Source: Paragordius varius (Eukaryota; Animalia; Nematomorpha). Taken from it: 64,000 nt of DNA. Of the stretch, positions 1 through 64,000 are shown piece after piece. Every line of letters begins with the position of its first letter. The stretch's first letter is position 1. Both the position numbers and the translations under genes were made by a program. The DNA lies in assembly GCA_964247055.1 (NCBI GenBank), contig OZ176057.1, positions 1,426,001 through 1,490,000 of the forward strand, read 5' to 3'. The notes under the pieces are model-generated. The model was not told where the DNA came from. It ran no database searches and was given only the letters and a program-made list of their open reading frames with translations.

Positions 1-33
1 TGAAAAATAAGTTTTTATCATTTCTTTGTGTCA
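1..33 (-). CDS. Micro-exon gene, exon 14 (partial, runs off window): (M)TQRNDKNLFF...
   Basis: Acceptor ttttctcag at 34-42 on the minus strand; phase-1 frame open to base 1. Confidence 0.55.
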
Positions 34-3000
34 CTGAGAAAATATATAACTTTTAAATCAATTTTGAGGTCACAAAAATTCATAAATTAATTTTAATATT
101 TAAATAAAATCACCTTTAATAATACACCAAAACACATCTCATAATCAATTTTAATAAACTTTAATTAATTATTAAAATGTCTCTAATAAATAATAATCAT
201 TTTTATGCATATTATGTTTAAACTTGTTGTAAGCTCGTCTGTGGTAGTTGATTGCGTGATAACTAATATATAAAAATTTTTAATTTGTTGAAACTCTACC
301 CATTATAATTTAAAAAATTTTGTATTCCTTAAATAAAATTTTAAAATTGTTTTTGCGAGGACAATAACCAATAATAGAATTTATGGGGCCGTTTTGCTAC
401 ATTTTTCAAAATATCCATTAATTTCAACACCTCGATTCAAATTTGGGTATCTAAAGTCTCCCCAGATCATGAAATCGATATTAATTAAAAACCACCCAAT
501 AGAATGGTCCTAAATTAAATTTATGTGTGTATCTTAAAGTACAATTTAATTTATATTTAAATAAAATTCAGTGTTTTTTTACAAAACTTATCAACCTACT
601 TCGACGCCATTCATAACAATTTTGCAAAATATCGTGTTTATTTGACTCTAACGCTAATAAGGTTTATTTTTTATTCAAATCACATCTAAGATTGATATAA
701 ACAAAAAAGGTGGTTTATAATGCATTATTTATATTTAGCTAATACACACATGTACTGACTATATTTTAAACTTGAATTGCATCCATAAAATAAGTAATAT
801 CAACTCAAAATAATAATAATGGCAAAAATATTTGAAAAAATTGATGACTTTCTTAATTACGATGGATGATGTTTTATTCTACAAAATGGATAGGGAAACC
901 TATTTCTTAGGAATTTGTGATACTTTTCCGAAAAAATAACTCGAATATTTAGGAATTATTATCGTAACTTCTATACATAAGAAAAAAGGTTTCCCTTAAG
1001 TTTTAGAAAAGTCTATTATTTTATGAAATCGATCAAAAAAGATGGAATCAGGAAATATATTATTTAAAAAATATGTGTTTGGTGGCGGAACCCAATTATT
1101 TTAATTTTAAACCTTATTAATTTGGTAAAAGAGTTATTTTCAATACTCTTTCAATATACTTAAAATTTAATAAAATTTGATTAAGGCGTGTATGGAATAA
1201 AAAAAGTTGTCTAAAATTAAATGATCAAAACTATCGTTAAAGTAAAGTTTGGGAAAATATTGTCAAATTTTAACCATTTGTTGATTTTTACGCTACTGTA
1301 TTATGAGAATTATTAATTTTTCATTAACTTGTAGTTGATTCCTCGGAAGTTATCAATTGCTTGGTAGCTATATAAAAAATTATAAAGATATCAAAAATTA
1401 TTGAATAAAAGTATTAATTTAATTTTGTTATTCTAATAATATTTAAGTTCGAAATAATAGGTGTTTTTTGTTTTACATACAAAGAGCGCCAAATTAGGGT
1501 CAAAATAGTCCCTATTTTCCTTATTTTAGTAAATATTCAAAAAAAATCAGGTGATACATTGCATCTAAGGGTAATAAACTAAAAACTTTTTTTAAGCGTT
1601 CGTCCATTATTTTCATTAAAATACTTATCGTTTAAATATTTTGTAATTAAGCTCGTGTTTTTAGAGCTTAGACATTTATTATAAGTAAAGCGTCTAATTT
1701 TTGAATGAAAATTATCAAAAAGATCGTATAGCATTATGGTTATTTGGGGATTCAACATATATAAATTTTTCTCAACATGACCTCTTAACGTTTGATAGTA
1801 AAACATGTGTGCTTAACCCGTTTGGCATCTGATATGGATTAATATAATTATTATATATAAACGTACGTTTTAAATAATATAGCACTACGACTTACTTTTC
1901 TAAATAGAAAAAAAAGGTTCATGACAGACCTAGATTTCGTATTGTTATCCGTTAAAAATAATTTCTCCTATTTCAAGAACACATATTTTTAACCAAATGT
2001 CAAGAGGTTAGGGCGCAAAAACTAAATGTTTAACATATTTGGTTCTGACACTTTACTTTATATAAATGTGGAATCTTATAACAAGACAAGCTTAAAAATT
2101 ATATATTCTTGTATTATCCATTGGCAAAAGCTGTTTTCAAAAATAAAAATTATATGACGAAAATTGATAAAACCGGCTGTTTGCTCAAAATTAATTTTTT
2201 AGTATATTTTTATATGGAGCGTGATACTCAAATTTCTTCTTACTCGAAAAGCTGATAATTTTTCCGTTCAAAAAACACAAAATTAAAAACCACATTTATT
2301 TTTTTTATAACATTACTAGCGTAAATCTCGTGCTGCTACGCAGCCCGAGGAAGTCCTTCGGACTTCTGGAGGGGGTGGGGGGGTTATTTGAAAAAAGGGA
2401 CAATAAAATGATCCACATATGTGGATTATTTCGAAACATTATTCAATAGCTATGATCTCATAGGAATTATAAAACGGTGCATTCATACATTGATTGTTTA
2501 CTTGAGGGAAAAATTGATGTAAAAAAATATTTATACATATGATAGAAACTCCTTACTCAGCAGCTATCATCAAAGAAACGCCTGACTAAAATTTTTGCCT
2601 TTCAACAGGGAATACGTGGATTCCATATAGAATTTTTACGGTCTCATACCTAGGGCAGAAAATCGATTTAAAAAATTATTTTTGTGGACTTTGTTTTTTG
2701 ATAAAAATGGCATTTTAGGGGGGGTTAGCGGGTAAAAAAAGGGCCTAAATTAAAAAAGTGACTCGACTATGTTCGGCGCAATCGAAAATAAGTAAAGAAA
2801 AATCATATTTGAAATAGAATGGACCAACACGTTGTCCGGAAAATTGTCTCAAAGACACGATTTTTGTGGGCTTCTGTTTTCAAAAAAAACCCGTTTTTCA
2901 CACGGAGTGGGCCCGAACTGAGGGCCTATTTTAAAAAAAGGGCGAAGCTATTGTCGGGGCATTCATTAATGATTATATTTTTTCGAAGTTTGGATTTGAA

Positions 3001-6000
3001 TGGGTCTACCGTACCAGATCACAAAGCCAGAATTTTCCATTTTTATAAATATATATATTTTCAATTTTATATTTACAAAAAGGTATTTTCAAATAGCTTT
3101 AATTTAGCAGAAAATGAATCCGTTTATGTGGAACAATAGCTAAAAATTTTTGGGTAGGTGTCAATTTTTTATCACGCTATTAATAAATATTTTTATTTTT
3201 ATCAATTGGTTTTAAAGAATTTATTTTTTCAATCAAAAAATGGCTGCCCCAAGGCTATCAAATTTTTATTTTATACACAAAAAACAAAATAAATACTTTT
3301 TATGTTTATGATCATATATAATGAGAATGTCATCACCAAACCCCAAATAATATAAAAAGATAACTAATACATCCGAGAAATTTGTCTGAATTTTGTCTCT
3401 ATATGATTTTTACTAAGGACGTGAAAAAGGTTCCAAATTTCTAAATAAAACCCCAAACTTTATCAATTCATATTTAATATTATATTTCCTTGAGAAAACC
3501 CAATTAACTCTAAAATAACCAATTTATACAAATTCAAATATAATATGTTTTAACATTAACTAGCAAGTTTTTTATACAATGCGGATAATTTAAGTACCTT
3601 TTATGGTGTTTTTAATTTATATATTATATAATAACTTTTCTTTTTTAACATATTATAAAATTTAATTTATTTCTCAGTAGGAAAAGCAATAAGTTTTTTA
3701 TAATTTTTAATTCATTTTGTAACAAAAGTTCAGGGTTTATAAAGAGATTCAATAGAAATTTGAAGTTTAACATCCTCTTATTTTTATAAAAATTTCGATT
3801 TTCCATTCATTGTTAAATATGATTTCAAACTTGTGGTCGGTTCCTCGGTAGTTGTCGACTGTGTGGTACCTGATTTATAAATACAAAGGTATATATTAAA
3901 ATAATTTAAAAAATGATATTATATTGTTTTACAATGAAAGTTTTTTGCTATTTCATGCATAATGTACAAAATTTAGGTCAAAAAATAGTTTTTTAACCCT
4001 ATTTTTAGATAATGCCGACCTCAGAAAATTGGGGATATATTGCATACAAGGATGGACTTTAAATATATAATTAGATGTGTACATAATTAAAATGTGTTTG
4101 CAATAAGCTCCGACATTTATGAAGTAAAGAGTATAAATTCTGTGAATCAGTAGGATCATATTTAGAATCATCTTAACTTGCATACAAAAAATATATAAAT
4201 TTTAACTAAAAATATGTCTGGAAACGCTTATTTTCGCAGACTAACTTCTAATTAATTGGCAACATGTGATTAACCCGTTAGGCTGAAAATCGTGAAACAT
4301 ATTAAAACAATAAATTGGTTAAAAAACTTCGACACTAAAAAAATATTTCGTCTTATTTCAATTATAATATATTAAAATAGATATATGACAATACAAATTT
4401 AAATAATTGTTGTTGTTATGTATTGTTGTGGTCATTTTTAGGTTATGTTGGTATTATGTCTATTTATGCGATTTGATAACAATTTAGCCATAAATTAAGA
4501 TTGATCTACAAAATTTTAAATATCATAATTGGTTAAAGAGAAGCTAACAATACTTTTCATAATATAATGTAAAAACTTTGGTTTGATAATAAAAAATTTA
4601 AATATTAACAGCTGATTTAAAACAGTTGTTGAAAAAAACGTGATCCCTAAACCTTTTTCAAAGCGATAATTTTGACCCTAAAATCGCCACACTCTATGTA
4701 AAAACAAGAATAAATATTATTAATTATTGATAAAACCTGTTAGGGGTAAAATAGGTTGTTATAGCTATTTTTGTAAACAATTACTTTTATGTTGCCAAAA
4801 TTAATTTGTAAAAAAAAATATTTGATTTAGATAGGAAAAAGTATGATATTAAAATGAAAAATATCTAAAAAAATTTTTTTTCATATTTGCTTATATATAT
4901 TTTTATATTCATTAGAAGGCTTTTTATAAAGCCATATATATGTATTGGTTTGTCAGTTGGCAAAAACATTTTAATATTCAATATGTATATCATTATTAAT
5001 AAACCGTTCAAAAAAAGATTTTACAAAATTTTGTAAGTACTTTTTAATTATATTAAATATCATTTTTGTACTTTTGATGCTTTTTTTAATATGTCAAAGC
5101 TTTACCATAACATTTACAGTTCAAAATCACCCTTGAACAAATTCACCCTTGAACAATTCATTGAACAAATATAAATCACCTTGAAATAAATTAAGTGTTT
5201 TCAAAAATTACTAATTTTTTCATATTTTTAAAAAATGAAATATTTCGTTTAAAATTTACATAATGTGAAATAATAAACTATGCCATTAGGATATATTTCA
5301 TATTAATGATGAGTATTAGACCGACAGAAAACACATAATTTATTTTTAGGGTGTAAATTGTTCAAGGGTTAATTTGAATTGCTCGAGGGGGATTTGAATT
5401 GTTTAAGGGTGAATTTGAATTGTAAATGGTATAAATAAGTATGTTTTATATTTTGTGCATTATATTACAAATTTGCAGTCAGTATAAAATTTTCTAATAC
5501 AGGTAATTTTTGAAAATCAGTTACTATTGCAATGCATCTCAAACTTTAAAATTAAAAGTGATGATAATCATTAGGAAAAAATATAAGAGGAAAGCCAAAT
5601 TTTTGACACAAAAATATAAAGGTAAAGGATTATATCGAGATTTTCTATCGGACAAAAGTTAAAAGACACTACAAATTATTATATAGAATTTTCAATTTTG
5701 TAGGATTCAGGAAATTAATTATTTTTTATGCCTTGATAATCTTAAAATATTATTAAAAAAATTTCAATTAGAGTTTATGATTGTATATGAAATTATATTT
5801 AATTTAAAGGATATTAAATAAACTAATTTATCAACTAATATAACATAAAATTTTTTCAAAAATTAAAAAAAAGTATATAATTAAATAATCTAAAATTGTA
5901 ACTTGTTGTTGGTTGCTCGCTAGTTGTCATATTCGTCATTGCTAAGAAATAAAAAATATTTTTAAATGCAAGTTTTTTAATTTAATTTAAATTCTTTCAT

Positions 6001-9000
6001 TCTGAATTGAATGATATTATAAATATCAGGTATGAGGTTAATAACATTTTATTCTAAGTATAAAATACTTACAGAGATTGTTTTGAATCAAAAAATAAGC
6101 AAAAACTTAGAAGTTTTTTTGTTACAATTAAAATAATTTTCTCTCAAATAATTTTGATATTATATAGCCTAAAAATAACTTTCATCACCAAACTCGCAAT
6201 ATAAAGATACATTAAGTTAATGACACGTATCCTAGAGATAATATATTTCTAATCCATGTTTTTTAAGGAATGAGATCTATACATACAATTGCATGCATCT
6301 TTATCAGAGGCTTAGCTTGCATTTCTGGCGCCCGAGAATCCGAGATGGCACGCCCATGCACCTTGCATTTTTAAAAAAATTATCAATAAACCGGGGTCAT
6401 AGTACTCCTAAATAGATGATTTTTTTGAATTATTTAAAATAATAACTTTTAAATACATATTTTTTTTGCAATAAAATTAAAATATTTTAAAATCCGGGGC
6501 CCCTTCAACTATGGCGCCCCGTGCATAAGCCCCCCCTTTTCCTCCCCCTAGCTACGCCTATTTTGCAATCCAAAATACAATGAATGGGTTTATAATATGT
6601 AAGTTTTTTATAAATATTAAATCTAATTATAACATATGGGTCTTTACTTTTTATGTTTTATTTTCATTATGGTATTAATTTTTATTAAAATTTTTATTGG
6701 CTATGTATGAGATTTTTTAATTTTTTGATTAAATATTAAAGAATTTTAGAGAGTACCTCCGTTTGATAAAGTCAAGAAATTATATTTAGATTCAATTTTT
6801 GATTCAATTATAGCTTCTGAACCTATTGGGGTAGTTTTCACCATAGGGCCATTTGAAATTTAAATAAAAAAATATATTTAGCATTGGGACTTTAAAAATA
6901 TGCTTTTTATAACCTTTTGGGCGTATAACAAAATTTTTAAACATGTAAAATTGTAGAAATCTCACCTCAAACTTTTTCGTAGTGCCATTTTATTTTTTTG
7001 CAATTGTAAATACACGCGAAACTTTATATTATGGTAAAAAATATAATTAATTAATTTTGGGAAGATGAAATTCAACTAACCAAAATTTTTGGATATTTTT
7101 TGATTTTAATTTCAGCTGTTCGCCATAATGTTGGAGTGTCTGGATTATGGGACTGAGAAGTAAGTTACACTTTAAAAATATTATCATTTTGTAAATCTAA
7201 TACCGGAGAAAAGGCGCTGATAATTAAATATTAACCAAAGAAGCGTTAAAAACAGTAGTTTGTTTATTACTTTATGTTCTAGGGTTCAGAAGTATGTCCC
7301 AAAATGTCATCGTGAATTAAAAATGATAATTTTAAGTGTTAAAACTTTAAAATAGCAGAAAAATCCATGAGTTTTATTTGCTTGTTATAAAATATAAAAC
7401 AAACAATATTATAAATGTGGCTGTTTAAAAGATGAATTAGGCGAAATAGAAAGTGGTTTATTTAAAACATACACACTCTACCATCCAACCATATATAATT
7501 AAAATCCATCTGTCTTTTTCAATCTAATTTCTTCATTAAATATATTTATATTATTGTTTATATTAATTCATAAGCCTAAAAATTGGGAATCTTATGTTAA
7601 CTGTTTTTTACGACGACGACCTCCGCTTTTCACTTAAAAAATTCTTAAAGCTTAATTGGAACCGGGTATTTCATTGCAAACAGAACGCCATTATATATTG
7701 CTAATAATTTAAAATAAAGCTTAAATCATTTAGTTGATGAGACATAATATGTGATTTATTTTGCTTTCATGTTAAAACATTTTTTTGTGTAAATAAAATC
7801 TAAAGTTTCTCTTAATTATTTCTAATTTCACTTATTATTAAAATAATTCCAAGTTTCTTTTAATGTGCATAATTGCTCTCTGGGGATATAAATAAATTTA
7901 AAATTTACCATGATTCACTCAATTATTATTAAAGTTTTAAAACTAACTTGTAAAAGGTATTGTAGTTGGTGGACTGGTCGCTAAAAATTATGTAAAATAT
8001 TTTCATAAAAAATTATTTATCATAGTGGTCAATTAATAAAAAGTAGGCATAATAAAGCAAATATATGAAATAATTATCTGGTCAAGTTTAAGGATACTTA
8101 TGAGTAATACTGAAACTTATTTTTAAGATGGAGACAATGATGGCCTAACTTCAGAATTTGAGATACATTTGAAGTACACACGCAATATAAAAAAATAAAT
8201 GCAAAAACAGAAAACAGATTTTTTCCATATCGTCTTTTGATTCAACCAATAATTTTAAAATTTTCTTACCATAATTAACCAAAGTAACATGAAAAAACCA
8301 AAACAGTTGAAGTACCTCCTAATGATTTATTTGAATTAACCGTATATGTGATTTTATTAAATTTATTGAAATCTTGTAAACAGACGATTAAATTGTTTTT
8401 TAATTTTACTCTCTTTTCTATAAAACTGTTTTGGAGGTGTAAAAATTTGTATTACTAACTGCACAATGAAGATTTGACATTAGTTTTAAGGTACATAAAA
8501 CCTAGCTAATCTTAAAAATAAGACTATCCAAAAAATTGAAAAGTGTTATGATCAGCATCACTAGCCTATATAAATACTGTTATTTAAAAGAATTAGAGTG
8601 GGCTCTCCAGAGGGCAGGTCCACTGTAGTGAGAAAAAATAATGAATCTCTCTTTTTTCCCTAAAATTTAAGGAATAAGGAATTAATTGTATTAGAACTTG
8701 TCAAAGCTATAAAACTCTCTCCTGTCCAGGGCTGACAGTTTAAATTTAAATAATTTCAAAGGTCCTAGGCCTTAACTATTTGGTCCTTACGCTTCACTGT
8801 AATAAATGGCAATAAATACGATTATAAAAAGTATATTTAGTGAGGATGATTAGAAATAAATTGAGAAATATATAATTGTTTAAAAATTAAAAAAGCTTCA
8901 AAAACTTAATTAAATATTTCTTAAATTAAATACTTGTATTAAATTCAGTGGATATGGTGTTGGCAGTTGCTTTATTAAAATAAATACCGCAAAATTATTT

Positions 9001-12000
9001 ATTAAATATAATTAATTTTTAGCTGTGTTTTTGTATTGAATGAAAATTTTTTTATACTTGAAAGTGGTTGACTAGTTGTAGATTGATTGGAAGCTAGATT
9101 AACATATTTAAAAATAAATATTTTAATACAAAAATGAAAAATAATTGTTGTTATAGAAAGATTTTTCTTACAACTACAATCAAATAATCAAAGTTAAATG
9201 TGTTTCCAATTTACACTTTTTAAACACGTCCAACACAGATGGTTTGGCGGGCCGCATATGGAAATATGGGCCTTGACAAATATTTTTTTATATTAATTTT
9301 GGACATAAGAATGTAAAACGACAACTATTTATTTAAAATATTTACGAGTTCATTGCCGAAATTGGGAAAGAATCAAAAAATTTTGTCTAAATTTTGTATT
9401 TATATTTTCTGCCGGGCCGCAGAAATTTTTTGAAGGGTTACGAGTTGAGGACCCCTGATCTAAACCTTAGTTTTGTAAAAATTATAGTTTATAGTTCCTG
9501 GAGATGAGAGGTGAAAATTGTGATTACATATTATAATTATTTAATGTATGAAAATGAAACTTATAAAAAATATGGTTTTTTTCTGTAAAAAATTAAGTGA
9601 CTGTTAAAATGAACTTTTTTCGTCTTTTAATTAAATTAAAATTTTTAATTTTGTATTATAAAAAATTTATATAACATAATAAATAGCAAAAGTTGCCTCA
9701 GGTCTCCTTAACCTGTAGAATTTATTTTAGGAGGAGGTTGTGATTCGAATGATGTCGGAAAATATTTTATAATTATTTTCCATAAAAACTTATGAAAAAT
9801 AATTATATGTATATTGGATCAAAGATAATACCTTCTAAATTTTTATAAACAATCAAAGAAAAATTTTAAGATTCCATTATAATTATTATATATTTAACTA
9901 TTCAAAAAATTAAAATACGGTAACAATAATTAGATGGCGAATTTTCGGCTATACGAAAATGAATTAGTGAAATTTCATTTATACATATTGTAAACAACCT
10001 ATAAAACACTGTGAACTCTATTATGGAAACGAAATTCAGATTGCAGCAGTCTCAGATGATTCTAGTCACGTAAAGTTTAAATTTTACGGATCTTACCTAT
10101 TCAAATATTTGAATTTATAAATTATATATGATGCAAATACAGTCATGGAATATCTATTATTTATGTATTTGTATTTTTTGATATATTCCAAAATAACCCC
10201 AAAGCAAATGTATACAATAGGCATTTTAATAGTTGTTTATTTCACACTATAGTTGGGCGATTCGCAGTAGTATATAGAAAAAAAGGAAAAAATTATTTAT
10301 ATAAAATTTTGTTGTTTTTCCACACACTACTGTGTTGCAAATTGCCCTACTATATTGTGAAATAAGCAATCATTAAAATGCACACTCTATAAAGCTCTAT
10401 TTTTGTAATACAAGCATTTTCAATTTCATATACTACCTCTATGATTTAACTTTAAACAAACAACATACAAAACATAAAGGCAAAAAAAATTTAGAAAGAC
10501 GCAATATTACTTTTAAAACCTTGAGATTACCGTAAAAACCAACTTCCTAATGGTTGCTTATTTCAAACTATAATTGGGCAATTCGCACCATATTAGTCGA
10601 TGGTAACCACATAACGTAAGAAAGGAGTAAATTCTTTATTCAACATTTTATTGTTTTTCCATACACTACTGTGTTGTAAATAATTCAACTATAGTGTTGA
10701 ATAAGCAACCATAAAAATGCATACTCTAATTGAGTTACAACCAATATCTTATATTAACCATTTCGTCTCAAAACGATGAGAGTTTTATAAAAAATCACGA
10801 TTTAATACCCGGTTTTTTTATAAACAAAAAATTTTTTTTTATTTTTACGCTTTTGTATGTATATTAATTTAAGTTTCTGCAATGGCTCAAAATTTTTGTA
10901 TCAAAAAATATTGCATTTTTTTTTCTATTTTTAGCTATTATTAAATTAAATGTCAACTTATTTGGAGAATAAGGACGATTGATTTTGTTAAATTTTGTTT
11001 GAAACTATTTTTTTGTTCTTATAATTTTACGTTTTGTTCACACTATTTATACAAATATAAATTTTTCATATAAAATTCGTCTTTCAAAATATTATATTTT
11101 TCGTGGCTCTTTAAACAGATTTTTCTAAAAAAATGTAATTTTAAATTTCGTAAAAAAATAAAATTTATACAATAAAATTGTTAACAAATTGCAAAGCAGC
11201 TATAATTACAGAATATCTGAACCAGCTATAACAACAAAAATCATTTTTTGTCAATAATTTTATAAAATTAAATTAGTAATTTGTGAATCGTTTTTCAAAT
11301 TAAATATTTTTTTATATTTTTTTATGATAAATAATATTTTTTAAAAAAATATAAAAAAAAATATAAAAATTTTAAAATACCCAATGAATATATCAATATA
11401 TATGAAGGAATAGTCATCTCTACAACTATTTAAAATTATTTTTTTATTTTATCATTAAATAGCTCTTTTATTTCTAATTTAACTTTTTTTTGTAAAAAAT
11501 ATATACAAATTTAAATAATACTGGTGGTCGTATTCAATGGTATAGCTAAAATTAATATAAAATTAAAATTAAAATAAACTATTTATATTTTAATCTTTTT
11601 AAAATATTAATTTAGTAATTTACCTGTAGTTATGACAATAACCAGAGTTTCTAAAATTGAAATATAATTTTGATTGTTATAATTATTAAATTGTGGATTA
11701 GGATATACCTGGAATGGTTTATACAAGTCTTGTGGCGCTAAAAAACAATATTTTTAAAAAATTATAGAAAAAATTATTATTTATAATTAAAAAGTATTAA
11801 AAAATAATATATTGTGATATTGCAAAAATTGTTTAAATGCCCCAAAAAATTTGAAAAACAAGTGTAATTTAGAGTAAAAATTGAAATTATACAGACAATG
11901 GAAAAATGATAAATATTTTTTGAAAAGATACCCATACTACTTTTTAAACCTTAACTTTTATTTAATTACATTTGAAAAATATGTAATTCATTCTACCAAT

Positions 12001-14135
12001 TAACATCTCTATTTTACGTCTAAAACAAAGATGTAATTGAAAAAAAACAAGAAAAAAGTATAGCAGTGTTTAAAAAAATATATTTTTACTATAATTTAAA
12101 ATGTTTTAAAAATAACATATTGGTAAATCATGGAAAAAATAAACGGAAAATAATACACAACAATCTTAGTAATAAAAACGTATAAATTTAAAATGATCAA
12201 ATTATTGATATTTTTGATACATGCTGCCAATATAGTATTAACATTACAGATGTTTAAAATACGTAACAAAGTTGCAAAGGGGTGTCCAACACAAATATCC
12301 GCGGCTGTTTTGATAATTTCAGTTTTTTTTTAAATTTATTTTGAGCCAAATTTCAGATGACATTTCTAAATAATTTTTGATTGAATTCTAATTTTTTATT
12401 TTTTTTTAAGTTAGAGCTCTTTTGCTATCAAAAAAAGCGCGTTAAACATCCCTGAAGTAGCATGTAAGAAATAAAATTTAATAAAATATTTAAAAAAAAT
12501 CAAAAGATATGTTACTCCATTTTAGGGTGGTTTTATATTCCAGATTAAAGAGTTAATATCTTAAAAAATATTTAAAATTTTAACCCGAATCAAACAATGT
12601 GCTTTCTTTCTTTTAGGTGCATTATACAAGATCTATTTATAAATGTCATATTGGAAAAAAATCCTATCGCAAATTTTTTCGAAGCCATTTTTTCCTATAA
12701 ATTTTGTTAAATCGCTAATGCAACAAACAAATATATGTATATTATGAATTGACAATGTAATTAATTAACTTTAAAAATACTTGGGCTACATTTTATCATC
12801 AAAAACTTGATATATTTTGATTTTAATATCAGCTCTTCGTTTCGATCGTGTGAGTTGTCCCAATTTTAGATTTACAAGTCACTGTATAAAATATAGGTCT
12901 TTTTATATTTAACTAAAACAACTTTCAAAACTGTAGTTTTACGAAATTGAGCTCTGTCATATAAAACTACCCCAATATATCATCGCGGACAAAAAAGTGA
13001 AGCCGTCATGAGTGTTAAAAAATTGCTTTATATATAAAACGAATGGGATAAGAGTGATAATCGCCAAATCACAAATAAAAAAATTCTCAAAAAATACGTA
13101 TTGATTTTATTTTATTTTGAATTGATATAGTTAGCCGAGTATAAAAACTTAAATCATATCGATTGTTATTTGTAAAACCCATTTTATTATAAAATAGTGT
13201 TAATCAACAAAATAAACACCATTTAAAACAACAGTTTTTTAATCGGGATTTATTTAATGTTTTTTTAAGCAATAGACAGGTTTAGATCATCTAATAATGG
13301 CATATATGCCTAATTGTCAATTAGGAGAACTACTACAATCGTTATGAAGCTAAAAATGTGCAATTATCTTATCCAGTAAAAAAAGGCTGTTTAAAAAAAT
13401 TTGTATAACTCTTGTAATACATCTTTTTACACACGAAAAAAATTCAAGCTTATATGTATGTGCAATAGACTATATAATATTTACTCGTTATTTGATAGGT
13501 ATCGGATAATATCAGTTCACCTACAATATGAAAGTTAAAAATATTTGTAATTAATTAAAATTAATTTTTAAAATTGATTTAACAGTAAAAAAAATTATAC
13601 TATTGATAAGTTAAAAGACTGATAATCTAAATACGATTAAAGCGTGTTAATGTTTTCAAATCTCTTCTTAATTTTGTAACTTAAATCGATAATCAAAATT
13701 GAAAAATATGGTTTTTTCATTATAAGTTGTCTTTTTTGTGTTTACATTTTAATATTTTTGGAATTTAACTACCAATTTATATATATTAAATATCTATTTT
13801 TACTTGAAGTATCGTTGAAAAAGAAATTATCATCATCTATCACAACATTATCCAAGGCTAAAAATTAAATTTATTAAATAATCAGAGATATTTAAACCAT
13901 AACAACCGTTTTAGAAGAAAAACAATTACAAAAACTATGAATCTTTCTTTAATCGCAATTTGAAGGATCCTTAAAATTACATTTTTTGCTTTTTAAAAAG
14001 ATTTGGTTTATTTTAATCTTATAAAAAACCAAAAATTATAAAAATATTAATTATTAAAATACTTGTAGTTTCAATAGCAATCGTAGCGATGATGTATTGA
14101 CACAGTAGAATTATTATAATATTTTTGATGGTCAT
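1..14135 (-). CDS. Micro-exon gene encoding a signal-peptide-bearing Thr/Ser-rich mucin-like protein; 3' end lies beyond the window start
   Basis: 14 collinear minus-strand exons with canonical AG/GT ends: 14135-14063, 13857-13804, 13520-13485, 11737-11709, 11650-11624, 11545-11522, 9093-9058, 8969-8934, 7980-7948, 5941-5903, 3869-3831, 1367-1329, 262-224, 33-<1. Skipping the 29-nt exon, they splice in frame to MTIKNIIIILLCQYIIATIAIETT-TLDNVVIDDDNFFFNDTS-SELILSDTYQIT-KTLVIVITT-AIPLNTTT-TSNQSTTSQPLS-TTANTISTEFNT-TTSPPTTIPFT-TMTNMTTSEQPTT-STTQSTTTEEPTT-TTKQLITSEESTT-IITQSTTTDELTT-MTQRNDKNLFF... Confidence 0.85.
224..262 (-). CDS. Micro-exon 13, 39 nt, ITQSTTTDELTT
   Basis: tattag|...ACA A|gtttaa; phase 1-1; paralogous to exons 10-12. 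Confidence 0.85.
1329..1367 (-). CDS. Micro-exon 12, 39 nt, TKQLITSEESTT
   Basis: tatag|...ACA A|gttaat; phase 1-1. Confidence 0.85.
2313..3140. mobile_element. Probable non-autonomous Helitron/Helentron-like (DINE/HINE-type) insertion in an intron
   Basis: TACTAG followed by a GC-rich hairpin (CTCGTGCTGC-TAC-GCAGCCCGAG), a second hairpin (GAAGTCC-TTC-GGACTTC) and a G-tract, heading a GC-richer ~800-bp island; right boundary approximate. Confidence 0.35.
3831..3869 (-). CDS. Micro-exon 11, 39 nt, TTQSTTTEEPTT
   Basis: aatcag|...ACA A|gtttga; phase 1-1. Confidence 0.85.
5104..5432. mobile_element. MITE with imperfect TIRs and subterminal CACCCTTGAACAATTCA repeats (second copy 29941-30182)
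   Basis: Left end catttacagttcaaaatcacccttgaac is the inverse of right end gtttaagggtgaatttgaattgtaaatg; same organisation at 29941-30182. Confidence 0.6.
5903..5941 (-). CDS. Micro-exon 10, 39 nt, MTNMTTSEQPTT
   Basis: ttcttag|...ACA A|gttaca; phase 1-1. Confidence 0.85.
6305..6562. mobile_element. Non-autonomous DNA transposon relic (GC-rich ends)
   Basis: Imperfect TIR cagaggcttagct / agctacgccta, with GC-rich subterminal ggcgccc motifs. Confidence 0.45.
7948..7980 (-). CDS. Micro-exon 9, 33 nt, TSPPTTIPFT
   Basis: tttttag|...ACA A|gttagt; phase 1-1. Confidence 0.85.
8934..8969 (-). CDS. Micro-exon 8, 36 nt, TANTISTEFNT
   Basis: aataaag|...ACA A|gtattt; phase 1-1; 88-nt intron to exon 7. 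Confidence 0.8.
9058..9093 (-). CDS. Micro-exon 7, 36 nt, SNQSTTSQPLS
   Basis: aatctag|...TCA A|gtataa; phase 1-1. Confidence 0.85.
9226..9457. mobile_element. hAT-type MITE, left end eroded
   Basis: Right TIR gttgaggacccctg, gcgggccgca subterminal motifs; flanks ttttaaac / atctaaac resemble an 8-bp TSD. Confidence 0.55.
10221..10728. repeat. Two adjacent copies of a ~170-bp palindromic MITE-like element (10221-10391, 10549-10728)
   Basis: Each copy has ~45-bp inverted ends (gcattttaatagttgtttatttcacactatagttgggc / gccctactatattgtgaaataagcaatcattaaaatgc) and shares the core ttgtttttcca(c/t)acactactgtgttg. Confidence 0.65.
11522..11545 (-). CDS. Micro-exon 6, 24 nt, IPLNTTT
   Basis: attttag|...ACC A|gtatta; phase 1-1. 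Confidence 0.8.
11624..11650 (-). CDS. Micro-exon 5, 27 nt, TLVIVITT
   Basis: attttag|...ACA G|gtaaat; phase 1-1; 78-nt intron to exon 6. Confidence 0.8.
11709..11737 (-). CDS. Micro-exon 4, 29 nt (one base short of symmetric), PQDLYK...
   Basis: ttttttag|...CCAG|gtatat; 58-nt GT-AG intron to exon 5; as assembled it shifts the frame. Confidence 0.55.
13485..13520 (-). CDS. Micro-exon 3, 36 nt, ELILSDTYQIT
   Basis: attgtag|...ACG A|gtaaat; phase 1-1. Confidence 0.8.
13804..13857 (-). CDS. Exon 2, 54 nt, LDNVVIDDDNFFFNDTS
   Basis: tttttag|...TCA A|gtaaaa; phase 1-1. Confidence 0.8.
14063..14135 (-). CDS. Exon 1: signal peptide MTIKNIIIILLCQYIIATIA-IETT
   Basis: ATG at 14135-14133, basic residue then hydrophobic core and A-x-A cleavage motif; ends ACA A|gtattt (phase 1). 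Confidence 0.85.
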
Positions 14136-14760
14136 TTTTAATTATATTTTTTTTATGAAAAATTTGAAAAAAATAATCAAAAATTAGATTTAATATAATT
14201 CAGATTAAAATTAATAAAATAATATGTTAACTTAAAATATTATATATATATCCCTGCAAAAATATGAATTTATTCCTGTGACCTAACAATAAACCTATAT
14301 AATTACATACAGGTGTGAGTAATAATTTTATGGTTTCCAATTTTTATTATAACTGATTTTTTTAATTATTGCAAATATTTATTCGAAATCATTTATAACA
14401 AACAATTTGATGTTACAATATATGGTACCAATTTTAATCTTTTAGGGTTATATTTTTTAGTATTTAGGGTTCAAAAACTGGGAGTTAAAATCTTTTCAGA
14501 AGTTTTTCACGGGAACTGTTAACATTTTATTTTCTTATTGAAAATGTGCTCCAACCTTAAATTATTATCACACGCAATCTAAGCAAGGTAAATATTTAAA
14601 AAAATATTTTTGGAGGGCGTTTTAATTAAATATATTTTTGGAAATGTATTATAAAAATTTGTATTTTGGGGATATTTAGTATATAAATCAATTTTGTTAT
14701 AAGATTAAACACTGTGTACCTGAGAAATGTTGTAAACTTTAGTAATTATAAACATAATTG

Positions 14761-17545
14761 ATGGTTGGTTGGTTTTTCCTAAGTCGTAAACGACTTTTTT
14801 ATATAGTTTTCACTATTTCTTTCCATTTTCTTCTATCTTTTACCGCTATTTTGAGATCGTTCAATGTCATTTTAGTCTCTTATTTTATCGTATCCAACCA
14901 CCTCATCGGGGGTCGGCCTCGTTTCCGTTGTCCTTCTACCTTCCAAAACATTGTATCTTTCTCTAGAGAATTCGATCGCATGACATGACCAAAATATGTT
15001 AACTTTCTGTTTAGAATTATCTCCAGGATGTTTGTTTTAGGTTCTATTTTTGTAGTTAGATTTCCATTCTTAATTTTATCCTTTCAGGTGTATCCTAGCA
15101 TCGCCAGCAGCTCCTATCGAAAGCCATGAGCCTTTCTTTGTCGCTTTTTCTGGAAGTCCAGCTCTCACAACCATATGTGGTGACCGGGAGAACAAAACAG
15201 TAGGGTAATCTTTTTTTATTTTCAATTCCTACGTTTTTGTTTTTCCAAATCTTTATTAGTTTGGTTATGACTTTTTTACCCAATCCTATTCTCTTTCTGA
15301 TGTCAGGAGTTGAAGACCCATCCTCGGACATTACAGCACCCAAAAACATTGTTTAACTATTTCTATTTCCATTCTATCTATAATAATTGTAGGCTTTTCT
15401 CCAGTACATAATATTTTGGTTTTATTAGGGTTAGGCATAAGACCATAACTCAGACTTTCCTTTCGAATCTCTTCCATCAATTCTTATAAATTATTTACAC
15501 TTTCAGCTATGAGAGTATATCGTCTGTAAACCTTAAATTGATTGTTGACCCATTATTTTTACTCCAATATTTTTACCATCTAACTTTCTCATTATCATTT
15601 CTGTGCACATATTGAACAGATTAGGGGATAAGCAACACCCTTGTCTGACTCATTTCAAGATAGGTATTTCTTCTGTGTCCCCCGCTGATGTTCCTATAAT
15701 CGCTCTTTGTTTTACATAAAGAGAGCTGATCAATCTTATTAAGTGGAACGATACCCCTACTAACTTTAATGTTTCCCCCAAGGAGTCATATTTAATCGAA
15801 TCGAAGGCTTGTCTGCAATCAATAAAACACATGTACAATTCTTTCTGAAACTCTTTAGATGTTTCCATTATTCTTCTCATGTTTGATTTATGGTCTCTTG
15901 TGCTTTTTATTCATAAATCCGGCTTGATTTTCTGGTACTGACTGTATAATACTGTGCATCCTGTTTTGTTTTATTTTTAGCAAGCCTTACTAGCATGGCT
16001 AATAAGAGGTATGTTTCGACATCCCCTTTTTTGTATATTAGGAGATAAACAGATGATATCCAGTCGTTTAGCCACTCACATGCTTCCCACACCTTTTAAC
16101 ATACACTTGTGTAATGTTTCTACAGGAATAGCTTTTATTAACTCTATTGGGATATTGTCTAATCCCATCGCTTTGTTGTTAGGAATTTGTTTTAAGGCTA
16201 ATTCAACCTCCTCTCTTAGTATATCTGGATCACGTTCTTCCTCTTTTAATTGCAACACTTTTGCTTGAGGGGCATGATAGAGTTTTTGGGTGTATTCCTT
16301 CCATCTTTCTCGTGCTTCTGTTGTTTTCCTAATATGACATTCTCTTTTTTAATCTTTTGGGATGATATATAAGGTTTGTGAGTCATTTGCTGAGTTTTTG
16401 GAACATTAGTTGCATTAATCCTTTTTTGTTATTTTCCACTTCCAGACATTGTTTATTAAGAAATTCTTCATAATCCTTCCTTGTTTGTCGTTGAAATTCT
16501 TCATATAATTTAACCATTTTATTATCCCCTCTAGATTTAGCTTTTCTCCGCTTTTCTGAGATCCATTTATTATCTTTCCTATTTACCCTTTGCACCTTTT
16601 CTTTTGCCACTTCCTTAATAACATTTTTTATCGTTCCCCATAATTGTTCTGAGCTACAGTCATTGTCCAATCTATCTAATCTATCTTTTGTTTCTGTTCT
16701 AAAACTATTTAGAATGTTCCGAGTGTCATATCTGTATTTCTGTTTGACCTTATTTTTAATTGTTTTAATGTTAAAGCTAATGATCGCTAGAGCAATCGCT
16801 GCTTTTGCTTGTTTTTGTATAGAGTATAGAACTTTTCCCTTTTTGTGGACATATTATGTAGATTTGGTGCTTATATTTACCACATGGAGAGGTTTATAAC
16901 CTCCTATTGTGTTGTGGAAACCATGTGTTGGTTATCATCATCTCCTTTTCCTGGCAAAAATTGATCACTGCCTCCCCACCTCCCCAGTCTCGTTTCGTTC
17001 TCTCAATCCATATGGCCCGACTATTTGATCTACTCTACCTCTACCAACTTTGCTGTTCCAATCACCTATGATAATCATATCTCCTTTCTTCGTTTCATCC
17101 AAAACTATTTGCATCTTTGCATAACAATCCTCTATGTCTTCTTTGGGAGCATTTGACGTAGGAGGTTAGACTACTATGTATGTAAATTTAACTGACTGAG
17201 CATTCAGCCTAATACTCATGATTCTGGGTGTATATGGTGTATAACTAATCAGACTTTTATTTGGTTTGTTTTTTATTAATACTACAACGCCTTCTGATTT
17301 CTGGTCATCTCTCCCCGATATTAACAATGTATATTATCGTTTTGTGCTTTTGCGCTGCCTTTTTGCTTAGTTTCCGTTATACCCAGTATATTTATGTTCA
17401 ATCTTTTCATTTCTCTTTCAATTATATTCTGTTTGGTTTCTGTTAATGAACGTACGTTCCAGCACCCAACTTTGAAATGGTGCGTCTATTGCATAGTGTA
17501 ACTATTGTTTGGCAGTGATAAAACGAGGGTGGTTTGCCATTGCGT
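14761..17545 (-). mobile_element. Near full-length but decayed RTE-clade LINE (AP endonuclease + reverse transcriptase)
   Basis: Minus-strand motifs GCWNVRSL (endonuclease start), GDWNSKVG, NKAMGLDNIPIELIK, FIDCRQAFDS, RQGCCLSPNLFN, YGCESWT, GQRKRGRPPMRWLD; many stops and frameshifts; no TSD found. Confidence 0.9.
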
Positions 17546-18217
17546 TCCCTCTCACTTACCCTCTTTACAAAAATAATTAAATATCTAGGGTAAAATACTT
17601 AAAAATTAACCCTTATAAATGTTGTTAATTTTAATAAATTATGAATATTAATATTTCACTTTGTAAAGCAATCATAAAATAAAGAAAGAAAACATTGTTT
17701 CCCGTTACATTACCTCTCAACTACCGCTTTACTCAAAAATATATGGCTGGATAGTTAAGAATAAAATATACAATTGAAATCTATAAATTTTGTCATTTTT
17801 TGATAATATATGAAATATTTTATAATATAACTCTTTATATTTACAGTGTAAGCATATAATTACAAAAAAATATAGCTAGGCTAGTGAAAATAAAATAAAA
17901 AAAGGCATCAAGAACTAGAAAAAAATAATAATATGCATAACAATGATTTTTGATGAATTGTGAAATATATTCTCTTTATGTTTACATAGTTAGCATACTA
18001 ATACAGAAAACTTAACAAAAAAAATTAATAATCACAAAAAAGAAACATATTTTTAAATATATTTATAGTATATAATATTAAAAATTAATGTTAATATCCT
18101 TTTCCGAAGAATAAATAACGAATTGAGATATCTTGCAGCTTTTAATCACATGATTTAGCGTGAAAACAATAACCTTTTAAACATAATTGATACTTTTATC
18201 AAAACCAATCGAACCAA

Positions 18218-19350
18218 TATTATTATTATTATTATAGCAAAGATCGTTGTCGATTTATTGCTTTTTCTATGGTGTATTTTCTCCAGTTTATTCGATTGTA
18301 AGTGAGTGATGTTAGCTTTTGTAAAGAGAGATTGGTTTCTTTGGTTAGGTTTTCGATCCAGCGCATCTTGCAGCGTCCACGTTTCCTGGATCTTTCGACC
18401 TTGCCTGTCATTAGTTGGAATTCCAAGTTATTAGCTCTGGTAATGTGACCAAAGTATGATAATTTCATTTTGAGGCACATGCCAATCAGGTGTATCTCGG
18501 GGTTTATTTTTTCAAGGATTACAGTGTTCTTTATTTTATCTTTCCAAGTAATTCGAAGTATCTTCCGCCAGCACCAGATTTCGAAGGCGTTAAAGTATTT
18601 TCCGTCTATTTTTTTATTGTCCAGCTTTCTGATGCATATAGCATACTAGGAAATATTAGGGCTTTAACTAAACGGATTTTTGTTTTAAGTTTGATGTCGT
18701 GTGATGACCATAGTTTATTATATTTTATCATTTTTGTCTTAGCAATTCCTACTCTTCTTCTGATGTCGGGGGTGCTGTTATTAGTCGTATTTATAAGACT
18801 GCCTAGGTAAGTGTATTGGGACACTACTTCTATTTGTTGGTTGTGAAAAGATAAGTTGTTATAGTGACTATGAGCGTTTATAATCATGATTTTAGTTTTT
18901 TTTAAAGTTGATTGTCAATCCAAATTTTTGACATTCATTTGAGAATTCAGTTAAGAGTTTTTTTAGGTTGTCCACTGAATTTGACAGCAGTATCATCAGC
19001 ATAGTAAAGTGATGATATAATATTGCCGGCGATGCTTATGCCATTAGCTTTATCTATGTTTCTTAATACGCTTTCTATGCAGACGTTAAAAAGAGTCGGT
19101 GACGCATCCTTGTCTAAACCATTGTTCATTCGTATCCAATTACTTGTGCCGTGTGGCGTTTTTATGATTAGTGATGAATTGGAGTAAAGGGATTTGATGA
19201 TGATTAAAATGTGATCTGAAACTCCCATCTGATAGTGCCTTCCACATCGTGTCGTGCTTCATGCTGTCGAAGGCCTTTGAAAAATCAATGAAGCAGATGT
19301 GGGTTTCTGAAATTCAATTTGTTTTTCGAATATCCAACGTATATTGCTGA
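18218..19350 (-). mobile_element. 5'-truncated RTE-clade LINE (RT C-terminal half) with (TAA)n 3' tail
   Basis: FIDFSKAFD, YYADDT, YTYLGS, YASESWT, YFGHITR, RKRGRCKMRW; (tat)n at 18218-18236 marks the 3' end. Confidence 0.9.
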
Positions 19351-21904
19351 TAGAAGTGATAATTTAATAAAATAATATTTTAAGAAATGTGTTTTTTTTA
19401 TTATCAAAGATTGATGTAATGAAATTATATAAATAAGTTTAAAGTTTCAGCCTTTGTTTTCATGTGAGGATTAATATTTAAAAATATTGTTTTTCTTTTT
19501 TCATGTTGTTTATTATATATTTTAGTGACATTTTTTGGAATAAAGCATTTTAATTCATCAAAATGTTTTATTAATATGAGCACAAAACCATTCTCAGATT
19601 CAACAAAAGTGTAAACTTTCTTAAATCACTAACAAATTGTCCTAATATCATATATTCCTTTTATATTATTTATATAAATCATCAATTAAACTAACGTTCA
19701 CCCAAACGCTGTCAATAATCCAAATGTAAGTACAAGTTTCATACATCAATCATATAACAAAAATATGTTTAATAAAATCCATAAAGAAATATAATATATT
19801 TACATTATATGGGTTTTTTCAAATCAGCCGTTAATGAAATTTACTTTTATATCCATTTTCAGATATAATATAATTCAGGATAAATAACTACTTTTTATTA
19901 TACTTAATAATTTTTATTTTGGATTTAAAATTTTAATTACAATAATAGGTTAATATTTATTCATAAAAATGCAGTATATAAATTCATCTAAAAAATTATA
20001 TAAACTAATCACTAATAGAATTTTTGGGCTTCACTTTGTTAACATTATAATGAATACTAAAAATTAATCTTGACGGATATATCGATGAACCGAATCTTGG
20101 GGCTAGCCTTGATAAACATAAATCCTTATCGACATAAATTAAGTCCAAAAACGGTTTTTAAGATTTGTGTCAATCTTAAGCCTTTTTTGAGATGCTTATT
20201 GCAATATGTTTGGTGGTTGTACATATTTTATATCATATCCAGGACCAAACTGTTTTTTTGTAAAATGTTACCATATACACCCCTTTAAAAATAAAGATTA
20301 TTGATCCCATAAATTGACACGAAGTATATCTAAGCCTTTTTAACTCTGAAATATCGTATCCAGAAATTTGATCTTATTATCAATTTATATAAAAAAATTA
20401 ACCTAAATTGGATGAATCAAATCTTTTCCTAAGAACTTAATACTATTTCATTCAATCGATATAAAATTTTTTAAGCTTTTTGAGGGTTATTTAATATATA
20501 TTATTTGTAAATATTTTAAATGCTAGTATCATGTGGTAATTATTTTGGACTTTTAAAATAAAAAGCTATAAAATTATTTCAAACTTATTTATTTTATTTA
20601 ATAGGGTGACATTTCCACTCAAGTTATAAAATCAGCAAAATTGGAAAAGGGTAGGATCTTATACATAATTGCAGTAAAAATCAAATTATACACAAAAACA
20701 TTAAAATTAACTGACAAATTTTTAAAAGATAACCATTATAAAATTTGTTGATCTTTTAACACCTCATTACCTTCTGAGGTAGTTTTGTTTCTCAAACTAA
20801 AAATTTGAAATTTTAAATACCAAATCTAAAGATATGCGTTTTTTAGCTTTATATGCTACAAAACAAATTTTGAAAAATAGCGAAAAAATCTCATCTCAAA
20901 CTTTTTTGCCGCCATATTTTTTTTTATTTGGCTAATACAACAGGCAAAAAATTGTATTATATGGAATAATATTAACCTTAAGCGGTTACATTTCACCAGC
21001 AATTGATATTTATTTGTAAATGTTCCCGGATTCGAAACACGTAGCAGTTAAATTATAAGCATTTTAATACAGTAGAACGATTGATAAATAAATAGTATAA
21101 AGGATAACACTGATTAATTATGCAAAAGTATAATCGTCCACAAAAAAGGGGTAATGAAGTGTTATTAACACTACATTTTGGCAGGGAACGGAATTGTAAA
21201 TTTACAACCAATTATACATTTTAATTGAATAGTTGATGGGGGAAAATTAAAATTTAAGTGGGGTTGTCTTTTATATATATGAAAATATCAAAGCAAATGT
21301 ATATTTATTTAATAAAGAGGCGTCGGTTCTGTCCTATTGGCAACTAATGCAGACGGTCAAAGTATTGCTATAAAGAAGCAAAAGCTAAAAAATTCAGCTT
21401 TAAAAAATAGTCATATAAACGAATTATTTATGTTATCCAGCCTTAAACATCCTAATATTGTACCATATTTGGGGGCTAGAATTTATCCGACACAAACATT
21501 TTGGCATGGTATTTTAGTAATTTATTCTGCAATTGTCTTGTATATAATATAATGACAATTTTTAATAATATCTTCATTTATTAACAGATTTTTTTGAAAT
21601 ATATCGACGGATTTACGCTAGATAAAATAGCTAAACTTGATATTTTGGAAAAAAGTTCGCAGGAATAGCCCAACAGGTAATTTAAGTTTTTGGATTTTGT
21701 CGGAAGTTCACAAAATTACTAAAAAGTATTTTTAAACCAGATTTCGTTAATTGTGATATCCGTTTTATATGGAAAAATCAAAAAAATATTTTTTTATTAA
21801 TGAACCATAAATATAGACAAACTATATACAAATGTTTTTAAAGACTGCTTGTTTTAATTTGCAAAATATGACATCGAGATTGGTAACACAAACAATTACA
21901 TTTA

Positions 21905-22167
21905 CAGTAAAAAGTGAAATTATACAGACAAAACGTAAAACAAAGACAAATATTTTTATCTAAAAGACAACCATTTTTAAAACCTTTCTCATATAGGCTC
22001 TTTAGTTACAATTGTATAGAATTGATTATAGAATATATGTTCCTATTTCAGACTTTAATAGTTTAAACAATGAGTTATATTGAAATAAATTAAGATTTAA
22101 AAAGTATTTAAAAAAATATTTATCTTTATATTTTTACATTTTGTCAGTATAATTTCAGTTTTTACTG
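21905..22167. mobile_element. Tc1/mariner-type MITE (TA|CAGTAAAA...TTTTACTG|TA); family also at 43489-43741, ~44800-45023, ~46005-46212, ~62390-62653
   Basis: ~55-bp imperfect TIRs (cagtaaaaagtgaaattatacagacaaaacgtaaa / tttacattttgtcagtataatttcagtttttactg), TA on both sides. Confidence 0.75.
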
Positions 22168-22678
22168 TATTTATAATTGTAATTAGTTATCGTAATAAAT
22201 AAGATTAAGAGTATGGTGGAATTTTTAAAAATTGTCTTTTTTACGTTTTTGTGTATATTTAGCAATCCGGCCATTTCGATTATGAAGGTTAATTTTCTAA
22301 ATCATTAAATATATTTATATAAAAATATCAAAAGCATGCATTTATTATTGTTCGCGCCTACTTTAGTATATATTTAAGAGACTTAAAATATTACAAAACA
22401 TTTCATTCATGGTATTTTATTTGTTTTAGACACTAATGGGCCTTGACTATATTCATGCCAATAATATAATACACAGAGATTTGAAATGCAACAACATCCT
22501 CGTAGACACAAATGGATGCGTGAAAATAAGTAATTTAATTTCATTACAAATTTATTTTTGGTGTTTAAATTAAAAAAAATAGACCAAACACTTAAATTTA
22601 CAATTTTCTCCGATAATTTAGCACTTTGTAATTCTTCCTAACATTCAAACATTGATAATGATATCAATAATATCTTTA

Positions 22679-22757
22679 CCAAATAATCTATTGATTAGTT
22701 GAATTTGGCCTGTCGTGCTTCCAATCAAATAATTTCACTCCAGACATCGTCGAAACG
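22679..22757 (+). repeat. Direct duplication flanking the LTR element (79 bp; partner 27289-27365, 77 bp)
   Basis: ccaaataatctattgattagttgaatttggc...cgtcgaaacg abuts the 5' LTR; the same sequence (1 substitution, 2-nt deletion) abuts the 3' LTR. Confidence 0.95.
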
Positions 22758-23024
22758 TGTAAGGTTAAAATATTCTATTTTGTTAACATACTCAATTCAT
22801 GTTGCATCAGTTATTTTGTATTTGAATATTATATATATATTTCATGTTAAAGCTTATCTGTTGTTGAGAATATACATTGTGTAACGTCTACGCAAATAAG
22901 GCATGCACACATAAAAAGAACTTGTGATATAATAGCCACTCACTTTTTTATTTTGGTTTTCTTTTTATCGCTCAACTCTATTTTAATATACCATATTGCT
23001 ATACGTGAATAAATCACCTTTACA
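22758..23024 (+). repeat. 5' LTR (267 bp)
   Basis: TGTAAGG...CTTTACA; matches 27022-27288; AATAAA near its 3' end. Confidence 0.95.
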
Positions 23025-23026
23025 TT

Positions 23027-23036
23027 TGGTGCCGTG
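23027..23036 (+). promoter_or_regulatory. Primer-binding site complementary to the tRNA-His 3' end
   Basis: TGGTGCCGTG, 2 nt after the LTR; eukaryotic tRNA-His ends ...CACGGCACCA. Confidence 0.8.
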
Positions 23037-23046
23037 TTAGCTTTCA

Positions 23047-26000
23047 ATGAGCCAAGCGTTGGACATTTCAAAACTGATTTTGGAGCCTTTTAAGGAACCG
23101 ATGAATTTTACGCAATATATACGTCACATCAGGAGAGTCTTAAATTCCAAAAATATCGAATCCAATGACACCACAATGAAACGCACTTTTCTCGCTTTCG
23201 GCGGTATTCAAGTAATAATGAAAATCGAAACGTTAGCATTCCCAAAACTCATAGATGACATGGAATGGGAGGAAATTGCAACCTTGGCCACTCAGATATA
23301 TTCACCAATCAGCAGCCTATGGTTAAATCGAGTTGAATTCTACCGATTAAAAAAAATGCCAGATGAATCAGTCATGGATTTCCTGGAACGTCTGAAAGCA
23401 AAGTGTGAAGCCGGGAAATTTGAAGGGGATATTCAGTCAAAATTACGCGATTTATTCCTGGTAGGTCTTGAAAATCCCAGAGTAGAACGCGAAATTCAAT
23501 CCAAATATCCAGATGGCAAAAAGGACGGGGGTCCGGTAACCCTTCAAGCGATTGTAGACATCGCTTATTCCTATGAATTAGAAGATAAAAAACAACATCA
23601 GAGATAATAATGATATGAACAATGATAATACCAGTGAACTTCCTTCAAGTATCCAACCAGTTGTTAATGATAATAATACAATCAATCAAATAACCCGAAA
23701 GCTATGTAGTAATTGTGGGTATCGACATGGTTCCGCCACCTGTCCGGCAAAAGGAAAACGGTGTTTCAATTGCGACAAATGGAATCATTTCAGCACAGTA
23801 TGCAAGGCAACGTTCCGACGGCCGTCAATCCGCACCATGACTAGCCCGAACAACACCCCCCGGATTCAGGTATTAATAAATAATATACCAACAATATTTA
23901 TCTACGATACGGGCGCCGAGGTATCCGTTATTGGCAAGCGCACTTGGGTAAATATTGGTGGACCTCGTTTGCTCCCAGCTCCAAATTTGCGAACCTACAA
24001 TCATGGCCCGATAGAAGTACTCGGAAAATCGATGATTTCAGTGGTTTTGAACGAAGAGGAGAAGTGCTTGCCCTGCGTGGTGACGCAAACTAACCCGCCA
24101 GCCGTGTTCGGGATGAATTGGATGCGAACGTTTCGGTTAGAATTCCCAAAAAATGTTTTTTCAGTTTTACATACGCAAGCACCTAATAATAAAATGTTTA
24201 TTTTGACAAATTGTTTTCAGACGAGTTAGGTACTTTCAAGGGGCCCCCAATAAAATTATTTATCGACCCCGGGGCCAAACCTAAAGTTTTTCCTTGTCGT
24301 AGGGTACCTTTAACTCTAAAACCTTTAGTAGAAAATGAAATTGATAGATTAGTTAAACTCAAAATACTCCGACCTATTGATCCGACCCAAACCCCAATAA
24401 CATGGGCCTCTCCCACAGTAAATATAATTAAAGGAAATGGAGAAATTAGGATATGTGCCGATTTCCGAATTAGTATCAACCGTTATTTAGCAAAGGATTC
24501 TCATCTGATACCTACTTTTGACGAGTTGGCCACCAAAGTGGCAAATGGGATAATTTTTTCCACTTTAGACCTGAAAGATGCTTACTTACAATTTCCGATA
24601 GACCGGGCGTCACAGACGCTAGTAACCATCACAACTCACAAAGGGTTTTATGCTTACCAACGACTTCCATTCGGATTAACTTCAGCACCTATGATCTTTC
24701 AAAGATGCATGGACAATCTTTTAAAGGACATACCTGGTATTTGTGTGTACCTGGATGATGTCTTAATTTCCGGAGCTACCAGGGAGGAACATGATCAAAG
24801 ATTAAGGGAAGTATTTAGAAGGTTACAAGAGGCGGGATTACGATTGCGCCGAGACAAATTGCAAATTGGTATCTCACGAGTCAAATACATGGGGTACGTG
24901 ATTTCTGACAAAGGTATTGAGCCGTCCAATGAAAAATTAGAGGCCATTAAAAATTGTCCGACACCTACAAACAAAACTGAGCTACGTTCGTTCTTAGGCT
25001 TAATAAATTTTCATGAGCGGTTTATACCAAACTGTCACCCACACCTAGCAACCTTACACAAGTTAAGTGGAAAGAATACACCTTGGCGGTGGACCCCGGC
25101 AGATGATAGTGAATTCGCGAAAGCAAAAAGCTTGCTAACCAGGCCCCCCGCTTTAATGCCATTTAATGACCGTTTTCCCTTGTTGATCGAAACAGATGCT
25201 TCCAACAAGGGGTTTGGGGCAATACTGTTTCATAAGACCCCACAGGGGAAACGCCCAATTTTTTACGCGTCACAAACTTGTTCAATAGCAGAAAAGGGTT
25301 ATTCCACGATCGAAAAAGAGGCCAAGGCCATAGTGTTTGCCCTAAAAAATTTAAATACTTTATATATGGAGAACCTTTCGAGATATATACAGATCATAAA
25401 CCGCTGGTGTCACTATTTGGGCGGAAGAGAGACATCAACAACATTAATAATAGCAAACTGCTCAGGTGGATATCGAAGACCATCGAGTACGAGTATGAAA
25501 TATTTTACAAGAAAGGGGAAGAAAACTTAGCCGACGCGTTGTCGAGACTTCCCATAGAGCATAGCCAACCAGATGATGAAGATGACGCGGCCACCAAGCA
25601 GGTACGATTTTTGGCTCTAAAAACGCTGGATGTAAATAAGAAAGTGGTCGAAGAGGCAACGATCACTGACCAACGGTTATCAAAAGTTAAAAATTCTCTC
25701 AGGACAAACAGTTGGATCGACGAAGATCTGAAACCTTTTTTAAAACATAAAAACGACTTGGAGTGTTGTTATAATCTGTTATACCTGAATGATCGCTTAG
25801 TGATACCACAAGCGATGCAGGAAACGATATTGAAACTTCTGCATACGGGACACAGCGGGCTAAAAACAATGAAAGCCCAAGCCCGGTGTTCGGTATTTTG
25901 GCCCGAATTAGACACCGATCTAGCGAATTATGTGGAAAGGTGCGAGGCTTGCCAAACCTATCGACCTAACGCACCTGAAAATCTTCCCTATCGATGGAAT

Positions 26001-26970
26001 TTTAACACTTTGACATGGGAAAGGTTACATATAGATGTTGCTGGACCGGTGGACGGATATTATTGGTTAGTGACTATCGATAGCGCCTCACGGTGGGTAG
26101 AGATAGATCTTCTTAAATCAATAACGAGTCAAAGCGTTTTAAATTGTATGGAAAAACACATCGCACGATTTGGTTTTCCCCGCCAAATTGTGACCGATAA
26201 CGCCACGTATTTTACTTCAAGAGAATTTACGACTCTCCTAAATCATATGAATATAAAGCACATCTGTGCAGCACCCTATCACCCCAAAACAAACGGTCTA
26301 GTAGAGAGAGTAATAAAGACATTAAAAACGAAATACGCCGCTACTAAGACCCAACAAATGCATACATATGAAGCTATCAACACGGTCCTTTATTCGTATC
26401 GAACTAGCATGCATTCTTCGCTAAAAGAAACGCCTTCCGCCATATTCCTAAAACGGCGTGTACACAATCCTATCTCTTGGGTAAAAACAACCCCTGTCGA
26501 ATTTATAGAGCACGAAAATGAACCGAGACGCGAATTCCAACAAGACGATCCTGTCTATATTAAAAATGAAATGGCCGTAGGCTGGCGGCCAGGTCATATT
26601 CTGGAGAGGGTTACTCTCGTATGAAGTGCAAGATGAGGAAGGGATTCGAAAACGTAAACATGCAGATCAGTTACGACGTAGGTCAGGAGGGAATTCATAC
26701 GAAACTAATCCCTTAATAGAGCATAAATATCCCAGCGTCGAAAGTGTCCCGGGTCATGTCGAGGGAGCCCACTCCGAACAAACCTTCCATCCCACCTCGG
26801 AATCTCAAATAGTCCATGCCCCAACTCCTGCTACCTCATGGCAAGACGTAGCCCCAGAATCGCTGACGCCTGTAGAGGCCACACCCGACGTGGTAAAGGA
26901 GGTTTCTGACCTACCCGAGCGTAGATATCCGCTAAGAAGACGGCAGCCTCCCGATCGTTTAAACTTATAG
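23047..26970 (+). CDS. gag-pol: gag-pol polyprotein split by four single-base frameshifts
   Basis: Gag; Cys/His knuckles CSNCGYRH..CPAKGKRCFNCDKWNHFSTVC; protease YDTGAE; RT LDLKDAY and YLDD; RNase H ETDAS; integrase H-H-C-C, HIDVAG, VTDNA, NGLVER; C-terminal RHADQLR-like and RRYPLR motifs. No substitution-type stops seen. Confidence 0.92.
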
Positions 26971-27008
26971 GTATAATGTACGAACACGACAGCCCCCGTG
27001 GTTAACTT

Positions 27009-27018
27009 AGGGGGAGAG
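27009..27018 (+). promoter_or_regulatory. Polypurine tract
   Basis: AGGGGGAGAG, 3 nt before the 3' LTR. Confidence 0.85.
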
Positions 27019-27021
27019 TAA

Positions 27022-27288
27022 TGTAAGGTTATAATATTCTATTTTGTTAACATACTCAATTCATGTTGCATCAGTTATTTTGTATTTGAATATTATATAT
27101 ATATTTCATGTTAAAGCTTATCTTATGTTGAGACTAACCATTGTGTAACGTCTACGCAAATAAGGCATGCACACATAAAAAGAACTTGTGATACAATAGC
27201 TACTCACTTTTTTATTTTGGTTTTCTTTTTATCGCTCAACTCTATTTTAATATACCATATTGCTATACGTGAATAAATCAAATTTACA
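27022..27288 (+). repeat. 3' LTR (267 bp)
   Basis: TGTAAGG...ATTTACA; about 10 substitutions versus the 5' LTR (manual count). Confidence 0.95.
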
Positions 27289-28310
27289 CCATATAATCTA
27301 TTGATTAGTTGAATTTGGCCTGTCGTGCTTCCAATCAAATATTCACTCCAGACATCGTCGAAACGCCATTTTACATGGCCTACCGCATGCTCTGTCGAGA
27401 CTCTTATGATTGCAAAGTGGACATTTGGCCCTTTGGGATAATAATAATGAAACTAGTTGAAGGAAACCCTCCATACGCTGACATGGAGTGGAGCCAGGTA
27501 ATTATATTACTTAAAACTTAATTTTTCTACCTTCATTTTTTGTAAGGTCCTACAGATTATCGTCGAAACAGGGACCCCGACCCTGCCGAAATCTATTTCG
27601 AGAGCTTTCACCGATTTTTTACAAAATTCATTGCGCAAAGAGGCCACCGATCGATGGTAGGCCAATGACTTGCTGCGGGTATACCTATCTCCTAGATTTA
27701 TTAATTCACAGGGCTACCAATTATATATGTTTTACGCTAAAATATATAACCAAATACTTTTTTGGTAGCACCCTTTAACAAGCATGGACACCGAATTTTC
27801 AAAGGCATATAGTTCATTACATCACAGCTAAAAGTCAACGCCCAATCTGTCAACTCACTCCGCCAAAGTATGAATCGAATTACAAACCACTTTGATAAAA
27901 AATGCATTTTCAATATACATCTCAGTAGATCTAGTAGTATGGAATTTTCTCCTGGTAATACTTGAGCAATGAATTGAAGTTTTTATATTGATTTTTGTAT
28001 CATAAACAATGGTCAAATGGATTATAACTAAGAAATCCTTAACGCACGAATACATTTTGTATGAGCGTCCCTTTTTTGTCGTGTTGGATATTAAACAATC
28101 GTTTTTAAAACACGCCTAAACAAATAATCCAGAAAAAAACAGATTTTGGTTGAATTCATATAATATGGATCAAGCTGGCTTTTTTTCTTAAAATTGGCAA
28201 TACTCCAAATAAACTGAAAGGCCTCTTCCCTTATATGCATCATTGTCAATGCTCTAAGCATCCAAAAAACTGCAAAAATCACATTATTTAAACCATAATA
28301 ATAATAATAT

Positions 28311-28588
28311 TTTCTACAATCTAAAAAACTGCCATCTGTCCTTATATACCACAATGCTACAATTTTTAATTAACAACCACCGGTATGATTTTTTACAATC
28401 TAAAAAACCGCCAAATTTGTCCTTTTACCCACAACATTGCTCTACAATATTTAATTAACAACCGCCGGTATGGTTTTTTACAATCTACAAATCCGCCAAA
28501 TACATCCCATAATATTGCTTTCCAACCAAACAACCGCCGCTCTCTTAATTTCAAATAATATTTTATACAATCTAAAAAACCGCCAAAA
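28311..28588 (+). repeat. Tandem repeat, ~4 degenerate units of ~80-90 bp
   Basis: Recurring tacaatctaaaaaaccgcca...aattaacaaccgccgg; a shorter version occurs at ~59910-60030. Confidence 0.7.
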
Positions 28589-29677
28589 TGTTAATGATTA
28601 ATTAAAAAACTATTTTGGAATTTTAAATGGTAATAAATCTGATATCCATAAATGATCGTAGCATATATTTTTAAATGTTTTTAGAGTTATACTTTTTAGG
28701 AAGCTGTAACACTTTAATTTTCAATACTTTGCACTGATAATTGTTATCTTACCTTAGGATAATTATATATTTTTTTCACATTTTTTAAAAAATGGTTTAA
28801 GCACGTATGATAAAATTGAATAATAAAATTTGTTACTTCTACAGCATTAATGATATATCGAGTTAAAAATAAAAAACATAGATTAACTTGTAGTGTATAA
28901 ATAAATTATGAGGCATTTCAACTGAAATCGTTACGATACCTGATTCCTAACACCAGTGAAATTACTATTATAATCCATAATATATATATATATTCAAGGT
29001 TTAACAGTATATTTTTTTAATATTAAAGAGATTAATTAATTAAGTTTTACTTTTTTAGAATTCTACTAACGCTAACCTATATCGTGATCGCTTAATTGAT
29101 TATCAACGATATTGGAAAATTGTGTAAAATAGTATTGGGAATAATCTTTTGGCAATCCTGGAAAATAAATTTGGCTAAGTAATTATATTCAGTTAAAAAT
29201 AGATGAACTAAATATAATCATCACAAAATAATAAGATTAATCCTTAAAGTTATATATTAATTTATGTCTAAATATAACCACAAATATTGTATTCTTGATT
29301 GCGTGTTACTAAATACATCGATTAAACATTAGCGAAGAAATCATTTTACAAATTCTATTGTTTGTATGGTCATTGGTATTACTATAAACGAATTAGCGAA
29401 TACATTTTATAATTTTTTCGATTTATATTACAGATATAAATAAATTAAAATTATTATTAGAAATTTAAAGTTACTATTGTTAACGAGGGATTATTTTTCA
29501 TAGAAAACATTTTGAAAATAGCTTAAATTTTGGACATGTTTTTAAGGGAGCAATCAATTTAGGATACTTTCTATTGCTGTTCGTCCAAAAATTTCATTCT
29601 CTTAGTATCCACCAAATATGAATAGTCTAAATTAGATTATTTATAAACAATTTATAACATTAATAAAAGGTCTAATT

Positions 29678-29919
29678 CAGGGGATCCAACACGCGGCCTG
29701 CGAAGGAAATCCATAATTTACAAACACAAAAACTTAGTAAAATTGATGTATTCTAAACAATATTTTTCTCGGCAACGATATAGAAAAAATGTTTATAATG
29801 TTTGCATTTAAGTCCGATGTTCGGAATCTTTTAAACTGTTTTAGATGGCCATATATGGCCCCTCATTGTTTCTGAGAAAATAATGCGGCCCGCGAAACCA
29901 TTTATGTTGAATACCCCTG
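29678..29919. mobile_element. hAT-type MITE
   Basis: TIR CAGGGGATCCAAC / GTTGAATACCCCTG; flanks gtctaatt / gactaata (6/8, degenerate 8-bp TSD); gcggccc subterminal motifs. Confidence 0.75.
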
Positions 29920-30989
29920 GACTAATAGATAATGAATTATATACCATTTACAATTCAAATTCACCCTAAAATAAATTAAGTGTTTTCGGGCTAATTAACT
30001 TATCATTAATATGAAATAAATTTTTACTACATAGTTTATTATTTTTTCAGCATTATAATTTTAAACAAAAAATAAAGGTAATTTTTAATGTTTAAAAACA
30101 CATAATTTATTTTAGGGTAAATTTGAATTATCCGAGGATGAATTTGAATTGTTCAAGGGTGAATAATATTGTAAATGTTATATTAAATAGTTAACAAAAT
30201 AATTTTATTTATATTTTTGTGTCTGATAACTTTCAGACTCCTAATCCAATTTTCTTGCTTATCTTAGCTCCTTTAATATTAAATTTTTTTCCACATGAAA
30301 GTAAGACATGGCTTAAAAAACTTGCAAGTCTAGTTAAAAGTTTGTTATTACCCCACCCTTTATGTAAGCTTCAAAGGTCTCATATTTTTCTATCTCCTAA
30401 AATGGGGTAGTTTTATTAAAATTTGCGCAAAAATGCCCAGATATTATTATAAGATTTTGCTCTTTATGGCATGAAAAGGTTAATTTTGAGAAGATGCTTA
30501 CATAGGTTAAAAATTAAATTTAATTTGAAACGTACTTAATGGACACGATATAAAAACGGTATAAAAAAATAAACACCCTTTTATATAATACGAGTTCACC
30601 AAAATAAATATATTTTATATAGAGATATTGATGGGAAAATGTATCAGGTTAAGGCGCTTTATGGCCCTTACGATTTATTTAAGAAAGTTATTAAGACTTT
30701 TTTGGTAACTAATCCATATCAAAAAATGATATAATTTATTCTTTAGTAAGATAAATTTTTTTGGTGAAAGTTAAATGTTAAAAAAATATAACTAATTTTA
30801 TATTACACTACATAAAAAAAGCAAAACTATAACTTTAAATTTTTAATGTTACATGAGACCGAATGTTACAAATCACCATATAAATTAAAGGCAGCTGAGA
30901 TCGCGCATATAAATTTTATATGTTAAATTTTGTCAAAAAATATTTCGCTTAATATTTTAATTTATGGAAAAATATTGGTAAAGTCAGTT

Positions 30990-31170
30990 TAGTGGTACTC
31001 AAACCGCCACTCGCGGGCCGCATGCGGCCCTAAGAGTGCTTTAAAATTGCCTTTTGATTATATTGATACTGAATTATTTTAATTGATGAATTTAAATTCA
31101 CATAAACAAATATTCGCAGATTATTTTGGTAATTTTTATTGACCCAATTTGAAATGTAGAAAAATTTGCC
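30990..31170 (+). mobile_element. hAT-type left-end fragment (related fragment 41811-~42000)
   Basis: (t/c)agtggtactcaa(a)c...gcatgcggccctaagagtgcttt shared by both loci; no right end found. Confidence 0.55.
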
Positions 31171-32448
31171 TACAATAAAATGATTTCAAAATTTCACACG
31201 TTGTTTTTGTTTCTGATTCTATTCTTTTCTATTTTAAAATTTTTATTGCATTCCTTTTTTGTATTTAAGCAAGCCTTTCGCCCAAACTTGCATATACATA
31301 TTTTTTTCACTGTCCTGCATCATTTTTTATAACTCATTCCCATAAAGTATTTTTTAAATCAACATCATTTAATTTCGACCTGTTTTTTTAGCGTAATTCA
31401 AATTATATTCTTGTTTTTTTAAAAAAAATAAATCATAGATAATGATGACATCTGATGCTAAAAAACGTAAATTATACGATGAAAAGCGCTCCTTTAAAAA
31501 GAATGAAAGGAAAAATCTTTGCCGTTTTAAATAAAAATATTGTACCTGCCTTTGTAAGGACAAAATAAATTATAAATATTACACAAAATTGAAAGACATT
31601 TTACAATCTATCATTCTCATAAATTACCAGAAAATCATGAGGAAAGAAAAGAAAAATATAAAAAGTATAAGGATTATACGAGAAAGGAAAATCTATTTCC
31701 ATAGCTTTCTCCCAGAAAGCTGTAACATTAGATTCGTATGAAATTTGCTATATTTTAGGAGAAAATATGGAACCGTTTACTGCCCAACTAATAAAAGAAT
31801 GTCTAATAAATAATTAGCACTTTTTATGAAAAAATTCTGCACAGATCTCTCTCTCTATGATAAAAATAACAAAGAATTTAATCCTCTTTAAAAAAAACAT
31901 AATTTGCAAAATATTTTAGATTGGCCTATTTTTAATTGGTTACTATTTTATTTTCTGCTTGCATTATACATAAAATTTAGGATTGAAGCCTTTCGCGCAA
32001 TGGCGAAACTATATATCTTCGCCCCACCGTAAGATTCAGGCTAATGGCCCTTCACTCAGGGCTTTCGCAAAAAGAAGTGACTCAAAATTTAAAATTAACA
32101 ACATTAATTTATCATATTTTAATATTGATCAGGTTTAGAAAGTTCATTTTTTGTTTTAATTATCAAACGGAAAATTTTATAAAAATTGTATTCCCGTAAC
32201 ATATTATTTAAAATTTATTATATATATCATATGATTTCGAAATAATCTATTTTCATATTTAAAAATGCAGAGTTTTTTGCGTTTTCTATACTTATTAGGT
32301 GGAAGGTATGATGTTTCTTAATTTTTTTTAAAATTTAATTTTTATTAGTTGTCCTATTTTCATAAACAAATTTGAAATATTTTGTTGAAGATTTTAAACT
32401 ATTATGAGCATGATGTAAACGGTATAACGCTTTAAGATATATGAAAAG

Positions 32449-33177
32449 CAGGGCTTAGAACCAGAACCCGGTTCCTGGGATTTTAACAAGAACCGGTTCC
32501 ATTTAGATGAAACCAACCCGGTTTCGGTTCCACCCACTTAATTACTGGTACCCATATCATTTTTTATTTTATATATTTATTTTATTAAATTTGATTGTAC
32601 CACTACATATTAAGTACTTCAAACCTAAAACTAAGCATATTATATTAGCGATACCCTCTGGATTTAGGCGATTCGGCTCTTCTAAAAAAAACTAATTGTC
32701 ATAACTCAAGTTTATTTATAATACACATGTTAGTATATATTGATCTCGGTTGAAAGGAGTTTTTTATCCCTTAATTTATTTTCACACTTGAGAAGCAGTT
32801 TGACCAGCAAATTGCTTAGTGCAAAAATTTATGCCATACTTAATTTAACACTCATATATACCTTTGTACTTATACATTTTCCTATTATATTTTATAATCT
32901 GTTTAATTTTTTATGCTACACTGTATTTCTTTTTGGCAATTTATAATAAATAGTTTGATTTATAATTGTTAATATTTTGATTGTATTATTATTATAATAA
33001 TTTTGTTAGAAAAGCATTTAATCAAAAGTCAGGAACGGAAAATGGAGCCGGTTTTAAATGTAAAGAACCGGTTTCGTAACCGCTAAATTTTTAAAAAAAC
33101 CAACGCGGTTCCGGTTCTATTTTTTCAGGAACTACCTTGGTTCCGGTTCTACTTTTTTGAACTCGTTCCAAGCCCTG
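32449..33177 (+). mobile_element. Non-autonomous hAT element retaining a transposase C-terminal (dimerization domain) remnant
   Basis: TIR CAGGGCTTAGAAC / GTTCCAAGCCCTG; GAACCGG subterminal repeats; flanks atgaaaag / attaaaac; internal peptides IILAIPSG and SVERSFLSLNLFSHLRSSL. Confidence 0.8.
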
Positions 33178-33755
33178 ATTAAAACCCTTTTTCTAAATAA
33201 TTCTATGATGAAATTAGCATTATCAAATTTTATATATAAAGTGTTATAACATCTCAACCGTTAATATCATTTCCATCATGCTTAAAATAGTAAGAAGTAT
33301 GCTTTAACAAAATTTTGCTAAAACTTAAATTTAAAGTAAGCATTTTTTAAAAAATATAGTTACTTGATATCAAAATTTAGCATATATTTAAAATTATTGC
33401 AAGTCGGAATTTCGCGTTTATTTTAAGAGAAGAGTCCATATTAAAAGCGCCAAAAAATTTGGGACTTTCCGAGCCCACATCTAAAAATTTAAAAATATTA
33501 TTTTGCTTTTTATATGTAGTTTATGCATATTTTAGTGATATTTTTTGAAATAAAGCATTTAACATTCATCAAAAAATATATTTATTAAAATTGCGCACCT
33601 TTTGCAATTATATACAGAGCACTTACCATAAAAGTGTAAATAACCTTCTTTAAAACTCGTAAAGGTTAAAACCAAAAGCACCATGATAATCCTATTATTT
33701 TCCTATCAGAATATAATATATATATTCCATCAGGATATTTTTTGTGCAAACTGTG

Positions 33756-34012
33756 TGATATGTAGTTGATACTACAACATTGGATCATTGTATTTTTATC
33801 TTACATCATATTATTATATTAATCGCGTTTGGCGTTTATGTTCGTGCGTCATTATTCGTGGAATTCTCATATGTATATTCGTAGAATAAAAGACATATTC
33901 TTACAATTGTGACGCACATGCATGTTAAAATTATCACTAATAAAAAAGTATAAATATCACGAAATTTTTAATAAATTATCATTGTTTTGTATTTTCACCA
34001 AGATTCATATTA
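33756..34012 (+). repeat. 5' LTR (257 bp)
   Basis: TGATATG...CATATTA; matches 37711-37956 apart from ~7 substitutions and an 11-bp indel. Confidence 0.93.
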
Positions 34013-34014
34013 TT

Positions 34015-34023
34015 TGGCGACGA
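34015..34023 (+). promoter_or_regulatory. Primer-binding site, best match tRNA-Ser(GCU) 3' end
   Basis: TGGCGACGA, 2 nt after the LTR; metazoan tRNA-Ser(GCU) ends ...CCTCGTCGCCA. Confidence 0.65.
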
Positions 34024-37000
34024 TGGAAAAAATTTCAATCGAAGGATACGATGACACTTATGATTTTGCTACCTATATCAGATATGTCAAAAGGGTTATG
34101 ATCTCCAAAAATGTTGATATAAATGATGATACTATCAAAGTACTGTTTTTGACTGGAGCTGGTCTTAAAACAAATAAGATCGAAACAAGGATTTTTCCGG
34201 AATCATTTGATGATGCTCCTTGGTCTATAATTTATGACATTGGTCTTAAACTTTTCTCACCTGCCAAGTCTGTCTTCGCTGCAAGGTTTGAGTTTGCTCG
34301 TTTGCGGAGAAATGATGGAGAAACATTCACGGAATTTTCGCAAAGAGTCAAGAGTGTGGCGGAAAGACTGAATTTCAAACAGAGGTGGAGGAGAGAATTA
34401 GAGACAGTTTTGTGGCTGGATTAAATTTGCAATCATTGGAAGTGGATCTTTATTCACGATTCCCCGATGCGAAGTGTGATGGGAAGGCGGTGTCATTAAC
34501 CACCATTGTCGACATGGCCTTGGCTCAGGAACTTGCAAGGGCCGATATTGCCTCCCATGTGTCGTCAAGCAGTATCCTCAAAATTCAAAAGAATCGGTCG
34601 AATGATAATAATAATTATAAGAGTAATAATATGGAATGTAAAAAAAATGATGATGGCAATAATAATAAATAGAAGCGGATGGCAAATGTGGTAAATTGCA
34701 TATACCAAAACAATGTCCCGCGTTCGGAAAAATATGCCACAATTGTAATAAAAAAATCATTTTCAGGCAATGTGTCGCCATAAAAAACGATATAGTGATA
34801 ATATAAACGCTAATTATAATAAATGGGGCACACAAGCGAACATTTGCGCTACGATTAATGGCCAAGCTGTCAGTATGGTTTTTGATACTGGAGCTGCTGC
34901 TTCTCTGATTAATAAAAATGTTTGGAAGACGGTGAGAGCACCGTTACTAAAAGGTGTTCCCAGATTAACTTCCTACGGAAACAACCCAATCAAACTCTTG
35001 GGAAAAACAGTTGTCAATTAACAATGGGAAATATTACTTATGTGACGGAAGAAGAGCTATCTCCGATATTTGGGCTGCCTTGGATCATTGGTTGTGGCAT
35101 GACCTTATCGGATAACGTGAGTGTTAATCAAATAACATCTAATAATAATAATGGTCATGATGATGTATTCAAGCGGTTTCCAAAACTCTTTAACGGGAAA
35201 TTGGGTTGTTACAACGGTGATCCTGTCAAATTTTATGTCCAATCAGATGCAATACCAAAAGTGTGCGCTGCAAGGCGAATTCCATTGGCACTACAGAGTA
35301 AAGTAGAGATGGAAATGCAGAGACTAATGGACCTGGGATTAGTGAGTCCCGTTGATCCTACACAACACCATGTGGAATGGGCGACTCCTACGGTTAACGT
35401 CGTAAAAACTAATGATTTTGGTGTGCGCTGATTTCCGGGTAACTATCAATTCTTTGATGGAGAACATATCTCAGATTATCCCGACATTTGACACGATCGC
35501 GTCCAAATGTGCGGGATCCACATGGTTCTTGTCCATTATTTAAAGGACGCATACCAAATTCCGGTGGATGTGGAAAGTAAAAAATATTTAGTTATTACTA
35601 CCCCGATGGGATATTTCCAATTTAATCGCCTACCATTTGGATTGAAGGTTTCCATACTTTTCCAAAGAATAATGGATGAGGTACTCAAAGATTGCAGGGG
35701 CACAATGGCTTATCTCGACGATGTCTTGATTGTTGGTAAAACTAAAGATGAACATGATAAAAATCTTAGCAAGACCTTAACAAGGTTACAAAAATGCGGG
35801 TTTACGTTAAGAAAAGATAAATTAAAACTGTATCAGAAGAATATTAAATTTTTGGGTTTTGAGTTATCAAAACAGGGAATTCGCCCTGTCAAGATAAAAT
35901 CGGCGCCATTACTAAATGTGCAACACCTACCAATAAAACTGAGTTAAGATCATTTTTGGGATTGCTCAATTTTTATGAACGTTTTATTCCTGGCTTACAT
36001 GTCAAAGTTAGTAACCTACATGCACTAACATGATCCAAAAAGGAATGGAGATGGTCACAAGAACATCAAAATGAATTTAAGCAAGCAAAAAACTTAATAT
36101 CAAGAGAATCTTTACTTGCCACTTATAATAATAAAACAATAATACAAGTGGATGCGTCTACAAAAGGCTTTGGAGCTGTACTTCTGCAAATGGAGACTAA
36201 GAGAATGGTGCCAATTGCATTCGCGTCAAAAATGCCAGAAAGCAAAGAAAAATTATTCTGTGATTGAATTGGAAACCAAGGCTTTGCTATTTGGTTTAGA
36301 AAAATTCCATTATTATATTTATGGACAGAAATGTGAGGTCTGGTCAGATCATAAGCCGTTAGTTCATTTATTCGGAAACAATAGGAAGTTAAGCGATATA
36401 AAAACTGTAAATTGTTAAGATGGATCTACAAGGCCGCCGCGTATGATTTTGATATGAAATATATTGCGGGATCGACAAACATGGCCGATGTGTTTTCAAG
36501 ACTTCCCGAAAGTCAGACACCATTAGCCAATGATGATGAATATGTGAAATCCGACAAATCGCATTCGTCGATTTAAATTTAAATAAAACGCAAATAAAAA
36601 AAGATTGTTTGGAGGATAAACTGTAAAAACGACTACATATGGCACTTAAAAATAATGATTGGTCAGCACCGGAATCATCCGCATTCAAACCCGTTAGAAA
36701 TGATCTCAAACAAGCCGATGGTTTCGTATATGTTGGTGATCGGTTGGTTATCCCAACAGCTGCGCGAAGACGAATTTTGGCTTGGTTTTATGTTGGACAT
36801 CCGGGGATTGCTATGAAAAACACAGCCAGGTCGTTGGTGTTTTGGCCCGGAATGGATAAGGACATTGAAGAGTTAGTACACGACTGTCAGTGTTGTCAGA
36901 GGAACAGGGCGAACGTTGCTGAGAATCCGGTATATAAATGGAACTTCAATGTGGGAATATGGGAAAGACTCCATGTGGACATCGCGGGTCCCATGTGTGG

Positions 37001-37700
37001 TAAATATTGGTTGGTTTTAATTGACGCGTTCTCAAGATGGGTGGAGGTGGAGATACTTAGCAGTATTACATCTGATGTGATTTTGAAACAATTGGAGAAA
37101 TGGTTTTCCTCTTATGGTTTTCCAAGAATGCTAGTATCTGATAATGCTACTTATTTCAAATCATTCAATTTTCGAGAAAAGATGACAAACTGGAACGTTA
37201 ATCATGTGATGTCGGCTCCTTACCACCCAAGTACAAATGGTTTGGTGGAAAGAGTAATTTATACGTTGAAATCAAGATTTCGTTCCACGATGATGACTGG
37301 CGTGAAGAGTCAAGAGGCTTTAAATAATGTTTTATTGGCCTATCGAAATTCATGGCATAACGAGATAAAGACGACCCCCGCATCGTTGTTTTTGAAGAGG
37401 AACATCAACATACCGTTGAATTGGTTGCAAGATAAAGAAACGCCTAAAGAAAGTACACCACCGAGACCCTTAAGAGAATTTACGCCTGATCAGTCAATAT
37501 TTATAGAATCGATACATCTAGAGGATAGCGACCGGGTACGGTTGAAGTAAGGACGGGGCCGTTATCGTACGAAGTAAAGGATGAAGATGCAAAAGAGATG
37601 AGGAAACATGCCGATCAACTGAGGTCGGATGGTGAGCAGAGTGAGGCCCCCAGGCGTTACCCAGATCGAGTCCGCAAACCTCCTAAGCGTTTTTTAGAGG
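34023..37700 (+). pseudogene. gag-pol: Disrupted gag-pol of the second LTR element
   Basis: Fragments with FDTGAA protease, YLDD RT, VDAS RNase H, HVDIAG/VSDNA/NGLVER integrase; many frameshifts and at least two nonsense codons (HALT*, DKL*). Confidence 0.9.
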
Positions 37701-37710
37701 ATGAAGAGAA
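37696..37710 (+). promoter_or_regulatory. Polypurine tract
   Basis: AGAGGATGAAGAGAA directly before the 3' LTR. Confidence 0.8.
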
Positions 37711-37956
37711 TGATATGTAGTTGATATTACAACATTGCATCATTGTATTTTTATCTTACATCATATTATTATATTAATCGCGTTTGGCGTTTATGTTCGT
37801 GCGTCATTATTAGTGGAATTCTCATATGTAAATTCGTAAAATAAAAGACATATTTTTACAATTGTGACGCACATGCATGTTAAAATTATCATTAATAAAA
37901 AAACGAAATTTTTAATAAATTATCATTGTTTTGTATTTTCACCAAGATTCATATTA
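37711..37956 (+). repeat. 3' LTR (246 bp)
   Basis: Matches 33756-34012. Confidence 0.93.
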
Positions 37957-37999
37957 CTGTGTAATATACCACACCGATGGTGTAAAACAGGCAAAGTAT

Positions 38000-38965
38000 G
38001 TTTTAATTTTGTACTGTGTCAAAGTTCAAAATATCTGGTCACATTAGCGAAAGATGATTCACTCAATTCAATAATTAAAACGGTTGTGGATATAGTTAAC
38101 CACATTCATGACAGAGAAATCAACCGTCGTAAATTAAAAACCTTCTGAAAAATATCCACACTGAGTTTGATGATATTCTTTTGTACACCGCTGTGATATG
38201 GCTAAGTCTTAGCAAAGTATTAAATAGATTTTTTGTTTTAAGACATGAATTTTATAAAAGATAACAAAACCTTTGACGAGAAAATAATAGTGACAAATGG
38301 TGAGTTTTATTAGCCTACCTTTGCGACATTACTTATAAATTTAGTACTTTTAATACAAGCGTTTAAGGGAGCAAAATAAAAATCCAATTGCTAATCAAAT
38401 ATTTGCTTTGAAGAAATTTTAGTAATATATAAACAAGAATTTATAAATAAAGCACCACTATATTTTCCAACACTCAAAACGATTCATGAAGAAAATATGG
38501 AATTCACCGTGGAGATTAGCTTAATAATGGACAATCATTTAACATTTTTATCTAATGAGATGAAATTTAGATTTTAAGAATTAAGAAATATTAAAAATTG
38601 CTTAAAACTATTTGAAAATCATGGAATATGGATATATCCAATATTAAGCAACTTGAGCATTTCGGTTTCGATCAAGCGCATATCAGAAGAATTCTTAGAT
38701 TTTATAAATGATTCCAATTTGGAGACTATATTCAAGTAGAATCGTAGAGAAGAAAGATATGAAGAGTTTTGGCAAGATATGCCAAATAAATATCAGAATA
38801 TAAAAAAATGTGCGCAAGTTATCCTACTGTTTGTTTTCCTCAACTTACACGTGTGAGATGGCATATTCTAAAATGAAGTGTGTCAAGAACACATGCAGAA
38901 ATCTCCGATTACAGAGACGACGTATAAAGATTAGCCTGTCATGAGAAACCGATTTGTCAAAAATT
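38000..38965 (+). mobile_element. Decayed hAT transposase remnant (GTF2IRD2/SPIN/Buster-like)
   Basis: Frameshifted peptides IKTVVDIVNHIH, DDILLYTAV(I)WLS..KVLNRFF, FSSTYTCEMAYSKMK. Confidence 0.75.
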
Positions 38966-41900
38966 AATGGTTAATATCAAAATAAATGTTGTTATCCAAA
39001 TATTTTAAATTTTTAGACTAAATCGTGCAAAACGAGTTTTTAGCTGGATTATGCGATCCGCAAAAAATTCATTGTGCTGATTTAGAGTATAAATATGTGC
39101 ATATGTTGTGTCAACTAGATATGGAATACATTATAAGGTTCATGGCCCTCGGAAAAAAATATATTTTATTTGGCCCGTCAAATTTTTTGGTGATAGCGAA
39201 ATATATAAACACTTCTAAATACTATTTGTACACTTTTTATAGGTGAGAATATATCTATCAATCACATCTGAATTCAAAAATTCGTTTGCTTTTGGGTGAT
39301 TTTTTAAAAATAATTCATCAACATTAATTTAAAGACGATGGAATATTTTTATCGAAATTTTGAGGTATTATGAGAGCCATTAGAAAGTGTTTTAACACTT
39401 GGATACAACACATATTTTAGTCCTTCGATTCAAATTGGGGTAGTTTAATACCCCAGGCCTGTTTAAAATTAAATTTCAAAAAATATGGAAGAAATCGAAA
39501 CCATGGCAAAATTTTGCACTTATATAACATTAATAAACCGAAATATATAAAAAAATTTAATTAAAAATTCTTGATATTACATATTTTAAGCAAAAACCGA
39601 AAGGTAATTTGGTCATTGTGTGAAAAATAATACAAAATAAACCGCTCTTTCTGTTTCTATCAATGTTAGATGTAATTTAAATAAAAAATAAGCTCTAATT
39701 CTACCCTTAAAATTAAAGAAAGACGATATTTTGCAAAAATTTTGTAAAATAAAAATGGCGGCGAAGTAGTTTGACACGGAATTTTTTTAAAACAAAATTT
39801 CATTTAGATATTTTGGCTAATTTATATAATTATTATTAGGATAGAAGCATAGATTTAAATTAAGACCGTTTCTTTCAGTAGTTTTTTAAAAATACTAAAT
39901 CAAATTTTGTCTGGGGTATTTAGATGCCCCAAAATGAATTAAATGTTAATACCGTTTCCATCATGCCTTAAAATAATGTGATATACGTTTCAACAAAGTT
40001 TTGGTGTTAAAAATTTTTTGAATGTGTGCATTTTTTTGATGCCATTATCTAACCTATGTTAGAAAATGTCTAAAAATCTCTTTTCCTATATTTTAACACT
40101 TTATGACCATTTCCATCAGTTTATCCCAATAAGATTTAACGTGTTAGTCCTGATAGTATCCTTTCTTAAGCCTCGTGGCGCATAATATAAAGCTTTTTTC
40201 AAATCTATTTAGAATTCTCAACTCAATCTATTTGGCCGCCCATTTTCTCTAAGTTTTTTTAATCCCTAATACAATAGGCAAATAAATGGACAATATGGTT
40301 CGAAAATGTGAGGAATTAATTCTAGTAAGCTTTTAAGTCGTATTAAAAACTTGATATTCATGAATTTAAAATCATCTCTTTAGTTCAATCATTTGGAGCT
40401 ATGCCAACTTAACACTCCTGGAATTCATAAAAATGTAAGATTTTTATTTAACATAGGACACTGGTGATAATTAAACTTTAACTAAAACTTTTCAGTCTTT
40501 AAGAATGAACTCTGGGGGAGTTAACTAACTTAATATAAAGGTGAAAATTTTAAGTGTTAAGTAAATATCTGAATTTTGAAGGGCGAAAAATTTAAACGCT
40601 TAAAAATTAAAAAAAGTGTTTTGTTTTTGTATCTTGTTTATGATATATTTTATTGATATTTTTTGGAATGAAGCATTTAGCTTTTACCAAAAATTTTTTT
40701 GAAATGCGCGATTTTGCCATTTTTTCATATGGGCAGTTACCACAAAAGTGTAAATAACTTTCTTTAATTTAAGGCCACAACCTAAACATGAGATTCTTAT
40801 TTATTTACTTCAGAATTATATTTATCAGGATATTTTTTATGGATTCTTGTTTAAATGGCATAAATTCAATTTGGCCTTATTTAATAACTTATAAAAAAAT
40901 AGAATAGTTGGCTTGCAGTGGACACTTAAAATTCAAATTGAGTTAAAAAGATGCATACATATAAAATTAAATTTTAAATTTTTTCATTTCCTTTTTAATC
41001 TACATATATTATGTATTAATTGAATTTAAATGTTAAACAATAATAGTAATCTATAAAAAATATCACTAAATTTAGCTACAATTAGATGTTAATTTATACG
41101 CCACTAACAAGAGTATTTGATTACGGAAAACATTACAATTGATAATAAACACTTGGATACGGATTAATTGGCAGAATGATGCAGTATATGCTATAAACTC
41201 CCCACAATCACAAATATTCCAAGATAAAAATATAGACTTTAAACTCATGAATGACACGCTATAGAATAAAATTAAAATAAATAGTGGTTAAACACTCATT
41301 TGCTTGTAAAATTCCTTATTAGCTATTCGATATCATTAAAGTTAACACAATCAATTATGTATTTGATTGTATTTAAAAGACGACCTAAGCAGTCTATCTT
41401 GATTTAAATAATTGAAATATGCTAAATTATATCAATTTTTACTTTATAATTTAAATTTTAGTTTATATTTTAATTTTATTTTTTACGTTTGACAAAGATT
41501 ACTTGTAGTAATCGAAATATCAGAATAAATTTATATAATTTTTGCTGAATTATTGCATATATAATAATATAATAGTATAATTAATTATAAGATATAAAAA
41601 CTTTTAAAATTGTATTTTAATATCTAATAAACTAACCAATTGTAATATTATAGTGTAATAATTGGTGCATTTAATATACCTTTAATTTCTTCCTCGCTAA
41701 TTAAATTTTCTTCAAGAGATTTTAGGCATAGTGCGCCACATCGAATTCCTAAAGCAAAGAAAAAGGCTTAAAAATTAAAAGAAAAACATAATTTAAAACC
41801 TATTATATAGCAGTGGTACTCAACCGCGGCCAGCATGCGGCCCTAAGAGTGCTTTTTCCCTATGACCATATTGATACTTTAATTATTTTTTATTAATCAA

Positions 41901-43488
41901 TTTTTTAAATACATATATACGATTGTCGCTTATAATATTAATTTTCTTTAGATTGAATTCTGGTAATTTTTATTTTTTACCCAATTCGAAACGTAAAAAT
42001 TGGAGTGAATAAAAAGCTAAGGACTAAAAAAATTAACATTAGATTATTAACGAAACACTTGTTTTCAAGTAAATAAAAAAATTTATTAAAGGAAACCCTA
42101 CATATTTTTTAGGATGTTAAATACCATCCTTAACTATTTAGAAATTTAATTACAATCGATAGTAGAGGATCAAACAAGGCAGTTAGAGCTAATACGGTTT
42201 TGATATTAGATTCCATAAGGTTAAAATTTCAAGTTTTAAATTAATGTTATATATTTTAGATTTTTCTATTATATATAGAATTCAGTGCAAAAATTAAATG
42301 TTTGCCCTAGATTTTTGATAAGAAACAAAAAAACATATAAAACATGCATGAGAATCAATTATCTGAAATGAAACAAATTCTACGATTCAATATCAAACAA
42401 TAAACTTTATGACAAAATACTTTCCCCTGATTTTGATGAAAGAAGAGGAGGAGCCCTGAGTCTGCGACAAAATTAAGAATTTTTTTAAGATTTCCCGCAG
42501 ATCCATGGCATCAAATTATTATTAAGCTAATTTTTGGGATGAACTTTTTAACAAATCTCATTTCTTATAATGCAAGCGACAAAAATTTAAAGTCAATCAT
42601 TATATTATGTGATTCTTGTCAAATGAAAATTTATATAAAAACTATTATTTTATCATCAAACGAAATGTATAAATAAATTTTAAGCTATTTATCATTTATT
42701 ATTATAAAATGTGAATTAGATTGTCATAATAATTAGGAATTCTTCCGATTCAGTGCGATCTTTTATGATAAAGAATTTATAAAAATTTCCTCCAATTCCG
42801 TGCGTTCTTTTATGACCTTTCCTGTAATATTTAAATCATATTTTTTTGATTGAAGTTTTCATATTATCTATCGCTTTTCTTATCTGATCAATCTCATAAT
42901 AATTCTTTGTTTTTGTCAACAGCTTCTTTTGAAAGTTTTTATAGGCTTCTTTTTAGAATTACAACATACGTTCATAATTTTACTTAAAACTATGGGATAT
43001 ATAAAATATTATTAGGTTACTTTACTAGAAGAGCTATCAATTTTTCTTTGGGTATACATATATCGGTTTTAGGCATGTTATTTAGTTTAAGGAAACTCGA
43101 TAACTCAGATGTGTTTATTATAAGGAAACCCTTTATTTGAAAAAGTGAGCATAGGAAACATTTAAAGGGTTTTCTTTTTTTATTTACTCCAACCTTAGAC
43201 TTTTTTAAATACTAGGAACCGATATAGGACTACCAAAACACAAAGGCTCTATTTTTCAATCCTATATGTATATGCAAAAAAACCGTTATTTGACAATAGG
43301 TATTTATAAAAAACGCGAATTACTTTTTTTTGTAAAATGTGGCAAAGAATATGATCGACTACTGAATTTTTTTTTATATACTTTAATTTATTTAATTTCA
43401 ATAAAAATTTAAATTATGCGCCAAAAACTAAAAATATAAGGACAAAATATTTTAATAATCGCTCTACATATTTAAATTTTATAATATA

Positions 43489-43741
43489 CAGTAATAACTA
43501 TTATACTGACAAAACGTAAAAAGACAAATATTTTTTTTAAACACAACCATACCATACTTTAAAATCTTGATTTATTTCAATATAACTCATTTGAAATAGA
43601 AATATATATATTACTAACACAATTAATATTATTTATATAGATGTAACTAAATAGCTAGTATGAAAAAAATTAATTTTAAAAAGTATGGGTATCTTTTAGT
43701 TAAAAATATCTGTCTTTATATTTTTATTTGATAATTTACTG
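43489..43741. mobile_element. Tc1/mariner-type MITE, same family as 21905-22167
   Basis: TA|CAGTAA...TTTACTG|TA; tatactgacaaaacgtaaaaagacaaatattttt motif and its inverse. Confidence 0.65.
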
Positions 43742-46700
43742 TATAACTCGTTGTCTTTATTGCAAAGTAAAAGAAATAAAGATATTGGCAACAAATCAAC
43801 TCTCTATCTTACCATTATAATTAAATAATTTATATGGGAAAAATTGCGGTCTTAAAGTATGGTTGTCTTTTGATCTAAACATTTATTTGTCTTTATGTTT
43901 TTACTTATAATTTCAATTTTTACTGCATATATAATTAAATGGTCAAATATGGGGTTTAATATCTCTAAAACATACAAATTTAACATCGGCTATAATATAA
44001 TATTTTCATACGGTGGTTTGTTAAACAATATTAGATTTGGCCCCTGTAGTTTTCCAGACCGCATTCAAGTACGATGTTATGGCTACAATCTTCTTGCTAT
44101 ATAATATTAAAATTCAAAACATTAAAATTATTAGCTTAACAATTGATAGAAAATATTATAAAATTAAAAAGTTATGATCCTAATAAATAAGGAAAAAATT
44201 AATTCTGAGGTCAAACACTTTTATATAATAAAAATAATAGATATTAGTGTTAAACCGGTTTTTGTATCCAATAATCATAATTTGCGCCGATGAACCCATT
44301 TAAAACGACAAGGACCACACTTGATTTATTTAAAAGTAGAGAAAAATACGGACACTAAATTTAATACCAATTGAATCAATTTGGATTATAAATATTATAT
44401 ATATCAGGGTTGTCCAACATTTAATTTATTCTTTATCAAAAAAGAAAACCTTTATTCTATAAACAGAAAGGGAAAAATTTACTGCACGGGGGGGTTTTCA
44501 TCATTACACGTCTTGGCATTACCATCGCATTTGTAATTAATTAGCATGTTATATATGCCATTTTTTGCACTATTCTTTGAACCAACATTCATACTCTTTG
44601 AACAGTAAAATACTTGTGTTTTACTGAAATTATTTGTCCTTCAACAATATGGTAGGATGGTAATTCATAAATCAAATAAAAACTAAAGGGTATCTTCAAG
44701 CCAGGAGTGCCAAAAAGTAACGCATGTATCAACTCCATATATTTTCTTAGTGGTCCTAAATAATGGAAATAATAAAAATTTAATACACGGACAAAACTTA
44801 CAAAATTAAAACTATACAAACAAAACGTATAAATATAAAGACAAATATTTTTATCTAAGACAATCATACTTTTAAAATCTTAAATATAACTGATTTTTTG
44901 AAAATAAATAAAATATCGTATATATATTAGTAATACAATCAATTAAAAAGTATGGTTGTCTTTAAAAAAAAATATTTGTCGTTATGGTTTAACGTTTTGT
45001 TCGTATAATATCAATTTTTACTGTAAATAAACGGGTAATATCCGAAAATTAAAACTTATTTTTATTGTTTTAATATAAATCAAATATCCTATTCTTTTTA
45101 TGGAATATAATTAAATATCAAAAAAATTACATTTTACTTAATAATTAAAGGTTTATAAAAAATTTTTTTAACACTCCATGACCTTTTGGGGTATTTTTAT
45201 ATCCCGGAGAGATTTAAAATTAAAATGACCTTTTAGAATATACAAAAATTTTTATCTAATAAATGTAAATTGTAAAAAAATCCTCTCAAACTTTGTCGCC
45301 GCTATTTTTTTGGTTAGTTTTGTTTAATCACTATAATGCAACAGGCAAATACATGTATTTTATATTTAGAAAAATAATTAACTTTAAAAATCTTTCAGTC
45401 TACATTTACCAGCAAAAATTGATATATTTTTATGTTAATATCAGCTGTTCGTTTCAATCGTGTTTAAGAGCTATCCCAATTTTATTCTCTGAAAGTCACA
45501 AAACTGTAAAAATATAAAGTTTGTTCTCTTATTACATGGGAACAATGTGTTTAATTAGTAGAACCATATTAATTTGTAAAACAGAGTTTATTACAAAATT
45601 GAGTTCTGTGATATAAAAACATCCCAATATGTCATCGTGGACAAAAAAGTGAAAAAGTTTATAAAGTGTTAACAAAGACAAAAATATAAAAAATAAAGTT
45701 CAGTAAAAAAGTTTGAAAAAACAATACACTATTCTAAAAAGGGGTTTGAAACGGAGATTAGGGTTTTGAAAAAAGATTATATTAAAGCCTAATATTTTAT
45801 TTAGTACGTCTCAAAATAAAAAAATTTGGTTCACTATCAATATACGAGATGTGCGGATATATGGCCCCAGACTGCCTATATAGGATTGTATAGAATGGAA
45901 TTCGTATTTGCTTAAATAGCGTTTCAACACGTGGGCGGAATTCGGTAATCGCATAATTCGTTCAATTTTCTGTAGCTTTCTTTTAACCTGATATAACATA
46001 TACAGTAAAAGTAAAATGTAAAAATAAAAAGGCAAATATATTATTTTTCAAAAAGCAACCATACTTTTTAAGCCTTTATTTATTCCAAAAAACCATGTGT
46101 ATTTAAACAACAAATTAAATTTGAAAACTCAAGTTTGAAAAAGTAAAGCGGTTTGAGAAAAATATTATCATTATATTTTAATATTTTGTCTGTAAAATTT
46201 CAGTTTTTACATTGGGCTAAAATGATTGATCAAAATTTCTTACAACTCAAACTGCTAAAAACAGATAAAAAACTTTTTCATAAAAAGCTGGATAGCTTAC
46301 GATGGTGAACCATCAAAACTAACTGTTAACAACAAGAACAACATATAATAAAGCTATTTCAAATCTTTATTTCAATCTAAATTTTTTTTATACATATTTA
46401 ACACTTCAATAGCATTTCACTTTTTTGTCCTACCTTTTGGAGTAGCTTTATATCACACAGTCCAATTTTATCTACAGTTTTGGATGTTAATTTAGTTAAT
46501 CAAGCACTGTTCTTATATATTAGAAAATAAGCTTATATTTTTCAATTTTTATGACTTTTAGACCCTAAAATTGGGGCAGCTTCAAAACACGATTGAAACG
46601 AACAGTTGATAATAAAAAATATATTAATCTTTGCTGGCAAAATGTAGCCTAAAATTAGAGCTATCATACATTTTATAACCATAATATACAGTTATTTGCC

Positions 46701-47429
46701 TATTGCGTTAGCGATTTAAAAAAAATTTATAGAAAAAAATGGTGGCTAAAAAGTTTGGGTTGATGATTTTTTTACAATTTTAGATTTTTTAAAAATTTAT
46801 TTATGTATAATGCGCCTAAAAGACTAAAGAAAGGAAATTTAAAATCAGCTTATTTATTTTTATAATATTCGAATTTTAAATCGCTATTTCCTATTTACAA
46901 TAATATAAAATCTATGTCAAAATCTGTGATGATTGGTACCTTTAAAGCTTGAATTAACCAATCAATATGGATTGATCCCTATATATATATACAGTATGCA
47001 TTTTAATGTGTGTTAAGGAATTTTATTGCCAGTCAAATAACATAAATGGTTTATCAAATGCGTAAAATACTGATCCACAATATTTCGTAGTACACATATG
47101 AAAAATAGGATTGTAGAATTAACATAGGCTTTAGTTTGATGGATATTCTGTAATGTTAAATTTTGATAATATAGATATTTTTGTTAACATTTGAATTTAT
47201 TGTTGATACGTATTTAGATGCGGAATTTGGGTTTTTATCTTTTAATAAATTAATAAATAGTAAAATAGGTATTTTTAGATTTTTTATGTTTATTATTCCT
47301 AATAATAATTAGTATTTTTCAACACGATAAATACCTGTTTAATCAAAATTGGTATTAAGGTAAATATATATTTGTGAAATTTTTTGCATTGTTAATTATT
47401 AATATTTTTAAGTATTTAGACATTTTAAT

Positions 47430-48270
47430 CAGGTAAAAATTGCGGTTTTTAATAAATTTAGTCAAATTTAATTTTTTTTTGTTTTAGTATTTTAACATTG
47501 TTAAATGTAATAAATTACTACATTTTTTGGACATTTTAATAAATACAGTGTTTTCAATAAATTTAGTAAAATTAATTGTTTATTAGGTTTTGCATTGCTA
47601 TTTGTAATTAATTACTAAATATTTTGGAAATTTTAGTAAATACAGGTAAAAATTGCGGTATTTAATAAATTATTTAAATTCTTTTTGTTTTTTTTATTTA
47701 AAATTGTTTATTGTAATTAATTACCACATATTTTGGACATTTTAATAAATCCAGGTAAAAATTGCGGTTTTTAAATTTGGTCAAATATAATTTTTATGTT
47801 TTATTTATTCAACATTGCTAATTGTAATTAATTACTACATATTTTTGACATTTTAACAATTACGGAAAATTGCGTAATAAATATAGTAAAAAAATAATTT
47901 TTTTATTTAACATTGTTAATTGTAATTACAACATATTTTGGACATTTTAATAAAGGTAAAAATTGCGGTATTCAATAAATTTTGTCAAGTTTAATTTTTT
48001 TTGTTTTTTATTTAATTTTGTTTATAAATTATGTTATTTTGACATACTATAATAAAGACAGGTAATAACAGATTTAAGAATTTTTTGTTTCTTCTGTATT
48101 GCATTGTTAATTAATAACAATTTTAAAATATTTTTGTTATAATTAACAAAACAGGTAAAAATATTTGGGCGTGAGAAATTTTTTTATTATTTTTTAGGTA
48201 TTTTATTGTAATTATTAAAATTTTCAAATATTTTTGTTATATTAATAAATAATGGTAAAAATATTTTAGT
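47430..48270 (+). repeat. Tandem array of ~105-115-bp units in the left arm
   Basis: About 7-8 repeats of acaggtaaaaattgcggt...taataaattt. Confidence 0.8.
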
Positions 48271-49954
48271 TTAGAAAATTTATGTATTCCCAATTTGATT
48301 TTTGGGTTTAATGTTTTTCGGTTTTATATGTAATTATAAATACCTACTAAAAATATATATTCACATAAAACATCGCTGTATAGATGCAAAAATATATTTA
48401 AATTGAAAATTTTAGAGGTTTAAAAGATTACACTAATTAAATCACACAAATAAACCAATATTTTCAATCACCCTCTATAAAACATTCAAAAGCTATGAAC
48501 AATAAGGATATAATTTTTAATTATAGATAAATTTATTTAATATAAATGTATTATTATAATATAAATCACAAATTAATGTTGGAAGCACTGTTAGAAATTA
48601 GCATTCTTATTGATATTAATACAGGTAATTTTGATAATTCTATTAATATACGATACGGTTTATGTTCATGGTGATCATTACTTTTAGATTAAGGAATATC
48701 ATTAGATGCCAAATCAATATGATTTGTAGATAATCCTGAAAATTACAGTCAACATGGGATTATATCAACTAAAATATAAGATAGAAACGCATTCGATTAA
48801 AGTATTTGAAAATTAACACCTGGATTCTAGAAGTATTTTCAATATATTTTATATATTGGGGGCTGAAACACCCAAAGTTTGAAAGGGGACTAAATAAGGT
48901 CATGGCTTTTTAACAACGAAATTTGCAAAAAAAATTTTTCTTCGATAAAAAATTAAAAATGATATTTTATGTTTATGCGTTTTCGTTCTACCATCTTAAA
49001 TTAAAAATGAAAAACGATTCTTCACCAGAGGAAACAATGTTAGTGTTGCCTGCTTAGTTTTTGGAGTGCTGTTGTATTCAAAGATTTTGAAAAAAAATAT
49101 TTGTTTCTATTTTCTATTTGACTTCATTGGTGAAATCATATAAGCCTTTTCATATTTTTAAAATTTGGCTGGTAAAACGAAAACGTAAAAACATAAAATA
49201 TTATTGAATTAATTATAAAAAAATTTTTTTTTGCAAATTTAGCTGTTAAAAAGCCAGGTCAACCTTATTTAGTCCCCTTTCAAACTTTGGATGTTTACTG
49301 CCCAATATTAAAAATTATGTTGAAAATACTTCTAGAATCCAGCTATTAATTTTCTAATACTTTAATCAAATACGTTTCTATCTTATATTTTAGTTATTAT
49401 AATCCCAAAAAATGATGTTGATTATAATTTTCAGTATTATCTAGATTTCCTATCATGATATTAATCTAAGTTATGATCACCATGAACGCACACCGCATCG
49501 TACAATATTAGAATTATCAAACTAACCTGTATTATATCAATAAGAATGCTAATTTCTAGCAATGGTTCCAACATTAATTTGTGATCTATACTATGATAAT
49601 ATATTTATATATAAATAAATTTATCCATAATTAAAAATTATTTCTTTATTGTTCATAGCTTTTGAATGTCTTATAGAGGGTGATTGAAAAATATCGGTTG
49701 AGTATATTTTGTGTGATTTAATTAGTAGTAATCTTTTAAACCTCTAATATATTTAATTTAAGTATTTTTTTGATACATCGATGTTTATGTGAATATAGAT
49801 TATTTTTATTGGTGGGTATTTATAATTACATATAAAATCGAAAAACATTGACTTTTACCTGTCTTTATTATTGTATGTCAAAAATATTAAAAACATGAAT
49901 AAAATACAAGCAAAAAATAAAAAACAAATTGGAAATACAAAATTTTAAACTAAA

Positions 49955-50620
49955 ATAATTTTACCTGTATTTATTAAAATGTCCAAAATATGTAGTAATT
50001 AATTAAATTAACAAAGCAAAACCTAAAAACAAAAAAAATAAATTTTTACTAAATTTATTAAAAACCGAAATTTTTACCTGTATTTATTAAAAAGTCCAAA
50101 ATATGTAGTAATTATACAAATAACAATGTTAAAAAAATAAAACAAAAAAAATTATATGTGACTAAATTTAATAAAAACCGCAATTATTACCTGTTATTAA
50201 AATGTCCAAAATATGTAGTAATTAATTACAATAATCAACTTTAAATAAATAAAACAAAAAAAAATATATTTGACTAAATTTATTAAAAACCGCAATTTTT
50301 ACCTGTATTTATTAAAATGTCCAAAATATGAAGTAATTAATTACAATAAACAATTTTAAATAAATAAAACAAAAAAAATTTATTTGACTAAATTTATTAA
50401 AAACCGCGATTTTTACCTGTATTTATTAAAATGTCCAAAATATGTAGTAGCTAATTACAATTATAAATTATTTTAAAAACCGCAATTTTTACTGTTTTTA
50501 TTAAAATGTCAAAAATATGTAGCAATTATCAATCTTAAATAAAAAAAACAGAAAAAATTAAATTTGACTAAATTAATTAATCGCAATTTTTACCTGGTTA
50601 AAATGTCTGAAATACTTAAA
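49955..50620 (-). repeat. Tandem array of ~113-bp units in the right arm (inverse of the left array)
   Basis: About 7 repeats of ttttacctgtatttattaaaatgtccaaaatatgtagtaatt...aaaaaccgcaa. Confidence 0.85.
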
Positions 50621-51123
50621 AAATATTAATAATTAACAATGCAAAACATAAAAAACAAAAACAGTCTAAAATTTACTTAAATTTTCACAATGATATATTT
50701 ATCTGTGTTTTTTTAATTAGTAATATAACAACTATATAAAATAATAATTTCAATTTTGATTAATACAGGTATTTATCATGTTAAAAAATTTACGAGGAAT
50801 AATTAACATAAAAAATCTAAAATACCTATTTTACTATATATTAATTTATTAAAGATAAAAACCTAAATCCGCATCTAAATACATATTAACAATAAAATCA
50901 AATGTTAACAAAATTGCTATAATATTCTCAAAATCTAACATTATAAAATATCCAAGTTTATGTTAATTCTCACGTCAATCCTCTTTTTCATATGTGTACT
51001 ACGATATAATTTTGTGGATCCGTATTTTACGCATTTGATAAACCATTAATGTTATTTGACTGGCAATAAAATTACTTAACATACATTGAAATGCATACTG
51101 TATATATATATATATATATATAT

Positions 51124-51360
51124 CAAGGCTTGGAACCGGACCGGAACCCGGTTTCTGAAATTTTAACAAGAATCGGTTCCATTGGATGGAACAACGCGGT
51201 TCCGGTTCCATTTCCCCGGGAACCACCCGGTTCTGGTTTCAAAAATTTAGGAACCCGGATCTATTTTTAAATTCTTGAGAACCAACACGGTTCCGGTTCC
51301 ACTTGTTCAGGAACCGACCCAGTTCCGATGTAACTTTATTTAAACCGGTTCCAAGCCCTG
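51124..51360. mobile_element. 237-bp hAT MITE related to 32449-33177
   Basis: TIR CAAGGCTTGGAACCGG / CCGGTTCCAAGCCCTG; GAACCGG/GGTTCCGG subterminal repeats; ATATATAT on both sides (8-bp TSD in a TA tract). Confidence 0.85.
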
Positions 51361-51849
51361 ATATATATATATATATATCTATATATACCATTAACACATC
51401 AAATTACCCCAAACATAAACTATGCATTTGTAATATAACTCATCATAATATGTAAGCTCTATCTCTCTCTCTCTCTTTGGCCTTATATCACTAGTCGACA
51501 AATTTGGACATTTGAGAGCACCACCACTCAAAATTTTAAATTATGACTAATTTCAGTGAAACCCGAATCTGAAAACATTTTTGATTCCCCCAATCAGAAT
51601 TTTGAGATATTATAGGTTTTTCAATTTTTCAAAAACTAGAGAAAATCAAGAGAAAATTATATATAACTTTATAATAAAAAGTTATTATATTGTAAAATTA
51701 ATATCATTTAATATAACGTTTTAAACTCTATCTTGTGAATGTAAATATGTCATTTAAATATCAGGGAGAAAAAAATGGTACGGATATAAACGTCATTCCG
51801 TCTTTTTTTTCAAGAATTTAAAACGTATAAATATATATTAAAAAATACT

Positions 51850-52400
51850 AAAAGAGGTATTCTATGGTTTAAACCTTCGGTTTTCAGATAGGCTATATTT
51901 ATTTTGTTAATTATTCTTATGGTACTTATTAGGGTTTTTCTTTTCGGTTGATTCTCACAAAAAATCCTCTATTTATATCTAGTGGATATTATTTATTTTT
52001 TAAAATGATTGGTTGCCCGGTATCTTAAATTTCAGATGGATGGGTAGCCACTTTTAGTAAAATATACTGTTATGGGTTTGGGTCATTCTTACCTAATTTC
52101 TTTATTCGATTTAATGGTAGAATTTATCTAACTTTATTATGTGAATTGGTTAATTTGACATGTCAATGGATTTTGCTTGCAAGTCTCTCCTATCGGGCTC
52201 TACGATTACTTATTGTTACCTTTACCATATCTGGCATAATTATAGGAATGCTTGAGGGTAAGTTTCAGAGCTTGTGAAAGCCGCCCGGATCTATCACACC
52301 ATAGCCTTTTAGATTTTTAATACTTTTAATCTTCTATTTTCTTATATTATCTAATGCATAGAATTTGTTATTCATGCAAATAAATTTTTTGTACAAATTT
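51850..52400 (-). mobile_element. Heavily decayed non-LTR (LINE) RT-upstream remnant
   Basis: Minus-strand traces DPGGFHKL*NLP and KLGKNDPNP resemble the K-x-PGPDG and PK-x-GKDP..YRPISL region of LINE ORF2; very degenerate. Confidence 0.4.
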
Positions 52401-55400
52401 TTGTGTTAATTATAGTTTATATATCCATTTACTCGTACATATTTTAGGTATTTCCACAAAATTGTATAAATAGATATTAAAACTCAGTTTTTTTTTCTTT
52501 TGAACTACAAATTTTTAATTAATATATTAAATATAATGAATATGTATTTATTGATATTTAAAATAATAATTATGTAGCATTAAAATTCCAGATAAAATGA
52601 GAAATATTGTTTCGCGAGTTGTATCTCGCTTCAAATCTTTTATGTTCACCTATTATGTGTAGCTTCATAGTCATTTTACAGCCTAAATTTTATAAAATAT
52701 TACCTATCCGATGGTAACTTTCTACAAGCTCCTGACCTAATATTTTATAATCCTCCTTTGATACTAATATTTAAAAATATATTATATTATACCCCAATGT
52801 TGTATTTTTTTAAAGCTTTAAAAGCTTTTTCTTTTACAGATAATAGGTTTATAATAATCTTGAAAATTTTTTTTTATTAAAGGCCCATTAGCTATCCCAG
52901 CCTTAGCTTTGGATTTACTGAGTTTATAATGATAAGTACATTAATGAGGCTGAATTTTTCTCACGATTTTTTATGAATAAGCAGCATTTTTAGGCAGGTT
53001 ATATTTTCCAATATAAAGGTCAACGGCATTTTCAGATAAAGTTTTATTAAATATCACATTTTCTGTAGAGTCTTGTTAGGAAAAATGGGGGACTCATGCT
53101 CTGTCATTATTAATTTCGGTATCAAAATATTTTGTAAAAAGTTTTCCAGTATTAACATCGATATTCTGCAAGTTATTTTCTTAAATATATATTTATAACA
53201 CATGCAGAATTTATTTGGATCCTTTTTGCATTTTCGTACTAAAATTATAATGAAAATGCCTTGATCTGCTCGTTTAGATATTTAAACATATCTACACGAG
53301 GAATGATGGTTTTTTTTAAATTAAATACAAAATTAAAATATAAATTTTGGAAAAATCCTATAGGCGGCCTAAAAAATTTTTTTGTTTTGGCCTTTCCATG
53401 CTATTAGGTATCAGAAAATGAAAAAAATGGGGTGGTGCAAAACCTTGTTGAGCTGTGTAATTAAATTATGAATAACAAATCTAGTAAAATTGATAGTGTT
53501 TATACAAATTTTCCATTTAGTAACGAATAGGAAAAGAACATTTTATTGAGTTTGATTTTTGCCGTATTATGTTTTATATCTAATAAAATATTTAGGATCA
53601 TGTGTATTATGAATGCGAATCACCGGTTTTTCAAGTCGAAAATTCATCTCGCAAAGCTATTTGTACCCTGATGACCAGGGGCATCTAATATGCGGACTTA
53701 GCTATCTCTGGAGCCCGCTAAATAAATTAATTTAATAAAAAACAATTTGCTATATTACATCATTTAGCTTTATTATCGGTGCATGTCGGTATCTTACCCA
53801 AAACTATCGGAATTAATTTATATGAAATAAATCTGTGTGAAAAAAATATTATAGAGACTTATGTTCGTAAACGATATGTAATTTAAAAAAATGCAGATCG
53901 TCGAATTCGTTAATATTTAAATAAAGACATAATAGTGACTGCGACAGAATTAATAGCAAATGGTTAATACTACTTGCATAAAGTATTACCTAAAATCGAG
54001 TATAAATTGATCATGCTCTCTCAATTATGTTCATAAATTTGTGTAGGCAACTCCTGATAACACGAATGAAAGCACATCTATGTAATAGTCTCATCATTTC
54101 GAAAAACGTGAGAAATTATTTTATCCGCAAATCTTTTTTAGGGACCAGATTATGGTTGAGGGCTTTATTAAAAATTGATGTTTTGATAAAAATAATATTA
54201 TCGGACATTGTTATCAAAAGCATATATTTTTACAGTTTTTAAACGTTTAAGATTAATATCTCGATTATCCTCTAAAAAAGCAACTGATTTTAAATAATTT
54301 ATACTACAGAGTAAAATTTTCTAAAATTAGTTACTTTTGCAACCATAATAAACATTTGGAAAAAAGTAAAATGGCAGCGAAGAGGTTTGAGAAGCCAATT
54401 TTGTAGATTTTTTAATAAAACAAACTAATGAATATATATATATATATATACTTAAATGCATTCCGATGTGAAAATATATCAGAATAGTGATTGGCCCTTA
54501 GGAGTGACAGTTCATCTTATTGTGGTAATTGCGAATACGCAGGCCAAATAAAAAATCTTTTAAAAAATCTGGATTCCAAAATTTATAACAAATTTATCCA
54601 TTAACTACATATAAAAAATATGATCTCGATAAAAATTTGATAATTAGTTGAGGGCTCGGAAAGTCCCAAATTTTTTGCCTAAAATGGAATATTTTTGGAG
54701 GAAAGGCAAAAATCCTAAAATTGAATGATCAATATCATTCTAAATTTTGACATTAAGAAAGTTTTTCTCGAAAAAGGGGTATTTTGCGATTTATGCATTT
54801 TGAGGGATGCAAACGGTATTAAAAGCCTTCAAAATATTAAAATTTTTTCTATATAAATGGATGATGCTGAACTTTTCTATCACCTCAAAATTTTGATTAA
54901 ATTTTTCGTTCATCTTAAATTTATATTTAAAATTTTTTTACACCCAGGTTTACGAATTATATAAATATGTTTTGGATCTTATAATATTTTTGTACCATCC
55001 TTCAAAATACAATAGAAAACAATTTTGACAAGTTTCGAGCAAAATATTTATTTTTCGGAAGCTTTTTTAATGTCAAAATTTATCATATGTTTAATTTTTT
55101 TATAATGTCATCTCGGCATTTCGCCTTTCTTTTGAGAAAACTATTCCATTTTGGATGGGCAAATAAATAGGGCCAGAGGCACATCTTCAAATTAAAATTT
55201 CGAAAACATTGGTTTGTTTTTTATATGTTATGATAATGATATTTTTTGGAATGAACCATTTTATCAACCAAAATTTTTTATTAAACTGTGTGGAAAATTC
55301 GCCATTTAATGATATGGAGCAGTTAGCACAAGACCACCGGGTTGGAGTGGGGTTATAATAGTGCCTATATCATCTTTTGTTTACTTCTCGCTAAAATAGT

Positions 55401-55589
55401 TTGAAGTACTTTTCGAATAGCTCTATTTTATCATAATATACTTTATCCCCATTTTTATATATTCAATTAACATATCACCCTTTTAGATAACGAGCATTAA
55501 AACGCAATCAATAATTCCATGTAAGTACAAGTTTTCTACATCAATCATATTACAAAATTTTTAAAAAATAAAAATAAAAAACATCTTAG

Positions 55590-57792
55590 GCTGACATTCC
55601 CTCTTCAGATTATAAAATGGGCAGACAGATTGGGAAAGGGTAAGATCTTCATATTTGGAAAATTGCGGTAAAAAATGATATTTTACACAAAAACGTTAAA
55701 CTTAACACATAAATATTTTCTAAAGACATACTAATTTAATTCTTGATATTTTGACATTCATTACCTTTTAATGTGGTTTTATATCTCTAACGAGAATATG
55801 AAATCTTAAATATATTTAAGGTATTAAGCCAAATTTTAAAATGTGGTGTCTTTAGCTTTTTTCGGGGGAAGGCTTTAAAGGATATTTTTAAATTATAAAA
55901 AATAGTAAAAAAAAAACCTCGTCTCCAACTTTTTCGTCGCCATTTATTTAATTTTTTACACCAATATAACAGGCAAAAATTTTTATAAACAGAGAACAAT
56001 GTTTGAGAAATACTTTCACATTGGTTTATTTAAAGGATAAGCACTGGAGTGTTTAATTATCCCAAAATGTAACTGTCCATAAAAATTTGAGGGTAATGAA
56101 GTGTTAATTATTCACCATTTTGGTAGGTAATGGAAATGTAAGTTATTAATATATAAAATCAAATTTTAAAAAGTATGGTAATCTAAACATATTTGTCGTC
56201 TATATATTGGCCGAAAGCAAACATATATTTTTATAATATAGAGGCTTTGGTTCTGTTTTCTTGTCAACTAATGTAGACGGTCACAGTATTGCTGTAGAAA
56301 GCAAAACCTAGAAATTCAGTTCTAAGAAACATTCATATAAACCAGGGATTCTTAAACTTTTGTGAGTCGCGACCCCATTTAGATCGCAAATTTCTTGGCG
56401 ATCCCAATAAATATAAAAGAAAAATAAATTAATATTTTTTTATGATATATTTATCAAGAAACAATATACGTATGCATATGAAAATATATAAATTTAGAAT
56501 TCGTTTTAAAACATAAAAAATCAATTAAAATTTGCACAAATATTCCGATTATTATATATTGTATAAATTTACTATGAATCAGAGTTATAGAAATCTATAA
56601 AAAATACATATTTTTGCCAATCTCTTAAAACCGAAATTATTATTGTTATTGAAGGACGAGATCGAAATATTTTTAACTAAATAAAAATGAGAATGTGCTG
56701 CTTTTTTTCAAAATGACTGGTGGCTATCCAAGTGTTATTTGTCGGATATTTTTGCAAAGTAAACGATCCCAACCTGTATCTTCACTAAAAAATATGCATA
56801 TATATACTTCAGCGATAAAATTGCAATTTTTATTAACAAGATCAGCATTTGGAAAAGTAGAGTTGGAAAAAATTTGTTTGAAATGTTTTAGTGTCTACAA
56901 TTTCGTAATTGAGAAAATTGATTGTAAAACTTATAATAAAAAACTATTGTAGATCACTAAAAAATGCTAGAAATACATTTCCTGACATATTTTATATTAA
57001 ATATTATTAAAAAAATTATTTGAATTCAAAAGCCTTGGATTAGCTTAAGTAAGATTGATCATCTGCCACTTAAAACTCAAGAGGAATTTGTAAGTTTCGT
57101 GTGACTCAAACTTCTACAATTCTGAAAAATCTTTTGAATGAATTCTGGATGAATCAATCGCTGACATGAAATGTACTTCTGCCATTTAACACCACATATT
57201 TATGTAAAGTTACTTACTCAGCTTTAACAAACATTAAATACCAATATCGTTCAGTAATAAAAAATGTTAAGAGGTTTTTACCTAGTTTCAAACATTATAC
57301 CAAGATTACAGTACTTCAAAATATTCTTTAGGTTTAGTGACATACGAAAAAAACATGCTTTGATTCAAAATATTTTGATGGTTTCATACTCTCCGAAGCC
57401 AATAATTCATTGCATATCAAACAAAGAGGTTGTACATTGCCATTACAATTTTGAAATGTGAAGCCAAATTGAAGAAAAGACTCATCATATTTTCTTTTTC
57501 GCATAGATGTCTCTTTTCCAATACTTTGTCCTGACTGAGAAGAATTTGTTGGATTAATATCTGCGTCATTACTATTCTTATTTTTATATTTGATTATTAA
57601 TTACCGAATAAAAAGAAAACTAAAATCTTGTTACAGAGGGCACTGACAAATTAAACTAGAAGAGCAAACATAATTGTTTTTTCACAAAAGACGTTCCCAA
57701 AGACAATCTTTTCTTCAATCTTCATTAAAACATGTGAATTAGCTATGTTCGGAAGAGAAATGCTGGCATAAACAGTTTTTCGGAACCAGATG

Positions 57793-57823
<31 letters not shown>

Positions 57824-59510
57824 ATAATTGTTATTTTATAACAATAATTTTACAAGTTAAAAACATTTTCTGTTAAATTGTATTTTTATCACTCGCGACC
57901 CCAAATGGGGTCGCGACTCATAGTTTAAGAACCCCTAAACGAATTTATGTTATCCAACCTCAAACATCCTCATATTGTATAATATTTGGGGGCTAAGATA
58001 TCTCCGTCAACAATTATGGTATGTCATTTTAGTAATTTGCAATTCTCTTTACAATTTTTCAATAATATCTTCAATACTTAATAATTAACAGATCATTTTG
58101 GAATATATCAATGGATTCAGGCTAGATAAAATAGCTAAATATAAAGTTAAAGAACCAATGGTCGCAAGAATAGCCCAACAGGTAATTCTCATTAGGTTTT
58201 TGGATTTTGGCGGAAGTTTACAAAGTTATAAAAAGTAATCGTGTATAAGAAAAAATTGCTTTTTTAATTATCGTTTGAATTAATTGAGAAAAATATTTTA
58301 TAATAATCCATGGTAATACAGACAAAATTTAATGAAAGACCTTTTTTAAAGACGCTAAAATTTTTAAATATTTCTGCAAAGTTTGATATGAAGACATCCT
58401 CTAATAATTGCAATTAAGTAATTATCGGAAAAATTAAGATTTAAAGGAATATGGCTCTCTTTAAAAAAAATCCTTTTTAGTTTTCACGCTTTGTGTTTAT
58501 AGTTGGCAACACCGCCATTTCGATTATGATAGTTAATTATTTGAGAGTCTATCTGTTTATCATATAACTCATGACATAAATTAGTATGGAAAAATAATGC
58601 ACTCGGTATTGTACCCTTACTTTAGATAGCCTTAAAATATTATAAATCATTTCATTCATGGTGTTTTTGTAGACATTAATGGGCCTTCAGTATATTCATG
58701 CCAATAATATATTACACAGATATCTGAAAAGTGACAACATACTCGTAGAAACGAATGGATGCGTGAAAATGAGTAATTTTACTTCATTATAAATTTATTT
58801 TTTGTGTATAAAATTAAACAAATAAAAAACATGGGCAGTTCATCAATGAATAAAAAATACAGCAAATATCTCCTAAATGTACAATCTCCGATAATTTAGC
58901 ACTTTGCATCGTTTTCTAATATTTAAACAATGATGATGATATAGAAAATAAATTTACCAAATAATTCATTAATTAGTTGACTTTGGCCTAGCATGCTTCC
59001 ATACAACTAATTTCGCTCCAGACATGGTCAGAACGCCATCCTAGATGGCCTACGACATCTCTGTCGAGGCAACTATGATTTCATAGTCGATATTTGGTCC
59101 ATAGGAATTATAATAATAAAATTAGTTGAAGAAACCTTCCGTATGTTGGCTTGAACCAGAGTCAGGTATTTATATTACTTAAAATTTAATCATTCTACCA
59201 TCATTATTTGTTAGATCCTACAAATAGTCAAAACCGGGACGCCCACCCTGCCGAAATCCATTTCTACTTTGACAAAAGCCTTTGCGCAAAGAGGCCAATG
59301 ATAGATGGTCGGTCAATGACTTGTTGCAGGTATGCATATCTCATAGATTTATTAATTTACTGGGTTACTAATTTATATGTTTTGCATTAAAATATATAAC
59401 CAAATACTTTTTTGGTAGCTTTTTTAGAACAGGCATGGCCACCGGAGATTCTGAAGCGTAAAGTTAATTACATCGTTGCAACTAATCCATGTCAATAACT
59501 AACTCACTCC
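55590..59510 (+). pseudogene. STE20/PAK-like kinase pseudogene, copy 2, interrupted by a hAT element
   Basis: Exons 55590-55639 (DYKMGRQIGKG), 56242-56342 + 57938-~58018, 58092-58181 (IILEYING..RIAQQ), ~58672-58771 (ILHRYLKSDNILV), 58977-~59165 (DFG..RTPS*MA..VDIWSIG), ~59215-59330, ~59420-. Same intron positions and homologous intron sequence as copy 1. HRD>HRY; TAG at 59042. Confidence 0.88.
56343..57937 (+). mobile_element. Non-autonomous hAT (Buster/Charlie-like) element inserted in a kinase exon
   Basis: TIR CAGGGATTCTTAAACT / AGTTTAAGAACCCCTA extended by tgagtcgcgaccccattt; internal remnant LLPFNTTYLCKVTYSALTNIK..YRS; kinase exon sequence resumes on both sides; TSD partly retained (atataaac / aac). 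Confidence 0.85.
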
Positions 59511-61264
59511 ACCAACATAATTTGAATCAAATTATAAACTACTTTACTAAAAAATGCATTTTTAATAACATCTCAATAGATCTAGTAGTATGGAATATCG
59601 TGGGAATATTTGAGTAACTAATTGAAGTTTTTATATTAATTTTGTATCATAAAATTGTCAAATAGATGAAAATAGTTAACAATTCGAAAGAAATGATTTT
59701 ATATGTGCCTCTATTTTTTCTCAGTAGTGGATAGTCAGTAAGATCGTTTTTAAAATACGCCTAAAGAAATAGCTTAGAAAAAAACAAATTTGGGATAAGT
59801 TAACATAATATGAATCATGCTGGCTCTTTTCTCAAAATTGGAAATACTCAAAATAGATTGAACAGTCTCTTCCTTCATATGCTTAAAAGTCAATGCTTCT
59901 GATTAATTAAATAAAAACTGCCACCATCTACTTATTTCAAGCAATAGCAATGCTTTTATAACAATGTAAAAAACTGCCAAGTTTGTCCTTTTATCCCACA
60001 ACATTGCTACAATATTTAAATAACAACCGTCCAATCAGATAAAAATCAACAAAGCGGGCATCGCTTTATTTAAAGGCCTTACAACGATGATAGCTTTAGA
60101 CAGTAATGCGAAATGTGCATCTTCTAGTTTTTCACGCGTATGATTTAAATAAGTATTTTGAATGTAAAATTATATAAAATTTCGATTTGATTCTTCTTTT
60201 TTACATTGGATATTGATTAATCTTTATGTAAATATTAAAAAATTTATTAAATTACAGTATGAGTACACAAAAAAGATTGCCAACTTTTGATTAAATTGCC
60301 GATAGCATTATTATTTTCTAGATGCGTATATTCAAAACTATATCTCTGATCAACAACTCAAATAATAACAAATCTCTCCAAAAATCAAACAAAATGTCCT
60401 TCCAAAGCGCAGGATTGTTACGATATTTTATATTTCCTTTTTTATTTAATAAACAAATTAAATATCATTAACTTACAGTAAAAAATGGAAACATGATAAT
60501 ATTATACAATATAATTTGCAATCATTTCAGTATAAAAAATATTAAAATATTTTTCCCCAATATTTATATAGCTCACGGTACTCTGACAATTGGTTTACCA
60601 ATTGTACGAGGGGTGTACCCATTGTTATTGTCATTTAGGTAAACTAACGAATCCTTTATAAATCCGAATGATAGAAATGTTCAAAATCATCGAATTTATA
60701 CATAGTAACAAAATCCTGATAAAATAAGGAAATTACATTCTCTCTTACTAGATTGAAACAATAAATTATTTGGTTATTTTATTTTGGACATGACTTTTTT
60801 CTCAAAAAGCCTTCAACTATCTAATTAATTATTTTTATCTAATTTTTGAAACAGCTCATTCGTAAAGCTAAATTTTCACCAAGATATTACCTAAAATTTG
60901 ATTGATTTTTTATCGATGTTTTACATTATTTAGCTTAAGAATGTAATAAAAATTACCTTTACATATTGTGTATAACACAGTTCGTTAGCCTATGATGAAA
61001 TAAAAGGTCAGCAAACAATAGTCTATAATAGTCAGTAATAACATATATATTTACAATAACAACATAAAATATCTCAAATTATAGTAGTTAGGGGGTTTCC
61101 TTAATTATATATAGTTCAACGATTTTATTGATACTCGGAATTATTATCGAAACTTGGTTGTTTACTTAGTGCTCACATATATATATATATATATTATATA
61201 TATATTAAATACATATAAATTATTTTTTCTAATTATTGTACAATATAATTATTTCTTCCAACAA

Positions 61265-62324
61265 ATGAAGTCCCTAATATTATTGAGATATATTGCAATT
61301 CTATGTTTTGCATGCATTTTTGGTAATGTGCATACTACTTTTTCAGGACAAAACGATCCTCCACTGTCTTTGGGGAGTAGCCCTAATAGTGAATGCCAAC
61401 CAAATCAAACATATTGCAGTAATATAAACAATAACTTTGATTTACAGTCGCAAATATTTGTTGCGAATTCATATGCAAGCGGAAGCATGCCTAATCGCTC
61501 GTTGATGACATTTAAAGACAGTGAATTTGGCAATTTGGACCTTGATTATTTGCAAAATAAACGGATTAAAACTTTAACATTGATTAATGTTTGGACAAAG
61601 TCGAATATCTCATGTAACATTAGCAAAACTTTAAACCTAAAACATTTGGTTGTAAAGGTAACGAATGTTTCCACATCAAAAAAAGCTCTAACAGATTTGT
61701 TCGACTGTTTAGGCTCTTTTGCAAAAACGGTCAAACATTTGTCTATAATCTCTCCGCATATTCCTATTAATTTAAGTTTTGCCAATAATTTTCCTTATCT
61801 TAAATCGCTATATGCTGAATTAGACTCGTTATCTGGAGAGAAGGAATACAGCTTGAATTTGCTGTCTCAAAAATATCTTAAGAAATTAACTATTTTATCT
61901 AGAAATATAAAAACTATAAATTTAAAAGGCATACCACCCTCCGTAACATCGTTAAAGATTGGGCATAACCTAAGCAAAATTATTGGACACTTTGATGAGA
62001 AATCCGAAATCCAAACTATCGACTTGTCTCATAATTTGCTCTCCGCTTTGAATGATGGTGTTTTAGAAATAATTAAACACGTAAAATATATTTCCTTATC
62101 ACATAATAATATCACGGATATGCAACCACTTTTACAGGATGATCTGAAATCACATTTATTTCAGGTCAAAAATTTGAACTTATCTGACAACCCAATCATA
62201 GAATTTGACTATGCAATCCTTAAAAAATTTCCTAATCTACTTATTTTGGATATCAGCTCAGATACTTTGGAAAAAATTAATCTTTTTGAGTCCCGAGCAT
62301 CGAAATACTCAAACTTAAATATTG
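61265..62324 (+). CDS. Secreted or surface leucine-rich-repeat protein, large first coding exon; probably continues after a donor at 62325
   Basis: ATG at 61265; signal peptide MKSLILLRYIAILCFACIFGNVHT; N-terminal Cys pair; repeats such as IQTIDLSHNLLSAL, VKYISLSHNNITDM, VKNLNLSDNPIIEF; ATTG|GTAAAT just before the in-frame stop. Confidence 0.82.
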
Positions 62325-62929
62325 GTAAATTTAATTAATATTAAACTACTAAGGAATAAAAAACAAAAAAATACGAATGTACAAAAAAAATAGATAATAT
62401 ACGGACAAAACATGAAAACATAAAATATTTTTTTCTAAAAGACTATACTTTTTCCGATTCTTTTAAATTATAACGCATTGTTTAAATTGCAAAGTATGAA
62501 ATAGAGATGTATATTGGTAACACAATAAATTTAATATTTTAAAGTGGTAAGTAAATTATAGGTAAAATTAAGGTTCAAAGTGTAGTCTTTTAAAAAAAAT
62601 ATTTATCTTTATATTTTTACGTTTTTAGTCCGTTTAATATCAGTTTTTACTGTAATAACTTTCTAAATAATTTAATTTTAAATTTACAATTTGGCATTCA
62701 TAAAAACATACTAATATAAAACAAACCACAATTTGAATACCTTGTTTCTGTAAAATTATATATTAAGAATACAATAACGAGAGGCTTTTATAGCCAATTC
62801 AGTATTATAAATGGCTATAAGGGTAAACAAGTTACATGTCTGTTATATGACATTTTTCATATTTATTGGTTCCAGTTTAAAATATTTTGCAGAAAAATAG
62901 AGCACCTGAATGATACTCCATGAGCTTTC

Positions 62930-63579
62930 GGAGGTTTGTGACCGGGCCATGACCAGGTCATTGACTATTTATTTTTTGACCATGGTCATTGAAATGATAG
63001 TAAAAAATTTTTGGAAGAGAGATAATAAGATTTTATTGTTTTTTAATATATTTTTTAAGAAATATAAATTATAAATTTAAATATGCGCTTATTAATAAAA
63101 AATTGTTAAACATCTCTTTATGAGATAGGCATTTAAGCATATCCAGTTATTTTGAAAAACAAAACATCAAGCACTTTGCGAAATATGCAATTACTCCATA
63201 TATGTAAATCAATAAAATGAAAAACATCCTATAATGGATATTTTAATGATGAAAGAAAAAGTAAATAAACAGGGTAAAATATTTGAAATATCAAGTATTA
63301 AAGGCTATGTATTTGAAGATTTAGAAGGCCACAAACATGTGGCAAAAAAACAATTTTTTGATATAAATATTTTTAATTAATAAATATCAAAAAAATGTAT
63401 AAACTTTTAAGAAAAAACAGACATTATTAGTGAAATCCATGTGTAATTCTAACCTTATTTTGACAATCCAATAACGCATGATATTTACTTAAGTAAAAAG
63501 TGGTCATGTTCGTGGTCATGACCATGGTCTGACTGGATCGACCGGACTTCATGAAAAAGCAGCCAAATGCACAACCCTA
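62930..63579. mobile_element. Probable hAT-type non-autonomous element
   Basis: Right end tgcacaacccta; GACCATGGTCA subterminal repeats at both ends; left terminus eroded. Confidence 0.4.
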
Positions 63580-64000
63580 GGTTTGACATCCCAGAGTGAT
63601 TTAAAATTTGTGCTTAAACAGTTATTAAGTTATTAATCTGAATTTAAAAATTGCTTTCTTTTGCCCCTTAGGCATTATAAAATTTTTTTTAAAAAATGTA
63701 AAATTCTAAAAGAATCATCTTATACATTTTCGCCGTCCTTTTTTTCTATTAATTTTATTTAAATCGCCAAAACAACAGGCAAATAAATGTATATTATGTT
63801 ATCAATTGTAAATAACTAATTTTTGTTTTCACATATTGCCAGCGAAAACCTGATATATTTATTGATTTTAAAATCAGCTATTTCGATCATGTTTTGGAAC
63901 TGTTCAAATTTTAAAATCTACAACTCTCAAACCTGTCAAAAATATAAGCTTTAATATATAATGCAGGAGAAATTTATTTGGATAATTAAATTATTGAAAT

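Follow-up and report, generated by a model that had tools for sequence, protein, structure and literature searches.

A Probable Micro-Exon Gene for a Mucin-Like Secreted or Surface Protein in the Horsehair Worm Paragordius varius

Introduction

The micro-exon genes (MEGs) of Schistosoma encode an N-terminal signal peptide and are split into 10-20 very short exons, whose lengths are mostly divisible by 3 and which are separated by introns of 0.1-5 kb; they are missed by automatic annotation and their products are secreted (10.1101/2023.06.21.545858). In the SmPoMuc genes of Schistosoma mansoni, each mucin repeat unit is carried on its own 27-bp micro-exon between introns and the transcripts vary. 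The SmPoMuc micro-exon lies within a genomic repeat of about 1 kb, where the intronic part is >93-94% identical between copies, a pattern of concerted evolution (PMC2576457). The bicycle/megacycle genes of aphids also encode a signal peptide and have about 17 exons on average, with nearly all internal exons beginning at codon position 2 (PMC9168663).

Here we describe a chain of micro-exons at one end of a 64,000-nucleotide stretch of Paragordius varius DNA, which is referred to as the window. The chain has the build of the MEG, bicycle and SmPoMuc genes without belonging to any of those families. We take it for the 5' half of a genuine protein-coding gene that lies on the minus strand, lacks annotation and would encode a secreted or surface mucin-like glycoprotein, and we assign this reading a probability of about 0.7. 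Our literature search found no paper on micro-exon genes or mucins in Nematomorpha.

The exon chain

The predicted exons and the features that accompany them are given below in the direction of transcription, with a slash marking a splice site.

14239..14250, minus strand: TATA-like run TATATATATAAT, about 105-115 nt upstream of the ATG, read directly from the sequence
14063..14135, minus strand: exon 1, 73 nt, encoding MTIKNIIIILLCQYIIATIAIETT and ending in ACT ACA A/GT (phase 1)
13804..13857, minus strand: exon 2, 54 nt, acidic head TLDNVVIDDDNFFFNDTS, sequon NDT, bounded by ttttag/ and /gtaaaa
13485..13520, minus strand: exon 3, 36 nt, SELILSDTYQIT
11624..11650, minus strand: exon 4, 27 nt, KTLVIVITT
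11522..11545, minus strand: exon 5, 24 nt, AIPLNTTT, sequon NTT, separated from exon 4 by a 78-nt intron
9058..9093, minus strand: exon 6, 36 nt, TSNQSTTSQPLS, sequon NQS, weakly similar to the 39-nt exon profile
8934..8969, minus strand: exon 7, 36 nt, TTANTISTEFNT, separated from exon 6 by an 88-nt intron, junction codon completing a sequon NTT
7948..7980, minus strand: exon 8, 33 nt, TTSPPTTIPFT, donor CAA/GTTAGT
5903..5941, minus strand: exon 9, 39 nt, TMTNMTTSEQPTT, sequon NMT, the first of four paralogous 39-nt exons
3831..3869, minus strand: exon 10, 39 nt, STTQSTTTEEPTT
1329..1367, minus strand: exon 11, 39 nt, TTKQLITSEESTT
224..262, minus strand: exon 12, 39 nt, IITQSTTTDELTT
1..33, minus strand: possible further exon, ctcag/TGACACAAAG..., preceded by AG, with a phase-1 frame that stays open as far as the window edge

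A first-pass annotation of this DNA had proposed fourteen exons, of which only twelve could be placed; the candidate thirteenth at positions 33-1 is not Thr-rich and is unsupported. All eleven internal exons that it had described (54, 36, 27, 24, 36, 36 and 33 nt, followed by four of 39 nt) were located on the minus strand within positions 1-14135. Its account of their ends also holds, since every one of the eleven is preceded by AG, is followed by GT, has a length that is a multiple of 3 and lies in phase 1, thereby starting at codon position 2. The introns between the exons range from 78 to 2463 nt. When the twelve exons are joined, they give an open frame of 158 codons, in agreement with the stop-free product that had been claimed. 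The frame is still open past exon 12 and therefore the gene would extend beyond the left edge of the window. A 29-nt AG..GT segment at 11735-11707 was dismissed as an exon because the joined frame would then run into a stop within exon 4.

The start codon of exon 1 occupies positions 14135-14133 in the context AAAATG. The TATA-like run upstream of it is a possible core promoter, although it lies in DNA of 24% GC and constitutes weak evidence. Adenine is found at donor position -1 in 11 of the 12 exons and thymine at +3 (GTT) in the last five. Exon 4 is the sole exon with a terminal G and its donor, CAG/GTAAAT, is the strongest in the series. The donor sites are weak when compared with the general metazoan consensus.

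Predicted product

The peptide encoded by exon 1 consists of MTIKN, a 14-residue uncharged hydrophobic core and ATIA. Its first 19 residues have a mean Kyte-Doolittle value of 1.9. The n-region has a single Lys and the -3/-1 rule is satisfied by A-T-I-A. By these rules of thumb, exon 1 is predicted to encode an N-terminal signal peptide, which would be cleavable. The spliced product is net acidic and its only Cys in 158 residues falls within the signal peptide. After exon 1 it contains 35% Thr, 11% Ser and 5% Pro, as expected from the Thr/Ser/Pro-rich chain noted earlier, and all five of the N-x-S/T sequons that had been counted are present (NDT, NTT, NQS, NTT and NMT). Each of exons 5-12 contributes one module of 8-13 residues with 45-80% S/T/P.

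The product therefore resembles, in composition and layout, what would be expected of a mucin-like secreted or surface protein, with secretion and glycosylation predicted. We propose that exons 2-4 would form a short head that is acidic and hydrophobic, and that exons 5-12, together with more exons left of the window, would form an acidic Thr/Ser/Pro-rich stalk capable of carrying both N- and O-linked glycans, possibly with a role at the animal's surface. Each stalk exon would supply one short ..Q-S-T-T-T-E-E-P-T-T-like module, with the splice junction placed within a Thr codon (A/CN).

A search with the 158-residue product against a collection of 5.8 billion sequences, in which proteins of about 87-276 aa were covered, revealed no relative at E <= 0.01, which leaves the locus with neither an annotated model nor support from other species. 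In an exact search of a metagenome collection, both the exon 1-exon 2 junction and genomic exon 12 were without a match. Three open reading frames of the window were also looked up in the contig collection to extend the sequence leftwards, again with no match.

Departure from chance and coding-type conservation

We counted as Thr-rich phase-1 micro-exons those AG..GT segments that are in phase 1, measure 24-54 nt, reach at least 45% S/T/P and close with a Thr or Ser codon plus A. Eight were observed in the region as opposed to 0.05 +/- 0.21 (maximum 1) in 300 dinucleotide-preserving shuffles of the same region. None was found on the plus strand of the region and two occur in the other ~100 kb of window strand sequence. 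A chance origin of the exon chain is excluded. The position of exon 1, 205 nt upstream of exon 2, is only moderately significant when taken alone because crude signal-peptide-like ATG exons with a phase-1 donor number 13 in 128 kb, or about one per 10 kb of strand. Among these 13, exon 1 has the second-highest hydrophobic-core score and it terminates in the series' own ACT-ACA-A/GT motif.

The exons form islands of higher GC content (0.37; range 0.29-0.54) in flanks of 0.07-0.25, with each exon being richer in GC than both of its flanks. As an example, exon 2 has a GC content of 0.30 and its flanks 0.21 and 0.16. In pairwise comparisons, 22-29 of 39 bases (56-74%) agree between the four 39-nt exons, as against 11-21 of 39 in their 39-nt flanks, which is at the random level; the similarity is lost at the splice sites and the introns cannot be aligned. 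Pairwise differences among these exons are distributed over codon positions 1, 2 and 3 as 15, 20 and 39. This test draws on just four related 36-nt sequences, whose six pairs are not independent. The pooled pN/pS is 0.48 with a pS of 0.56, and thus the copies are old yet intact. A search with the 39-nt exon profile on both strands of the window recovered the four intact copies only and no decayed ones. By these patterns, the exons behave like coding DNA, and each of the four 39-nt exons has retained a sequence of its own under constraint.

Introns and repeats

We propose that the stalk grew through ancient tandem duplication of a single phase 1-1 micro-exon. Initially the introns were probably short, like the present ones of 78-283 nt, and later repeat insertions may have expanded them to 1-2.5 kb. 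An example of repeats inflating the long introns is the following feature, which is high-copy:

10213..10728, no strand assigned: MITE-like foldback cluster inside intron 5, with inverted repeats I1-I3 and direct repeat D1

No tandem or inverted repeats were found around the exons apart from this cluster, and the introns contain no tandem repeat units. In an Rfam scan of the whole window no family was matched, hence no hammerhead ribozyme or other RNA.

Comparison with known systems

The first-pass annotation had described the locus as MEG-like, and this is borne out for the architecture, where a signal-peptide-like exon 1 is followed by short symmetric exons of the same phase (within the 3-81 bp used as a criterion for MEGs) and by long introns. 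The gene is not a member of the Schistosoma MEG family, as its product has no sequence relatives at E <= 0.01; MEGs are moreover regarded as confined to Schistosomatidae. Their exons are also mostly smaller, many being 15 bp, whereas those found here measure 24-54 nt. The MEG products are short proteins (up to 189 aa), hydrophobic and sticky, and carry a conserved hydrophobic motif, FL..F..W-basic, after the signal; this motif is absent from the present product, which is Thr-rich, mucin-like and acidic in its post-signal part. Furthermore, alternative splicing is documented for MEGs, while the exon set described here would, by its sequence, tolerate skipping. An 'independent MEG-like system', as the annotation had put it, is a reasonable but unproven reading.

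The likeness to SmPoMuc lies in the S/T/P-rich modules, with one per micro-exon (exons 5-12). The two differ in that the exon copies here are 56-74% identical with unrelated introns; the duplications are therefore old and independently evolved, unlike those of SmPoMuc. The absence of a hammerhead ribozyme from the window is a further difference. With the aphid bicycle genes the locus shares a predicted signal peptide and many micro-exons that begin at codon position 2, the equivalent of phase-1 introns, as do all eleven internal exons here. Paired CYC motifs are the defining feature of bicycle proteins, in contrast to the single Cys of this product, and these proteins are salivary effectors of a hemipteran lineage with no sequence similarity to it.

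A signal peptide followed by a Thr/Ser/Pro-rich, heavily O-glycosylated stalk is characteristic of TcMUC of Trypanosoma cruzi, MUC of Toxocara and the classical mucins. The predicted secreted product shares with PTS-domain glycoproteins in general an extended domain high in Ser, Thr and Pro. A classical PTS domain is the product of a single large exon or, in trypanosomes, of a gene without introns, whereas here each module of about 12 residues is placed on its own exon.

Transcription, exon skipping and alternative explanations

Spliced RNA had been suggested as a check of the junctions and the locus did not gain support from it, as no contig from the species' RNA runs touches the locus. In five RNA runs of the species, none of 11 sampled words from exon 1 and its surroundings was found, and the contigs of two of them (X6 and X8) gave only spurious matches of 18-21 nt to positions 8200-14199. 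These assemblies are small (19-30 million letters of contigs), rare transcripts are dropped from them and the life stage is unspecified.

We would expect the exons to be included in order for the most part and to be skipped now and then, given the weak donors. All 66 ordered exon-to-exon joins are free of stops because the exons are symmetric, of the same phase and end in A or G. Such joins show tolerance of skipping and are not proof of its use.

A stronger version, which we regard as unlikely though worth weighing, is a true MEG-like diversification, where regulated or stochastic skipping would produce mucin variants that differ in length or glycosylation and might, for example, blunt host recognition. 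The stop-free joins agree with it, and weak donors, tiny exons and kilobase introns are conditions that favour skipping. In schistosomes, MEGs built in the same way yield isoforms in which the central exons are alternatively spliced (10.1101/2023.06.21.545858), and SmPoMuc mucin transcripts differ in exon presence (PMC2576457). Against this, no transcript of any kind was seen in the RNA runs searched, and the individual constraint on the four 39-nt exons would fit equally well with fixed positions in one product. Tolerance of skipping is, moreover, automatic in any run of symmetric same-phase exons. Collagen and elastin contain such runs and are tolerant in the same way.

It is quite improbable that the locus is a silent or dying gene, a former micro-exon gene now without expression that would be either a young pseudogene or a redundant paralogue. 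The lack of RNA contigs in the available runs and the invasion of the introns by high-copy repeats would agree with such a state, but frame, AG and GT are intact in 12 of 12 exons and no decayed exon copy exists in the window. In addition, change at synonymous-type sites has come close to saturation with the peptide motif preserved, which argues for long-lasting selection instead of a recent release. That there is no gene at all, the exons being AG..GT stretches that arose by chance in AT-rich DNA or else fragments of dispersed repeats, is extremely improbable: the minus strand of the window does offer 745 phase-1-open AG..GT candidates and generic filters flag about eight other segments inside the introns, but the Thr-rich pattern far exceeds that of the shuffles and is limited to one strand and one 14-kb interval, the 39-nt profile has no copies elsewhere in the window, and the unrelated flanks of the similar exons imply that no transposable element gave rise to them.

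Significance

Should the predicted splicing be real, this would be one more case where gene finders have overlooked a whole class of secreted-protein genes in an AT-rich animal genome. A more speculative proposal, which we hold to be doubtful, is that a lineage of horsehair worms came to possess a large repertoire of all-phase-1 micro-exon genes for secreted proteins, independent of those in flukes and aphids, and that combinatorial splicing of the present mucin stalk would let each worm confront the immune system of its insect host with a mix of stalk lengths and glycan patterns. If the gene is real and further such loci exist, this would be the third unrelated parasite lineage to make secreted proteins from chains of same-phase micro-exons. 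Three independent origins would allow a comparison to ask whether such chains are a by-product of exon duplication or are selected for frame-safe variation. The practical consequence is that the annotation of this genome requires micro-exon-aware methods.

Additional observations

The window is without any conserved multi-exon gene. Two sequencing runs that carry other organism labels (X5 and X11) were considered as diverged relatives and rejected, since their single-copy pieces match the window to within 0-2 differences per 150-350 nt; the runs therefore represent the same species at low depth. Their listed differences from the window within 8200-14199 lie in high-copy repeats. In run X5, the MITE-like cluster was observed to have a word depth of 1570 compared with about 3-7 for single-copy pieces.

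The exon chain and its predicted product

The minus strand of positions 1-15000 was read directly and the exons were placed by script. Twelve exons were located, with the coding start at the right.

Exons of the predicted gene in transcript order (exons 2-12 are all flanked by AG upstream and GT downstream)
14135-14063, minus strand: exon 1, 73 nt, ATG at 14135 in the context AAAATG, 3' end ACT ACA A/GT
13857-13804, minus strand: exon 2, 54 nt
13520-13485, minus strand: exon 3, 36 nt
11650-11624, minus strand: exon 4, 27 nt
11545-11522, minus strand: exon 5, 24 nt
9093-9058, minus strand: exon 6, 36 nt
8969-8934, minus strand: exon 7, 36 nt
7980-7948, minus strand: exon 8, 33 nt
5941-5903, minus strand: exon 9, 39 nt
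3869-3831, minus strand: exon 10, 39 nt
1367-1329, minus strand: exon 11, 39 nt
262-224, minus strand: exon 12, 39 nt

The eleven internal exon sizes reported in the first-pass annotation are identical to those located here, and its description of them as multiples of three with phase 1 and AG/GT ends holds for all eleven, every intron being in phase 1. The introns measure 205, 283, 1834, 78, 2428, 88, 953, 2006, 2033, 2463 and 1066 nt from exon 1 to exon 12. The stop-free splice product was also reproduced, as the joined exons give 158 codons without a stop and the frame is open up to the left window edge. Fourteen exons had been claimed and the further two were not placed; a candidate at 33-1 (minus strand) is AG-preceded and open, but it is not Thr-rich and is unsupported. 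A 29-nt AG..GT segment between exons 3 and 4 (11735-11707, minus strand) has a good acceptor and GTATAT as its donor. It was rejected as an exon because its inclusion changes the frame so that exon 4 runs into a stop, and it may be a decoy or poison pseudo-exon.

The N-terminus, MTIKN-IIIILLCQYIIATI-A/IETT, resembles a signal peptide by rules of thumb: it contains a single Lys, its hydrophobic core spans 14 uncharged residues, and positions -3 and -1 are occupied by small residues. The head, encoded by exons 2-4, is short, acidic and hydrophobic, and exons 5-12 encode a Thr-rich stalk. Residues after exon 1 are 35% Thr, 11% Ser, 5% Pro, 11% Asp+Glu and 1.5% Lys+Arg, in agreement with the Thr/Ser/Pro-rich chain described earlier, and the five N-x-S/T sequons described with it were all counted in the 158-aa joined product (NDT39, NTT68, NQS74, NTT94 and NMT110), NTT94 being completed by a junction codon.

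We consider it probable (about 0.7) that the chain belongs to a genuine gene whose product is a mucin-like glycoprotein, either secreted or at the surface, and that a single phase 1-1 micro-exon, duplicated in tandem long ago, gave rise to the stalk. Each exon would then supply a short module open to glycosylation, and every junction would fall inside a Thr codon. Deliberate diversification of the product by exon skipping seems a rather unlikely addition. The donors are weak against the general metazoan consensus (A at -1 in 11 of 12, T at +3 in the last five), so that some skipping would be unsurprising and the frame would survive it. However, a series of symmetric exons that share a phase keeps its frame under skipping in any case. 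Stops arise at none of the 66 joins between exons taken in order, because the exons end in A (11/12) or G (1/12) while every stop codon begins with T.

Sequence behaviour of the exons

The predicted mucin-like gene was also assessed by the composition and similarity of its exons. All twelve are GC islands, at 0.29-0.54 (pooled 0.37) against 0.07-0.25 in their 100-nt flanks, and the enrichment is mostly in C. The four 39-nt exons (exons 9-12) are identical at 22-29 of 39 bases in pairwise comparison, whereas the 39 nt on each side of them match at 11-21 of 39, no more than composition would give. When these exons were aligned with 100-nt flanks in MAFFT, coherence was confined to the stretch between the splice sites. 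Judged by this similarity the four are paralogues, and they have retained the peptide module x-T-Q-S-T-T-T-E-E-P-T-T together with both splice sites. Pairwise differences at codon positions 1, 2 and 3 number 15, 20 and 39, with a pooled pN/pS of 0.48 and pS of 0.56, a test which, drawn from four short related sequences only, is suggestive and not rigorous. The copies are old, since synonymous-type sites are near saturation. A position-weight profile (AG+39+GT) scored the four intact copies at 57-70 bits, and its other scores stayed at or below 11 bits on either strand of the window, where decayed 39-nt pseudo-exons were not found. The GC islands, exon-limited similarity, third-position bias and absence of decayed copies indicate that the exons behave as coding DNA.

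Comparison with known micro-exon genes and mucins

Schistosome micro-exon genes (MEGs) encode a signal peptide and are divided into 10-20 exons of 3-81 bp, most of them divisible by three, with introns of 0.1-5 kb, and they have been overlooked by annotation (10.1101/2023.06.21.545858). Their overall build agrees with that of the Paragordius varius gene, but the latter has no sequence relationship to them, and MEG products are short hydrophobic peptides whereas this product is predicted to be mucin-like. The gene is not a member of the MEG family. In aphid bicycle genes almost all internal exons begin at codon position 2 (PMC9168663), a rule common to both systems, although the defining CYC motifs are absent from the Paragordius varius product. 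The closest functional analogue is SmPoMuc, the polymorphic mucin of the parasite Schistosoma mansoni, with one repeat per 27-bp exon within ~1-kb genomic repeats and introns more than 93% identical (PMC2576457). In contrast, the Paragordius varius exon copies are old and diverged and their introns are unrelated. Classical mucin PTS domains are encoded in one large exon, and the layout of one module per exon is the unusual feature of this gene. From its sequence we regard it as a predicted micro-exon secreted-protein gene non-homologous to known families. A literature search gave no paper dealing with nematomorph mucins or micro-exon genes.

RNA and database searches

When sequencing runs were searched with 7900-14200, DNA-like runs labelled organism A contained 73-89% of the sampled words, and five RNA-labelled runs under the same species label shared 0.00 of them. 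Exon 1 with its surroundings (161 nt, 11 sampled words) likewise gave 0.00 in 5/5 RNA runs. Contigs of two RNA runs (X6 and X8) gave only 18-21-nt spurious matches to 8200-14199 and no joints at predicted junctions; these are small assemblies, with contigs totalling 19-30 million letters, from an unspecified life stage, and Logan contigs lose rare transcripts. The first-pass annotation had staked the gene on spliced RNA at these junctions and had read it as a possible independent MEG-like system. The build and the mucin-like composition support that reading in part, and RNA support is absent from the X6 and X8 contigs over this interval. The result is absence of evidence, yet a real negative by the annotation's own standard, and it lowers our confidence in the gene. 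A silent or dying gene, with which the RNA result would agree, is nevertheless improbable beside the intact 39-nt copies and the open frame.

Pieces of 150-350 nt from two runs under other organism labels (X5 and X11), aligned to 8200-14199, each differ from the window at 0-2 positions. These runs contain the same species at low depth and were too similar to provide the divergence that a conservation test needs. The samples, labelled as organisms B and C, appear to hold DNA of this species, possibly as host or cobiont, mislabelled sample or synonym. In a protein search covering lengths of about 87-276 aa the 158-aa product had no relatives at E <= 0.01. The metagenome collection contained neither the junction of exons 1 and 2 nor genomic exon 12, and three window ORFs were not on record in the contig collection.

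Chance occurrence of the chain

Phase-1-open AG..GT candidates number 745 on the minus strand of the whole window. At 24% GC such segments abound, so openness by itself is no proof; composition and shared exon ends distinguish the chain. Segments were counted if they were phase-1 AG..GT, 24-54 nt, at least 45% Ser/Thr/Pro and had a final A after a Thr or Ser codon. Eight were found on the minus strand of 1-14155, none on its plus strand, two in the ~100 kb of strand sequence that make up the rest of the window, and 0.05 +/- 0.21 (maximum 1) in 300 dinucleotide-preserving shuffles. Crude signal-peptide-like ATG exons with a phase-1 donor occur 13 times in 128 kb of strand (~1 per 10 kb), and the placement of exon 1 at 205 nt upstream of exon 2 is thus only moderately significant alone. 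Its hydrophobic score is the second-highest of the 13, and its 3' end (ACT-ACA-A/GT) is the motif common to the rest of the chain. For all the abundance of open segments, a chain arising by chance or from a repeat is very improbable. Sequence statistics lend the gene good support, RNA none.

Introns and neighbourhood

Repeat analysis found no exon-bearing tandem unit in the introns. Apart from a MITE-like foldback cluster in intron 5 (10213-10728), they contain no structured repeat. The cluster consists of nested inverted and direct repeats and has a word depth of 1570 against ~3-7 for single-copy pieces in a DNA run. Bins 11200-11399, 11800-11999 and 12800-12999 are high-copy too. The short introns (78-283 nt) may represent the ancestral state and the kilobase introns later repeat inflation. 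GC-rich islands with G or C runs and GGGCCC-type motifs were noticed at 2300-3000 (intron 10) and 6300-6560 (intron 8), and they look like fragments of unclassified repeats. A 106-aa ORF within one of them (2819-3139, plus strand) has no record in the contig collection. Rfam families gave 0 matches in the window.

Other features of the window
14770-15000 (about), minus strand: 3' end of a LINE-type retrotransposon ORF (GHVMRSNSLEKDTMFWKVEGQRKRGRPPMRWLDTIK-like tail), then an A-rich end, by sequence reading
23047-26624, plus strand: LTR-retrotransposon body 1, Pfam gag-protease, RT, RNase H and integrase
33987-37550, plus strand: LTR-retrotransposon body 2, same Pfam domains, split into several ORFs
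61265-62338, plus strand: single-exon ORF, ~357 aa, signal-peptide-like start MKSLILLRYIAILCFACIFG, Pfam LRR_8 match

The LINE-type 3' end bounds the upstream region of the gene at ~630 nt from the ATG, and the GC-rich blocks of the window are due to the two LTR-retrotransposon bodies. The ORF at 61265-62338 is a candidate secreted leucine-rich-repeat protein near the micro-exon gene neighbourhood.
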